Source of the DNA: an uncultured Chloroflexia bacterium
GTDB taxonomy: Bacteria > Chloroflexota > Limnocylindria > Limnocylindrales > CSP1-4
Direction of reading: 5' to 3'
Assembly: GCA_963767945.1 (NCBI GenBank)
Contig: CAVYGH010000011.1
Span: 23,679 to 87,678, forward strand
Length of the DNA stretch: 64,000 nt
Made by a program: the position numbers and the translations under genes. Position 1 is the stretch's first letter. Each line of letters starts with the position of its first letter. The notes beneath the pieces were generated by a model, which did not search any database, was not told the DNA's origin, and saw only the letters and a list, made by a program, of their open reading frames with translations. Below are positions 1-64,000 of this stretch, in pieces.

Positions 1-603
1 CGCTGGCGGGCGAGCGGCCGGCCGATGATCGTGGTCGCCGGCCACGTCGGCAGCAACGAGGCCGTCGGCGCGGCGCTGGCCGAGCGGGGCCTCCCCGTCA
101 GCGTGATCGCCGACGACTCCGCGTTCCCCGAGCTGTTCGACCTGCTGCGGCGGCAGCGGGAGGCCTGGGGGGTCACCCTCATCCCGTGGCGGAACCTGCG
201 TGAGCTCTACCTCGTGCTGAAGCGCAACGAGATCCTGGCCCTCCTGGTCGACTGGGGCTATCGGAGCGATGGGATCCCGGTCAAGCTGTTCGACGCGTGG
301 ACGACGCTCCCGGCCGGCCCCGCCGCACTGGCGGCGAAGAGCGGCGCCCTGATCGCCCCGGTCGCCGTCCGCCGCCTGGCTGACGGGCGGTATCGGCTGG
401 AGATCCGGGAAGGCTTCACGGTCCCGTCCTCGGATCCGGCCGACATCCAGCGGGCGACGCAGCGGATCGCCGACGCGCTCCAGGCCACGATCGCCGCGGC
501 CCCCGAGCAGTGGTACAGCTTCAAGCCGATGTGGCCCGCGGACCCGGCCGAGGCCCGGTCGCTCGAGGCGCAGGCGATCGCGACGGGACCGGCGTCGTCG
601 TGA
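1..603 (+). CDS. LPLAT-family acyltransferase (HtrB/PatA-like), 5' end outside window
   Basis: Frame open from nt 1 (ORF track 25..603). It has an H-x4-E motif 'HVGSNE', 'LVDWGYRSDGIPVKLF' and an 'APEQWYSFKPMWP' tail. These resemble lipid A/PIM-type acyltransferases. It is a paralogue of the next gene. Confidence 0.7.
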   Translation, partial: RWRASGRPMIVVAGHVGSNEAVGAALAERGLPVSVIADDSAFPELFDLLRRQREAWGVTLIPWRNLRELYLVLKRNEILALLVDWGYRSDGIPVKLFDAWTTLPAGPAALAAKSGALIAPVAVRRLADGRYRLEIREGFTVPSSDPADIQRATQRIADALQATIAAAPEQWYSFKPMWPADPAEARSLEAQAIATGPASS

Positions 604-777
604 CGGGTTCGGCGGCCACGGAGCCGGCGGCCGTGGACGCGCGCCCGCCCGCCGCCCCGCGCCGGTCGGACCGGACTGCGGGGCTCGCTGCTGCTGGCGG
701 CCGCGGGCCTGGTCGCGCGACTCCCGGAACGGCCGCTGGTCGCCGCGGCGGAGTCGATCGGCGAGCTCTGGTACCGC

Positions 778-1614
778 GTGGCGCCGGCCCGGCGCGCCCA
801 GGCGCGGGCGAACCTGGCCCGCGTCTGCGAGGCCCTCGCGGCCAGCGGCCGGGGCAGCGCGGCGGCGCGGCGGGCCGCGACGGACCCGGACGCGCTCGAG
901 CGCCTGGTGCGAGCGGCCTTCCGCCACACGGCGCGCTACTACCTCGAGGTGGCCCGCGCGGGCGCCTACGACCTCGACGACGCCCTGGCGCGGCTGGACA
1001 TCGACGACGAGGCGGACGTCCGGGCGGCGCTGGGCGGCGGATCGCCGGTCATCATCGTGGGCATGCACTTCGGCGCGATCGAGCTCCCGGTCGTGCTCCT
1101 GGCCAACCTCGTCGGCCATCCGGTGACCGCCCCGATGGAGGCCGTCGCCGACCCGGCGCTCCAGGGCTGGTTCGTCGCCTCCCGCGGGCGGATCGGCGTC
1201 AACATCGTGCCCCTCGCCGACGCCCGCCGGACGCTGCTCCGGACGCTCCGATCGGGCGAGTCGATCGGCCTCGTCGCCGATCGCGACCTGACCGGGACCG
1301 GCATCGACGTCCCGCTGTTCGGCCATCCCGCCCCCATCGCCGTCGGCCCCGCGCTGCTGGCCATGGAGACCGGCGCGCCGATCTATGCCAGCGCGGCGCG
1401 GCGCGTCGCCGGCGGCCGCTACCGATGCCGCGTGTTCCTCGTCCCCGCGCCCGAGACCGGGACCCGACGGGAGCGGCTCATCGCCCAAACGGCGGCCATC
1501 GCGGCCGCGTTCGAGTCGATCGTCGCCGACGCGCCCGAGCAGTGGTGGGGCGCCTTCCACCCGATCTGGCCCGACCTGGCCGCGCCGGATGGCCCGGCGG
1601 CGAGCTCGACATGA
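778..1614 (+). CDS. LPLAT-family acyltransferase (PatA/HtrB-like), second tandem copy; true start probably upstream of 778
   Basis: ORF track 778..1614. Motifs: 'HFGAIE' (H-x4-E), 'VADRDLTGTGIDVPLFGHPA' and an 'APEQWW' tail. The conserved N-terminal anchor 'LLLAAAGLVARLPERPLVAAAESIGELWY' continues in-frame up to the TGA at 601-603 without any ATG/GTG/TTG. Confidence 0.75.
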   Translation: MAPARRAQARANLARVCEALAASGRGSAAARRAATDPDALERLVRAAFRHTARYYLEVARAGAYDLDDALARLDIDDEADVRAALGGGSPVIIVGMHFGAIELPVVLLANLVGHPVTAPMEAVADPALQGWFVASRGRIGVNIVPLADARRTLLRTLRSGESIGLVADRDLTGTGIDVPLFGHPAPIAVGPALLAMETGAPIYASAARRVAGGRYRCRVFLVPAPETGTRRERLIAQTAAIAAAFESIVADAPEQWWGAFHPIWPDLAAPDGPAASST

Positions 1615-2450
1615 CCTCGCCGGTCCACGCGCCCGATCCCACGACCAGGCTCGGCCGCGCCGACCTGCACATCCACACGCTCGCGTCCGATGGCACCGCG
1701 CCCGTGACCGAGATCCTCGACCACGTCGAGCGCGAGGGCATCCTGGACGTGATCGCGATCACCGATCACGAGCGCATCGACGCGGCGCTGGCGGCCCGCC
1801 GGATCGCCCTGGATCGCGGCCTGCGGACCCGGGTCATCGTGGGCGAGGAGATCAGCACGCGCGGCGGGCACCTGCTGGGGCTGTTCCTGGAACGGCCGGT
1901 CCCCGCCCTGCGCAGCCTCCGCTGGTCCGTCGGCGCGGTCCACGAACAGGGCGGGATCGCGATCCCGGCGCATCCCCTCGTCCCGTATCCGCTGTGTGCC
2001 CAGGGCTTCGTGCTCCGGCGCCTGCTCGAGGACGCGGACCCGGCCGTCCGCCCGGACGCCGTGGAGACGTTCAACCCCACGGCACTCGGCCGCTACTGGC
2101 ACGAGCGGGTCGTCCGCTTCGCCGCCGAGCACGGGCTGGCCCAGGTCGGCAACAGCGACGCGCACGCCGCCGAGGCCATCGGCACCGGCTGGACGACGTT
2201 CCCGGGCCGGACCGAGGAGGACGTCCGGCAAGCGATCCTCGGCCGCGAGACCCGCCACCACGGCAGCTTCCACGGCACGGCCGGGCAGCTCGGGACGTTC
2301 GGTCGGCAGCTGCGCAAGTACGGCCGCGACGCGCGGGCCGAGGTCGGCGGCCGGCTGCGGCGGGACGGCACCGGGCGCGATCACGGCTACCCCGGCGGAC
2401 GCCTCCGCCCGCCGCGCTTCCAGCCGGCCGAGGGCGAGGGCCGGCGGTGA
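1611..2450 (+). CDS. PHP-domain metal-dependent phosphoesterase
   Basis: This is the real 3' part of ORF 510..2450. ATG 1611 overlaps the upstream stop (ATGA). 'ADLHIHTLASDG', 'ITDHE', 'PAHP' and 'NSDAH' are PHP-type His/Asp metal-ligand motifs. Confidence 0.8.
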   Translation: MTSPVHAPDPTTRLGRADLHIHTLASDGTAPVTEILDHVEREGILDVIAITDHERIDAALAARRIALDRGLRTRVIVGEEISTRGGHLLGLFLERPVPALRSLRWSVGAVHEQGGIAIPAHPLVPYPLCAQGFVLRRLLEDADPAVRPDAVETFNPTALGRYWHERVVRFAAEHGLAQVGNSDAHAAEAIGTGWTTFPGRTEEDVRQAILGRETRHHGSFHGTAGQLGTFGRQLRKYGRDARAEVGGRLRRDGTGRDHGYPGGRLRPPRFQPAEGEGRR

Positions 2451-3733
2451 AGATCGGGCTGGTCTCCCCGTACGTCTACCCGCTCCCGGGCGGCGTCACC
2501 CAGCACGTCCGGTACCTGTACGAGAACCTGCGCCAGCGCGGCCACGACGTGCGGATCCTGACCTCGTCCCACGGCCTGCAGCGGGCGTCTGAGGGCGACG
2601 TGATCCGCCTCGGCAAGGGCTTCTCGATGCCCGCCAACGGCTCGGTGGGGACGGTCACGCTCTCGTTCCGCTACATCTCCCAGGTGCGCGAGGTCCTCGA
2701 GCGGGAGCGGTTCGACGTCCTCCACTTCCACGAGCCGTTCGTCCCGTTCCTCTCGCTCGTGATCCTGCGGGAGTCGCAGAGCGTCAACATCGCGACGTTC
2801 CACGCCTACGGTGGCTGGTCGCCGGCCTACGAGTTCGGCAGCCGGGTCATGGGCGCCTACGCCGAGCGGCTGCACGGCCGGATCGCGGTGTCAGCCGCCG
2901 CCCGGCACTTCATCGACCGCTACTTCCCGGGCGACTACAAGGTGATCCCGAACGGTGTCGACGTGGAGCGCTTCCGGCGCGCCGTGCCGATCGCCCGCTG
3001 GCAGGACGGGACGGCCAACATCCTGTTCGTCGGCCGGTTCGAGCCGCGCAAGGGCGTCCTCGACCTCCTCCAGGCCTACCGGATCCTGCGCAAGACCGGG
3101 TGCAACTGCCGGCTGCTGCTGGTCGGCGGCGGGCCCCAGGAGCGCGAGGCGCGGCGGTACATCGCGACCCGCCGGCTCCACGGCGTGGAGTTCCTCGGCC
3201 GCGTCTCGGACGACGAGAAGGCGCAGCTGTTCCGCACGGCCGACGTGTACGTCTCGCCGGCCACGGGCCGGGAGTCGTTCGGCATCGTGCTCCTCGAGGC
3301 GATGGCGGCCGGGGCGCCGATCGTCGCCTCCGACATCCACGGCTACAAGGGGGTGGTGCGGCGGGACCGCGAGGCGCTGCTGGTGCCGCCGCGCCAGCCG
3401 AAGGCGATCGCGGCCTCGATCGCGCGCCTGCTCAGCGATCCGGCGACGGCGTCGACGATGTCGACCGCGGGAGCGGTGCGCGCCGAGGAGTTCAGCTGGC
3501 CGCGGGTGACCGCCAAGGTCGAGGACTACTACGGCTTCGCGATCCGGCGCCTCGCGGCCACCGGCCCGCTGCCCGCGCACTTCACGGCGACCATCCCGCC
3601 CTCGCCGCGGACCCCGGCGGGGAACCCGTCGCGCGACGGCTACCCGGCGGGGGCGCCCTCGGAGCCGCCCGCGTCGCCGGTGGCGGCCTCGTCGCCCTCC
3701 GCCGCGGCCATCCGCCAGACCCAGGTCGAGTAG
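2447..3733 (+). CDS. GT4 (GT-B) glycosyltransferase, PimA-like mannosyltransferase family
   Basis: GTG 2447 overlaps the PHP stop (GTGA). It has the 'KIGLVSPYVYPLPGGVTQHV' N-terminus, 'FVGRFEPRKG' and the E-x7-E region 'GRESFGIVLLEAMAAGAPIV'. It ends in a roughly 45-aa Pro/Ala/Ser tail. Confidence 0.8.
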   Translation: MKIGLVSPYVYPLPGGVTQHVRYLYENLRQRGHDVRILTSSHGLQRASEGDVIRLGKGFSMPANGSVGTVTLSFRYISQVREVLERERFDVLHFHEPFVPFLSLVILRESQSVNIATFHAYGGWSPAYEFGSRVMGAYAERLHGRIAVSAAARHFIDRYFPGDYKVIPNGVDVERFRRAVPIARWQDGTANILFVGRFEPRKGVLDLLQAYRILRKTGCNCRLLLVGGGPQEREARRYIATRRLHGVEFLGRVSDDEKAQLFRTADVYVSPATGRESFGIVLLEAMAAGAPIVASDIHGYKGVVRRDREALLVPPRQPKAIAASIARLLSDPATASTMSTAGAVRAEEFSWPRVTAKVEDYYGFAIRRLAATGPLPAHFTATIPPSPRTPAGNPSRDGYPAGAPSEPPASPVAASSPSAAAIRQTQVE

Positions 3734-6700
3734 GCGACCACCGCGCAGGCGATCGCGAGGAACACGAGCAGCAGCGCGAACTTGGCGTCGGCGAACGAGA
3801 TCGCACCGCTCCGGTCGAGGGTGTTCACCGAGAACTGGAACGCGTACAGGTAGGTCGGCAGGATGCCCTGGTACGCGTTGACGAGCGTCGAGGGCAGCGG
3901 CAGCGCCGCGATGTTCGGATACAGGATCACGAACCAGACGCCGGCGGCCAGCACGAAGCCGACCACGAACCGGCGCGAGTCGCGGGCGGTGATGACCTGC
4001 AGGCCGACCAGCGCCAGCGGGATCGCGACCAGCAGCGCGATGAGCTCGGGCACGACCCCGTTGATCGAGAACAGCACGGCGTCCGCCGGCAGCGCGCGCG
4101 TCAGCGCGATCACGAGCCCGCCCACGAGCGCCGTCACGGCCAGGGGCAGCAGGTCCCGCGGCCCGATCGATCCGCCGCCCTCGCGCGGCCGCGTCAGGTC
4201 GAACAGCAGCTTCACGAGGACGATCAGGGTCACCAGCCCGACCACGGCGAGCGCCGCCGCGGACGGCGTCACGACCAGGTTGCCGGGGTTCCCGTTGCAC
4301 GCCTGCGACCCGGCGTTGACGGACTCGACGTTCGCGATCCCGCACAGCGGCTGGCGCAGCATCCACAGGATGACCGGCGCGAACAGCGCGGCCACGGCCG
4401 CGACCCGCGCGACCAGCCACGTCCGGCGCGACGGCCCGTGCCACAGCTCGGCGACGAAGTACGCGAGCGCGAGGAACAGGAACGGCAGGCTCGTGTAGTA
4501 GTGGTACTGGAACGCGGCCCGGTCGATCCGCGCCCACGAGATCCACTGGCACAGGAACCCGATCAGGATCATCGCGAGCGGCAGGCTGCGGCGCTTGAAC
4601 CCCTGGTACGCCACGAACACCATGGCCGGGATGCCGACCCACCACAGGATCACGTTGCCGGCGTCGTAGATCGACGCGGCGGTCGAGTTCGCGAAGCTGC
4701 CCTGGTAGAACCAGACCGGCTTGAGGTTGAGCGGCCACGCCCACCAGGGCGAGCTGGCCGGGTGCGGCGCGGTCAGGTTGTTGTGGTAGCGGTACATCTC
4801 GCCGGTGAGGTCGAGCAGCGTCTGTCCGGTGTGCCCGGGCGGCCAGCCGGCGACGATCTGGTGACCCTCGATGAACGCCCACGGGAGGTACGTGATCACG
4901 TACACGACCAGCGGCACGGCGAGCAGCGAGCCGACCATCCACACGATGGGCAGGCCCAGCCCAGAGCCGAGCCGCAGCCACCCGGTCGGCGGCGGCGACG
5001 CCGGCGGCAGCAGCCGGCGCGGGTCGTCGGGTCCAGGGGCCTTGGCCATCGGACCGAATCCGTACCGGGCGGCGACCTGGAACGCGACGTACATGAGGAT
5101 GCCCACGAGGACGAGCGCGAACCCGACCTCGAGCGGCGTCACCTTGACCGGTCCCGCCGTGAACCCCGTGCCCGCCTTGCCCACGAGGATCGAGCCGAGC
5201 GCGATCAGGATGCCCAGGCCCGCCGGTCCGGCGACGGCCAGCCACATCTCCTCGTCGGACCAGGCGATCGGGTGGTACACGGTCACGACGACCGCCGCCA
5301 TGGTCAGCGCGATCATGATCAGGATGAACGGGAGGTTGCCCGACGCCCCGCTCCCCGGCGGCACGGCCAGGCCCATCCAGCCGAGGACGCCGGTCAGCCC
5401 GATCATCCCGACGATCAGGAGGAGCCGGCCCAGCGCCGACCGGGCGAGGATCAGGATGCCCAGCGCGCCGATCGCGTAGGCCGCCACCCACTTCGAGGCC
5501 AGGGCGAGCCCGAGGAACAGGCCGATCATCGGCATCAGCGTCCAGAACGCCCAGCGTGGCCGCTCGGGCTTGATCCACAGCCAGGCGAACACGCAGTACG
5601 CGGCCAGGATGAAGGCGCCCACGTAGACGTCGTTCATCGCGATGCGGCTCTGGACGAAGAACATGCCGTCGAGCAGCGCGAACACCCCGACCAGGATCGC
5701 GATCGAGCGTCGCCGGAACAGGATCCGCGCCAGCAGGAACAGCAGGGCGACGGTGATCGCGCCCATCGCCACGCCGGGCAGCCGCCACGCGAACGCGTAG
5801 TCGCCGACGTCGAGCGAGGCGGTCGCTCCGTCGGCCGCGAAGGCCAGGATCTGGCCCCGGTTGGCGGTCGGGTAGTCGGGGTTGTGGTCGAGGACCCACG
5901 CGGTCGGCGCGAACGGGACCCGCTGGTCGGCGAACACGCTCGGGCTGTGCGGCTCGACCACGTACACGGTCGAGCCGGCACCGTCCGGGGTCGTGCCCAT
6001 GACCTCGACCATCTCGGCCGCCGGATCGAACAGCACCCGCGTGCCGGCGCCCGGGAGGGTGAGGGTCCTGATGACGGCGGGGCCCTCGTCGGCGTCATCC
6101 CCGGTGACCGCGACGACCTTCAGCTGCGGCTCGTCCGTGGCCGGGTCCCGGGTCGTGACGTAGAGCTGCGTGCCGTCCTCGATGCTGCTGACGAGGGCCA
6201 GGCCCTGCGCCCCGCCGTCGAGCTCGACCGTCGCCGCGACGCCGGCGGTGCCGGTGAGCAGCGTCAGGCCATCGGAGCCGGCGACGCCCAGCCGCGGCAC
6301 GCCCTCGATCGTGATCCCGGTCAGGCGCCCGTCGTCGATCGCCGACTGGAGGGCCGCCCGCGTGTCGCCCGTCGGGACCGGGGCGACGACCACCGAGTCC
6401 TGCTCGACGTCCGCGAGGCCGACCTCGTAGTCCGCGGCGTCGCCGCCGATGATCGCCGCGAGCTCGCTCGCCGCGGCCGCAGCGTCGTCGATGTCGGCCG
6501 GCGTCGCGACGATCGCGTCTCCGCTGCCCGCCGCCGCCATGTCGACCGCGCCGGCGACGACCGTGCGACCCGTCTCGCCACCCGTGTCCGGGTCCACGAC
6601 CACCACGGTGTCCCCGGGGAGGATGGCGGCGACGTGCGACCCGTCCTCGAACGTCGCCAGGCGGGTGATCGGGCCGTCGAGCGTGGCGACCAGCTCGGGC

Positions 6701-8961
6701 TGCACGACCTGCTCGAGCCCGCCGGGGTCGAGCCCGTCGAGCGTGGCCACGTCGAGGGCCAGCAGCTCGCCCGACTCCGTCCCCACGTACAGCCGATCGC
6801 GGTCGGCGTCGTAGGTGATCGCGCTGGCGCCCGGCACGCTCCACGACGCGATCTCCTTGCGCGTCTGCAGGTCGTACCCGGACAGCGCGGAGCCGGTGAC
6901 CACCCACACGCGGTCGCCGTTGCGGGCGCTGGACGAGACGGAGTCCGGTCGCCGCGGCTCGATGGCCGCGTCGCGCACCGGGACGCCGAGCTCGCTGGTG
7001 GCCTCCGTGTCGTGCCCGGCGAACAGGACGATGCCGCCCGCCATCGCGTACTTCGCGAGATGCGGGTGCGTCCACTCGTAGATGTAGTGCGAGAGGCCGT
7101 AGCGCCAGTCCTGCAGGAACTCGGCCGCCGTGCGCGCGTGGTAGACCTCGTCGAAGTGCATCCGGGCGGGCTCGGCCAGCCGGAACATGCGCAGGCCCAT
7201 CGCGGCGACGACGAGCACGATCAGGATCCACAGGTCCAGCCGGTCGAACCGCCCGCGGCCCTCCGTCGCGAGCAGGCGGGACCGGTCGGGGCGGATGGGC
7301 GTCTCGTCGATCTTCCCCTTGAGCCAGGCGATCGGCCCCACCTCCGACCACGCCGGGCGGTCGAACCACGCCGGGACCAGGCGCCGTGCCGGGGCGACGG
7401 CCGCCGCGGTGCCGGCCGGGAGGCCGCTCACGCCGGGCGTCATGGGCACGCCGGGCGCGCCCACCGCCCCGGGCGGTGCCGTGGCCTCGGCAGGCGCGTG
7501 CAGCTCTCGTCCCTCCTCGAGCTCCGCGGCCAGGGAGCGGCGGGCGGCCGGCCGCAGCTGGGCGAACGCCCACAGGAAGACGCCGGTGTTGAGCAGCGCG
7601 ACGAGGGTCACGCCGGCCTGGGACCGGATCCCCTCGCCGATCCCCAGCCAGTCGCGGATGCTCGGGTTGTCCGGGTAGAGCGCGGTGAGGACGACGTACA
7701 TGTTCAGGAACGTCGCCACGGACGCCACGATGTAGGCGATCCGCCAGCGCCACGAGAACGCGAACGGGATGGCCGCCAGCGCGAACAGCGGGAACAGGTA
7801 GCGCTCGTGGACCCGTGTCGGGACGGCGAAGAAGGCGAGCGCGAGGACCGAGACGCCCACGAGGATCGTGAGCCGGTCGGGCCGGCGGGCGACGAGGAAG
7901 GGCACGATCACGAACAGCAGCAGCCCGAGGGCCACGCCGCCGACCGCGGCGGCGGGAAACGGCCCGATCGACGCCCAGCTGGTCGCGTCGGCGACGGGCG
8001 CGTCGAAGATCCAGGCCCCGTTGGTGGCCATGCTCTGGCCGTCGACCGGGAACAGCGCCCACAGGTTGTACGCGTTGACGGTCACGTACGAGTAGGTCGA
8101 GGCCGTGCTCAGGATGAGCCGCACGAGCGACGAGTCGACGAACGGCGCCGTGCCGGAGAACGAGACCACGGAGATCCCGAACGGCGCCGAGAGGACGACC
8201 GCCGTGGCGAAGCCGGCGATGCCCGTGGACACGATCCGGATCCAGCCGGTGGTCCGCCGCTCCCAGCCGAACCCGGACGGCTCGGGCGGGGCCTCGTCGC
8301 CGAAGCCGCCCTGCGGCCAGAGGGCGCGCCGGATCGTGACGAAGGCCACGATCGGGACGAGGATCGCGAGCTGCGGCTTGACCAGGGCGGCGACCACGGC
8401 GAGGATCGCCGCCCGTTCGGAGCGCGCCTTCCACAGCTCCCGGACCGACAGCAGCAGGAACACCGTGCCGAAGCTGTCGACCTGGCCCCAGACCACCGAG
8501 TCGAACCAGGTGATCGGGTTCACGATCACCACGGCCCCGGCGAGCGTCGCGCGTCGCTCGCTGACGCCGAGGTCGCGGGCCATCCGGTAGACGATGTAGC
8601 CGAGCGCGACGTCCGTGAGGATCGCCGGCAGCTTGATCAGGTCGCCGATGCCGCCCAGGAACTGGCCGACGACGCCCACGACCCACAGCGCATAGAGGTA
8701 GCCGGGCGTGTAGTCGGCGAAGAAGCCGCGATCGTAGAAGCCGAACGGACCCTGCTCGGCGAGGCTGGCCGCCCAGTACCGGAACAGGCCGAGGTCGGAC
8801 TCGAACCCGGAGCCGCGGAGCCCTTCGTACCCATATGCCATGATCAGCCGGAGCACCAGGCCGATCGCCACGATCGCCAGGATCTGCCAGCCGATACCTC
8901 GCCGGGGGGTCTCGTCCGTCATCGTTTCCCGGCCGGGCGCGCCCGAACCCAGACCGGACAC
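3640..8961 (-). CDS. Giant (1773 aa) membrane protein: N-terminal GT-C mannosyltransferase-like module fused to a GT39/PMT-type module carrying a ~400-aa propeller-like insert
   Basis: AGGAGG lies 6 nt upstream of GTG 8961. The N-terminal module is multi-TM with 'FFADYTPGYLY' and 'WGQVDS'. The PMT motifs are 'MHFDEVYHARTA' (aa 601), 'THPHLAKY', 'FFVQSRIAMNDVY' and a C-terminal 'PWWAWPLNLKPVWFY...AAFQYHYY'. The single uninterrupted ORF shows strong GC3 bias. Confidence 0.85.
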   Translation of the reverse strand: MSGLGSGAPGRETMTDETPRRGIGWQILAIVAIGLVLRLIMAYGYEGLRGSGFESDLGLFRYWAASLAEQGPFGFYDRGFFADYTPGYLYALWVVGVVGQFLGGIGDLIKLPAILTDVALGYIVYRMARDLGVSERRATLAGAVVIVNPITWFDSVVWGQVDSFGTVFLLLSVRELWKARSERAAILAVVAALVKPQLAILVPIVAFVTIRRALWPQGGFGDEAPPEPSGFGWERRTTGWIRIVSTGIAGFATAVVLSAPFGISVVSFSGTAPFVDSSLVRLILSTASTYSYVTVNAYNLWALFPVDGQSMATNGAWIFDAPVADATSWASIGPFPAAAVGGVALGLLLFVIVPFLVARRPDRLTILVGVSVLALAFFAVPTRVHERYLFPLFALAAIPFAFSWRWRIAYIVASVATFLNMYVVLTALYPDNPSIRDWLGIGEGIRSQAGVTLVALLNTGVFLWAFAQLRPAARRSLAAELEEGRELHAPAEATAPPGAVGAPGVPMTPGVSGLPAGTAAAVAPARRLVPAWFDRPAWSEVGPIAWLKGKIDETPIRPDRSRLLATEGRGRFDRLDLWILIVLVVAAMGLRMFRLAEPARMHFDEVYHARTAAEFLQDWRYGLSHYIYEWTHPHLAKYAMAGGIVLFAGHDTEATSELGVPVRDAAIEPRRPDSVSSSARNGDRVWVVTGSALSGYDLQTRKEIASWSVPGASAITYDADRDRLYVGTESGELLALDVATLDGLDPGGLEQVVQPELVATLDGPITRLATFEDGSHVAAILPGDTVVVVDPDTGGETGRTVVAGAVDMAAAGSGDAIVATPADIDDAAAAASELAAIIGGDAADYEVGLADVEQDSVVVAPVPTGDTRAALQSAIDDGRLTGITIEGVPRLGVAGSDGLTLLTGTAGVAATVELDGGAQGLALVSSIEDGTQLYVTTRDPATDEPQLKVVAVTGDDADEGPAVIRTLTLPGAGTRVLFDPAAEMVEVMGTTPDGAGSTVYVVEPHSPSVFADQRVPFAPTAWVLDHNPDYPTANRGQILAFAADGATASLDVGDYAFAWRLPGVAMGAITVALLFLLARILFRRRSIAILVGVFALLDGMFFVQSRIAMNDVYVGAFILAAYCVFAWLWIKPERPRWAFWTLMPMIGLFLGLALASKWVAAYAIGALGILILARSALGRLLLIVGMIGLTGVLGWMGLAVPPGSGASGNLPFILIMIALTMAAVVVTVYHPIAWSDEEMWLAVAGPAGLGILIALGSILVGKAGTGFTAGPVKVTPLEVGFALVLVGILMYVAFQVAARYGFGPMAKAPGPDDPRRLLPPASPPPTGWLRLGSGLGLPIVWMVGSLLAVPLVVYVITYLPWAFIEGHQIVAGWPPGHTGQTLLDLTGEMYRYHNNLTAPHPASSPWWAWPLNLKPVWFYQGSFANSTAASIYDAGNVILWWVGIPAMVFVAYQGFKRRSLPLAMILIGFLCQWISWARIDRAAFQYHYYTSLPFLFLALAYFVAELWHGPSRRTWLVARVAAVAALFAPVILWMLRQPLCGIANVESVNAGSQACNGNPGNLVVTPSAAALAVVGLVTLIVLVKLLFDLTRPREGGGSIGPRDLLPLAVTALVGGLVIALTRALPADAVLFSINGVVPELIALLVAIPLALVGLQVITARDSRRFVVGFVLAAGVWFVILYPNIAALPLPSTLVNAYQGILPTYLYAFQFSVNTLDRSGAISFADAKFALLLVFLAIACAVVAYSTWVWRMAAAEGDEAATGDAGGSEGAPAG

Positions 8962-8981
8962 GGGGAGCCTCCTACGCAGCG

Positions 8982-10469
8982 GTGAAGGTGGACCGGAGTA
9001 TAGCCGAGGGCCCCGACGGCCCCCTCTCGCCCGGGTCCGAAGTCGGCCGCCCCGCGGCGGTCATCGTCGGGCTCTTGCTGGCGTTGGGCGCGCTCGCGCT
9101 CTACACGTGGTCCAACCCCGAGCACTACAACCAGTACAACCATTTCGTCTGGCAGGCGGACGCCTTCCTCCACGGAAAGGTTTCGTTCGACTGGCCGGTG
9201 CCCGACTTCTCCGACCGGCCCGCCAACTGGTACTTCAACGACATCTACCCACTGTTCGACGCCAGCGGGCAGCCAACGGGTCAGGTCCTGCTCCCGTTTC
9301 CGCCCCTGCCCGCGCTGGTCCTGCTGCCGTTCGTGGCTGCCGTCGGGCTGACCGTGGATCAGGAGGCGATCGCGGCCGCCCTGGCGGCCATTGGCGTCGG
9401 CATCGCGTACTGGATGCTCGGCGGCCTGCGGATCCGGCTGGCCGTCCGGGCGTTGACGACGATCCTGTTCGCGACCGGGACGGTCTGGTGGTGGGCGGCG
9501 GCGGTCGGCAGCACGTGGTACCTCGCCCACCTCGTCGCCGTGATCGCGGCCCTGCTGGCCGTCGGCGTGGCGCTCCGCCACGACCCGCGCGCCGGCGCCG
9601 ACGACGTGCGGGACGACGGGGCGGACGGCGCGGCCGCAGCGAACGGCGACGACGAGGACGGCGGGTGGCGGTCGGCGGTCTGGCCGCTCGACGGCTCGCA
9701 GGTCCTGGCCGGGCTCCTGCTCGGCATCGCGGCGACGGCGCGCCTGCCGCTCGTGTTCGCCGCGCCGTTCTTCATCCTCGTGGGCGGCGGCGGGACCCGC
9801 GCGCGCCGCCTCGTGTCGGCGGGGATCGGCGGCGTCGTCCCGGTGGCGGCCCTCCTCCTCTACACGCAGCTCACCACCGGCGCCTGGCTGCATCCGGGCT
9901 ACGACTACCAGTACCAGCTGGAGGCGAACGGCTACCCGACGCTCGGCTACCACCCCGAGTGGTCGGTCGAGGACCTCCGCTACATCCCGCAGAACCTCGG
10001 CATCATGTTCGGCGCGCTGCCCGTCATCGCGCCCGACGTGAAGCCCAACACCCTCGGCTTCGGCGACACCGTCGTCCTGTGCACGGCGCCCGGGGCCCAG
10101 CGGTCGCTGCTCGATCCCGACTGCCCCCTGGTCATGCCGATCGACATCGGGACGAGCATCCTGCTGAGCGCGCCCGGCCTCCTGATCGCGCTGTTCGCCA
10201 TCCGCCGGCACCCGCTCGCCCGCCTCACCGTCGGGGTGGGCGTGACCGTGGTGGTGATCGCGCTGTTCAACCTGGCGCACTTCAGCCAGGGCTGGGTCCA
10301 GTGGGGCTATCGCTTCTCGCTCGACTTCATCCCGTTCCTGCTGCCCCTCGTCGCGCTCGGCGCCGGGCACGCCGACGGCCGGCCGCGGGGGGTGGCGATC
10401 GCGCTCGTGATCGCCGGTGCGGCGATCAACCTGTGGGGCGTGGTCTGGGGCCAGCTCCTTGGCTGGTAG
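8982..10469 (+). CDS. Integral membrane GT-C fold glycosyltransferase (ArnT/PMT_2-like)
   Basis: ORF track 495 aa, divergent from the giant gene. It has about 10 or more hydrophobic spans and a first-loop 'WQADAFLHGK...FNDIYPL'. The start is 8982 or 8988 (both GTG). Confidence 0.6.
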   Translation: MKVDRSIAEGPDGPLSPGSEVGRPAAVIVGLLLALGALALYTWSNPEHYNQYNHFVWQADAFLHGKVSFDWPVPDFSDRPANWYFNDIYPLFDASGQPTGQVLLPFPPLPALVLLPFVAAVGLTVDQEAIAAALAAIGVGIAYWMLGGLRIRLAVRALTTILFATGTVWWWAAAVGSTWYLAHLVAVIAALLAVGVALRHDPRAGADDVRDDGADGAAAANGDDEDGGWRSAVWPLDGSQVLAGLLLGIAATARLPLVFAAPFFILVGGGGTRARRLVSAGIGGVVPVAALLLYTQLTTGAWLHPGYDYQYQLEANGYPTLGYHPEWSVEDLRYIPQNLGIMFGALPVIAPDVKPNTLGFGDTVVLCTAPGAQRSLLDPDCPLVMPIDIGTSILLSAPGLLIALFAIRRHPLARLTVGVGVTVVVIALFNLAHFSQGWVQWGYRFSLDFIPFLLPLVALGAGHADGRPRGVAIALVIAGAAINLWGVVWGQLLGW

Positions 10470-12066
10470 CCGCAACGGGCGGCTCGGCCGCATCGACCCC
10501 GCCTACCCGGCGGGCCTCCTGACCGGCATCGGGGCGTTGGTCGTGTACCGGTCCACGCTGCTGCCGGGCCTGGGCGCCTGGGACACGGGCGAGGCCCAGA
10601 CGGTGCTGCCGATCCTCGGCACGATGCACCCGACCGGCTTCCCGGCCTACGCGCTGCTGGGCTGGGTCGCATCGGTGGTGCTCGGGCCGTTCGGGTCGCC
10701 GGCGTTCGCGATGAACCTGCTGTCGGCCGTGCTGGTGGCCACGGCGGTCGGGATGGCCGTCGTGGTCGTCCGTCGCCTGGACGTGCCGCTGCCGATCGCC
10801 GTCGCCGCCGCGATCGGGTTCGCGCTCACGCCCCTGGTCTGGCGGGTCGGCGTCGCCGCGGATGCCCACGCGCTCCACGCGGTGCTGCTGGTGGCGATCG
10901 TCGGCCTCCTCGTCCGTTGGGAGCGGTTCGTCGGCGACCGGAACGCCGAGCCGGACGATCCGCGCCTGCGCGCCCGTGCGGATCGCGCGATCGTCCTCGC
11001 CGCGGGTGCCTTCGGCGTCGGGCTCGCGAACCACGCCCTGATGCTGCTGCTCATCCCGGCCGTGGGACTGTTCGTGCTGGCCGTCGAGCCGGGCGTGCTG
11101 CGGCGGCCGCGGCTGATCCTCGCCGCGCTCGGGGCCTGCTTCGGGGTGGCCGCGCTGCTCTACCTCGAGCTGCCGCTGCGCGCGGGCCCGTTCCGGGCAC
11201 CGCTCGTCTACGGCCATCCCGAGACATGGACCGGCTTCTGGGACGTCGTGCTCGCCCGCCAGTTCCAGGGGGACATCACGCGCCCGCTGGGCGACATCGC
11301 CGGCAAGCTCGACGACCTGCTGTCGCTGGGTCTCCGGCAGTTCGGCCCGTGGCTGATCCTCGTCCCGTCGGGGCTGCTGATCGCGGCGGTCCGGCTGCCG
11401 CGCTACGCGCTCCTGTCGGGCGTCGCCACGCTGACGACGTGCGTCTTCGCGGCGTCCTACGAGAACGCCGCCATCGAGCGCTACTACATCGGCCCCGTGT
11501 TCTTCGCCTGGACGTGGCTCGCGATCCTTGGCGGCGCGGTCGCGGAGGCGATCGCCGCGCGATTCGGACCGGTCCGGAGCCCCGAGGACGCGCCGCTGGC
11601 CGCAGCGTCCACCCGGTCGTGGCGACCCGTCGGGGTGCTGGCCGCGGTCGTCGCGCTCGTCGTCGGCGTCGCGCTGGTGGTCCCGACCGCGACGCAGATC
11701 CAGTCGCGCTGGCGCATCGCCGACCAGAACCGTCCGACCTGGGTCCACGCCTGGCTGGACGAGATGTTCACGGCGCTCGAGCCCGATGCCGTCGTGCTGT
11801 CGTGGTGGTCGTACTCGACCCCGCTGTGGTACGGCCAGCTCGTGGAGCACCGCCGGCCCGACGTGTGGGTCGTGGACGACCGGACGCGGCTCGACGAAGA
11901 TCTGGGCGACGTCACCGACGTCATCGAGGCTAACCTCGACACGCGACCCGTCTACCTCATCCGCCAGCCGGCCGAGATCGAGGCCCTCTCCCAGCGTTAC
12001 CTGATCGAGCGGGTCGGAACCCCGGGCAACCTGTTCCGGGTCGTCGGCCGCATGGAGACCACATGA
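10417..12066 (+). CDS. DUF2723 (TMEM260-like) GT-C family membrane glycosyltransferase
   Basis: 'YRSTLLPGLGAWDTGEAQTVLPILGTMHPTGFPAYALLGW' is the hallmark DUF2723 N-terminus. The protein is multi-TM with a soluble C-terminal domain. The start is uncertain: GTG 10417 or TTG 10459, both overlapping the upstream gene. Confidence 0.75.
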   Translation: MRRSTCGAWSGASSLAGSRNGRLGRIDPAYPAGLLTGIGALVVYRSTLLPGLGAWDTGEAQTVLPILGTMHPTGFPAYALLGWVASVVLGPFGSPAFAMNLLSAVLVATAVGMAVVVVRRLDVPLPIAVAAAIGFALTPLVWRVGVAADAHALHAVLLVAIVGLLVRWERFVGDRNAEPDDPRLRARADRAIVLAAGAFGVGLANHALMLLLIPAVGLFVLAVEPGVLRRPRLILAALGACFGVAALLYLELPLRAGPFRAPLVYGHPETWTGFWDVVLARQFQGDITRPLGDIAGKLDDLLSLGLRQFGPWLILVPSGLLIAAVRLPRYALLSGVATLTTCVFAASYENAAIERYYIGPVFFAWTWLAILGGAVAEAIAARFGPVRSPEDAPLAAASTRSWRPVGVLAAVVALVVGVALVVPTATQIQSRWRIADQNRPTWVHAWLDEMFTALEPDAVVLSWWSYSTPLWYGQLVEHRRPDVWVVDDRTRLDEDLGDVTDVIEANLDTRPVYLIRQPAEIEALSQRYLIERVGTPGNLFRVVGRMETT

Positions 12067-12860
12067 CCGCTGCCCCCGCGCCGGCCGACACGGGCGTCCG
12101 CGCCGCCGACCTCGTGCCGCGGCTCTCGTACTTCTTCCCCGCCCACAACGAGGAGGCGAACCTCGAGGGGCTGGTCGAGGAGGCGCTCGAGACCCTGCCG
12201 CAGATCGCCGAGCGGTTCGAGATCATCGCCGTCGACGACGGGTCGACCGACCGGACGGCCGAGATCGCCGACCGGCTCGCGGCGGCCCACCCGGACGTCG
12301 TGCGGGTCGTCCATCACGCGGTCAACCGCGGCTACGGCGGCGCCCTCCGCTCGGGGTTCGAGGCCTCCCGCTACGAGCTGCTGGCGTTCACCGACGGCGA
12401 CCGCCAGTTCCGGGTCGCCGACATCGGCCGGCTGACCGAGCGCCTCAGCCGGCCCGACCATCCGGACGCCGCGGTCGGGTTCCGGATCAAGCGCGCCGAT
12501 CCGGTCATCCGCGTCGTCTACGCGCGGACGTACAAGCTCGCCAACCGCATCTTCTTCGGGCTCAAGGTCAAGGACGTCGACTGCGCCTGCAAGCTGTTCC
12601 GACGGGAGGCCCTCGAGGGCGTCCGGGTCGAGTCGGGCGGCGCGTTCTTCTCGGCCGAGCTCCTGATCAAGGTCGAGGCCGCCGGCCGGCACGTGGTCCA
12701 GGTCGGCGTCCCGCACTACCCGCGGACGGCGGGCTCGCCCACGGGCGCCAAGCCGTCGGTCATCTGGCGCGCCGTCAAGGACTTCTGGAGCCTGCGCCTG
12801 CGGATGTGGGCGAACCGCGAGCGGGCGGGCCGACGCGGCCGCCCGATCCTGGGCGCCTGA
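12063..12860 (+). CDS. GT2 polyprenol-phosphate hexose synthase (Ppm1/DPM1/ALG5-like)
   Basis: ATG overlaps the upstream stop (ATGA). Motifs: 'SYFFPAHNEE', 'IIAVDDGSTDRT', 'FTDGDRQF' and 'CACKLFRREAL', as in GT2 dolichyl/polyprenyl-phosphate sugar transferases. Confidence 0.8.
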   Translation: MTAAPAPADTGVRAADLVPRLSYFFPAHNEEANLEGLVEEALETLPQIAERFEIIAVDDGSTDRTAEIADRLAAAHPDVVRVVHHAVNRGYGGALRSGFEASRYELLAFTDGDRQFRVADIGRLTERLSRPDHPDAAVGFRIKRADPVIRVVYARTYKLANRIFFGLKVKDVDCACKLFRREALEGVRVESGGAFFSAELLIKVEAAGRHVVQVGVPHYPRTAGSPTGAKPSVIWRAVKDFWSLRLRMWANRERAGRRGRPILGA

Positions 12861-12894
12861 GCGCCGGTCGCCCACACCGGCCCGGCGGCCGGTC

Positions 12895-13500
12895 CTAGCT
12901 CGAGGACGAGCCGCCGCCCCGCTGCTCGCTGTCCGGGTCGAGCGAGTTGACGAACTCGCGGAAGATCGCGAGGCGCGTCTGGTCCAGCACCTCGCCCGTG
13001 GTCTCCGGAACGAGCGGCTTGCGGCGCCGCCCGGCCGTCGCGCCCGCCTCCTCGCCCTCGTCCTCCTCCTCGTCGTCGTCGTCCGGGACCGTGGCCGCGC
13101 GATCGAGCACCTCCGACGACGCGAACACGGGGACGCCGAGCCGGACCGCGAGGGCGATCGCGTCCGACGGGCGGGCGTCGATCTCGTGGCGGTCGTCGCC
13201 GCGGCTGAGCTCCAGGCGGGCGTGGTAGGTCTCGTCGGCGAGGTCGGTGATCACGATCCGCTCGACCGTCACCCCGAGGGTCGTGAGCACGGTGGCGAAC
13301 AGGTCGTGGGTCAGCGGTCGCTCGGGCGTCAGGCCCTGGAGCTTCATCGCGATCGCGCTGGCCTCCCACGGGCCCACCCAGACCATCAGCAGGCGGGTCG
13401 CGTCGACCTCGCGCAGGACCAGGACGTGGCGGCCGGTCGGCATGTGGACGCGGACGCTCTCGACGATCATCTCGATCTCGGAGCCGCGCTCGCCGTCCAT
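12895..13500 (-). CDS. Bifunctional nuclease family protein (BFN/DUF151) with acidic C-terminal tail
   Basis: 'VLVLREVDATRLLMVWVGPWEASAIAMKLQG...RPLTHDL' and 'DARPSDAIALAVRLGVPVF' match the BFN domain. It is followed by a 'DDDDEEEDEGEE' tract. Confidence 0.8.
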   Translation of the reverse strand: MDGERGSEIEMIVESVRVHMPTGRHVLVLREVDATRLLMVWVGPWEASAIAMKLQGLTPERPLTHDLFATVLTTLGVTVERIVITDLADETYHARLELSRGDDRHEIDARPSDAIALAVRLGVPVFASSEVLDRAATVPDDDDEEEDEGEEAGATAGRRRKPLVPETTGEVLDQTRLAIFREFVNSLDPDSEQRGGGSSSS

Positions 13501-13536
13501 GGACCGATTATCCCACGCGGTCGCCGGGGCGGCCCG

Positions 13537-14241
13537 TCAGGCCGCGAGCGCGGGCGCCGGCTGGTGCCGGATCCGGAACGGCAGCGCGAGCAGCACGCCG
13601 GCGAGGAACCCGGTCACGTGCGCGAAGAAGGCGACCCCGGTGTCGCCGGTCGCGCCGATCCAGCCGATCGCGTCGAGCAGGTTCAGCGCGAACCAGAACC
13701 CGAGCACCAGCACGGCCGGCACGGCGATCAGCTGGTAGAACAGGCCGAGGTAGACGAGCGACTGGATCCGCGCGCCCGGGAACAGCACGAGATAGGCGCC
13801 CAGCACCGCCGAGATCGCGCCCGACGCGCCGATCATCACGGCGTCCGAGGCCGGATCGACGGCGACCTGGCCCGCCACCGCCGCCACGCCGCCGACGACG
13901 TAGAACGCCAGGAAGGTCGGCCGGCCCATCCAGTCCTCGACCTTGTTGCCGAAGATCCACAGGTAGAGCATGTTCCCGAGCAGGTGGAACCAGTCCGCGT
14001 GCAGGAACAGGCTGGTCGCGATCGCCAGCACCGGCAGGGACAGCCAGTCGCCCGATCGGACCGATGCCGTCAGCTCCGACGGCACCGCGCCGTGGACGGT
14101 CAGGAACTCACCGAGGCCCGGGTCCCCGCTGCGCGCCAGCACCGCGAGCTCCCACGCGAAGGCCGCGCAGCAGACCGCGATCAGGGCCAGCGTGACCACC
14201 GGCGTCCGCCGAGTCGGGTTGGCGTCCCGGAGCGGGATCAC
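13537..14241 (-). CDS. Rhomboid family intramembrane serine protease
   Basis: 'HADWFHLLGNMLYLWIFG' and the catalytic 'GASGAISAVLGAY' motif are present. The start is moved to GTG 14241, 16 nt after the upstream stop. The ORF-track extension to 14589 overlaps the upstream gene and looks non-coding. Confidence 0.8.
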   Translation of the reverse strand: MIPLRDANPTRRTPVVTLALIAVCCAAFAWELAVLARSGDPGLGEFLTVHGAVPSELTASVRSGDWLSLPVLAIATSLFLHADWFHLLGNMLYLWIFGNKVEDWMGRPTFLAFYVVGGVAAVAGQVAVDPASDAVMIGASGAISAVLGAYLVLFPGARIQSLVYLGLFYQLIAVPAVLVLGFWFALNLLDAIGWIGATGDTGVAFFAHVTGFLAGVLLALPFRIRHQPAPALAA

Positions 14242-14257
14242 GGCCGACCGCTTCTCG

Positions 14258-16537
14258 TCAGCGCCGAGGCCGCTTCGTGGGCTTGGGGGTCTTCGCCGGC
14301 GCCGCCTTCGTGGGGCTGGGCGCTGGCGAGGCCGACGGCGACTCCTCGGGGGCCTCCTCGAGCAGCGCGCTGTTGAGGCCGTTGCTCGAGATCCACCACA
14401 TCGTGGACGGGGCGTCGGCATCGGCGACCGGCAGCACGTCGAGGCCCTGGAGGTCCGACCAAGCCTCGTCGCCCCCGGCGAGCTGGTACTGGCCGATGTA
14501 CTCGCCGTCCGACTTGTTGAAGGCCACCACCCGGTCGTTGGCGGCGTCGAACGCGTACAGCGCCCCGATGCGCTTGCTCGGGTTGCCATCCGCCAGGATC
14601 GGCGACGACAGCATCGTGTAGTCGCTGGTCGGCCGGAGCTGGGTGTCGTCCGGCAGGTCCGGTGCCCAGTTCGTGGCCGGGATCACGCGCTCGACCTCGC
14701 CGTTCTCGGCGGCAAAGATGTCGCCGTCGATCATGAGGTCGGTGATGCCGTCGACGGGGCGGTCCGTGGGCAGACGCCCAGTCCCGGCACTGTGGTAACC
14801 AGACCCATCACTGGATGGGTCGTAGACCATGATGTTCTGTTCCGACGGGTCCACCACGTACAGCTTGTAGAACGCGGCGTCGAAGTTGGCCACGAATGTC
14901 GCGAGCTCCTTGACGTCGTTCCCCCACGAGGCCGAGTTCTTGACCGGGATCCGCGCGAGCGTCCCGCGACCCGAGTTGCCGGCCGGACGCCAGCGCCAGA
15001 GCGTGTTCTTGCTGTCGAGGATCAGCACGTCCGGGCCGCCAACGGTGATCAGCTTGGGATCGGCGACGCGGGTGCCTGACGCCCGCTGTCCGGCCTTGAG
15101 GACGGGCGTCGCCGACTTCTTGGCCAGGTCGATCCGCCACACGGTCTTGCCGGCCGTGTCCAGCACGTACGGCGCGCCGTCGGCCCCGCGGACGAGACCG
15201 GCGAGCTGCACGGTCTTGTCCTTGGGGAACCGGTACAGCGGTGAGGACTTGACGTTGGTCATGCGATACAGGCGGTCGAGCCCCGCGAGCGCCGTCTTCC
15301 GCAGCGGCTCGATCTGCTCGAGCGGGTAGCCCGCCTCCTCGGCGGCGTCGAGCTGCTGGTACGCCGAGTTCAGCAGCTCCAGCGCCTGTCGCGGGTCATC
15401 GGTGATCAGGTCGACTCCGGGGCCGCTGACGCTGTCCAGGGCCTCCTGGGCGGCCTCGAAGGCGCTCTTGGCCGCCGTCAGCGACGGGATGGCGTCCAAG
15501 GGCTGGCGCTGCCCGCCGACGGCGTAGACGCCGAATACGAGCGCGCCGGCGACGGCCACGAAGGCAAGCAGGGCCACCGCGGCCCGCCGCTGCATCTCCA
15601 TGCGCGACGCCGTGCCGGTGACCTTCTTGCTGGGCTTCGACTTGCGCCGTGGCAGCATGTCCTGGATCCGCCAGATCGCCCGCTCGAACCCGTTGCCTGC
15701 GGCGCTCTTGGCCTTGGTCGCCCCGGCGCCGATGGCGGCCGCGCTCGCCGTGACGGTGTCGGCGAGCGGGATCGGCGACTTGTCCGGAGCGCCGGCGAGC
15801 GGCTCGGCGGGGCGCACCGGGACCAGGGTCTTGGCCTTGTGCGTCGCGCCGACCTCGTTGGCCTCGAACGCGATGGCGCCGTCGCTGCCCTTGCCGTCGG
15901 CCGCGACGAACCGGGCGTGGAGGTGCTCGATCGCCGACTGGGGATGGAGCGTGACGAGCGCGTCCTTGAGGGCGTCGGTGCCGATCTTGGCCACGATGTT
16001 CGCGGACACGAGGCACAGCGAGTCGCCGACCGAGAGCTCGCCGCGCCAGACCTCGGGCTCGAGGTTCTCGACCGGCAGGCCCCGATCCCGGTTCGGATCG
16101 GGCAGGGTGGACAGGCGGGCCTGGCGGATGAGGTAGGCCTCGGCCGGTCCGACCGTCGCCACGTACAGCTCGCGGCCGCGGACCACGGCCACCGCCACGC
16201 CGATCGGGCCGCCGTCGTCGCCCAGGTGGCTCATCCCGTAGCGGTCGCGCTGGTGGGCGAGGCGCTTGTTGGCGACGCCCATGACCTTGGTCAGGCACTG
16301 CCGGATCCCGGCCGACTCGTCGTAGTAGTACTCGTTGCGGATCGTGTCCGCGATCATCCGCGTCGCTTCGCGCGCCCGGTTGCCGGTGGTGCGCGACGTG
16401 ACCAGCAGGTACAGGTTGCCCTTCGACCGTGCGACGGAGCCGACGGACGGCTCGACGACCACGATGGCGTCGGGCGAGTCGGCGAGCTGGTCCTGCTCGG
16501 TGACGGCACCGAGCTTCAGCTGGAGGCGGACGGCCAA
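14258..16537 (-). CDS. Membrane protein: N-terminal PP2C-like domain with degenerate catalytic motifs, one TM segment, C-terminal beta-propeller-like ectodomain
   Basis: ORF track 759 aa. The PP2C-like spacing is kept ('LYLLVTSRTTGN', 'ELYVATVGPAEAYL', 'LCLVSANIV'). The TM segment is 'AAVALLAFVAVAGALVFGVYAV'. The C-terminus has repeated strand-rich blades. Confidence 0.6.
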   Translation of the reverse strand: MAVRLQLKLGAVTEQDQLADSPDAIVVVEPSVGSVARSKGNLYLLVTSRTTGNRAREATRMIADTIRNEYYYDESAGIRQCLTKVMGVANKRLAHQRDRYGMSHLGDDGGPIGVAVAVVRGRELYVATVGPAEAYLIRQARLSTLPDPNRDRGLPVENLEPEVWRGELSVGDSLCLVSANIVAKIGTDALKDALVTLHPQSAIEHLHARFVAADGKGSDGAIAFEANEVGATHKAKTLVPVRPAEPLAGAPDKSPIPLADTVTASAAAIGAGATKAKSAAGNGFERAIWRIQDMLPRRKSKPSKKVTGTASRMEMQRRAAVALLAFVAVAGALVFGVYAVGGQRQPLDAIPSLTAAKSAFEAAQEALDSVSGPGVDLITDDPRQALELLNSAYQQLDAAEEAGYPLEQIEPLRKTALAGLDRLYRMTNVKSSPLYRFPKDKTVQLAGLVRGADGAPYVLDTAGKTVWRIDLAKKSATPVLKAGQRASGTRVADPKLITVGGPDVLILDSKNTLWRWRPAGNSGRGTLARIPVKNSASWGNDVKELATFVANFDAAFYKLYVVDPSEQNIMVYDPSSDGSGYHSAGTGRLPTDRPVDGITDLMIDGDIFAAENGEVERVIPATNWAPDLPDDTQLRPTSDYTMLSSPILADGNPSKRIGALYAFDAANDRVVAFNKSDGEYIGQYQLAGGDEAWSDLQGLDVLPVADADAPSTMWWISSNGLNSALLEEAPEESPSASPAPSPTKAAPAKTPKPTKRPRR

Positions 16538-16583
16538 GCAACGAGCCTCATGGTGGGAGCGACGCGCGTCGGTATGCGGCGGT

Positions 16584-16603
16584 GACGGGACTCAAATCCC
16601 GTC
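16584..16603 (-). terminator. Hairpin downstream of the recF-DUF721 operon (no U-tract)
   Basis: GACGGGA-CTCAAA-TCCCGTC is a perfect 7-bp stem. It lies 23 nt past the DUF721 stop. Confidence 0.3.
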
Positions 16604-16625
16604 GGCCCGTCGGCGGGAGCCGCGA

Positions 16626-16997
16626 TTATACGCGTGGGCCCTGACCCGGCCCGGAAGCGCCTCCCGGCCCCACCCGGAGGCGCAGCTCGCGGGCCCGGGA
16701 GCCCCCGGGAGCGGCCGCGAACGCACCCAGCAGCTCGATGGCCCGGAGGCGCAGCTCCGACGCCACGATGGGCTCGTCCACCCGCACCACGAGCGCGTCG
16801 GGCTCGATCTCCTCGAGCCGGCAGGAGCCGACCGCCGGCGGCACGCGCTCGGCGACGATGGCGTCCCAGGTCGCGATCGCGCGGGCGAGCCGGAGCTCCT
16901 GGTCCAACCCCAGCCGGCGGGCGGCCTCGGGCAACAGCTCGCCGACCCGCGCCGGCCGCCGCCGGCGCGCGGCCGACTCCGGGTCGCGGTCGGTCAT
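16626..16997 (-). CDS. DUF721 (DciA-like) protein
   Basis: This is a small Arg-rich protein immediately after recF (ATGA overlap). The position and 'LARAIATWDAIVAERV...VVRVDEPIVASELRL' are typical of the actinobacterial DUF721 gene. Confidence 0.75.
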   Translation of the reverse strand: MTDRDPESAARRRRPARVGELLPEAARRLGLDQELRLARAIATWDAIVAERVPPAVGSCRLEEIEPDALVVRVDEPIVASELRLRAIELLGAFAAAPGGSRARELRLRVGPGGASGPGQGPRV

Positions 16998-18145
16998 GCG
17001 CCGCGACCGAGACGCGACGTGCCGTCGGGCGCCACGTCGACCGCCCAGGTGGTGCCCACGGAGCGCAGGCCCGGGTCGAGATCGTCGAGCGTGGTCGTCG
17101 TCACGAACGCCTGCGGCAGCTCGGCGATCCGCCGCACGAGGTGCGCCCGGCGCTCCGGGTCCAGCTCGGAGAACACGTCATCCAGGAGGAGCAGCGGCGG
17201 GCGTCCGTCGAGCGCCGTCAGGAGGTCGAGCTCCGCCAGCTTGAAGGCGAGGATCGCGGTCCGCTGCTGCCCGCGCGAGGCGAACGAGGCCAGCGGCCGC
17301 CCGGCCATCTCGAAGACGAGGTCGTCCCGGTGCGGCCCGATCAGCGTGGTCCCGTTCCAGACCTCCTTGTCGGCGGTCTCCCCGAGGCGCCGGGCCAGCG
17401 CGTCGCGCACCGATTCGCCCGGCAGCTGCGGGGCGTTCGTCGCGTAGCCGAGGTCCAGCCGCCCGGCGGCGGCCTCGTCGGGCGCGATCTCGGCATGCGC
17501 GGCCGCAAGGGGCTCGGCGAGCGCCTCGAGGAGCCGCTGCCGCTCTGCGCGCACCGCGCTGCCGGCGTCGAGCAGGGTGGCGTCCCAGAACGCGAGCTCC
17601 GCGCGCGTCGCCTGCTCCTCGCGGATGAGCCGCAGCAGCCCGTTGCGCTGCTGGAGGGCGCGACCGTACGTCGCGAGGTCCCGGAGGTACGCGGGCGACC
17701 GCTGCCCGGCCAGGCGATCCAGCGCCTCGCGACGAAGCGACGGCGAGCCCGCGACCAGCAGCATCTCCTCGGGGGCGAACATGACAGTCCGGAGCACGCC
17801 GACCAGCGCCGCCGCGCGCCGAGCCACGCCGTTCACCCGGATGCGCTTGCGGGCGCCGCCGGTCGCGCTGCGGACGAGCGCGACCTCGACGGTGTCCCGC
17901 GCCTCGCGGTCCGTGGCGGGCTCCCCGATCCGCGCCTCCACGCGGGCCAGCTCCTGGCCCCAGCGGACGAGCTCCCCGTCGGCCGCCGTTCGATGCGAGC
18001 GACCCCACGCGGCGAGCACGATCGCCTCCAGCAGGCTCGTCTTGCCGGCGGCGTTCGGGCCGAAGACCAGCTGCGGGCCCGGCGTGAAGACCGCGTCGAG
18101 GGCCGCGTAGCCGCGGAGGTCGCGCACCGACAGCCCGAGCAGGAT
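16994..18145 (-). CDS. recF: DNA replication/repair protein RecF (start codon unresolved)
   Basis: It has the Walker A 'GPNAAGKTSLLEA', 'FAPEEMLLV', signature 'SRGQQRT' and Walker B 'LLLLDDVFSELD'. The conserved N-terminus 'ILLGLSVRDLRGY' has no ATG/GTG/TTG before it. The coordinate given is ATC 18145; the first canonical codon is GTG 18127. Confidence 0.85.
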   Translation of the reverse strand: MLLGLSVRDLRGYAALDAVFTPGPQLVFGPNAAGKTSLLEAIVLAAWGRSHRTAADGELVRWGQELARVEARIGEPATDREARDTVEVALVRSATGGARKRIRVNGVARRAAALVGVLRTVMFAPEEMLLVAGSPSLRREALDRLAGQRSPAYLRDLATYGRALQQRNGLLRLIREEQATRAELAFWDATLLDAGSAVRAERQRLLEALAEPLAAAHAEIAPDEAAAGRLDLGYATNAPQLPGESVRDALARRLGETADKEVWNGTTLIGPHRDDLVFEMAGRPLASFASRGQQRTAILAFKLAELDLLTALDGRPPLLLLDDVFSELDPERRAHLVRRIAELPQAFVTTTTLDDLDPGLRSVGTTWAVDVAPDGTSRLGRGA

Positions 18146-18225
18146 CGGGGCGGCGCGGCCGCTCCCCGCGTCGTCCGGGAACAGGTTGGGCGGCGCGTCC
18201 GTCGGAGCGGCCCCCAGGACGTCCG

Positions 18226-27462: not shown

Positions 27463-28902
27463 ATGGCGGCGGTGGCGGCCACCGGCGGCACGACTGCGCC
27501 GATGAGCACGGAGCTCCTCGTCCGGGGCGGGACCGTCGTGACCGTCGCGGGCGCACGGATGGCGGACGTCGCCGTCGAAGACGGCCGGATCGCGGCCGTC
27601 GAGCCGGACCTCGGGGCGCTCGCGGCGTCGGCCGGCGAGGTGATCGACGCCACGGGCCTGATCGTCCTGCCGGGCGTCATCGACGTCCACACGCACACCC
27701 GCGTCGGGTCGGACGAGGCGCCCGACCGGTTCTTCCAGGACTCGGTGGCCGCGGCCTTCGGCGGCACCACGACGTTCCTCTCGTTCAACAACCCCGGCAC
27801 GGGCTCGTCGGCGGCCGCGACGCGGTCCCTGCGGACGGGACTGCGCGAGTGGCTGACGGCGACGGCCGGCGATTCGGCGGTCGACGTGGCCCTGAGCGCC
27901 GTCATCTCCGCGTCCCACGCGGACGCGGTCGCCGAGATCCCGCACCTCGTCGACGCGGGCGTGCCCACGTTCAAGGCGTTCATGGTCTACGACTTCGGCG
28001 TCGACGACGCGACGCTGCTCGCGCTGCTCGGCGCCGCGGCGGACGCGGGCGGGATGCTCGAGGTCCACTGCGAGAACCGGACCATCCTCGAGGCGCTCAC
28101 GGCTCGCCACCTGGCCGCCGGCGAGACCGGGCCGGCGTTCCACGCGACCTCGCGGCCGCCGTACGTCGAGGCCGAGGCGACGCGACGGGCGATCGCGCTG
28201 GCCGAGGCCGCGGAGGCGCCGCTGTACGTCGTCCACCTCTCCTCGGCCGCCGCGCTCGCGGAGGTGCGCGCGGCGCGCGCCGCCGGCCGGCCCGTGTTCG
28301 CCGAGACCTGCCCCCACTACCTGACGCTGACCGACGATCGCTACGCGCTGCCGCCCGAGGAGGCGGCGCGCTACGTGATCTCGCCGCCGCTCCGCCCGGC
28401 CGGCAATCCCGACGCGCTCTGGGACGGGCTGGCCGACGGCTCGCTCGCGCTCGTCGCCACCGATCACGTGCCGGACCGCGCCGCCGTCGAGAAGCAGAGC
28501 TGGCGTGAGTCGTTCGACCGGATCTCGAACGGCGGACCGGGGATCGAGACGCTGCTCGCGATGGCCTGGGAGGGCGGCGTCGCGGCCGGACGGCTCACCG
28601 CGGAGCGACTCGTGGACGTCCTGTCGACGACGCCCGCGCGCCTGTTCGGGATGCCCATGAAGGGCGCGATCGAGGTCGGGCGCGACGCGGACCTCGTGCT
28701 GTTCGATCCCGGAGCCAGGCGCACCGTGCGCGCGGCGGACCTCCACCACACCAGCGACTACACGCCCTACGAGGGCCGGGAGGTGCGCGGCGCCGTGCGC
28801 TCGACGATCGTCCGCGGCGTGTTCGTCGTCCGCGACGGCGCGTTCGTGGGGCGCCGGGGCTACGGGCGGTTCGTCGAGCGGCGCCTGGAGCCGATGCGCT
28901 GA
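27463..28902 (+). CDS. Cyclic amidohydrolase (dihydropyrimidinase/hydantoinase/allantoinase family)
   Basis: 'LLVRGGTVV', 'GVIDVHTH', 'TFKAFMVY' (carbamylated-Lys motif), 'LEVHCEN', 'YVVHLSS', 'ATDHVP' are present. The start is 27463 or 27502. Confidence 0.85.
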   Translation: MAAVAATGGTTAPMSTELLVRGGTVVTVAGARMADVAVEDGRIAAVEPDLGALAASAGEVIDATGLIVLPGVIDVHTHTRVGSDEAPDRFFQDSVAAAFGGTTTFLSFNNPGTGSSAAATRSLRTGLREWLTATAGDSAVDVALSAVISASHADAVAEIPHLVDAGVPTFKAFMVYDFGVDDATLLALLGAAADAGGMLEVHCENRTILEALTARHLAAGETGPAFHATSRPPYVEAEATRRAIALAEAAEAPLYVVHLSSAAALAEVRAARAAGRPVFAETCPHYLTLTDDRYALPPEEAARYVISPPLRPAGNPDALWDGLADGSLALVATDHVPDRAAVEKQSWRESFDRISNGGPGIETLLAMAWEGGVAAGRLTAERLVDVLSTTPARLFGMPMKGAIEVGRDADLVLFDPGARRTVRAADLHHTSDYTPYEGREVRGAVRSTIVRGVFVVRDGAFVGRRGYGRFVERRLEPMR

Positions 28903-30474
28903 TCAGTCGAGGTGCCGGTACGCCTCGAGGGTCAGGAACTCGGGGAAGTCGTCGCTGAGCACGAGGCCGTCGAGGAGGCCCGCCGCCTCGGCGACGCGCC
29001 CGGTCTCGCGGCCGATCCGCTCCAGCTCCTCGTCCCGGATCCGGGCGTAGCGGGCGTCGTCGAACGGCCCGCCGTCGTCGAGCGGCGTCCCGTGGCGCCG
29101 CCACTGCCAGAGCTGGGAGCGGCTGATCTCGGCCGTCGCCGCGTCCTCCATCAGATTGTCGATCGCCGCCGCGCCGTTGCCCCGCAGCCAGGCGTCGAGG
29201 TAGCGCAGCGTGACGCTCACGTCCTGGCGGGCGCCGGCCTCGGTCGTTCGACCGCCCGGCACGACGATGTCGAGCAGCGCGGATGCCGGCACGGACGGAT
29301 CCCCCGGGGCCGACTTCTGGTTCGGGCGGTCGCCAAGCACGCGGTCGAACTCGGCCATCGCGACCGGCACCAGGTCCGGGTGCGCGACCCAGGTGCCGTC
29401 GAATCCGTCGCCCGATTCGCGATCCTTGTCCTCCCTAACCTTCGCCAGCGCGTTGGCCGTGACCTCGGGCTCGCGCCGGTTCGGGATGAACGCGGACATG
29501 CCGCCGATCGCGTGCGCGCCGCGCCGGTGGCAGGTCGCGACGAGCAGCCGCGTGTAGGCGCGCATGAACGGCACGGCCATCGTCACCTGCCCGCGATCCG
29601 GGAGCACCATCGCCGGGTCATCGCGGAAGCGCTTGATCAGCGTGAAGATGTAGTCCCAGCGGCCGGCGTTGAGGCCGGCCGCGTGCTCGCGGAGCTCGTA
29701 CAGGATCTCGTCCATCTCGAACGCCGCGAGGATCGTCTCGATCAGCACGGTCGCCCGGACGGACCCACGCGGGACGCCGACGGCGGCCTGGGCGTGGACG
29801 AAGACGTCGTTCCACAGCCGCGCCTCGAGATGGCTCTCCAGCTTGGGCAGGTAGAGATACGGGCCGGACCCGCGGGCGAGCGCCTCGGCGGCGTCGTGGA
29901 ACAGGAACAGCCCGGCGTCGAACAGGCTCGCCGACATCGGGCGCCCGTCCACCAGCACGTGGCGTTCCTCCAGGTGCCAGCCGCGCGGCCGGACCACGAG
30001 CGTCGCCGTCGCGTCGTTGAGCCGGTACGCCTTCTCCGCCGTGTCGAGCGCGAGCGTGCGGCGCACCGCGTCCGCGATCGCCACCTGCCCGCCGATGACG
30101 TTCGCCCAGGTGGGGCTGAGCGCGTCCTCGAGGTCGGCCATGAACACCCGCGCGCCCGAGTTGAGCGCGTTGATCATCATCTTGGTCTCGGCCGGGCCGG
30201 TGATCTCGACCCGCCGGTCCTCGAGGTCGGCAGGCGCGCTCGCCACCCGCCAGTCCGCGGCTCGGACGTCCGCCGTCTCCGGGAGGAAGCCCGGGCGCTC
30301 GCCGGCGGAGATGTTCGCGTGGCGTTCCGCGCGGCGGGCGAGCAACGCCGCCCGCTCCGGCCCGAATCGGCGCTGGAGGTCGGCGAGGAACGCCAGCGCG
30401 TCCGGCGTGAGGATGCGGTCGAGACCCGGGACGGCCGGGCCGGCGACCTCGACCCCCGGGATGGGCGCGGTCAC
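28903..30474 (-). CDS. aceB: Malate synthase A
   Basis: GTG 30474 overlaps the uricase stop (GTGA). The 523-aa protein has 'VEITGP', '[17 protein letters not shown]', 'YLYLPKLE', '[11 protein letters not shown]', 'GTWVAHP'. Confidence 0.9.
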
Positions 30475-31322
30475 GGCGCCGGCGTCCCGCGGCGCACCGT
30501 CGCCTCGATCAGCCCGTGCGGGTCCACGGTCGCGACGAAGATCTCGCCCCGATTGGTGCCGCCGAGCGGCGTCAGGTCGACGGTCCAGTGGTGCAGGTTG
30601 GGCAGGGACATGGTGACCTCGTCGATCTCGGGGTGGCGCTCCAGCATCGCCTTGCCCAGCAGCCAGATCGAATGCTGCACGGACTCGCTGTGGTGGTCGG
30701 CGAAGACCTCCAGCAGGGTCGCGAGGACGCCCGCGTGGCTCGCGTCCCAGTCGGCGGTCTCGCCGCCATGGCGCCAGGACGCCGTCACCTTCGTCGCCAT
30801 GATCCGGTCCGAGGCGTCGCCGAGCGTCGTGTACCGGTCGCGCGGGAAGCCGGCGAACGCCGACCTGCCGGTCTTCATGACCACGAGGTCCGTCACGCCG
30901 GACTCGACCGTGGCCCCGCCGTCGCCGGCCACGACGGTCGCGGTCCGCGTCGAGGCCCCGGCTCGCCGGAACGCGTCGGGCGCCGGCCCGGCGGCGCCCG
31001 CGAGGCGTTCCCACCCGTGCTCGACGATGGCGACGGTGGCGGCCGAGACCTGGGACGACCCCTGGAAGTGCCGGGCGAGGACCAGCCCGAACGCCTCGAT
31101 CGGCCCCGTGAGGTGCTGGGGCGCGAACGCGTACACGGTGTTCTTCATCGTGTCCGTCGCGATGACCTGCGAGTTGTCGCCGTCCGTATACGAGCCGGCG
31201 AAGTCGCCCGCGAGCGCGATGTCCACGGTCAGGTCGCGGAGCTCGTGGCGGTCGGTCCGCTTGTCGACCTTGACGAGGCGGATCGCCGACTTGCCATAGC
31301 GGTTGGCGCCGATCTCGCTCAC
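30471..31322 (-). CDS. Urate oxidase (cofactor-independent uricase)
   Basis: The start is GTG 31322 with GGAGGA 6 nt upstream, overlapping the upstream stop (GTGA). '[11 protein letters not shown]', '[12 protein letters not shown]', 'SLPNLHH' are uricase signatures. Confidence 0.9.
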
Positions 31323-32161
31323 GAGGCGTCCTCCAGGATGCGCCGCAGGATCCGGCCGGAGACCTCGAGCCGGTAGGCGCCGGTGGACCGGACGTCGTCG
31401 ATCGGGTGGAGCTCGCCACGCAGGGCCTCGACCGACGCGTCGATGGCGGCCGGCGTGGCCGGGGCGCCCTCGAGCGCGGCCTCGGCCGCCCGGGCCCGGA
31501 TCGGCGTCGCGGCCACCGAGCCGAAGGCGATCCGGACGTCGCGCCAGGCCGGATCGCGACGCCACGAGGCGGCGATCACGACCTTCGAGATCGCCTGCGC
31601 CCGGCGCGTGCCCACCTTGCGGAAGGCCTGGCGGCGACCGTCCACGATCGGGATCCGCACGCGGAGCAGCAGCTCTCCGTCCCGGAGCGCGGTCCGGCGA
31701 TAGGCCGGCCAGAAGTCCGCAGCGGGGATCGAGCGCTCGCCCGCGGGACCGCCCACGACCAGCGTCGCGTCGAGGGCGAGCAGCACCGGCAGCGTGTCGC
31801 CGGCCGGCGAGGCGTTCATCACGTTGCCCCCGATCGTGCCCCGGTTCTGGATCTGCGCCGCCCCGATGGTCGCCGCGGCCGCGACCAGCGCGGGCACGTG
31901 CGTCGCGCATTCGTCCGAGCGCCGGACCTGGGTGTACGTCGTGAGCGCGCCGAGCTCCAGGATCCCGCCGACGACGCGGATGCCGTGCAGCTCGTCGACC
32001 CGCCACAGGTCGATCACCCGTTCCGGTGCGGGCCCGAGCTCGCCGGTGAGCTGGACCAGCAGGTCCGTGCCGCCCGCGACGGGCCGGTGCGGCGCGCCGG
32101 CCAGCATCGCGTAGGCCTCCGCGAGGGTGCGGGGCGAGACCACCGGCGGCTCGACGGGCAT
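31319..32161 (-). CDS. Xanthine dehydrogenase family FAD-binding subunit
   Basis: '[10 protein letters not shown]', '[19 protein letters not shown]' and the C-terminal CO-dehydrogenase flavoprotein-like '[10 protein letters not shown]' are present. Confidence 0.85.
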
Positions 32162-32174
32162 CGGCGGCCCTCCG

Positions 32175-32656
32175 TCAGCTCGCGCCGGCGCGGCGCCGGA
32201 CGGCCGCCAGCTGGATCGAGTCCACGATCTTCGTGTAGCCGGTGCAACGGCACAGGTTGCCGGCGATGGCCTCGCGGATCGCCACGTCGGTGGGCTCGGC
32301 GCCGCTGGCGAGGAACGCCTCGGCGGCCATGAGCATGCCCGGCGTGCAGATCCCGCATTGCGCGCCGCCGGCGACGAGGAACGCGTCCTGGAGGTCGCTC
32401 AACGGGCCGGGCTCGCCGCCCACGCCCGACAGGCCCTCCACCGTGCGGACCACGGAGCCGTCCACCTGGCACACGGGAACGAGGCAGCTGACGACGGCCT
32501 CGCCGTCGACGAGCACCGTGCACGCCCCGCACTCGCCCTCGCCGCAGCCCTCCTTGGTCCCCGTCAGCCCGAGGTCCTCGCGGAGCACGTCCAGCAGGCG
32601 CCGCATCCCGGGCACGCCGACCTCCGCCGGCTCGCCGTTGACGATGAGGCGATAGG

Positions 32657-32660
<4 letters not shown>
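32175..32660 (-). CDS. Xanthine dehydrogenase family (2Fe-2S)-binding small subunit
   Basis: ATG 32660 overlaps the large-subunit stop. 'GCGEGECGACTVLVDG' and 'QCGICTPGM...NLCRCTGY' are present. Confidence 0.9.
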
Positions 32661-34948
<2,288 letters not shown>

Positions 34949-35003
34949 GGGGTGGGCGCCTCCGTGGATATCGGCGAAGCGTGGAGTTTGGCGGCGCCGA
35001 GTG

Positions 35004-36610
35004 TCAAGCCGCCGCGGCCCGTCCCCGGCGAAGCGCGATCCCCGGCGTCGCGCCGGTGTGCTCACCCGCCTCGACGACGACCGTCCCGTTGACGATCACC
35101 CACGGGATCCCCACGGGGAACCGGCGCGGCTCGTCGTAGGTGGCCGGCGTGCGCGACGGTCGCCGGATCGAACAGGACGAGGTCGGCGGCGAGGCCGTCG
35201 GCGAGGCGGCCGCGATCACGCAGCCCGAGGCGATCCGCGGGCGCCGACGTCATCTTGCGCACGGCCTCCTCGAGGGTCGTGAGCCGCTGCTCTCGCACGA
35301 ACTCGCCGAGGATCCGAGGGTACGTCCCGTAGGTCCGCGGCGACGGCTTGTCGCCGATCAGCACGCCGTCGGTCCCCACCATCCCCACGGGGTGGCGCCA
35401 GAACCGTTCGATGCCCGGTCGGTGCGGCCCGGGCGTGACCTGGTTCACGCGCAGGTCCTCGGCGAGGAGCAGGTCGCAGATCGCGTCGACCGGGTCGCCG
35501 CCGACCTCGTCGCAGTAGTCCCCGAGGGTCCGTCCCTCCCATCGCGCGTGCTCGGGGCGGACGAACGCCCCGAGCCGGACCTCGGCGAACGCCCGCCTGC
35601 CCGCGAACCGGACGGCGCGCTCGCCCATCTCGACCCGGATCCGATCGCGCACCGCGCGGTCGGCGAGGCGCTCCTTGAGCCGGCGCACGCCGCCCGCCTG
35701 GACCCACGTCGGCAGCATGATCAGCAGCCGCGTGCTCGACCACTCGTGGACGTAGTGGTCGAACGTGACGTCGAGGCCCTCGGCCCGGGCGTCGTCGATC
35801 AGCTGCAGCATCTCGTCCGGGGTGCCCGGGAACGTCGCCCGGTGGTAGAAGTGGGTGATGTGGACCGGTGCGCCTCCGAGGCGACCGATCTGGATCGCCT
35901 CCCGGAACGGGTCGAGGAACCCGTCGCCCAGCGGATAGCGGACGTGGGTGTGGTAGATGCCGCCGAGCCTGGCGGCCTCGCCCATGAGCTCGCCCAGCTC
36001 CGCGGTGGTCGCGTAGGCGCCGGGTGGATAGTCGAGCCCGCTCGACAGGCCGAACGCGCCCTCCTCCATCGCCTCCCGGAGGATCGCCCGCTGGTTGGCC
36101 ATCGCCCGGGCGTCCGCATCGACCTCGTCCCAGCCGAGGCACGCGATCCGGATCGGGCTGTTGCCGACCACGTAGGCGACGTTGACCGAGGTCGCGCGGT
36201 CGTACCGGGCGAGGTACTCGGCGACGGTCGACCAGTCGTAGGCGATGTCCGGCCGGCCATCGAGGCCGCCGTTGAGGACGACGAAGTCCTCGAGGTCCTC
36301 GCGACGCGGGTACGGGGCGTAGGAGTTGCCGTCGACGCCGATGAGCTCCGTCGTGACGCCCTGGCGGACCTTCGGCTCGTGGCGCGGATCCGCGAGCATC
36401 ACGAGGCCGCCGTGGCTGTGGAGGTCGATGAACCCGGGCGCGACGACCAGCCCCGACGCGTCGATCGTGCGAGCCGCGACGACCTCGACGTCGTCGGGCG
36501 GCAGCGCCAGGCGGTCGCCCGTCACGGCCACCCGACCGGGCCTGCCCGGCGCGCCGGTCCCGTCGACCAGCGTGCCGCCGGTGATGACGAGGTCGGCCGG
36601 CGAGCGTCAT
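35004..36610 (-). pseudogene. N-acyl-D-amino-acid deacylase (D-aminoacylase) family amidohydrolase with two apparent frame disruptions
   Basis: The main ORF 35062..36531 has 'APGFIDLHSHG', 'IYHTHVRY' and 'VHITHFYH'. The canonical N-terminus 'ADLVITGGTLVDGTG' extends in-frame to 36606 with no start. An ATGA-coupled ATG at 36610 is 1 nt out of frame. The canonical C-terminus 'ATYDEPRRFPVGIPWVIVNGTVVVEAGEHTG' lies in ORF 35004..35219, a different frame. Confidence 0.7.
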
Positions 36611-37971
36611 GCGACGGCGATGCCCGGCGGCCCGTCCAGGCGCCGGCCGCGCACCCAGGCGGCTCGGACCATCTCGCTGTGCGGCCGGAAGGCCAGCCGG
36701 GACATGACCTCCTCGGCGTCGTCGGAGTCGATGCCGGGCACGGGCGCGACCAGCCGCGGATCGACGGCGATCAGGTCGGCCTCCTTGCCGGGCTCGAGCG
36801 AGCCGATCGCGTCCTGCTGCCCGAGCGCCCGCGCGCCCTCGTAGGTGCCCATCCGGAGCCAGTCGAGGGGGCCCAGCGGCGCGGCGGCGTCGGCCGGCTC
36901 GCCGCGCTCGTCGGCGAGCACGCGCAGCCCGCTCTGGATGTAGGCCCCGGCGCGCATGTTGGCGAAGATCGACAGCTCGGGGCCGGCGGACACGTCGGAG
37001 CCCAGGCCGACGCGGATGCCCGCGGCCCGGTAGCGCGCCAGCGGCATCGCGCCCGAGGCGAGGAACAGGTTGGAGGCCGGGCAGTGCGCGATCGCCGAGT
37101 CGGTCTCGGCGACGCGGGCGATCTCGCGCGGCGACAGGTGGATCGCGTGGGCGAGGATCGTGCGTGGCCCGAGGCCGCCGGCGCGGTCGTAGACGTCGAG
37201 GTAGTCGATGGCGTCGGGGAAGGCCGCGGCGACCTCGCGGATCTCGTTGCGGTCCTCGGCCACGTGGGTCTGCCAGTAGGCGCCGGTCTGCTCGGCCAGC
37301 TCCGCCGACCGGCGGAGCATGTCCGGCCCGCACGAGAGGGCGAACCGGGGCGTGAACGCGTACCGGAGCCGGCCGTCGTCCCGCAGGTGCCAGCGGGCGC
37401 ACAGGTCGGCCGACTGGCGGAGGCTCGTCTCGAGGACGCGGGCCGACGAGAGGGTGTCGTCGTAGCTGCCTCGATCCATCATCACCTTGCCGATCACGGC
37501 GCGGATCCCGTGCGCCTCCGCGGCCCGGAACGCGGCATCGAGCGACGACTCGAACACCGCCCCGTACATCACGGCGGTGGTCGTGCCGGCGGCCGCGAAC
37601 GCCCGGAAGGCGAGCGGCGCCAGGCGCTCGGCGGCCGCCTCGTCGAACGCCCGCTCGAGCGGGAAGATGTAGCGCTGCAGCCAGGTGAGCAGGTCGAGCC
37701 CGGCACCGACCCCCGCGTTGGGCAGCTGCGGGAGGTGGACGTGCAGGTCGATCATCCCGGGCAGCAGGACCAGCGGCCGGAGATCGACGGCGGCGACCGG
37801 CCCGCCGCCTGCGGCCTCGGCGTCCGTCCACGGCCCGACCGCCGCGATCCGCCCGGCCGCGTCAACGTCGATGCGGCCGTCGGCCTCGTAGCGCGTCCCG
37901 CCCGCGGCCAGCGGCGTCAGGACGCGGGCGCGCAGCACGAAGGGCGGGCGGTCGGGGAGCGTCACGGCCAT
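36607..37971 (-). CDS. guaD: Guanine deaminase
   Basis: The start is set at ATG 37971 ('MAVTLPDRPPFVLRARVL'). 'PGMIDLHVHLPQ', 'WQTHVAED', 'HAIHLS', 'HCPASN' and 'GLGSDV' are present. Confidence 0.85.
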   Translation of the reverse strand: MAVTLPDRPPFVLRARVLTPLAAGGTRYEADGRIDVDAAGRIAAVGPWTDAEAAGGGPVAAVDLRPLVLLPGMIDLHVHLPQLPNAGVGAGLDLLTWLQRYIFPLERAFDEAAAERLAPLAFRAFAAAGTTTAVMYGAVFESSLDAAFRAAEAHGIRAVIGKVMMDRGSYDDTLSSARVLETSLRQSADLCARWHLRDDGRLRYAFTPRFALSCGPDMLRRSAELAEQTGAYWQTHVAEDRNEIREVAAAFPDAIDYLDVYDRAGGLGPRTILAHAIHLSPREIARVAETDSAIAHCPASNLFLASGAMPLARYRAAGIRVGLGSDVSAGPELSIFANMRAGAYIQSGLRVLADERGEPADAAAPLGPLDWLRMGTYEGARALGQQDAIGSLEPGKEADLIAVDPRLVAPVPGIDSDDAEEVMSRLAFRPHSEMVRAAWVRGRRLDGPPGIAVA

Positions 37972-37978
37972 CGCGCGG

Positions 37979-38629
37979 ATGCTACATGCGCGGCCGACGA
38001 CGATCCGGTCGCACAATGCAGGCGTGGACACCGAGTTCGACCACCTGGTGACCGAGCGGCTCGTCATCCGCCGGTTCACGGCCGCGGACGCCAGGGCGTT
38101 CGCGCGGTACCGGTCGATGCCGGAGGTCGCGCGCTATCAGTCGTGGGAGGCGCCGTACTCGATCGAGCGGGCGAAGGCCTTCGTCGAGTGGATGGCCTCG
38201 CACCACCCGGACGAGCCCGGCGAGTGGTACCAGCTCGCGGTCGCGACGCGGGACGACCCGACCACGCTCATCGGGGACTGCGCGTTCATGGCCCGGGCGG
38301 CGGAGCCCGTCATCGTGGACATCGGCTACACCTTCGATCCGGCGTGCCAGGGCCGTGGCTACGCGACGGAGGCCGCCGGTGAGCTCGTCCGCTACCTGTT
38401 CGCGGATCGCGGCAAGCACAAGGTCACCGCGGACTGCGACACCAGGAACGAGGGCTCCTGGCGGCTCCTCGAGCGACTGGGCTTCACCCGCGAGGCCTGG
38501 TTCAAGGCGGCCGACCGGGACGGCGACGGCTGGGCCGACGCCTACGTCTACGGATTGCTCGCCGACGAGTGGAGCGAACGGTCTACAGTGAACGCGAACC
38601 CATCGAATCGGACCGGGAGCACGACATGA
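37979..38629 (+). CDS. GNAT family N-acetyltransferase (RimJ/RimL-like)
   Basis: 'TERLVIRRFTAADA', 'QGRGYATEA' and 'NEGSWRLLERLGFTRE' are present. An alternative start is GTG 38024. Confidence 0.8.
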   Translation: MLHARPTTIRSHNAGVDTEFDHLVTERLVIRRFTAADARAFARYRSMPEVARYQSWEAPYSIERAKAFVEWMASHHPDEPGEWYQLAVATRDDPTTLIGDCAFMARAAEPVIVDIGYTFDPACQGRGYATEAAGELVRYLFADRGKHKVTADCDTRNEGSWRLLERLGFTREAWFKAADRDGDGWADAYVYGLLADEWSERSTVNANPSNRTGSTT

Positions 38630-39114
38630 GCCGGATCGTCGTCATCAGCTTCGACACCGAGGACCAGGCCCGACAGGCGCTGGCCACCCTGCGCGGGGTC
38701 GAGAAGCAGGGTGGGATCCACTTCGAGGACACCGCCGTCGTCACCCACAAGGCGGACGGCTCGTTCGACGTCAAGAACGAGGCCAGCAGCGCGACCGAGG
38801 CCGGCGCGGTCGTCGGCGGCCTGATCGGCGGCCTGCTGTTCGTGGTCTTCCCCATTGCCGGGATCGCCATTGGCGCGGCCGCCGGCGCGGGCATCGGGGC
38901 GGCCATGGGCCAGGGCGTTCCCGGCGACTTCGTCAAGGAGGTCGAGGCCAAGCTCCCCTCGGGCAAGTCCGCGCTGTTCCTCGAGATCAAGGAGGCGAAC
39001 GCGGACATGGCGATCGCCGCGCTCCGCAAGTACCACGGCGAGGTGCTGCAGACCTCGCTCGACGAGGAGACCGAGGAGGCCCTGAAGGCCGCGCTCGCGA
39101 GTCCCGCGAGCTGA
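38626..39114 (+). CDS. DUF1269 family membrane protein
   Basis: ATG 38626 (GGGAG 6 nt upstream, ATGA overlap). 'IVVISFDTEDQARQAL', a Gly-rich TM segment 'GGLIGGLLFVVFPIAGIAIGAAAGAGIGA' and 'ALFLEIKEAN' are present. Confidence 0.7.
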   Translation: MSRIVVISFDTEDQARQALATLRGVEKQGGIHFEDTAVVTHKADGSFDVKNEASSATEAGAVVGGLIGGLLFVVFPIAGIAIGAAAGAGIGAAMGQGVPGDFVKEVEAKLPSGKSALFLEIKEANADMAIAALRKYHGEVLQTSLDEETEEALKAALASPAS

Positions 39115-39117
39115 CCC

Positions 39118-39564
39118 TCAGGCCTTGCGCGCCTGGGCCTCGACGGCCTGGGCCCTGCGCCGAGCCAGGATCCCGTAGGCCTCGTCGAGCAGGGGCTTGA
39201 CCACCGCCTCGAACGTCTCGTCGCTTGGGCTGAGCACGCTCAGCCAGTGCTGCCTGGCGTAGACCGGATGGGGCAGCAGGGTGTCGAGGGCCGCGTAGTC
39301 GACCTGGGCGCCCTCGCGGGCGGCGTCGCCGAGGACCCGATCGAAGGTCTTGCCCGTCACGCCGATGTTGAGGCGGAACACGTCCGGCCGACCGCTGAGG
39401 TTCGCGATCGATCCCTCGTCGAACTCGTCGGTCGTGACCAGGGTGGCGAAGTTCGGCCAGTGCTTCTCGGGGTCGATCGAGAAGAACGTGCCCCCGCCGG
39501 CCACGACGACGTCGGTGTCAGGGTACGTCTCGACGATGTAGCGGGTGATGTCTGCGTCGTTCAC
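39118..39564 (-). CDS. Hypothetical protein (DUF6194-like)
   Basis: The start is GTG 39564 with GGAGG 5 nt upstream. 'TFFSIDPEKHWPNFATLVTTDEFD...VFRLNIGV...PHPVYARQHW' resembles the DUF6194 family as recalled from memory. Confidence 0.5.
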   Translation of the reverse strand: MNDADITRYIVETYPDTDVVVAGGGTFFSIDPEKHWPNFATLVTTDEFDEGSIANLSGRPDVFRLNIGVTGKTFDRVLGDAAREGAQVDYAALDTLLPHPVYARQHWLSVLSPSDETFEAVVKPLLDEAYGILARRRAQAVEAQARKA

Positions 39565-39635
39565 GGATGCCTCCTCTGTCTCGTGATTCGAGGCTAAAAC
39601 ATGCATGTCAAGTGGTCCCCGTGGACAATGCCGGG

Positions 39636-40262
39636 ATGACGACGAGGCGAGTGGCCTGGCGGCGATCCGACGAGGTCGAGGCCGACGAGCACTGCACGCT
39701 GACCCGGCGCGACACGGGCCTCGCGCTGGTCGGCACCGTGCTGGGCTCCGAGGCCGGCGTCCCGGTCCGCATCGAGTACCGCGTGATGGCCGACGCCTCC
39801 GGGCACACGACCGCGGTCCACGTGCGCGACCTCCGCGGGTTCGAGCAACGGGCGATCGCGCTCGAGCGGGACGCGAAGGGCAACTGGCGGCTCGACGGCG
39901 TCGCGGCTCGATCGCTCCGCGGGTGCACGGACGTCGACCTCGGCTGCAGCCCGTCCACGAACACGCTGCCGATCCGCCGGCTCGGCCTCCGCGTCGGCGC
40001 GACGAAGACGATCCAGGCCGCGTGGGTCCGGTTCCCCGAGCTGACCGTCGTGAAGGCGGCGCAGACCTACACGCGGCTCGATGAGTCGACGTACCGCTAC
40101 GCGAGCGGCACGTTCGAGGCCGAGCTCACGGTCGACGACGAGGGCCTGGTCACGACGTACGCCGAGTGGCGGCGGACCGGGGTCGCCTTCGGGCCCGAGG
40201 GCAGCGAGCCGCTCGACGCGGACCGGACGGGGTCGATCGGGTCGTGGACGGGCGGGCGCTAG
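39636..40262 (+). CDS. Putative glycolipid-binding domain protein (DUF1089-like)
   Basis: ATG 39636. 'VAWRRSDEVEADEHCTL', 'DVDLGCSPSTNTLPIRRL' resemble the putative glycolipid-binding family. Confidence 0.55.
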   Translation: MTTRRVAWRRSDEVEADEHCTLTRRDTGLALVGTVLGSEAGVPVRIEYRVMADASGHTTAVHVRDLRGFEQRAIALERDAKGNWRLDGVAARSLRGCTDVDLGCSPSTNTLPIRRLGLRVGATKTIQAAWVRFPELTVVKAAQTYTRLDESTYRYASGTFEAELTVDDEGLVTTYAEWRRTGVAFGPEGSEPLDADRTGSIGSWTGGR

Positions 40263-40269
40263 GCGGCGC

Positions 40270-40992
40270 TCAGGGGTCGGCGCGAAAGGCCGCCAGGCAG
40301 GCCGCCGGCGAGCGCTCCGGGAGCGCGGTCCGGGCCGATCCGTTCGCCCACAGCGTCGCCCGCTCGTCGCCGGTCGCCTGCTCGGCCCACGCGATGACCA
40401 CGCCGAGCCGGAGCAGGCGATCGTAGAAGCCGCGGCTGCCGGTGAACCCGTGCCGGGTGAAGAAGGCCTCGTCCTTCGCGTCCGCCCGGGCCCGGAGCGC
40501 ACGAACCGCGGCCCCCGCGTCGAGCGCGCCGGCCGCCTCGCCGTCGAGCGCGACCACGAGCGCGTTGGGCACGGTCGGCGGCAGCTGGCGGAGCTTGGCC
40601 AGGATCGGCTCGCTGTAGTCGGACCGATCGGGCGTCCGGCGAAGCCGCGTGACCTCCAGGTTGAACGTCCGCGAGGAGCGGAACGTCACCGTGAAGTCCG
40701 GTCCCCCTCGCCCCGATCCGTAGGCCTCGAAGGCGAGGTCCATTCGGCGGTCGCCCAGCAGCAGGCGCGCGGCCAGGAGCTCGGCCCGCACGTCCAGGCG
40801 CGACTCCTCGTCGCTGGCGTGCCGGAGCTTCTTGTGGATCTTGTCGCGGTTCGCCGTCGCGAACGCGCGGAAGGGCGGCGAGCGATCCAGCCAGCCGGCC
40901 AGCTCGACCGCCAGCGGATCGTCCGACGCCGGCGCGACGAGGTCCCTCGCGAGCCGCTCGGTCGCGGCGCTCGGGGTCGATTCGGGAGACAC
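40270..40992 (-). CDS. Hypothetical protein
   Basis: ORF track 240 aa with good GC3 bias. No family was recognised. Confidence 0.45.
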   Translation of the reverse strand: MSPESTPSAATERLARDLVAPASDDPLAVELAGWLDRSPPFRAFATANRDKIHKKLRHASDEESRLDVRAELLAARLLLGDRRMDLAFEAYGSGRGGPDFTVTFRSSRTFNLEVTRLRRTPDRSDYSEPILAKLRQLPPTVPNALVVALDGEAAGALDAGAAVRALRARADAKDEAFFTRHGFTGSRGFYDRLLRLGVVIAWAEQATGDERATLWANGSARTALPERSPAACLAAFRADP

Positions 40993-41215
40993 CGTCCCAT
41001 GCTAGGCCCGGGCCGGCGATGCCGACCCGGCGCCCGTCCCGCTCCTGCGCGAGCAGGTCCTCGAACTCGTCCCAGCCGGTCGCCTGGGCGAAGTCGGGCG
41101 AGTGGCTCGCTTCGGGGCACAATACGGGATCGTCCGAGACGGAAGCGCGCCGTCTCGCGATCCGTCGATCGCGGTCGCCGCGGCGCGATCGTCCGACGTC
41201 GCGCCCGGGAGCCAG

Positions 41216-41788
41216 ATGCAGGCGTTCTTCCTCTCGTTCGGCGTGATCTTCCTCGCCGAGCTCGGCGACAAGAGCCAGCTCATGGCCATGACGTTCGCGT
41301 CCCGCTATCGCGCCCTGACCGTGCTCGTGGCCGTGAGCCTGGCCACGCTGCTGGTCCACGCCGGGTCGGTCATCGTCGGGTCGTTGTTCGCCCTCGCGCT
41401 GCCGACATCGCTGATCGAGATCGTCGCCGGCCTCGCCTTCTTCGCGTTCGCGGCGTGGACGATCCGCGGCGACGAGCTGGGCGAGGGCGACGAGGCCCGC
41501 GCGAAGCGATCCGGGCGCTGGGCGATCCTGACGATCGGGACGGCGTTCTTCCTCGCGGAGCTCGGCGACAAGACGATGCTCGCGACGATCACGCTGGCGA
41601 CCACCGAGGAACCGATCGGGACGTGGCTGGGCTCGACGGCCGGCATGGTCGCTGCGGACGCGCTGGCGATCGGGATCGGAGCCCTGCTCGGGACTCGCCT
41701 GCCCGAGCGTGCGGTCAAGGTCTTCGCCGCGATCGCGTTCGTCGTGTTCGGGGCGGTCCTGCTCGTGCAGGGGATCCGGGCCATGTAG
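41216..41788 (+). CDS. TMEM165/GDT1 (UPF0016) family cation (Mn2+/Ca2+) transporter
   Basis: ATG 41216 (GGGAG 4 nt upstream). It has two E-x-G-D-K-[ST] motifs: 'LAELGDKSQL' and 'LAELGDKTML'. Confidence 0.85.
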   Translation: MQAFFLSFGVIFLAELGDKSQLMAMTFASRYRALTVLVAVSLATLLVHAGSVIVGSLFALALPTSLIEIVAGLAFFAFAAWTIRGDELGEGDEARAKRSGRWAILTIGTAFFLAELGDKTMLATITLATTEEPIGTWLGSTAGMVAADALAIGIGALLGTRLPERAVKVFAAIAFVVFGAVLLVQGIRAM

Positions 41789-41820
41789 CCCCGCCTGCCA
41801 CACCGCCCTCAGCGGCGGTA

Positions 41821-42993
41821 CTACCCCAGCCGGTCGCGGCGGCGTGCCAGGGAGGCGGTCTCGGCGGTGTTGCCCGCGAGCGCGATGGCCCGGTCGTACG
41901 CCGCGCGTGACTCCTGGCTGCGGCCCAGCCGGCGCAGGAGGTCGGCGCGGGTCGCGTGGTAGGCGTGATAGCCGGCCAGCTGGGCGTCGAGCCGGTCGAC
42001 GGACGCCAGGGCCACCTGCGGTCCGTCAAGCTCGGCGACCGCGATGGCCCGGTTGAGGGCGACGATCGGCGAGGGGTCGAGGCGGACGAGCTGGTCGTAG
42101 AGGGCGATGACCTGCGACCAGTCGGTGTCGCCGACGCCGCGGGCGGAGGTGTGCACGGCGTTGATCGCCGCGAGCAGCTGGTAGCGGCCCGGAGCGACCC
42201 CGGCGGCCAGGCGCTCCCGGACCAGCCGGTGGCCCTCGGCGATCAACGCCGCATCCCACGCCCCACGGTCCTGGTCGTCGAGGGCGACCAGCTCGCCGGT
42301 CGACGACACCCGCGCCGGCCGACGGGCCTCGGTGAGCAGCATCAACGCCAGCAGCCCGGCCACCTCACCGTCCTCCGGCAAGAGGTCACGGATCAGGCGG
42401 GTGAGCCGGATCGCCTCCGCGGTCAGGTCAGGACGCACGGGGTCCGTGTCCGAACCGGTCGCCAGGTAGCCCTCGTTGAACACGAGGAAGAGGACCGCGA
42501 GGACGCCCGAGACGCGCGCCGGGAGATCCTCCGCGCCGGGCACCCGAAACGGGATGCGCGCCGCCTTGATCTTGGCCTTCGCGCGGGTGATCCGCTGCCC
42601 CATGGCGGCCTCCTGGACGAGGAAGGCGCGGGCGATCTCGGGCATGGTCAGGCCGCCGACCATGCGCAGCGTGAGGGCGATGCGCGCGTCCATCGCGAGC
42701 GCCGGGTGACAGCAGGTGAAGATCAGCCGGAGCCGCTCGTCATCGATGGGCCCCTGGGGCGCGGGAAGGCCGACGTCGGACAACAGCTGCGCCTCCTTGT
42801 GCTTGCCGTCGCGCTTGTGCTCGCGCCGGAGCCGGTCGATCGCCTTGCGGTTGGCCGTGGTGGTCAGCCAGGCGCCCGGGTTGGGCGGGACGCCGGCGAC
42901 CGGCCACCGTGCGACGGCGGTCGCGAACGCCTCGGCCGCGGCCTCCTCGGCGACGTCGAGGTCGCCGAAACGCCTCGCCAGCGCGGCGACCAC
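41821..42993 (-). CDS. RNA polymerase sigma factor with C-terminal TPR-like domain (COG4941-type ECF-like); N-terminus probably longer
   Basis: 'RRFGDLDVAEEAAAEAF', 'PPNPGAWLTTTANRKAIDRLRRE' and 'RLIFTCCHPAL' are present. The conserved 'ITRAHREEWARVVAAL' lies in-frame upstream of GTG 42993. The only candidate start there is CTG 43053, which overlaps the yciI stop. Confidence 0.8.
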   Translation of the reverse strand: MVAALARRFGDLDVAEEAAAEAFATAVARWPVAGVPPNPGAWLTTTANRKAIDRLRREHKRDGKHKEAQLLSDVGLPAPQGPIDDERLRLIFTCCHPALAMDARIALTLRMVGGLTMPEIARAFLVQEAAMGQRITRAKAKIKAARIPFRVPGAEDLPARVSGVLAVLFLVFNEGYLATGSDTDPVRPDLTAEAIRLTRLIRDLLPEDGEVAGLLALMLLTEARRPARVSSTGELVALDDQDRGAWDAALIAEGHRLVRERLAAGVAPGRYQLLAAINAVHTSARGVGDTDWSQVIALYDQLVRLDPSPIVALNRAIAVAELDGPQVALASVDRLDAQLAGYHAYHATRADLLRRLGRSQESRAAYDRAIALAGNTAETASLARRRDRLG

Positions 42994-43049
42994 GCGCGCC
43001 CACTCCTCGCGATGGGCCCGGGTGATCGCCTCCTTGACGTCGACTTCGC

Positions 43050-43379
43050 TCAGCCGAGCAGGAACGGCCGCACCTCGACCTTCCGATTGCAGGCCCTCGA
43101 CCCCTCGGCGGCGAGCCTGAGCGCCACGTCGAGGTCGGGGGCTTCGATGACCCAGAAGCCGGCGAGGTACTCCTTCGACTCCAGGAACGGCCCGTCGGTC
43201 AACACCGCCTCACCGGCCCGGTTGTCGATGACGGTGGCCGTGCTGGGGGCGCCGAGCCCGGCGGCGAAGACCCAGTGGCCCTCGGCCACGAGACGGTCGT
43301 TGAACACGTCGATGGCCGCCATCTCGTCCGGGGTGGCGAGGTCTGAGGTGTCGTGGATCACGGAGACGAAGTACTGCAT
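43050..43379 (-). CDS. YciI family protein
   Basis: ATG 43379. 'MQYFVSVIHD', 'GPFLESKEYLAGFWVIEAPDLDVAL' are present. This is the usual partner of COG4941 sigma factors. Confidence 0.85.
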   Translation of the reverse strand: MQYFVSVIHDTSDLATPDEMAAIDVFNDRLVAEGHWVFAAGLGAPSTATVIDNRAGEAVLTDGPFLESKEYLAGFWVIEAPDLDVALRLAAEGSRACNRKVEVRPFLLG

Positions 43380-43593
43380 CGCGGGTCTGCTCCATCGCTG
43401 GGGACGCCCAGGTGGGCGGCCGCTCACCCGTGCTACGAACAGGTCGGCCCCGATCCGACCGGGACCCGCCGACGACTCGTATTTCGTTCAGCCGCGGCGC
43501 ATCGAACACTGTTCCATGGAACGAATCGCGGCCATTTGCTCCCTCTTGAGGCATTGGCACCATTCCGGTGCGAGACGTCGAAGGGAGCCAGCC

Positions 43594-43995
43594 GTGGTGC
43601 GCATTCAGTTCCGGCATGTTGGCGCGATTTGCCTCGCAGCGGCGAGTCTGGCTGCGCCATCGTCAACGATTGCGGCAAATCCTGTGGCCACGCCGTTCTA
43701 CGAGCAGTTCATCGATACCAATCCCTGCACGGGCGAGGATCACACCATCACCGTGCGCGGAACGTTCTACGAGTTCGAGCGCGCGAACGGCCTGAGCTAT
43801 CGCATCGATCGTCTGGTGACAACGAGCTCTGGCTTCAGTGGCGGCGGCACGGAGGAAGGGATCCACGACCGCGTGTTCAAGGTGACCGATCTCCTGCGGA
43901 ATCCCTCGGGTGATGTGCTCCATGCGAGCGCCACGGTCGTCGCGGACCCTGGGGGTACGGTGCACGTCGAGAGATTCGAGCTGCGATGCCTGTAG
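43594..43995 (+). CDS. Hypothetical secreted protein
   Basis: GTG 43594 with AAGGGAG 6 nt upstream. It has a signal-peptide-like 'VGAICLAAASLAAPSSTIAA'. The region is lower in GC than its flanks. Confidence 0.5.
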   Translation: MVRIQFRHVGAICLAAASLAAPSSTIAANPVATPFYEQFIDTNPCTGEDHTITVRGTFYEFERANGLSYRIDRLVTTSSGFSGGGTEEGIHDRVFKVTDLLRNPSGDVLHASATVVADPGGTVHVERFELRCL

Positions 43996-44022
43996 TCGAC
44001 CGAGCGGGCTCGTGAGCTGAGG

Positions 44023-44481
44023 TTGTCCGTGGACCAGCGATCCCTCGTGGAGCGGGCCCAGCGAGGAGAGCACGACGCCTTCGCGGTCCTCGCGACGGCC
44101 GCTGCACCGCGGCTCGATCGCGTGGCCCGCCTCATCGTCCGCGATCCGGACCTCGCCCAGGACGCCGTTCAGGAATCACTGATCAGCGCCTGGCGGGACC
44201 TGCGCGCGCTCCGCGACCCGGACCGTTTCGACGCGTGGCTCCAGCGGCTGACGGTTCGGGCCTGCGTGTCGATCGCGAAACGACAACGACGTCGAGCCGT
44301 CGAGGTCGAGCTGGGGACGCTGGATCCGCCGGCCGATGGGGACGTGGCGACGATGGTGGCCGAACGTGACCTCCTCGATGCGGCGCTCCGACGGCTCGAT
44401 CCCGAACGCCGGACCTTGCTGGTGATGCACCTCTACTTGGGCGTCCCCTTGCCCGAGGTTGCCAGTGTGCTCGGCAGATAG
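44023..44481 (+). CDS. ECF-type sigma-70 family factor, apparently 3'-truncated (region 4.2 helix missing)
   Basis: Region 2 is 'DAFAVLA...DLAQDAVQESLISAWRDL'. Region 4 starts at 'LDPERRTLLVMHLYLGVPLPEVASVLG' and then hits TAG. The expected 'GTVKSRL'-type helix is absent. Confidence 0.6.
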   Translation: MSVDQRSLVERAQRGEHDAFAVLATAAAPRLDRVARLIVRDPDLAQDAVQESLISAWRDLRALRDPDRFDAWLQRLTVRACVSIAKRQRRRAVEVELGTLDPPADGDVATMVAERDLLDAALRRLDPERRTLLVMHLYLGVPLPEVASVLGR

Positions 44482-44588
44482 CGAGGGTCTAACTACGCTC
44501 CGGTCGAGGCCCGTCTTGTCGGGAACCAGCTGTTACTACGCAGATCGATGACGCAACAGCCTCGATTGTGTGCGAGATACCCTGACGC

Positions 44589-47490
44589 GTGGCCCGCATC
44601 CTCCCCGATACCAAGTTCTACATTCCCCGTCCACGCGAGTCCTTGGTACGGCGGCCCCGGCTGTCGGAGCGATTGAGGCAAGCGACGCGTGCCAAGGTGA
44701 CGCTCATCTCCGCCCCGCCAGGCTTCGGCAAGACCACCTTGCTGGCCGACTGGCTAGCGGCCTCCGCCTCGGACGACATGATCCCTGTATGGGTGTCCCT
44801 CGAGGCGACTGACAACGAGTCCGTCGCCTTCTGGTTCGGTGTGGCTACAGCGTTTCACCGAGCGGTGCCCACCGCGGGACAGACAGTCCTGATGGTGGAA
44901 GGGCCCCAACCACCGCCCATCGAGACGGTCGTGACGAACCTCGCTAACGAGCTTGGCTCGGTCGGATCCGACGTCTTCTTGGTGCTTGATGACTTCCATG
45001 TGATCGATGCCACCGACATCCAAGACCAGGTGTCGTTCCTGCTGGAGCACTTGCCGCCATCGGCGCACGTCGTGATCGCAACCCGCGCCGATCCACCGTT
45101 TCCGCTGGCACGTCTGAGGGCGCAAGGGCAACTCGTGGAAGTACGAGCCGCGGATCTGCGCTTCACGCGTGAGGAGGCCGCTGCGTATCTCAATCAGACC
45201 GCCGGCCTGGACCTCGCAGCGAGCCAGATCACGGCGCTGGAAGAGCGGACTGAGGGTTGGATCGCCGCGCTCCAGCTGGCCGCCCTGTCCATGCAGGGGC
45301 GGGACGATGTCGACGGCTTCATCGCTGGTTTCACCGGCGACGATCGCTTCGTCGTCGACTACCTCGTCGAGGAGGTCCTGGATCGCCAATCCGACGACGT
45401 GCGCCGGTTCCTCCTTTGGACCTGCATCCTGGATCGGCTGACGGGGGCTCTGTGCGATGCCGTCACAGGAGAGGATGGCGGTCAAAGGACCCTCGAGGAT
45501 CTCGATCGCCGGAACCTCTTCGTGATCCCGCTCGACGCGCGCCGCGAGTGGTACCGATACCACCACCTGTTCGCGGATGTCCTCCGGGCGCGCCTGTTGC
45601 GCGAGGAGCCGGACCGCGTCCCGGACCTCCATCGGCGCGCGAGCATCTGGTACGAGCAGCGGGGAGAGCGGTTTGAGGCCATTCGCCACGCACTCGACGG
45701 GGAAGACTACGAGCGGGCCGCCGACATGATCGAGCCGGCGATCCCGGGCCTCCGACAGGCGCGCCAGGAAGCCACGATGCGGCGTTGGTTCGAGCAGCTT
45801 CCCGATCAGGTGTTTCAGGTTCGGCCGGTCCTGAGCGTCGGGTATGTCGGAACACTCATGGCAACCGGCGAGTCTGCGGATGTCGAGGTGCTTCTGCGTG
45901 GGGCGGAGCGATGGCTGCAACCAGCGTCCGACGACCGGCAGGGACGGCAGGCCTCGCCCGCGGCGATGGTCGTGGTTGACGAAGCCGAGTTCCGGCGGTT
46001 GCCCAGCGCCGTTGCCCTGTATCGAGCCGCCCAGGCACAGATGAACGGCGACCGCGAGCGGACGGAGGCATTCGCCCATGCGGGCGTTCGATCTCGCCGG
46101 CGAAGACGACCCACTCGGGCGCGGTGCGGCGGCGGGGTTCCTTGCCCTGGCGCACTGGGGAGGTGGCGATCTCGAGGCCGCCCATGGCTTCTGGGCCGAG
46201 GCCATGGCGTGCCTGCAACGCGCGGGCCACGCCGTCGATGCGATCGGTTGCAACCGACCACTGGCGGAGATCCGTATCGCCCAGGGGCGTCTGCACGAGG
46301 CGATGACGAGCTACGAACAAGGCTTGCGGATGGCGACGGACGGCACGACAACCGTCCTGCGCGGCGCGAGTGACATGCACGTGGGGTTGGCAGAGCTGTG
46401 CCTGGAGTGGAACGACCTCGATGCTGCCGCCGATCACCTTCGGCTGAGCGATGACCTTGGAGACCTCGGTGGCTTGGCCCAGAACCCCTACCGATGGCGC
46501 GTCGCCATGGCACAGCTCCGCCTGACTGAGGGCGATGCCGATGGCGCCCTCGCCTTGCTGGAGGACGCTGAGCGTGTCTTCGTCAGCGAGTACTACCCCG
46601 TCACCCGGCCCCTTCCCGCGCAAGCAGCGCGGATCCATGCCGCGCAGAGGCCGTCTGCGCGAGGCCGGAGCCTGGGTCCGCGAGCGCGGACTGTCGGTCG
46701 ATGACGACCTGAGCTACGTCGGCGAGTACGAGCACATCACGCTCGCCAGGGTGCTCATGGCCCAGGGCACCAGGACCCATGACCCGCGCCGGATCCAAGA
46801 AGCGGTCGCGCTCCTCGAGCGTCTGCTGGTCGCCGCCGAAACGGGCGGGCGGTGGCGCAGCGTCATCGAGATCCTCGTGCTGCAAGCCCTCGCCCAGAAT
46901 GATCGCGGTCGCGGGGCTGCGGGACTCGATCCGCTCGGTCGCGCGCTGACGTTGGCAGAGCCGGAGGGCTACATCCGAACATTCGTGGCCGAGGGCACCC
47001 CGATGGCCGACATGCTCGGAGCGGCGGCGAGGCGTGGCATCACGCCGGAGTACGTTCGACGGCTGCTCGACGCATTCGGACGCGGCGACCGGCCGTTCGG
47101 TCGATCAGCCAGAGCCTGGTGGAGCCGCTCAGCGAACGGGAGCTTGATGTCCTGCGGCTTCTCGCGTCCGACCTTGATGGCCCCGGTATCGCCGACGAGC
47201 TGGTCGTGGGGCTGAGCACCGTCCGGACCCACACCAAGAGCATCTACGCCAAGCTCGGTGTGAACAGCCGCCGAGCGGCGGTTCGGCGCGGCGAAGAACT
47301 CGGCCTCCTGTCGCGTCAGGCGGCGACCGCTAACAATCCCCACCGCACTCCCCACAGCTGGGGATGCGCCGTCCCCACCTTCCCGTCCACCTTGGTCTCC
47401 TCGGCCGTCGCAGATGCCGACATCGCCGAGACGTGGACAGGGAAGGAGCCAGATGGACGAGCGCCGCGGATCGCACGACGACCGCCATGA
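44589..47490 (+). pseudogene. LAL/MalT-type large ATP-binding LuxR-family regulator, disrupted by three frameshifts
   Basis: Four consecutive ORFs in frames 0/1/2/1 (44589.., 46078.., 46535.., 47119..) together reconstruct one protein. It has Walker A 'SAPPGFGKTTLL', 'LDDFHVI', 'EGWIAALQLAALS', TPR-like repeats and a LuxR HTH 'LSERELDVLRLL...STVRTHTKSIYAKLGV'. Confidence 0.8.
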
Positions 47491-47758
47491 GGCGAGGCGT
47501 TACGAGATCCGCCTGAAGGGACGCCTCGACGGCAGCTGGGCCGAGTGGCTCGGCGGGATGTCCCTGACTCACGCGAGCGACGGCACGACCGTGCTCGTCG
47601 GACCGGTCGTCGACCAGGCGGCCCTGCATGGCCTGCTCCAGAAGCTGCGCGACCTTGGCATAACCCTGATCTCGGTCAACGAAGACGGGATCGACCCGCC
47701 CATCGTGCGCGACGACCCGAGCGAGCTACTGAATCCAACGACAAGGAGATCGACATGA
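47453..47758 (+). CDS. Small conserved hypothetical protein
   Basis: ATG 47453 with GGAAGGAG upstream. 'YEIRLKGRLD..WAEWLGGMSLT..DGTTVLVGPVVDQAALHGLLQKLRDLGITLISV' is present. It is coupled (ATGA) to the DUF4386 gene. Confidence 0.6.
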   Translation: MDERRGSHDDRHEARRYEIRLKGRLDGSWAEWLGGMSLTHASDGTTVLVGPVVDQAALHGLLQKLRDLGITLISVNEDGIDPPIVRDDPSELLNPTTRRST

Positions 47759-48558
47759 CCGACACCGCACGCATGACTGGAACGAATGGAGTCAGAACGG
47801 ACGCGTGGAGGAAGCTCGCCCTTGCCGGGGGCGTGCTGTACCTGATGACGTTCATCTTCTCGATTCCGGCCGTCTTCCTGTATGGCCCCGTGCTCAGCGA
47901 TCCGGCCTACATCCTCAGTGCCGGTGCCGACTCCCAGGTGCTGTTGGGCGCGCTCTTCGACCTCATCACCGCCCTGGCCTGCATCGGGACCGCCGTCGCG
48001 CTCTATCCGGTGATCAAGCGGCAGAGCGAAGCAGCCTCGATCGGCTTCGTCGCCACCAGGATCTTCGAGGGGGCCGTCATCGTCATCGGCGTCGTGTGCC
48101 TCATGGCCGTCGTGTGGTTGCGCCAGGCCGGGGCGGCAGCCGGGACCGACGCGTCCGCGTTGGTCGCCGTGGGCCAGGGCCTCGTCGCGGTCCGAGACGT
48201 GACCTTCCTGGTCGGCCCCGGCGTCATGCCCGGCTTGAACGCGCTGCTGCTCGGCTACGTGCTCTACCGGTCGCGCCTCGTGCCGCGGGCGATTCCCGCC
48301 ATGGGCCTCATCGGTGCTCCCGTGTTCCTCGCCTCCGCGACCCTGTCCATCCTTGGCCTGCAAGAGCAGGTTTCGGTGTTGCCGCTGATCGCGCTGCCTC
48401 TGATCTTCGTGTGGGAGCTGTCGCTCGGCCTGTGGCTGACCTTCAAGGGCTTCAGGCCTGCTGCCGTGGCCGCGCTCGCTGCTGACACCCGCGAGATGGA
48501 CGCATCCTCGTCGACCACCGCGTCACCGTTCGCGACGACGACGGCAGGTGCCGCATGA
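47755..48558 (+). CDS. DUF4386 family membrane protein
   Basis: ATG 47755 with AAGGAG 6 nt upstream. The multi-TM protein has 'AGGVLYLMTFIFSIPAV', 'VLYRSRLVPRAI' and 'VWELSLGLWL'. Confidence 0.7.
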   Translation: MTDTARMTGTNGVRTDAWRKLALAGGVLYLMTFIFSIPAVFLYGPVLSDPAYILSAGADSQVLLGALFDLITALACIGTAVALYPVIKRQSEAASIGFVATRIFEGAVIVIGVVCLMAVVWLRQAGAAAGTDASALVAVGQGLVAVRDVTFLVGPGVMPGLNALLLGYVLYRSRLVPRAIPAMGLIGAPVFLASATLSILGLQEQVSVLPLIALPLIFVWELSLGLWLTFKGFRPAAVAALAADTREMDASSSTTASPFATTTAGAA

Positions 48559-49037
48559 CCGCCGAGCGGGAGCGGACGGCAACGCTCCCTCCCCGCCCGG
48601 TCGTTCGGACGGCATGGGTGCTGCACCGCGCCCTCTATCGGCTCAGTGGGGGGCGGATCGGCCTCCGGCCACCTGAGGCTGGCAACAAGTTCGGGATGAT
48701 GCGACTCCGGACCGTTGGGCGACGGTCCGGCGAGCCGCGGGTCGCGATCGTCGGCTACCTCGAGGACGGACCGAACCTGGTCACCCTGGCCATGAATGGC
48801 TGGGCGGAGGCGGAGCCGGCATGGTGGCTGAACCTCCAGGCGCAGCCGGACACGACGGTCGAGCTGAAGGACGGTCTTCGTGCGGTCCGCGGTCGCGCCG
48901 CGGATGGCGAGGAACGTGATCGGCTCTGGGCGCGCTGGCGTGAGTTCAGCGACGACTACGACGACTGGGCGGCGCTGCGCTCCGGACCCACGGCCGTCGT
49001 CGTGCTCGAGCCACGTGCGGTCGAGGCGGGCGGGTAG
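48555..49037 (+). CDS. Deazaflavin (F420)-dependent nitroreductase family protein (DUF385/Ddn-like)
   Basis: 'LTTVGRRSG'-like 'LRTVGRRSGEPR', 'GWAEAEPAWWLNLQAQP' and 'ERDRLWARW' are present. Confidence 0.8.
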   Translation: MTAERERTATLPPRPVVRTAWVLHRALYRLSGGRIGLRPPEAGNKFGMMRLRTVGRRSGEPRVAIVGYLEDGPNLVTLAMNGWAEAEPAWWLNLQAQPDTTVELKDGLRAVRGRAADGEERDRLWARWREFSDDYDDWAALRSGPTAVVVLEPRAVEAGG

Positions 49038-49093
49038 CGTTCATCGACCATGCCTCAGGCTCCGGCGGCGAACTTCGTCGCGGCTGCCGGGCC

Positions 49094-49354
49094 TCAACTA
49101 GCGTTTTCCACATACAGCTGCATCGTGTCCCGGATCGAGGCCGACTCGATCCCGCGGGCGCGTCCAAGAGCACTGCAGACGTGTTCGGGGAGCCAACCAG
49201 CGTGTTCGAGATGAGCCGTGCGAAGCTCGATGAGGAATGGATCACCGCTGGCGAGGAATGCGATACACCGTTCGGTGCTGTCTCGTATGAACGGCGCGTT
49301 GCGTGAACACCGACGCTCTGGAGACCCCATGAAGGGGGTCTCCATGCTGGTCAT
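49094..49354 (-). pseudogene. Possible degenerate C-terminal fragment of a tyrosine recombinase/integrase
   Basis: This is a low-GC ORF next to the tmRNA 3' end. 'ELRTAHLEHAG....ALGRA.......TMQLYV' loosely follows the integrase 'DLRHT..THL.eAG....LLGHa....T..Y.h' pattern. The match is weak. Confidence 0.3.
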
Positions 49355-49408
49355 CTGACCGCGTCGAGCCTCACGTTTCTCCTCGGGCGACGATCTTCAA
49401 GAACGTGT

Positions 49409-49453
49409 GGACTGAACAGTTGGCCGTTGTCGGAAGGACTGAACAACTGGCCG
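49409..49453. repeat. Two 18-nt direct repeats GGACTGAACA(GT/AC)TGGCCG, 27-nt period
   Basis: Copies at 49409-49426 and 49436-49453 (16/18 identical). They lie between the integrase-like remnant and the tmRNA 3' end. Confidence 0.7.
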
Positions 49454-49508
49454 ATCGGCCATCTCGATTGATGCTCGTCATGGCCGTTCGGTCGCCGGGC
49501 CTTGAAAT

Positions 49509-49881
49509 TGGTGGAGATGGGGGAGAGTCGAACTCCCCGTCCAGAACCCTTCGCCTGGGACCAGCTACGAGCGTGTCCGATGATTTTCGTCAGCCGGTCG
49601 GACGCCCATCGGCAGGCTGCCATCCGGCCCATCTGCGTGTCCCTAGATCGGGCTTCGCTCCGGACTACGTAGCCTCATCCGGGCTGCACCTCCGCTAAGT
49701 GACGCTTCCACGGCCCGCGGAGGGGAGGCCGCTTCCACGCTCACCTTACGGCCTAGGCCGCGAGGGCGAGAGCAGGCTGCTTGTTGGCAGTTACTTCGTT
49801 TTGCCGCCGGTTTAACGAGGCCTGACGGCACCTCGGCTCGCGTTCCCAGACAGCCAAGCCCTGTCGAAACCACGCATCCCC
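49509..49881 (-). ncRNA. ssrA: tmRNA (SsrA), tag peptide ANKQPALALAA
   Basis: The 5' end is GGGGATGCGTGGTTTCGACAGGG (from 49881). The tag ORF is GCC AAC AAG CAG CCT GCT CTC GCC CTC GCG GCC TAG (49788-49753). The 3' T-arm is GGGGAG-TTCGACT-CTCCCC, and the acceptor CATCTCC-ACCA ends at 49509. The 5' GGGGATG pairs with the 3' CATCTCC, including a G3:U wobble. Confidence 0.95.
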
Positions 49882-49910
49882 ACAGGACCGAACCGCTGTT
49901 CGGAGGCGGA

Positions 49911-49939
49911 ATCCTAGCATCGGCGTCGAGGCCGGCCAA
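49911..49939 (-). promoter_or_regulatory. Candidate ssrA promoter TTGGCC-N17-TAGGAT
   Basis: The -35 is at 49939-49934 and the -10 at 49916-49911. The -10 ends 29 nt upstream of the mature tmRNA 5' end. Confidence 0.35.
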
Positions 49940-50020
49940 ACGAGGCGGGCAGGCGGATGCGCCCGACCGGGTCGCGGAGACCGCGTCGGCCGGGCGCGAA
50001 GGATTGGGCTCTGCGGGCGA

Positions 50021-50863
50021 TCAGCCCTCGCCGAGGTGCTTGCGCAGCGACGGCAGCACGTCGCCGTCCCAGCCGCCGCTGTTCATGTCGAAGCCGGTCG
50101 ACTCCGTGAACCCGCTCTCGTACAGGTGGAGGTCCGTCCCGCCGTCGGCCCGGGGCACGAGCGTCCACTCGGTCCGCAGGACGGTCTCGGCGATCGCCAC
50201 GGGAACCTCGGGCACGGGCGTCCAGGTCCAGCACAGGTAGCGCGGCGGCTCGACGATCTCGATCCGCATCCCGAACCGGCCGCCCTCGCCGGGCCACACG
50301 AACCAGCCCGCGACGCCCGGGCGGATCTCGATGTCGGCCGATCCCGACCACCAGGCGGCGAGCTCGGCGGGCTCGCTCAGCGCGCGCCAGACGCGGTCGG
50401 GCGCCGACGACAGCGCGTACGTCCGGCGGATCCCCGCCTCGAACGGCTGGGCAGCGACGTGCGTCGCCAGCTGGGCGAGCTCGGTCATCCAGCCCTCGGT
50501 GTTGCTCCAGCGGGCGTCCTCGTGTTCGAACCCGGACTCCCGGAGGTGCAGCCGGGTCCCGCCGCTCGCGAGCGACTCGAGCCGGAACTCGACCAGCGTC
50601 GACCGGTCGTCGACGGACTTGCCGACGTCGCCCCACCGCCACGCGAGGCGCGTCACCGGGTCGAACACCTCGATCCGGACGGGGACGCGGCCGTAGCCCT
50701 CGAACTCGAACCAGCCGTCGCCACCCTCGCGCAGGTCGAGGTGGGCGCGCTCGCCGAACCAGGCGCCGAGCTCCCCGTCGTCGGTCAGGGCGCGCCACAG
50801 TCGGTCCGGCGGCGCGCGGAAGTCCAGCTGGCGTTCGATGGCGGCGACGGTCGTGGTGGGCAT
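50021..50863 (-). CDS. Tandem SRPBCC/AHSA1-domain protein
   Basis: ATG 50863. It has two repeats of the 'APPDRLWRALTD...ELGAWF' / 'APDRVWRALSEPAELAAWW' pattern. It is paired with an ArsR regulator. Confidence 0.75.
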   Translation of the reverse strand: MPTTTVAAIERQLDFRAPPDRLWRALTDDGELGAWFGERAHLDLREGGDGWFEFEGYGRVPVRIEVFDPVTRLAWRWGDVGKSVDDRSTLVEFRLESLASGGTRLHLRESGFEHEDARWSNTEGWMTELAQLATHVAAQPFEAGIRRTYALSSAPDRVWRALSEPAELAAWWSGSADIEIRPGVAGWFVWPGEGGRFGMRIEIVEPPRYLCWTWTPVPEVPVAIAETVLRTEWTLVPRADGGTDLHLYESGFTESTGFDMNSGGWDGDVLPSLRKHLGEG

Positions 50864-50864
50864 G

Positions 50865-51170
50865 TCACTCCTCCCCGAGGTGGCGGCGCAGGGCCGCGAG
50901 TCGTTCGTCCCAGGCCTCGGCGTACGGCCGCAGCCAGTCGTCGACGGCCTGCAGCGGCGCCGGCTCGAGCTCGTGCAGGCGTTCACGCCCGTCGCGGCGC
51001 ACCCGCACGAGGCCGGCGTCCCGCAGGACGTCGAGGTGCTTGGTCACCGCCTGGCGCGTCATCGGCAGCCCCTCGCCCAGGTCCTGGATCGAGGCCGAGC
51101 CACGATGGCGGAGGCGCTCGAGCAACAGGCGACGGGTGGGATCGGCGACGGCGACGAAGACGGCATCCAT
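50865..51170 (-). CDS. ArsR/SmtB family transcriptional regulator
   Basis: 'FVAVADPTRRLLLERL' and the HTH 'SIQDLGEGLPMTRQAVTKHLDVLRDAGLV' are present. Confidence 0.85.
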   Translation of the reverse strand: MDAVFVAVADPTRRLLLERLRHRGSASIQDLGEGLPMTRQAVTKHLDVLRDAGLVRVRRDGRERLHELEPAPLQAVDDWLRPYAEAWDERLAALRRHLGEE

Positions 51171-51265
51171 GGCGTGGCACGATCATATGCAACCAAGAAG
51201 TTGCGTGTCAAGCGTCGCAGGCGAGGCCAGGTGATCGGCTTGACACGGCGCCCGAGGCTGGACCC

Positions 51266-51814
51266 ATGACTGACTCCACCTCCGTCCCCGCCCGCCTCGC
51301 CCCGTTCCTCGCCCAGTGGGACTACATCGTCGACGTCCTGTTCGAGCGCCTCGACGGCCTCACCGACGAGGAGTACGTCTGGGAGCCGGCCGACACCGTG
51401 TGGACCGTCAGGCTCGTCGACGGACGGCCGACACCAGACGCCGAGGTCTGGGCCCCCACCGGTGGCGGCGCGCCGCCGAGGACGCTCGCCTGGTCGCTCG
51501 GGCACCTCGGGGACGGCCTCATGACCCGAGCCGACTGGCTCGTCGGGAGCCACTCGCTCCAGCGCGGAGACCTGACCTGGCCGATGACGGCCGCCGAGGG
51601 CATCGCGTTCGCGCGGGCCGGCATCCAGGCCTGGCGCGACGGCCTCGCGCAGATGACCGACGAGGACCTCGACATCGTGGGCCGGAGCGCCTATCCCGAC
51701 GGCCTCGACCCGACGCTGCCGTTGATCGAGATCGTGTGGTGGGTGAGCAAGGAGCTGCTGTTCCACACCGGCGAGATCTGGTACGTGCGTGACCTGTACG
51801 CCCACTACGACTGA
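51266..51814 (+). CDS. DinB family protein
   Basis: ATG 51266. 'LTDEEYVWEP', 'LAWSLGHLG' and 'LFHTGEIWYVRDLY' are present. Confidence 0.7.
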   Translation: MTDSTSVPARLAPFLAQWDYIVDVLFERLDGLTDEEYVWEPADTVWTVRLVDGRPTPDAEVWAPTGGGAPPRTLAWSLGHLGDGLMTRADWLVGSHSLQRGDLTWPMTAAEGIAFARAGIQAWRDGLAQMTDEDLDIVGRSAYPDGLDPTLPLIEIVWWVSKELLFHTGEIWYVRDLYAHYD

Positions 51815-51874
51815 GCCGGCGGGTCGCCGAGGCCGTCAGGAACGTTTCGGGCCCCCGAGGCGTAGGATCGGCAG

Positions 51875-51979
51875 ATGCCGCATCCGCTGTTCAGCTCGCT
51901 GGCCGTGATCCTCGTCTCGCACGTCGTGGTGTCTGGCGCGGTGCTGGCGCTGGTCGCCACGATGATCCGGAAGAAGTGA
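51875..51979 (+). CDS. Possible 34-aa hydrophobic peptide (below ORF-track cutoff)
   Basis: The ATG has AGGA 7 nt upstream. It encodes 'MPHPLFSSLAVILVSHVVVSGAVLALVATMIRKK'. The stop overlaps the GTG of the next gene (GTGA). Confidence 0.3.
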   Translation: MPHPLFSSLAVILVSHVVVSGAVLALVATMIRKK

Positions 51980-52848
51980 CCGCGGCCCCGGATCTCGACG
52001 CCCTGATCCCCCGGCTGCGGGCCCGGGCAGCCGACCCCGAGCGACGCACCGACGTCCGACCGACCGAGCTCGGCGCGACCGTCCGGACGCTCGATCTCGG
52101 CGGCCTGCTCTCGATGGGCGCGGACCTCGCGTCGAGCCTGCGCGACGTCGTCGCGGCGAACCAGGAGGGCCGGATCGACCCGGCCGGTCACGCGCGCGCC
52201 CTGGAGCTCGAGCGATCGATGACCACCCCGGCGCCATCCGTGCTCCCGGGCCCGGCCAGCGACGCCACGGTCGCACAGGCCGAGGCGGCGCTGGGGGTCG
52301 CCCTGCCGACCGCCCTGCGGCGCGTCTACGCGGAGGTCGCCGACGGCGGCTTCGGACCGGGCGCGGGGATCCTGCCGCTGTCCGAGGTCGTCGCCGCGTA
52401 CCGCGACCTCGGACGGGCCGACGGACGGCTGCCGCGCAACCGGACCTGGCCGGCCGGGCTCCTGCCGCTGGTCGAGATGGACCCCGGGTTCGACTGTTGC
52501 GAGGCGGCCACCGGCCGGATCATCGCGTGGGATCCCGAGGAGCTCGCCGAGCACTCGAGCGAGGACCGCTTTCGCCGCTCGTTCCGCGAGGTCTTCGCGA
52601 GCGTCGAGGCATGGCTCGGCGAGTGGGTCGACTCGCGGACCCAGGCCGAGCAGACGGCCGACCTCATGGCCCACGTCCTGTCCGACGACGCCCAGGTCCG
52701 GATGGCCCGCGAGGCCCGGGAGAACATCGCCAGGATGAGCCCCGAGGAGCGCGCGGCGATGGGCCTGCCCGAGGTGGGCTGGGAACGCGTGGTCTGGGGC
52801 GGGCTCGGCTGGGTCGAGGACGACGAGACGGGCGGGCCTGCCGGCTAG
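51976..52848 (+). CDS. SMI1/KNR4 (SUKH-1) family protein
   Basis: 'LPTALRRVYAEVADGGFGPG' and 'LLPLVEMDPGFDCCEAATGRIIAWDPE' resemble the SUKH/SMI1 fold pattern. Confidence 0.65.
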   Translation: MTAAPDLDALIPRLRARAADPERRTDVRPTELGATVRTLDLGGLLSMGADLASSLRDVVAANQEGRIDPAGHARALELERSMTTPAPSVLPGPASDATVAQAEAALGVALPTALRRVYAEVADGGFGPGAGILPLSEVVAAYRDLGRADGRLPRNRTWPAGLLPLVEMDPGFDCCEAATGRIIAWDPEELAEHSSEDRFRRSFREVFASVEAWLGEWVDSRTQAEQTADLMAHVLSDDAQVRMAREARENIARMSPEERAAMGLPEVGWERVVWGGLGWVEDDETGGPAG

Positions 52849-52868
52849 CGCGTCGATACCATCGGCCA

Positions 52869-53468
52869 ATGCGCCTGATCCCGTGGGAGGAAGAGCGGCT
52901 CCAGCTGTTCGCCGCCGCGGAGCTGGCGCGACGACGCCGCGCCTCCGGCCTGCGGCTGAACCACCCGGAGGCCGTGGCGCTGATCTGCGACGCGATGCTG
53001 GAGGCCGCGCGCGCCGGTGGCTCCTACGCCGAGGTCGAGGCGGCGGGTCGCGCCGCGGTCGACCCGTCCGACGTCCTCGACGGCGTCCGCGCGCTGCTGG
53101 ACGAGGTCCGGCTGGAGGTGCTGCTGGGTGACGGGACCCGGGTCGTCGCGCTCGTCGACCCGCTCGGACGCGGCGATCCCAGGGATCCGCTGGGACCGGG
53201 CGCCATCCTGATCGGCGACCCGTCGGACGTGGTCCTCAACGACGGCCGGGAGGCGTTCGAGCTGGCCGTCACGAGCCGATCGCGCCGACGGATCCGCGTC
53301 TCGTCGCACTACCCGTTCCATCGGGTCAACCCGCGTCTCGAGTTCGACCGCGACGCGGCTCGCGGATTCCACCTGGACCTGCCGGCCGGGGGCTACGCCG
53401 GCTGGGAGCCGGGCGAGACGAGGACGGTCCGCCTGGTGCGCTACGCCGGCCGGGGCACGGAACGGTGA
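52869..53468 (+). CDS. Urease gamma-beta fusion subunit
   Basis: The gamma part is 'MRLIPWEEERLQLFAAAELARRRRASGLRLNHPEAVALI'. The beta part is 'PGAILIGD...NDGREAFELAVTS...IRVSSHYPFHRVNPRLEFDR' in one ORF. ATG 52869. Confidence 0.85.
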   Translation: MRLIPWEEERLQLFAAAELARRRRASGLRLNHPEAVALICDAMLEAARAGGSYAEVEAAGRAAVDPSDVLDGVRALLDEVRLEVLLGDGTRVVALVDPLGRGDPRDPLGPGAILIGDPSDVVLNDGREAFELAVTSRSRRRIRVSSHYPFHRVNPRLEFDRDAARGFHLDLPAGGYAGWEPGETRTVRLVRYAGRGTER

Positions 53469-55183
53469 CCCGCCTCTCCGCCGAGGAGTACCGGGCGCGC
53501 TACGGCCCGACGACCGGCGACCGGGTCCGCCTCGGCGACACCGACCTCTGGATCCGCGTCTCGGACGACCTCACCGCCCGCGGCGACGAGCCCATCTGGG
53601 GCTACGCGAAGAACCTCCGCAGCCGGATCGCGCAGTGGGACGGCGCGGCCGGACCGTCGGAGCTCGACGTCGTGCTCCCCGGCGCACTGGTCGTCGACCC
53701 GGTGCTCGGCGTGGTCAAGGCCGACATCGGGATCAAGGACGGCCGCATCGCGGGCGTCGGCCGGGCCGGCAGCCCCGAGATCAGCGACGGCATCGACCTC
53801 GTCATCGGCCCCCACACCAAGTCGTTCATGGCCTACGGCCTGATCGTGACCCCGGGCGCCGTCGACACCCACGTCCACACGATCGGCCCCGAGCTGCTCC
53901 CGCCGGCGCTCGCGGCCGGCGTCACCACGCTGGTGACCGCGGGCTTCGAGGAGCCGCCGTTCGCGATGGAGCGGACGCTCGCCGGGCTGGAGGGCTGGCC
54001 GGTCAACGTCGGGATGCAGGCCGGCGCGCGGGCGAGCGAGGACGGGCACCTCGACGCCCTGGTCGAGGCGGGTGCGCTGGGGTTCAAGATCCACGAGGAC
54101 AACGGCGCCTACCCGGAGCTCATCGACCACGTCCTCCGTTACGTCGAGGCACGCGACCTGACGCTGAGCCTGCACACCGACGGCCTGCAGGAGTCCGCCG
54201 AGCTCGAGGACACGGTGGCGGCGATCGCCGGCCGGACCGTCCACGCCTACCACGTCGAGGGCACCGGGGGCGGGCACGTGCCCGACCTGCTGGGGCTCGT
54301 CCGCGAGGCGTCCATCCTGTGCTCGTCGACCACGCCGACGCTGCCGTTCGGCGTGCACACGGCGGCCGAGCACCTGCCGATGACCGTGCTCAACCACGGC
54401 CTCTCGTGGTCGGTGCCCGGGGACGTCGAGCTCGTCCGGGAACGGATCCTGGAGGCGCGGATGGCGGCCGAGGGCCCGCTCCACGAGCTGGGCGCGATCG
54501 CGATCGTCAACTCCGATTCGCAGGGGATGGGCCGGATCGGCGAGACCGTCCGCCGGACGTTCCAGCTCGCGCACGTGATGAAGGCCTGGCGGCGATCCGG
54601 TGCGGCCGACGGCGTGCCGGGGCTGCCCGCGGATCCCGGCCTCGACGACCCCGACGACCGCGACGACACCGCGCGTGTCCTGCGCTACCTCGCGAAGATC
54701 ACGATCGAGCCGGCGATCACGCACGGCCTCGCCGATCACGTCGGCTCGCTGCGGCCGGGCCGGCTGGCGGACCTCGTGCTGTGGGAGCCTGCGTTCTTCG
54801 GCGTCAAGCCCGAGTGGGTGTTCAAGGCCGGCTTCCCGGCCTGGGGCCCGATGGGCGACGGCAACGCGAGCCTCGAGCGAGCCGAGCCGACCCGCTACCG
54901 GGCGGACTGGGGCGGCGTCGCCACGGCGGCGCCCAAGGTGGCCGTGACGTTCGTGTCCCGGAACGTGGACGTCGCGGTCCTGGCGCGTCGCCTCGGGACG
55001 CGGCGGACCCTCGTGCCGGTCGGCGGCGTCCGGGGCCTCACCCGCGACTCGCTCCACGCCAACCGCGCGACCGCTCCCGTGGAGATCGACGTCCGGACCG
55101 GGGCGGTGACGCTCGCCGGCCGGCCACTGGCGGTCGCTCCGGTGTCCGAGGTGCCCCTCAGTCGCCGCTACCTGCTGCGATAG
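53465..55183 (+). CDS. ureC: Urease alpha subunit
   Basis: The active-site motifs are intact: 'DTHVHT', 'GFKIHEDNG', 'LHTDGLQES', 'YHVEGTGGGHVPD' and 'NSDSQGMGR'. There is a GTGA overlap with ureAB. Confidence 0.9.
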   Translation: MTRLSAEEYRARYGPTTGDRVRLGDTDLWIRVSDDLTARGDEPIWGYAKNLRSRIAQWDGAAGPSELDVVLPGALVVDPVLGVVKADIGIKDGRIAGVGRAGSPEISDGIDLVIGPHTKSFMAYGLIVTPGAVDTHVHTIGPELLPPALAAGVTTLVTAGFEEPPFAMERTLAGLEGWPVNVGMQAGARASEDGHLDALVEAGALGFKIHEDNGAYPELIDHVLRYVEARDLTLSLHTDGLQESAELEDTVAAIAGRTVHAYHVEGTGGGHVPDLLGLVREASILCSSTTPTLPFGVHTAAEHLPMTVLNHGLSWSVPGDVELVRERILEARMAAEGPLHELGAIAIVNSDSQGMGRIGETVRRTFQLAHVMKAWRRSGAADGVPGLPADPGLDDPDDRDDTARVLRYLAKITIEPAITHGLADHVGSLRPGRLADLVLWEPAFFGVKPEWVFKAGFPAWGPMGDGNASLERAEPTRYRADWGGVATAAPKVAVTFVSRNVDVAVLARRLGTRRTLVPVGGVRGLTRDSLHANRATAPVEIDVRTGAVTLAGRPLAVAPVSEVPLSRRYLLR

Positions 55184-55186
55184 GGC

Positions 55187-55207
55187 CACGCCCGGCCGAG
55201 GGGCGTG
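55187..55207 (+). terminator. Hairpin just after the ureC stop (no clear U-tract)
   Basis: CACGCCC-GGCCGAG-GGGCGTG forms a 7-bp stem. Confidence 0.3.
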
Positions 55208-55298
55208 CGAGGCGCGTGCAAGTCGCCGACGGCCGGCCGAAGCGTCCGCGCGAGCGATGAAGCCCTAGGTTCGGGCTCCAAACGCAAGGAGCCTTCAG

Positions 55299-55451
55299 AT
55301 GTTGTGGACGATCCTCGTCATCATCCTCGTGCTCTGGCTGCTCGGCCTGATCGGCGGCATCGGCGGCGCGCTGATCCACGGGCTGCTCATCCTCGCGGCG
55401 ATCGTGCTGGTCGCGCAGCTCGCCTCGGGCCGGGGGAACACGACCGCCTGA
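55299..55451 (+). CDS. lmo0937-family small membrane protein (50 aa; below ORF-track cutoff)
   Basis: AAGGAG lies 7 nt upstream of ATG 55299. It encodes 'MLWTILVIILVLWLLGLIGGIGGALIHGLLILAAIVLVAQLASGRGNTTA'. Confidence 0.7.
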   Translation: MLWTILVIILVLWLLGLIGGIGGALIHGLLILAAIVLVAQLASGRGNTTA

Positions 55452-55472
55452 GCCCGGCCGATCGAGACACCG

Positions 55473-56528
55473 TCAGGCCCAGATGTCGCCGACGGTGAAG
55501 CCCTCGGGAAACGGATCCGTCGGATCGACGACGTAGCTCGCGAAGCCGGTGATCCACGCGGTGCCGGTGATCGACGGCACGATCGCCGTCCGATCGCCGA
55601 TCCGCGTCTCCTCCTCGACCCGGCCCGTGAACACCGTCCCGAGGATGCCCTCGTGCCGGAACTCGTCGCCCGGCCGGAGCTGGCCCTTCGCGTGGAGGAC
55701 GGCCATCTTGGCGCACGTGCCCGTGCCGCAGGGTGATCGGTCGATCGCCCCGGTCCAGGTCGACGGGCGCTCCCAGTCGAAGTCGCCGGTCGAGACGGTG
55801 ACCGCGTTGCGGCGCGCGTTGCGCGCGTCGTGGGGCGGCCCGGACAGCTGGCCGATGGTGATCCCGGCGAAGCCCGGCTGGTCCGGATGGACGACCGGCA
55901 GCTGCTCGCGGGCGGCCGCCTTGATCATCTCGGTGACCCGCGTGATGTCGCGCCCCTCGTCGGGCGTCAGCGCGAAGCCCAGGGCCTCGGCGTCGGCGAT
56001 GACGTAGAACATGCCGCCGTAGGCGACGTCCACGACGACCGTGCCCAGGCGGGGCACCTCGACGGGGGTGTCGAGGTGGGTCGCGAACGCGGGCACGTTG
56101 CGGAACGTGACGCCGGTGACCTTGCCGCCCGCGCAGGTCGCCCGGACCCGGATGAGCCCCGCCGGCGCCTCGAGCGCGATCTCCGTGACCGGCTCGTGCA
56201 TCGGCAGCATCCCGGTCTCGAGCAGGGCCGTGACCACGCAGATGGTGTTGGTGCCCGACATCCCCGGGTACTCGACGTGCTCCATGATCACGTAGCCGGC
56301 GTCGGCATCGGGATGGTTCGACGGGAGGACGAGGTTGCAGTTCGACGCCGGGTAGCCGCGCGGCTCGCGGAGCATCAGGCGCCGCAGCCCGTCGCCGCGG
56401 GTGGCGAGGTGCTGCATCTTGTCGAACATCGTGTCGCCGGGGACGTCGAGGACCCCGCCCACGATCACCCGCCCGGGCTCGCCGGCCGCATGCAGGTCGA
56501 CCGCCTGGATCATCCGCGCCAGCCGCAT
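55473..56528 (-). CDS. Proline racemase family protein (hydroxyproline epimerase/dehydratase-like)
   Basis: 'DLHAAGEPGRVIVGG', 'MLREPRG', 'GMSGTNTICV' and 'DRSPCGTGTCA' are present. Confidence 0.85.
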   Translation of the reverse strand: MRLARMIQAVDLHAAGEPGRVIVGGVLDVPGDTMFDKMQHLATRGDGLRRLMLREPRGYPASNCNLVLPSNHPDADAGYVIMEHVEYPGMSGTNTICVVTALLETGMLPMHEPVTEIALEAPAGLIRVRATCAGGKVTGVTFRNVPAFATHLDTPVEVPRLGTVVVDVAYGGMFYVIADAEALGFALTPDEGRDITRVTEMIKAAAREQLPVVHPDQPGFAGITIGQLSGPPHDARNARRNAVTVSTGDFDWERPSTWTGAIDRSPCGTGTCAKMAVLHAKGQLRPGDEFRHEGILGTVFTGRVEEETRIGDRTAIVPSITGTAWITGFASYVVDPTDPFPEGFTVGDIWA

Positions 56529-56532
56529 CGGC

Positions 56533-56994
56533 CTACCGGCGCCTGGCGTCGGCGACGGCCCGCTCGGTCTCGCGCCGGGCGTCCCGCTCCGCGATCTCGT
56601 GCCGCCGGTCCCAGGTCTGCTTGCCCTTCGCGAGCCCGAGCATGAGCTTGGCCTTGCCGCGGTCGTCGATGTACAGGCGCAGCGGGATCACCGTGAGCCC
56701 CTTGGCCTTCGTCTTGCCCAGGAGCTCGTCGATCTCGTGGCGGTGCAGGAGGAGCTTTCGCGACCGCTTCGGCTCGTGGTTGAAGCGCACGTCGGCGTTC
56801 TCCCACGGAGCGATGTGGAGCCCGACGATCCAGGCCTCGCCGCGATCGATGCGCGCGTAGGCGTCCGCGAGGCTGACCTTGCCCGCGCGGATGCTCTTGA
56901 TCTCGGTGCCGCGCAGCACGATGCCCGCCTCGAACGTGTCCTCGACGGTGTAGTCGTGCCGGGCTCTGCGGTTCTGGGCGATGGTGTCGCCCAT
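56533..56994 (-). CDS. smpB: SsrA-binding protein SmpB
   Basis: 'NRRARHDYTVEDTFEAGIVLRGTEIKSIR' and 'RSRKLLLHRHEI' are present. The RBS is GAGAGGAG. Confidence 0.95.
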   Translation of the reverse strand: MGDTIAQNRRARHDYTVEDTFEAGIVLRGTEIKSIRAGKVSLADAYARIDRGEAWIVGLHIAPWENADVRFNHEPKRSRKLLLHRHEIDELLGKTKAKGLTVIPLRLYIDDRGKAKLMLGLAKGKQTWDRRHEIAERDARRETERAVADARRR

Positions 56995-57069
56995 GGGAGG
57001 GCTCCTCTCGCGGGGTCAGGGGTGGGAGTGTCGCACGGGTCCGGGCCCCGGCCCGTGCGCCGGACGCAC

Positions 57070-57099
57070 GAACGCCGGCCCGTTTCCGGACCGGCGTTC
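57070..57099 (-). terminator. Strong GC hairpin in the S41-peptidase/smpB intergenic region
   Basis: GAACGCCGG...CCGGCGTTC forms a 9-bp stem, with an extra 3 bp inside the 12-nt spacer. It has no U-tract (I-shaped). Confidence 0.35.
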
Positions 57100-57132
57100 G
57101 AAATTGCTACCGACCACTCGTCGGGATCGTCT

Positions 57133-57183
57133 CTAGACGACGATCTCCGCCGAGGTGGTGCAGCAACTACAACTGTCGATCAC
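57133..57183 (-). CDS. Candidate 16-codon Cys/Ser/Thr-rich sORF (MIDSCSCCTTSAEIVV) or leader peptide
   Basis: AAAGGAGG (57200-57193) lies 9 nt upstream of GTG 57183, and the stop is TAG 57135-57133. It is preceded by a promoter-like element. Codon usage is atypically AT3-rich. Confidence 0.3.
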   Translation of the reverse strand: MIDSCSCCTTSAEIVV

Positions 57184-57211
57184 TGCACATCACCTCCTTT
57201 CGTTCATATCG

Positions 57212-57240
57212 ACCCTACCCGATGCGGCGCGCGGGTGCAA
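57212..57240 (-). promoter_or_regulatory. Candidate promoter TTGCAC-N17-TAGGGT immediately after the S41 peptidase stop
   Basis: The -35 is at 57240-57235 and the -10 at 57217-57212. It sits in a locally AT-richer tract. Confidence 0.35.
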
Positions 57241-57249
57241 GCACGAACG

Positions 57250-58665
57250 CTAGGCGGCCGGCCGAGCCTCCTCGATGCCCTCCGGCGCCTCGTCCAGCGC
57301 CTTCAGGCCGGCGTCCAGGACCGGGTCGTCGCCGGGCTTCGCCGGGGGGTCGGCCACCAGGAGATCGGGGGCGATCCCGACGCCGTGGATCCAGGTCCGG
57401 TCGGGGGTCAGCCACTTGGCGATCGTCAGCCGGAAGCCGCCGCTGTCGTCCTCGAGCTGTGTCCATTGCTGGACCGTGCCCTTGCCGAACGTCTTCGCCC
57501 CGACCAGCGTCGCCCGGCCGCGATCGTGCAGCGCGCCCGCGACGATCTCGGACGCCGACGCGGAGCCGCCGTCCACGAGCACCACCAGCCGGATGCCGGG
57601 GTCGGTGGCGACCCCGCCGGGCTTGGCCGCCGTCTCGGTCAGGTTGCCGTCGGCGTCCTGCTGCCAGAAGACCGTGCCGGACCCGAGGAACTCGCTCGCG
57701 ATGTCGCGCGCCGCCGTCACGAACCCGCCGGGGTTCCCGCGCAGGTCGACGATCAGCCGCCGCTCGCCGCGCCCGATCGCGTCGACCAACGCCGCGTGGA
57801 ACTCGGTGGCCGCGCGATCCGAGAACCCGGCCAGCTTGATGTAGCCCACGGTCCCCTTCGCGAGGGTGTCGGTCTCGACCTCGGGCTGGACGATGACCGC
57901 GCGCGTGATCGCGACCTCGAACGGCACGCCGACGCCACGCCGGATGCGCAGCTTGACCGTGGTGTCCTTCGGCCCGCGGACCTTGCCTCGGGCCTGGTCG
58001 ACGGTCAGGCCGCTGAGGGTCGCCCCGTCGATGCCGTCGATCACGTCGCCGGGCAGCAGGCCGGCCCGCTCGGCGGGCGATCCCGTCAGCGGCGCGACCA
58101 CCGCGAGGAAGCAGTCCTCGCCCAGCGTCGTGCACGCCGCGGTCGCGCCCGTCCCGTTGACCGTCCCGATCGTGGCGCCGATGCCCTCGAACTGGCCGGA
58201 GATCCCCTCGAGCGAGGACTTGAACTCCTCGGACGTCAGGTACTGCGAGTAGGGGTCGTCGAGGGAGCCGATCATTCCCTTGATCGCGCCCTCGACCAGC
58301 GACTTGCGGTCGACGTCGCCGCCCGCGTACCGGTCCGAGATCGCGGAGTACGTGTCCCAGAACGGCTGGAACGCGTCGGCGTCCGCGGACGGGGTGCCCG
58401 GCGTGAGCGCGGACTGGCGGCCGAGCGAGAACCCGGCGAAGAACAGGGCGCTGCCGGCGAGGACCGTGACCAACGCGAGCGCGCCCACCAGCACGCCGGC
58501 GCGGCTCGTCGCGGCCGCGTGTCGGGGCGGATCCGCGGGCACGCCGGGAGGCGCGATCGGGGTGTCGTCAGGCGAGGTCGGGTCCCCCGTCGCGGCCGTC
58601 CCCGGGGCCGCGACAGAGACCTCCGCCGTCGGCTCCTCCGACGGCAGCGGGGGGTTGAGCTGCAT
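57250..58665 (-). CDS. S41 family C-terminal processing peptidase (CtpA/Prc-like) with PDZ domain
   Basis: It has an N-terminal TM segment and a PDZ 'GSPAERAGLLPGDVIDGIDG'. Also present are 'LRGNPGGF', the catalytic 'SASASEI' and 'TFGKGTVQ'. Confidence 0.9.
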   Translation of the reverse strand: MQLNPPLPSEEPTAEVSVAAPGTAATGDPTSPDDTPIAPPGVPADPPRHAAATSRAGVLVGALALVTVLAGSALFFAGFSLGRQSALTPGTPSADADAFQPFWDTYSAISDRYAGGDVDRKSLVEGAIKGMIGSLDDPYSQYLTSEEFKSSLEGISGQFEGIGATIGTVNGTGATAACTTLGEDCFLAVVAPLTGSPAERAGLLPGDVIDGIDGATLSGLTVDQARGKVRGPKDTTVKLRIRRGVGVPFEVAITRAVIVQPEVETDTLAKGTVGYIKLAGFSDRAATEFHAALVDAIGRGERRLIVDLRGNPGGFVTAARDIASEFLGSGTVFWQQDADGNLTETAAKPGGVATDPGIRLVVLVDGGSASASEIVAGALHDRGRATLVGAKTFGKGTVQQWTQLEDDSGGFRLTIAKWLTPDRTWIHGVGIAPDLLVADPPAKPGDDPVLDAGLKALDEAPEGIEEARPAA

Positions 58666-58773
58666 GGGTTGTCCGAGTGACGGGCGCTGGACGGGAAGCG
58701 CGTTGGCGAGAGCCTACATCGACGCGGTCAAATCGTCCCCGCCCATCGGTACGCCGGCGCACCGGTCAAATGG

Positions 58774-59658
58774 TCACCGGATGAGGTAGGTCCGGACCGA
58801 CACCCACGAGCCGAGGACGCCGAGCCCCACGCCGGTCGCCAGGACCAGCGCCGCGGTGTCCCGGCCGACCGAGCCGAGCTCGAGTGGCAGCACGTTGAAG
58901 AAGCCGACCATCGCCTGTGACAGCGGGTCGGCCGCGAACGCCAGCAGCGCCAGGGTGAGCAGCGCACCGAGCAGGCCGACGAGCGCGCCCTCGAACACGA
59001 ACGGCCAGCGGATGAAGGCGTCCGACGCGCCGACCAGGCGCATGATCTCGATCTCCTCCGCCCGTGCCACGACCGCCAGCCGGATCGTGTTGACGATGAT
59101 GAACAGCACGATCAGCCCGACGATCGCGACCATCACGACGCCGGCCGTGCGGACGAAGGTGGTGACCGTGAGCACCCGATCGACGAGGGCGTCGATGTTG
59201 AGCACGTTGCGCACCAGCGGGTCCTGGCGCAGCACGTTGGTCACGGTGTCGAGGTCGCTCGGGCTGTGGAGCTTGACGTTCACGCTCGCGTACAGCGGGT
59301 TCGACTCGAGGTACTGCGTGATGTCCTCGCGTCCCTGGGCCTGCTGGGCGGCCCGGAACCGCTCGAGGGCCTCGTCGCGCGACACGAACTCGACCGAGGC
59401 CACCTCGGGCATCGCACCCATCGTCGCCACGAGGGTGTCGACCTGGTCGGCGGTGGCGTTGTTCTCGACGTAGGCCACGACCTCGACCTTCTGCTCGACG
59501 AAGGACAGGCTCGCGAGCAGCACGTTCTGGAGCACGAAGAACCCGGCCAGCAGCAGGAGCATGAGGACCATCGTCAGCGTGGCCGCGAGGCTCATCAGCG
59601 CGTTGCGCCAGAACCCCTGCCACGCCCGCTTCAGCGAGAAGGCGACGAACGGGATCAC
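58774..59658 (-). CDS. ftsX: Cell division permease-like protein FtsX
   Basis: ORF track 294 aa with four TM segments. 'EIEIMRLVGASDAFIRWPF' is the FtsX signature. It follows ftsE. Confidence 0.9.
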   Translation of the reverse strand: MIPFVAFSLKRAWQGFWRNALMSLAATLTMVLMLLLLAGFFVLQNVLLASLSFVEQKVEVVAYVENNATADQVDTLVATMGAMPEVASVEFVSRDEALERFRAAQQAQGREDITQYLESNPLYASVNVKLHSPSDLDTVTNVLRQDPLVRNVLNIDALVDRVLTVTTFVRTAGVVMVAIVGLIVLFIIVNTIRLAVVARAEEIEIMRLVGASDAFIRWPFVFEGALVGLLGALLTLALLAFAADPLSQAMVGFFNVLPLELGSVGRDTAALVLATGVGLGVLGSWVSVRTYLIR

Positions 59659-59663
59659 GTGCC

Positions 59664-60545
59664 CTAGTCCTCGCGGTGGTAGGTGGCGCCGAGGTCGTCG
59701 CGGATGATCCGCCCGTCCTCCAGCGCGACGACCCGTCGTCGGAGCGAGGTGACGATCTCGGCGTCGTGGGTGGCCATCAGGATCGTGACGCCCATCTCGT
59801 TGATCCGCAGCAGGAGCTGGATGATCTCCCAGCTGATCACCGGGTCGAGGTTCCCGGTCGGCTCGTCGGCGAGGATGATCCGCGGGTCGTGGACGAGCGC
59901 CCGGGCGATGGCCGTCCGCTGCTGCTCGCCGCCCGACAGCTGGGTCGGCAGCTGCTGGGCCTGGGCCGTCAGGCCGACCAGCGAGAGCACCCGGTCGACG
60001 GCCGGGCGGATCTGCCGGCGGGGCGTCCCGGTGACCTCGAGCGCGAACGCCACGTTCTCCCAGACCGACTTGCGCGGCAGCAGCTTGAAGTCCTGGAACA
60101 CGATCCCGATCTTCCGGCGCACCTTCGGCACCTGCCGCCGGCTCAGCCGGGCAAGGTCGTCGCCGTCGACCACCACCATGCCCTTGGTCGCCAGCTCGTC
60201 GCGGATGAGCAGCTTCGCCAGCGTCGACTTCCCCGCCCCCGAGGGGCCCACCAGGAACACGAAGTCACCCTCGGGGACGACGAGCTCGACGTCCTTGAGG
60301 GCCTCCTTGCCGTTCGGGTAGCGCATCGTCACGTCGTGGAGGACCACGACGGGCTGGTCCGCGGCACGCGGGCGCGGTCGACCGGTCAGGCGCTCGCGCA
60401 GGCTCGGCGACGGGCTCGTGGCGACGGTCAAGGGTTCGCTCGGTGACGGAGGGGTCGTGACGGGAGCCGGCGTTCCGGTGTGGTTGCCGCTCGGGGTGCC
60501 GGGCGGAGCGACGCCTCCGCCCACGGGCACGGTCGGTGAGGCCAC
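59664..60545 (-). CDS. ftsE: Cell division ATP-binding protein FtsE (with ~65-aa Pro-rich N-terminal extension if GTG 60545 is used)
   Basis: Walker A 'GPSGAGKST', signature 'LSGGEQQR' and Walker B 'ILADEPTGNLD' are present. Confidence 0.9.
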   Translation of the reverse strand: MASPTVPVGGGVAPPGTPSGNHTGTPAPVTTPPSPSEPLTVATSPSPSLRERLTGRPRPRAADQPVVVLHDVTMRYPNGKEALKDVELVVPEGDFVFLVGPSGAGKSTLAKLLIRDELATKGMVVVDGDDLARLSRRQVPKVRRKIGIVFQDFKLLPRKSVWENVAFALEVTGTPRRQIRPAVDRVLSLVGLTAQAQQLPTQLSGGEQQRTAIARALVHDPRIILADEPTGNLDPVISWEIIQLLLRINEMGVTILMATHDAEIVTSLRRRVVALEDGRIIRDDLGATYHRED

Positions 60546-60588
60546 GTCTACCCGAGGCTAACATCCGGTGCCGGGCCCGGCAAACGCC

Positions 60589-61602
60589 TCAGACGATGGC
60601 CAGCGAGATCGGCAGGTAGCGGTCGAAGGGGTGGTCGGCGCGCGACCAGCAGATCATCCCCGGGAAGCCGTCGATGCGCAGCCCCGCGTCGAGCAGCCCG
60701 CGCAGGGCCTCGGCCGCGGTGCCCGGGACCCACAGGGCCACCGCCCCGAGCGCGGGCGCCTCGCGGATCGCCATCCCGATCAGCGCGGGCTGCAGCGATG
60801 GATCGAGCGCCGCGACCGGACCCAGGCGGCCGACACCGGATCCATACGCGTACCCGGCCACCCGGCCGTCGCGCTCGCGCGCCAGGAAGCCGACCCGACC
60901 GTCCCGGCGGAGGTATGCGTGGTCGACCTGGTGCGTCGAGGCGAGCAGGCCGTGATCGACCTCGTCGAGGATCGCGGCGAGTCGCCGCGGGCCGTCGGGT
61001 CCGTCCCGCTCGACCGCCTCGAACGGCACGGCGGTCAGCCCGCCGGGCAGCGGCGGCACCGCCGACCACCGCCGGACCTCGCCGAACAGGCGCCAGATCG
61101 GGATGCGCGGCACCATCCCCCGGCGCGCGTACAGCCCGTTCGAGATCGGCTGCACCGCGTCGGTGCACATCCCCCAGGTGTGGATGCCGGAGTCGAGCGG
61201 GTCGTCCGGCCGCGGGATCGCGGGCCCGCCGGGGTCGACGTCGCGGCCGGCCTGCGCCCGGTCCAGCAGCGCCTGGCCGATGCCGTCGCGCTGGAACGCC
61301 GGATCGACGAACAGCATGGCGAGGAACCACAGCCCGTCGCGGAGCGACGCGCTGGCGAACCCGACGACCGGCCCGGCCTCGCCGCCGTCCGCCTCCGATG
61401 GCGCGCTCGCCACCCAGAACCGGTCCGGGTCCGTGGTCAGCAGGTGGGCGAGCAGCCGTCGCAGCGGGGCGAGGTCGTCCGGCATCGCGGGCTGGTTGAG
61501 GCGGCCCTGGTAGTCCTCGATCCCGAGCCGCCAGATGCGCGTGCAGTCGTCGAGGTCGGCCTCACGCCCCGGCCGGTACCTGACTGCGACGGGCGGCGCC
61601 AC
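60589..61602 (-). CDS. Two-domain GNAT family acetyltransferase
   Basis: GTG 61602 lies 2 nt after the prfB stop. 'LFVDPAFQRDGIGQALL' is a GNAT motif A-like segment. The ORF-track extension to 62289 overlaps prfB and is rejected. Confidence 0.65.
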   Translation of the reverse strand: MAPPVAVRYRPGREADLDDCTRIWRLGIEDYQGRLNQPAMPDDLAPLRRLLAHLLTTDPDRFWVASAPSEADGGEAGPVVGFASASLRDGLWFLAMLFVDPAFQRDGIGQALLDRAQAGRDVDPGGPAIPRPDDPLDSGIHTWGMCTDAVQPISNGLYARRGMVPRIPIWRLFGEVRRWSAVPPLPGGLTAVPFEAVERDGPDGPRRLAAILDEVDHGLLASTHQVDHAYLRRDGRVGFLARERDGRVAGYAYGSGVGRLGPVAALDPSLQPALIGMAIREAPALGAVALWVPGTAAEALRGLLDAGLRIDGFPGMICWSRADHPFDRYLPISLAIV

Positions 61603-61604
61603 GG

Positions 61605-62736
61605 CTAGTCGTCCGCGTCGTCGTCGGCGTCGGCGGACGGGGGGCGGCCGGTCGCGACGCGCTCGAGCTCCGCCTGCATGAACGCGTCGAGGTCGCCGTC
61701 GAGGACCGCGCCGGTGTTGGAGGTCTCGTGGCCCGAGCGCAGGTCCTTCACCATCTGGTAGGGGTGGAGGACGTACGAGCGGATCTGGTTGCCCCAGCCC
61801 GCCGTGACGTGCTCGCCGCGCAGCTTGCGCAGCTCCTCCTCGCGCTTCTCGAGCTCCAGCTCGAGCAGGCGCGACTTGAGGACACGGATCGCGAGCTCGC
61901 GGTTCTGGGTCGCCGAGCGCTCGTTCTGGCAGGTGACGACGATCCCGGTCGGCAGGTGGGTGAGCCGGATCGCCGACTCCGTCTTCTGCACGTGCTGGCC
62001 GCCGGCCCCCGACGAGCGGAAGGTGTCCACCCGGATCTCGTCCCAGTTGAGCTCGATCTCGACGTCCTCGTCCGCCTCGGGCATCACCTCGACCAGGGCG
62101 AACGTCGTCTGGCGCCGCTTCTGGGCGTCGTAGGGGCTGATCCGGACGAGGCGGTGGACGCCGCGCTCGGCGCGCAGCCAGCCGTACGCCCAGCGCCCGT
62201 TCATGGTGACGGTCGCGCTCTTGATGCCCGCCTGCTCGCCCTCGGTGGAGTCGACGACGTCCGTCTTGAACCGGTGGCGCTCGCCCCACCGGAGGTACAT
62301 CCGCAGGAGCATGTCGGCCCAGTCGGTGGCCTCGGTGCCGCCCGCGCCGGCGCTGATCGTGAGCACCGCGTTCTTGGCGTCGTACTCGCCCGAGAACAGG
62401 AGGAGCGTGCGCTCGCGGGCGAACTCGCGGCCCAGCGCGTCGGCCTCTCGCTCGACGTCGGCCTCCGTGTCGGGGTCCGGCGTGTCCTCGAGCAGGCCGA
62501 TCAGCTCGATGAGGTCGTCGGCCCGCTTCTCGAGCCCTCGCCAGAGGGCCGTCTCGTCGCGCAGGCCCTCGGCCTCGCGGAGGGTCTTCTGGGCCTGACG
62601 CTGGTCGTCCCAGAAGCCGGGATCGCTCGCGCGCGCGTCGAGCTCGGCGAGGCGCGCTTCCTTGGTGGCGAGGTCAAAGACGCCCCGAGGTCGACCGGAT
62701 CCGCTCGGCCAGGTCGCGGGTGGACGCGGCGTCCAC
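61605..62736 (-). CDS. prfB: Peptide chain release factor 2 with programmed +1 frameshift
   Basis: Frame 0 runs from GTG 62736 through 'MDAASTRDLAERIRSTSGRL' to the in-frame TGA 62676-62674. The site is GGGG-CGT-CTT-TGA-C. The +1 frame continues 'DLATKEARL...' through GGQ ('SGAGGQHVQ') to 61605. Confidence 0.9.
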
Positions 62737-62974
62737 CTAGCCGCGCACCCTGGAGGTCCTGGAGCAGGATCGGACGGAGCTCGATCAGCCGCAGGGCGGT
62801 CTTGCTCCGGGCGACGACGGGGTTCACGCAAGGACAGTAGCTGTTGTGGGGGCACACGCCGCAGTTGCCGTCGCAGTCGAGCGCCATGGCGTAGCTGCAG
62901 TTTCGGCAATCCCGTTCGCACGCGATCAGGTCTACGAACTGGGCTTCTTCGGCCTGCTTCAATTGCTCCCTCAC
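62501..62974 (-). CDS. Cys-rich small ORF upstream of prfB (coding signal about 79 codons; formal ORF runs on into prfB)
   Basis: GTG 62974 has GAGGGA 5 nt upstream. It encodes 'MREQLKQAEEAQFVDLIACERDCRNCSYAMALDCDGNCGVCPHNSYCPCVNPVVARSK...LQGAR'. GC3 bias is strong up to about 62740 and is lost beyond that point. Confidence 0.4.
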   Translation of the reverse strand: MREQLKQAEEAQFVDLIACERDCRNCSYAMALDCDGNCGVCPHNSYCPCVNPVVARSKTALRLIELRPILLQDLQGARLGGRRVHPRPGRADPVDLGASLTSPPRKRASPSSTRARAIPASGTTSVRPRRPSARPRACATRRPSGEGSRSGPTTSSS

Positions 62975-63085
62975 TCTCGTCCCTCGCTGTCGATCGAGCG
63001 TGACGGGTCGGGATGCAGCGCCAGGAATGAACAGGGGCGTTGGGCTGGGCGGCGCCGTTCCCTGGGTGGCGAAGGACTGCGGCCG

Positions 63086-63114
63086 AGTATAGGCCCGCCC
63101 CCCTCGCACGCCAA
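63086..63114 (-). promoter_or_regulatory. Candidate promoter TTGGCG-N17-TATACT for the Cys-rich ORF/prfB unit
   Basis: The -35 is at 63114-63109 and the -10 at 63091-63086. It lies about 110 nt upstream of GTG 62974 and has an AT-richer tract upstream. Confidence 0.4.
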
Positions 63115-63182
63115 GGGGTTGGAACGGTTTTCGTGCGGGAATTTGCGTGGGATTGAACAGGGCCGCGCCGGCGGTCGCCGCG

Positions 63183-63785
63183 CTAGGTCCCGAGCTGCTC
63201 CACGGCCGGCGCGCCGCCGGTGATGAAGTAGACGCCCAGGGCGCCCAGCTCGTGGATCGTCGCGGACACCCGACGGCCGAGGTCCTGCTGGATGGGCGAG
63301 GTCGGCGTCGGCGAGCCGTAGGCCTCGATCCCGAGGTCGCGCGCGATGCGCAGCACGCGCAGCATGTGGGTCGGGTCCGAGACGAACACCGCGGACTTGA
63401 GGTCGCGACGCTTCATCTCGGCGGCGACGGCCCGTAGCGACTCGAGGGTGTTGTGGGCCTCGTTCTCGCCCCAGATCGCGCCCGCGGGCACCGCGTGGTC
63501 GAGCGCGTAGTGGCGGGCGACGGCCGCCTCGGTGGTGCGATCGCCGGGCAGCTTGCCGCCGGTCACGACGAAGTCGCGGGCGATGCCGGACTGCCACAGG
63601 CGCACGGCGTGGTCGAGCCGGGCCTCGAACACCGGCGACGGGCGCCCGTCGTACTGGGCCGCGCCGAGCACGACGATCGCGTCGGCCGGTCGCTGCTCGT
63701 CGGCCTCGCCCTGCTGCCAGATGCGGAACGAGGCGACGCCGGCGACGATCGCGACGGCGATGCCGGAAAGGATGAACAGCCGCAC
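63183..63785 (-). CDS. YdcF/DUF218 (ElyC/SanA-like) family protein
   Basis: The start is set at GTG 63785 (GGGGAG 5 nt upstream). It has a TM anchor plus 'AIVVLGAAQY' and 'FVVTGG'. The ORF-track start at 63851 would overlap secA. Confidence 0.75.
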   Translation of the reverse strand: MRLFILSGIAVAIVAGVASFRIWQQGEADEQRPADAIVVLGAAQYDGRPSPVFEARLDHAVRLWQSGIARDFVVTGGKLPGDRTTEAAVARHYALDHAVPAGAIWGENEAHNTLESLRAVAAEMKRRDLKSAVFVSDPTHMLRVLRIARDLGIEAYGSPTPTSPIQQDLGRRVSATIHELGALGVYFITGGAPAVEQLGT

Positions 63786-63808
63786 GAGGTCTCCCCGCCT
63801 GGACCCCG

Positions 63809-64000
63809 TCAGGCCCCGTGGCACTTCTTGTACTTCTGCCCCGATCCGCACCAGCAGGGTTCGTTGCGACCGATCCGCGCGCCGGACGGCGTGAACCCCT
63901 GGCGCACGCCGTCGGTCGCGGCCGCATCGCCGGGCGCCTCGCGCGCGCCGCGCATCGGATCCGCCGGCAGGCCCGTCATCGGCGCCGTCTGCGGGCTTCG
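63809..64000 (-). CDS. secA: Preprotein translocase SecA, C-terminal end only (5' part outside window)
   Basis: The frame is open from 64000 and ends '...[20 protein letters not shown]'. This is the SecA zinc-binding SEC-C motif. It is not in the ORF track because there is no start in the window. Confidence 0.85.

Follow-up and report, generated by a model that had tools for sequence, protein, structure and literature searches.

We found a single gene that joins an ALG6/PimE-type GT-C glycosyltransferase module to a GT39/PMT module via a cytoplasmic linker, and in which a β-propeller of ~400 residues has been acquired in external loop 1 of the PMT module, the loop of the DE motif. It lies in the window, i.e., the whole stretch of 64,000 nucleotides that was analysed. 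The gene product is probably a holoenzyme for protein O-glycosylation (most likely O-mannosylation) that sits in the cytoplasmic membrane as a single chain. We propose this by analogy, because of the related fused and separate states found in other bacteria and of the mycobacterial Pmt complex described in a preprint (bioRxiv 10.64898/2026.07.15.738315).

The gene occupies 3640..8961 on the minus strand (the strand of all coordinates below unless stated otherwise) and is a single uninterrupted ORF of 1773 aa plus stop, with about 32 predicted TM helices. Its GTG start at 8961 is preceded by a Shine-Dalgarno sequence, AGGAGG (8968..8973), 6 nt upstream, in agreement with the single ORF and strong RBS reported in the first-pass annotation. 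The orthologue alignments begin at residue 1. A long ORF on the plus strand (3100..8985) drew no support from the searches: all Pfam and homologue matches were those of the minus-strand ORF, the frame that was queried. The sequence strings quoted in the first-pass annotation were all recovered in place: DYTPGYLY (aa 83-90) and GQVDS (aa 159-163) in the N-terminal module, MHFDEVYHARTA (aa 601-612) in the PMT module, HPHLAKYAMAGGIVLFAG (aa 632-649) in its external loop 1, LYVGTESGELLALD (aa 724-737), QLYVTTRD (aa 932-939) and TVYVVEP (aa 998-1004) in the insert, and WRLPGVAMGAITVALLF (aa 1059-1075) in the region of PMT TM2. The ORF is real and the earlier domain map was essentially right, but its topology was wrong.

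The homologue search returned at least 120 full-length orthologues of the fusion, and 580 relatives were found in species-representative genomes, closed chromosomes among them. The fusion was intact in at least 108 of the 121 related loci analysed. These came from independent studies and different sequencing technologies, and include the closed chromosomes OY969796 and OY970218. There is thus next to no chance that an assembly chimera or a gene-calling artefact fused two genes. The two halves were in different frames at seven of the 121 loci (e.g., L081, where they overlap by 11 nt), as such an artefact would have it, but the split cases were mostly long-read MAGs with multiple frameshifts. 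Furthermore, dN/dS was below 0.5 in every segment (0.05-0.47), and the linker itself is under purifying selection.

The linker (aa 471-575, 7237..7551) precedes TM1 of the PMT module and consists of an amphipathic helix, a variable Pro/Ala-rich stretch (aa ~485-530), which is the Pro/Ala-rich linker noted earlier, and a conserved Arg-rich segment (aa ~528-575). The C-terminal module (aa 576-1773) is a GT39/PMT enzyme with a DE motif. Profile and PMT alignments, together with the AF2 model, assign 7012..7236 to TM1 (aa 576-592) and the first part of external loop 1. In this loop the DE motif, D604-E605, opens a helix (aa 604-621) and is followed by a short helix (aa 635-647, HPHLAKY...). The Pfam PMT profile matched aa 1056-1173 over its positions 82-198 only (52 bits, cut-off 22.7). 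Its first ~50 positions matched weakly at aa 582-640, a stretch that aligns with FDEVH...HPPLGK of fungal Pmt4 before the alignment picks up again ~400 residues further on. The PMT module is thus indeed split, by ~400 residues.

The resumed PMT core was delimited by Pfam PMT and the alignments (TM2-TM7, aa 1053-1200, 5362..5805). Its TM2 spans aa 1055-1082, and its external loop 2 carries R1106...D1111, which, judging from motif position, may be the equivalent of D176 of MtPMT. Four additional TM helices predicted by AF2 and hydropathy (aa ~1201-1360, 4882..5361) separate this core from the large external loop and lie outside both Pfam matches of the module. The large external loop and PMT_4TMC region (aa 1361-1545, 4327..4881) was identified by Pfam (PMT_4TMC at aa 1382-1540, 50 bits, cut-off 32.4) and by orthologue conservation, and bears the invariant motifs H..SSPWWAWP and R1481..F-x-Y-H-Y-Y. 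Across 60 orthologues, D604-E605, R1106/D1111 and R1481/Y-H-Y-Y were invariant. The PMT_4TMC region had been taken for the end of the protein, but ~230 residues follow it (aa 1546-1773, 3643..4326). According to orthologue conservation, AF2 and hydropathy, this extension comprises an external loop whose Cys pair C1540/C1555 is invariant, five more TM helices, and another external loop that is conserved (YPN..YQG.LPTY.Y.FQF, aa 1681-1710). Against the NCBIfam equivalog model for Pmt the protein scored only 25 bits (cut-off 800); it is therefore not an orthologue of the characterised actinobacterial Pmt.

The insert (aa 651-1052, 5806..7011) is β-rich and was modelled with high confidence by AF2 as a propeller of about seven blades, which bears out the propeller-like character first attributed to it. 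Almost all of its top 50 Foldseek matches (TMt up to 0.74) were propellers of the WD40/BamB type or chains that contain a propeller, and it has a weak Pfam PQQ_2 match. The region is gap-free in 117 orthologues, with a dN/dS of 0.32-0.41. AF2 and profile comparison reveal within it an α/β subdomain (aa ~813-885, 6307..6525), which is missing in a second clade of Limnocylindria and, at the profile level, weakly resembles the N-terminal domain of a class B PBP-like protein (4ovd).

The first-pass annotation took HPHLAKY... as TM2, and accordingly placed the propeller in a cytoplasmic TM2-TM3 loop, working on the cytoplasmic side. This is very improbable. The stretch HPHLAKYAMAGGIVLFAG is hydrophobic, as that topology would have it, but only moderately so (mean hydropathy 1.57 over 13 residues). 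With its 13 residues (aa 635-647), the helix is too short to cross the membrane, and its hydropathy stayed below the threshold for a TM segment in the scan. In PMT structures and models, its counterpart is the helix in the external loop that comes after the DE motif. The insert-bearing loop is the one between TM1 and TM2, where the DE motif lies; all PMTs have this loop on the luminal or periplasmic side, and hence the unusual topology proposed earlier falls away. The distribution of charges fits only with the propeller outside: the helix that follows it ends in RRRS, and inside loops have 30 Lys/Arg in 145 residues versus 13 in 270 for outside loops (21-22% versus 5%, both modules alike). Since the propeller shares external loop 1 with the catalytic DE motif, it lies outside the cell membrane.

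The N-terminal module (aa 1-470, 7552..8961) was delimited using AF2, Foldseek, orthologue HMMs and motif conservation. Its 12 predicted TM helices leave both termini inside, and its model has a pLDDT of 86. The top 35 Foldseek matches in the PDB were all GT-C-fold proteins, the best being ALG6 (TM 0.61/0.66), with GPI-MT-I, PIG-U, PimE and ALG3 also among the best. The window's own module was below detection with Pfam, including GT87 and Alg6_Alg8, and had no PDB match at the sequence level, but GT87 was matched by eight of 15 orthologous modules (best 7.5e-8) and Alg6_Alg8 by 11 of 19 (best 6e-7), in agreement with the fold. The N-terminal half is thus a GT-C by fold, and the chain does contain two GT-C modules, as had been suggested.

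The invariant motifs of the N-terminal module are D56 (at the start of the first loop helix), D83-Y-T-P-G-Y, K110, D117, W158-G-Q-x-D162, K195-P-Q, N296-A-x-N, H385-E-R-Y and N420. The polar loop residues among them (D56, D83, K110, D117, Q160, D162, K195, Q197, N296, N299, H385-E-R-Y and N420) are kept across Chloroflexota, Firmicutes, Binatia and an Actinomycetota MAG at 25-40% identity. PimE (GT87, 9DM5) and ALG6 (GT57, 6SNH), both among the best structural matches, are GT-C enzymes dependent on polyprenyl- or dolichyl-phosphate sugars; in both, the first loop helix carries an Asp at its tip, and Lys/His lie at the phosphate. Unlike them, the window's module is fused to a PMT. The catalytic residues of PimE are D58, Y62, K195 and H322. 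Motif position and secondary structure, rather than residue superposition, suggest that D56/K195/H385 may correspond to PimE D58/K195/H322. The module would thus keep an Asp/Lys/His-Glu-Arg-Tyr set of the kind that PimE uses for catalysis and phosphate binding.

The closest known system is the mycobacterial Pmt complex, composed of Pmt (Rv1002c/ML0192c, GT39), Rv0051/ML2687c (GT87-like), Rv3212/ML0810c (a periplasmic β-propeller) and Rv1209/ML1065 (bioRxiv 10.64898/2026.07.15.738315). Pmt pulls down the GT87-like protein and the propeller, which was modelled above the Pmt active site (bioRxiv 10.64898/2026.07.15.738315). The likeness is in the kinds of parts: both have a GT39 enzyme, another GT-C of GT87 type and, outside the cytoplasm, a propeller associated with the loop-1 active site. 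In the window, however, all three are in one polypeptide with the propeller inside PMT external loop 1; this propeller has about seven blades instead of eight, and the PMT module has about nine extra TM helices. It is plausible, given the separate mycobacterial propeller subunit, that the propeller acts as a substrate recruiter or gate-keeper. For the GT87-like partner, ML2687c/Rv0051, the preprint reports an absence of catalytic residues and a role like that of a non-catalytic Pmt2 (bioRxiv 10.64898/2026.07.15.738315), whereas the window's module keeps putative catalytic motifs. The N-terminal module might nonetheless be a non-catalytic scaffold or acceptor recruiter, like Pmt2 or Rv0051, leaving one active site instead of two, and its lack of detection by Pfam GT87 and Alg6_Alg8 points the same way. 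We regard this as rather unlikely given the invariance of the polar loop set over such divergent phyla, a motif layout that matches the base, the phosphate-binding Lys and the His of PimE, and a dN/dS (0.15-0.19) as low as that of the PMT core.

Translational GT87-GT39 fusions were already noted in Paenibacillus (UniProt V9WAU2; bioRxiv 10.64898/2026.07.15.738315). We found related fusions in Firmicutes (Paenibacillus, Lachnospiraceae and other Bacillota; L178, L182, L183, L199, L200) and Binatia (L180, L187), with an ALG6/PimE-like GT-C, a linker and a PMT in the same order and the same N-module motifs. At ~1030-1280 aa, versus 1773 aa in the window, they are too short for the extra TM blocks. 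Those of Firmicutes have 3-4 residues between the loop-1 and TM2 matches and therefore no propeller; in those of Binatia, judging from the lengths, the chain beyond the loop-1 match probably leaves too little room for one. Conversely, fusion and propeller occurred together in all Limnocylindria sampled, and the propellers of the two clades are homologous (hhalign 99.1%). The insert is thus universal in the Limnocylindria sampled but absent from these other fusions, and the view of bacterial Pmt as single-module proteins holds for the classical actinobacterial Pmt but not for the GT87-like-GT39 fusions found here and in the literature. In an Actinomycetota MAG the two GT-C genes are separate but adjacent. 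The N-module motifs are common to all these phyla, fused or separate. Adjacency in one MAG and fusion in several phyla suggest that the two GT-Cs are functionally coupled.

Eukaryotic Pmt1-Pmt2 and Pmt4 dimers (6P25, 9I5K) also pair GT-C units, share the GT39 fold with the DE motif in the luminal TM1-TM2 loop, and have a β-rich luminal domain over the active site. Their cap, however, is a MIR β-trefoil between TM7 and TM8 instead of a loop-1 propeller, their partner is another GT39 instead of a GT87/ALG6-like module, and their units are separate chains of 11 TM helices each. TMTC1-4 and TMEM260 are likewise GT-C O-mannosyltransferases with an extra luminal protein-binding repeat domain, in their case a C-terminal TPR array.

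The most conserved neighbour of the fusion is a GT2 gene (12063..12860, plus strand), found in 47 of 49 loci, in 45 loci of the second-clade set and in both Binatia loci. It is probably the polyprenyl-phosphate-hexose synthase by which the donor is supplied. Polyprenyl-phosphate sugar synthases (such as PpgS, ArnC, PgfS and AglJ) make up most of its best NCBIfam relatives, the single top match being PgaC/IcaA. A TMEM260-like gene was also observed among the neighbours. A convergent operon next to the gene contains genes for a PIM-acyltransferase-like protein (NF005919, E 3e-28), for a PHP protein and for a GT4, to which L081 adds a second acyltransferase, an inositol-1-phosphate synthase and a CDP-alcohol phosphatidyltransferase; the gene set resembles mycobacterial pgsA1-patA-pimA. 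These PIM-type lipid genes would also be compatible with a glycolipid as acceptor. In that case the neighbouring cytoplasmic enzymes would make a glycolipid based on phosphatidylinositol for one or both modules to extend, and the product would be a glycan anchored to lipid, either a glycolipid of the PIM or lipomannan kind or a wall polymer, as the PimE-like fold of the N-terminal module might also suggest. We consider such a product unlikely, more so than a non-catalytic N-terminal module. The conserved neighbour across clades is the GT2 rather than the PIM genes, and the PMT peptide-site motifs of external loops 4 and 5 are invariant. Firmicutes have the same N-module-PMT fusion, the window's GT4 neighbour was absent from the Firmicutes loci fetched, and we know of no PI-mannosides in this phylum. 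To our knowledge, GT39 enzymes have been characterised only as protein O-mannosyltransferases.

For the protein O-glycosyltransferase, we propose that the adjacent GT2 would put a hexose on polyprenyl phosphate at the cytoplasmic face. After flipping, the PMT module, using D604 as the base, would attach this sugar to Ser/Thr residues in exported proteins. The propeller would cover or gate the acceptor site and choose substrates, as the counterpart of the MIR domain of eukaryotic PMTs and of Rv3212/ML0810c. The N-terminal module would be the counterpart of Rv0051/ML2687c, but with its motifs kept it would probably add a further sugar to the O-linked glycan; PimE is able to extend O-mannose in M. 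tuberculosis. One polypeptide would then both initiate and extend the O-glycan, possibly as a processive enzyme with two active sites. The system itself is known; what is new is that parts that are separate in the mycobacterial Pmt complex are joined in one chain, in a three-part protein of a soil Chloroflexota bacterium.

The fused protein is encoded on the minus strand by an open reading frame (3640..8961) that runs for 1773 residues without an internal stop and is preceded by an AGGAGG 6 nt upstream of its GTG start. The first-pass annotation had described it as a single uninterrupted frame with a ribosome binding site, and we found the same; every string it quoted was located where it had placed it. 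The window has a G+C content of ~73% and long frames on both strands. One of these, an antisense frame of 1961 aa (3100-8985, plus strand), overlies the fusion gene and is probably a by-product of the scarcity of stop codons at this composition. The minus-strand frame is the one we queried and the source of all domain and homologue matches.

The fusion is widespread. A protein search retrieved at least 120 orthologues of full length, with 1750-1870 aa and identities of 52-92%, and the named ones among the matches listed were all from Chloroflexota or Candidatus Limnocylindrales MAGs. Species-representative genomes contained 580 relatives, of which the best 80 were all full length and included those of the closed chromosomes OY969796 and OY970218. 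Of 121 loci whose frames were analysed, 108 were fused, seven "split" and six truncated by contig ends. The insert was kept in 117 orthologues with only about 1% of gaps. The dN/dS values computed between the window gene and four close relatives were low: 0.15-0.19 in the N-terminal module (N-module, aa 1-470), 0.05 in the first transmembrane (TM) helix and loop 1 of the PMT module (aa 576-1773), 0.11-0.28 in the rest of that module, 0.32-0.41 in the insert (aa 651-1052) and 0.36-0.47 in the linker between modules (aa 471-575). The number of orthologues, the fused frames, the nearly ungapped insert and the low dN/dS rule out that the fusion is an assembly chimera and that the insert is decaying. 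The observation made by the first-pass annotation is confirmed, and its interpretation was right as to the identity of the domains.

Stand-alone PMT-plus-propeller proteins were considered as a common split form and rejected, as the frame analysis of the 121 loci resolved most of these proteins into fragments or frameshifted fused genes. The apparently split loci came mostly from long-read MAGs with breaks at several places. In one apparently split locus, L081, a 228-kb metagenome contig, the N-module (5903-8011) and the PMT-propeller part (8001-12320) were called as two genes with an 11-nt overlap, which could be a frameshift (real or due to sequencing) or a genuine split; the six further loci that look split mostly have several frame breaks. 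A 1061-aa PMT (P0212) with a loop-1 insert of ~386 residues and without the N-module is encoded at 7762-10947 of L124, a 20-kb contig that otherwise carries mostly small frames without Pfam match, plus MazG and DUF2254 genes, i.e., phage- or island-like surroundings. Near-full-length copies were also found in MAGs labelled outside Chloroflexota (L044, L052, L055, L133, L146, L153, L159, L173 and L174; labels Verrucomicrobiia, Methylomirabilota, Patescibacteria, Zixiibacteriota, Pleomorphomonadaceae, Steroidobacteraceae, Binatia and Alphaproteobacteria). They lie mostly on short contigs, with the exception of L174 (178 kb), and probably reflect binning contamination rather than transfer.

The N-module of the window protein had no match in Pfam, NCBIfam, phmmer searches against PDB or profile searches against PDB. 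Its identity rests on a fold search and on scans of its orthologues, not on sequence matches of the window copy itself. An AlphaFold2 model built with 60 orthologues as input (pLDDT 86, pTM 0.87) gave 35 best Foldseek matches in PDB that were all GT-C-fold proteins, headed by yeast ALG6 (E 5e-6, TM 0.61/0.66) and followed by GPI mannosyltransferase I, PIG-U, PimE and ALG3. Orthologous N-modules scanned singly matched Pfam GT87 (PF09594; 8/15 and 4/19, best 7.5e-8), Alg6_Alg8 (PF03155; 7/15 and 11/19, best 6e-7) and PIG-U (1/15 and 5/19). The orthologue E-values reached 1e-7 to 1e-8 with no one of the three families favoured. The fold and orthologue matches together bear out the proposal that the N-terminal half is a GT-C module, and its modelled structure is a GT-C transmembrane fold of the ALG6/PimE type, a class named GT-C_A in the PimE paper. 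Its positive-inside count was 21 K/R in 94 inside-loop residues versus nine in 174 outside.

Many N-module residues are invariant in orthologues down to 36% identity: D56, D83-Y-x-P-G-Y, K110, D117, W158-G-Q-x-D162, K195-P-Q, N296-A-x-N, H385-E-R-Y and N420. Homologues of Firmicutes, of Binatia and of one Actinomycetota MAG also keep the motif set. According to the PimE paper, the base of that enzyme, D58, sits at the tip of the first juxtamembrane helix, positioned by Y62, and the donor phosphate is bound by K195 and H322. The N-module has the same layout, with D56 at the start of its first loop helix (54-70) and F/Y at +4, K195 and H385, the putative equivalence being one of position, not of superposition.

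The PMT module was identified by two Pfam matches: PMT (PF02366) at aa 1056-1173, covering profile positions 82-198 only (52.1 bits, cut-off 22.7), and PMT_4TMC (PF16192) at aa 1382-1540 (50.3 bits, cut-off 32.4). The absent start of the PMT profile weakly matches aa 582-640. In phmmer searches against PDB, aa ~584-650 align with the "FDEVH...HPPLGK" stretch of fungal Pmt4 and the alignment picks up at aa ~1058, while the Pmt4 chain advances just ~19 residues. Hence, the module is genuinely broken by about 400 residues, as the first-pass annotation had proposed. The score against NF058602, the NCBIfam equivalog of the characterised actinobacterial Pmt, was 25.2 bits, below the cut-off of 800. 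The Foldseek matches of the whole PMT-module model were dominated by propellers, and the GT39 identity of its TM part rests on the HMM matches. Among the conserved positions, D604-E605 is invariant in 60 orthologues, aligns with the FDEVH of fungal Pmt4 and lies in the external TM1-TM2 loop; the remaining motifs of the PMT catalytic and acceptor sites, R1106...D1111 (loop 2), H..SSPWWAWP (large loop) and R1481..FxYHYY (loop 5), are all invariant. The predicted activity would be the transfer of mannose from polyprenyl-P-Man to protein Ser/Thr, a prediction supported by a neighbouring GT2 gene that is a candidate donor synthase.

Canonical PMT have 11 TM helices and a short loop 1, whereas about 20 TM helices are predicted in this module and its loop 1, with the propeller, runs to 460 residues; the total predicted for the whole protein is ~32. 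The additions to the canonical arrangement are four TM helices at aa ~1201-1360 and a C-terminal extension past PMT_4TMC (aa 1546-1773; 3643-4326, minus strand) of 230 residues with five TM helices. In the extension region, an external loop contains an invariant pair of cysteines (C1540/C1555), and a strongly conserved external motif, YPN..LP..YQG.LPTY.Y.FQF, is modelled with low confidence; this may be an extra functional site.

The model of aa 575-1773 (pLDDT 81) places the insert between two TM helices. TM1 (aa 576-592) is followed by a helix starting at the DE motif (aa 604-621) and by a 13-residue helix, LAKYAMAGGIVLF (aa 635-647); then come at least 28 beta-strands with one alpha/beta excursion (aa 652-1051), and a TM helix of 28 residues (aa 1055-1082), after which comes RRRS. 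Nearly all of the 50 best Foldseek matches were beta-propellers or propeller-containing chains (WD40, G-beta, BamB, designed "Cake"; TMt ≤ 0.74), and the Pfam match of the insert, to PQQ_2/BamB, was weak. The modelled strand count fits about seven blades. The strand-rich, blade-like region is thus a beta-propeller, and this part of the first-pass interpretation held. Its topology did not: the propeller had been placed in a cytoplasm-facing TM2-TM3 loop, but the "TM2" is the 13-residue loop helix, the loop is the one between TM1 and TM2, and the propeller is extracytoplasmic. The positive-inside count of the PMT module under the model-derived topology (30 K/R in 145 inside-loop residues versus 13 in 270 outside) agrees with this orientation. 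In PMTs, the loop with the DE motif lies on the luminal or periplasmic side. The model, the known side of this loop and the count together put the propeller outside, spliced into the active-site loop of the PMT. The sequence of the alpha/beta excursion (aa ~813-885; 6307-6525, minus strand) weakly but reproducibly resembles the N-terminal region of class B PBP-like proteins (4ovd_A profile, E 2e-5; SpoVD, E 0.23).

Relatives in other lineages differ in the presence of the insert. A second Limnocylindria clade has fusions of ~1560 aa with a 350-residue loop-1 insert that is homologous to the window propeller (hhalign 99.1%, E 1e-18) and lacks the alpha/beta excursion. Fusions of N-module and PMT in Firmicutes (Paenibacillus aestuarii, Paenibacillus sp. 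SYP-B3998, Lachnospiraceae, Acetatifactor and other Bacillota) are ~1030-1120 aa long; in these, no more than 3-4 residues separate the loop-1 helix from TM2, so that they have no propeller. Those of Binatia (~1210-1280 aa) are, judging from their lengths, probably too short past the loop-1 match to hold one. In an Actinomycetota MAG, a 564-aa N-module homologue lies directly upstream of a separate 516-aa PMT gene. This series of adjacent, fused, and fused-with-propeller states argues for joint action of the two GT-Cs and for the propeller having been acquired in Limnocylindria.

A pull-down-confirmed complex around the mycobacterial Pmt was described in a July 2026 preprint (bioRxiv 10.64898/2026.07.15.738315). 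It includes Rv0051/ML2687c, a GT87-like partner without catalytic residues, Rv3212/ML0810c, an eight-bladed periplasmic beta-propeller modelled right above the Pmt active site and compared to the MIR domain, and Rv1209/ML1065, a small bridging protein; the preprint also noted Paenibacillus GT39 enzymes joined to a GT87 enzyme. The window protein shares three part types with this complex in one chain, a likeness at the level of part type. The covalent linker may make a bridging subunit of the Rv1209 type (DivIVA family) unnecessary. The pairing of GT39 with a GT87-like GT-C occurs in one chain here, as adjacent genes, and as fusions in other phyla. Our literature searches gave no description of this fusion protein, nor of the loop-1 propeller, the retained partner motifs, the extra TM blocks or the Limnocylindria distribution.

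The best-supported mechanism, which we regard as reasonably probable, is a single-chain protein O-glycosyl(mannosyl)transferase holoenzyme in which the external propeller would cap the PMT module and the N-module would be a probably active extender. One main alternative is that the N-module is a non-catalytic partner like the mycobacterial subunit; unlike that subunit, it keeps invariant acidic and basic loop motifs. PimE is able to extend O-mannose in M. tuberculosis. More tentatively, and with doubt prevailing, both GT-C modules might be active and cooperate under the propeller on one acceptor, initiating and extending O-glycans on exported proteins.

The other main alternative, that the acceptor is a glycolipid, was prompted by the genes around the fusion, whose order is kept in ~45 of 49 loci. 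On the plus strand, the C-terminal part of a PIM-acyltransferase-like gene (25-603; NF005919, E 3e-28), a PHP/PHP_C gene (~1620-2450) and a GT4 gene (~2460-3733) converge on it. In L081 this convergent operon (12330-18257) extends to a second Lip_A acyltransferase, an inositol-1-phosphate synthase and a CDP-alcohol phosphatidyltransferase. Its resemblance to the early phosphatidylinositol-mannoside pathway suggests that Limnocylindria may make PI-based glycolipids. Yet the fusion is also found in Firmicutes, and we therefore gave less weight to a glycolipid acceptor than to a protein one.

On the diverging side are a TMEM260-like GT-C (10417-12066, plus strand; Pfam E 3e-20) and a 495-aa membrane protein (8982-10469, plus strand) present in 41 of the 49 loci, for which family searches gave no match. 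The latter may be another GT-C: hhalign weakly aligned it with the TMEM260-like protein, with a probability of 35% over 182 columns. This was the one hint from comparisons in which the 495-aa protein and the C-terminal extension were set against the GT-C modules, and in which even the control pair, TMEM260-like and PMT, scored near zero. The GT2 gene (12063-12860, plus strand) is likely the donor synthase, since most of its best NCBIfam relatives are synthases of polyprenyl-phosphate sugars (the top match is PgaC/IcaA) and since it persists beside the fusions of the second clade set (45 loci) and of Binatia. Further along, a 759-aa frame (14258-16537, minus strand) occurs in all 49 related loci, and the second clade also keeps it; Pfam gave no match, and the one to anti-sigma factors was marginal (E 0.002). 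The window also encodes a tmRNA (49509-49881, minus strand; Rfam 130 bits) with the ARAGORN tag peptide ANKQPALALAA.

The fusion provides "Rosetta stone" support from comparative genomics for the recent, largely AlphaFold-based claim that bacterial Pmt acts with a GT87-like GT-C and an external beta-propeller, and its value lies in this evolutionary support for a newly proposed complex and in its use as a structural target. The complete, conserved active-site-like motifs of the partner outside mycobacteria reopen the question of pseudo-enzyme versus extender. One chain of 1,773 residues with a fixed 1:1:1 stoichiometry makes an attractive cryo-EM target, which could reveal a capping domain feeding unfolded acceptors to the PMT active site. 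If both GT-C modules do cooperate on one acceptor, the series of adjacent genes, fusions and fusions with propeller, set beside the multi-subunit mycobacterial complex, would make PMT, GT87-like partner and capping beta-domain the ancestral working unit of protein O-mannosylation across Terrabacteria, of which Limnocylindria would hold the sole single-chain form. Limnocylindria are an abundant lineage of soil and freshwater, still mostly uncultured. The conservation of the fusion gene in hundreds of their genomes suggests that glycosylation of proteins or of the envelope is a core trait of this lineage.
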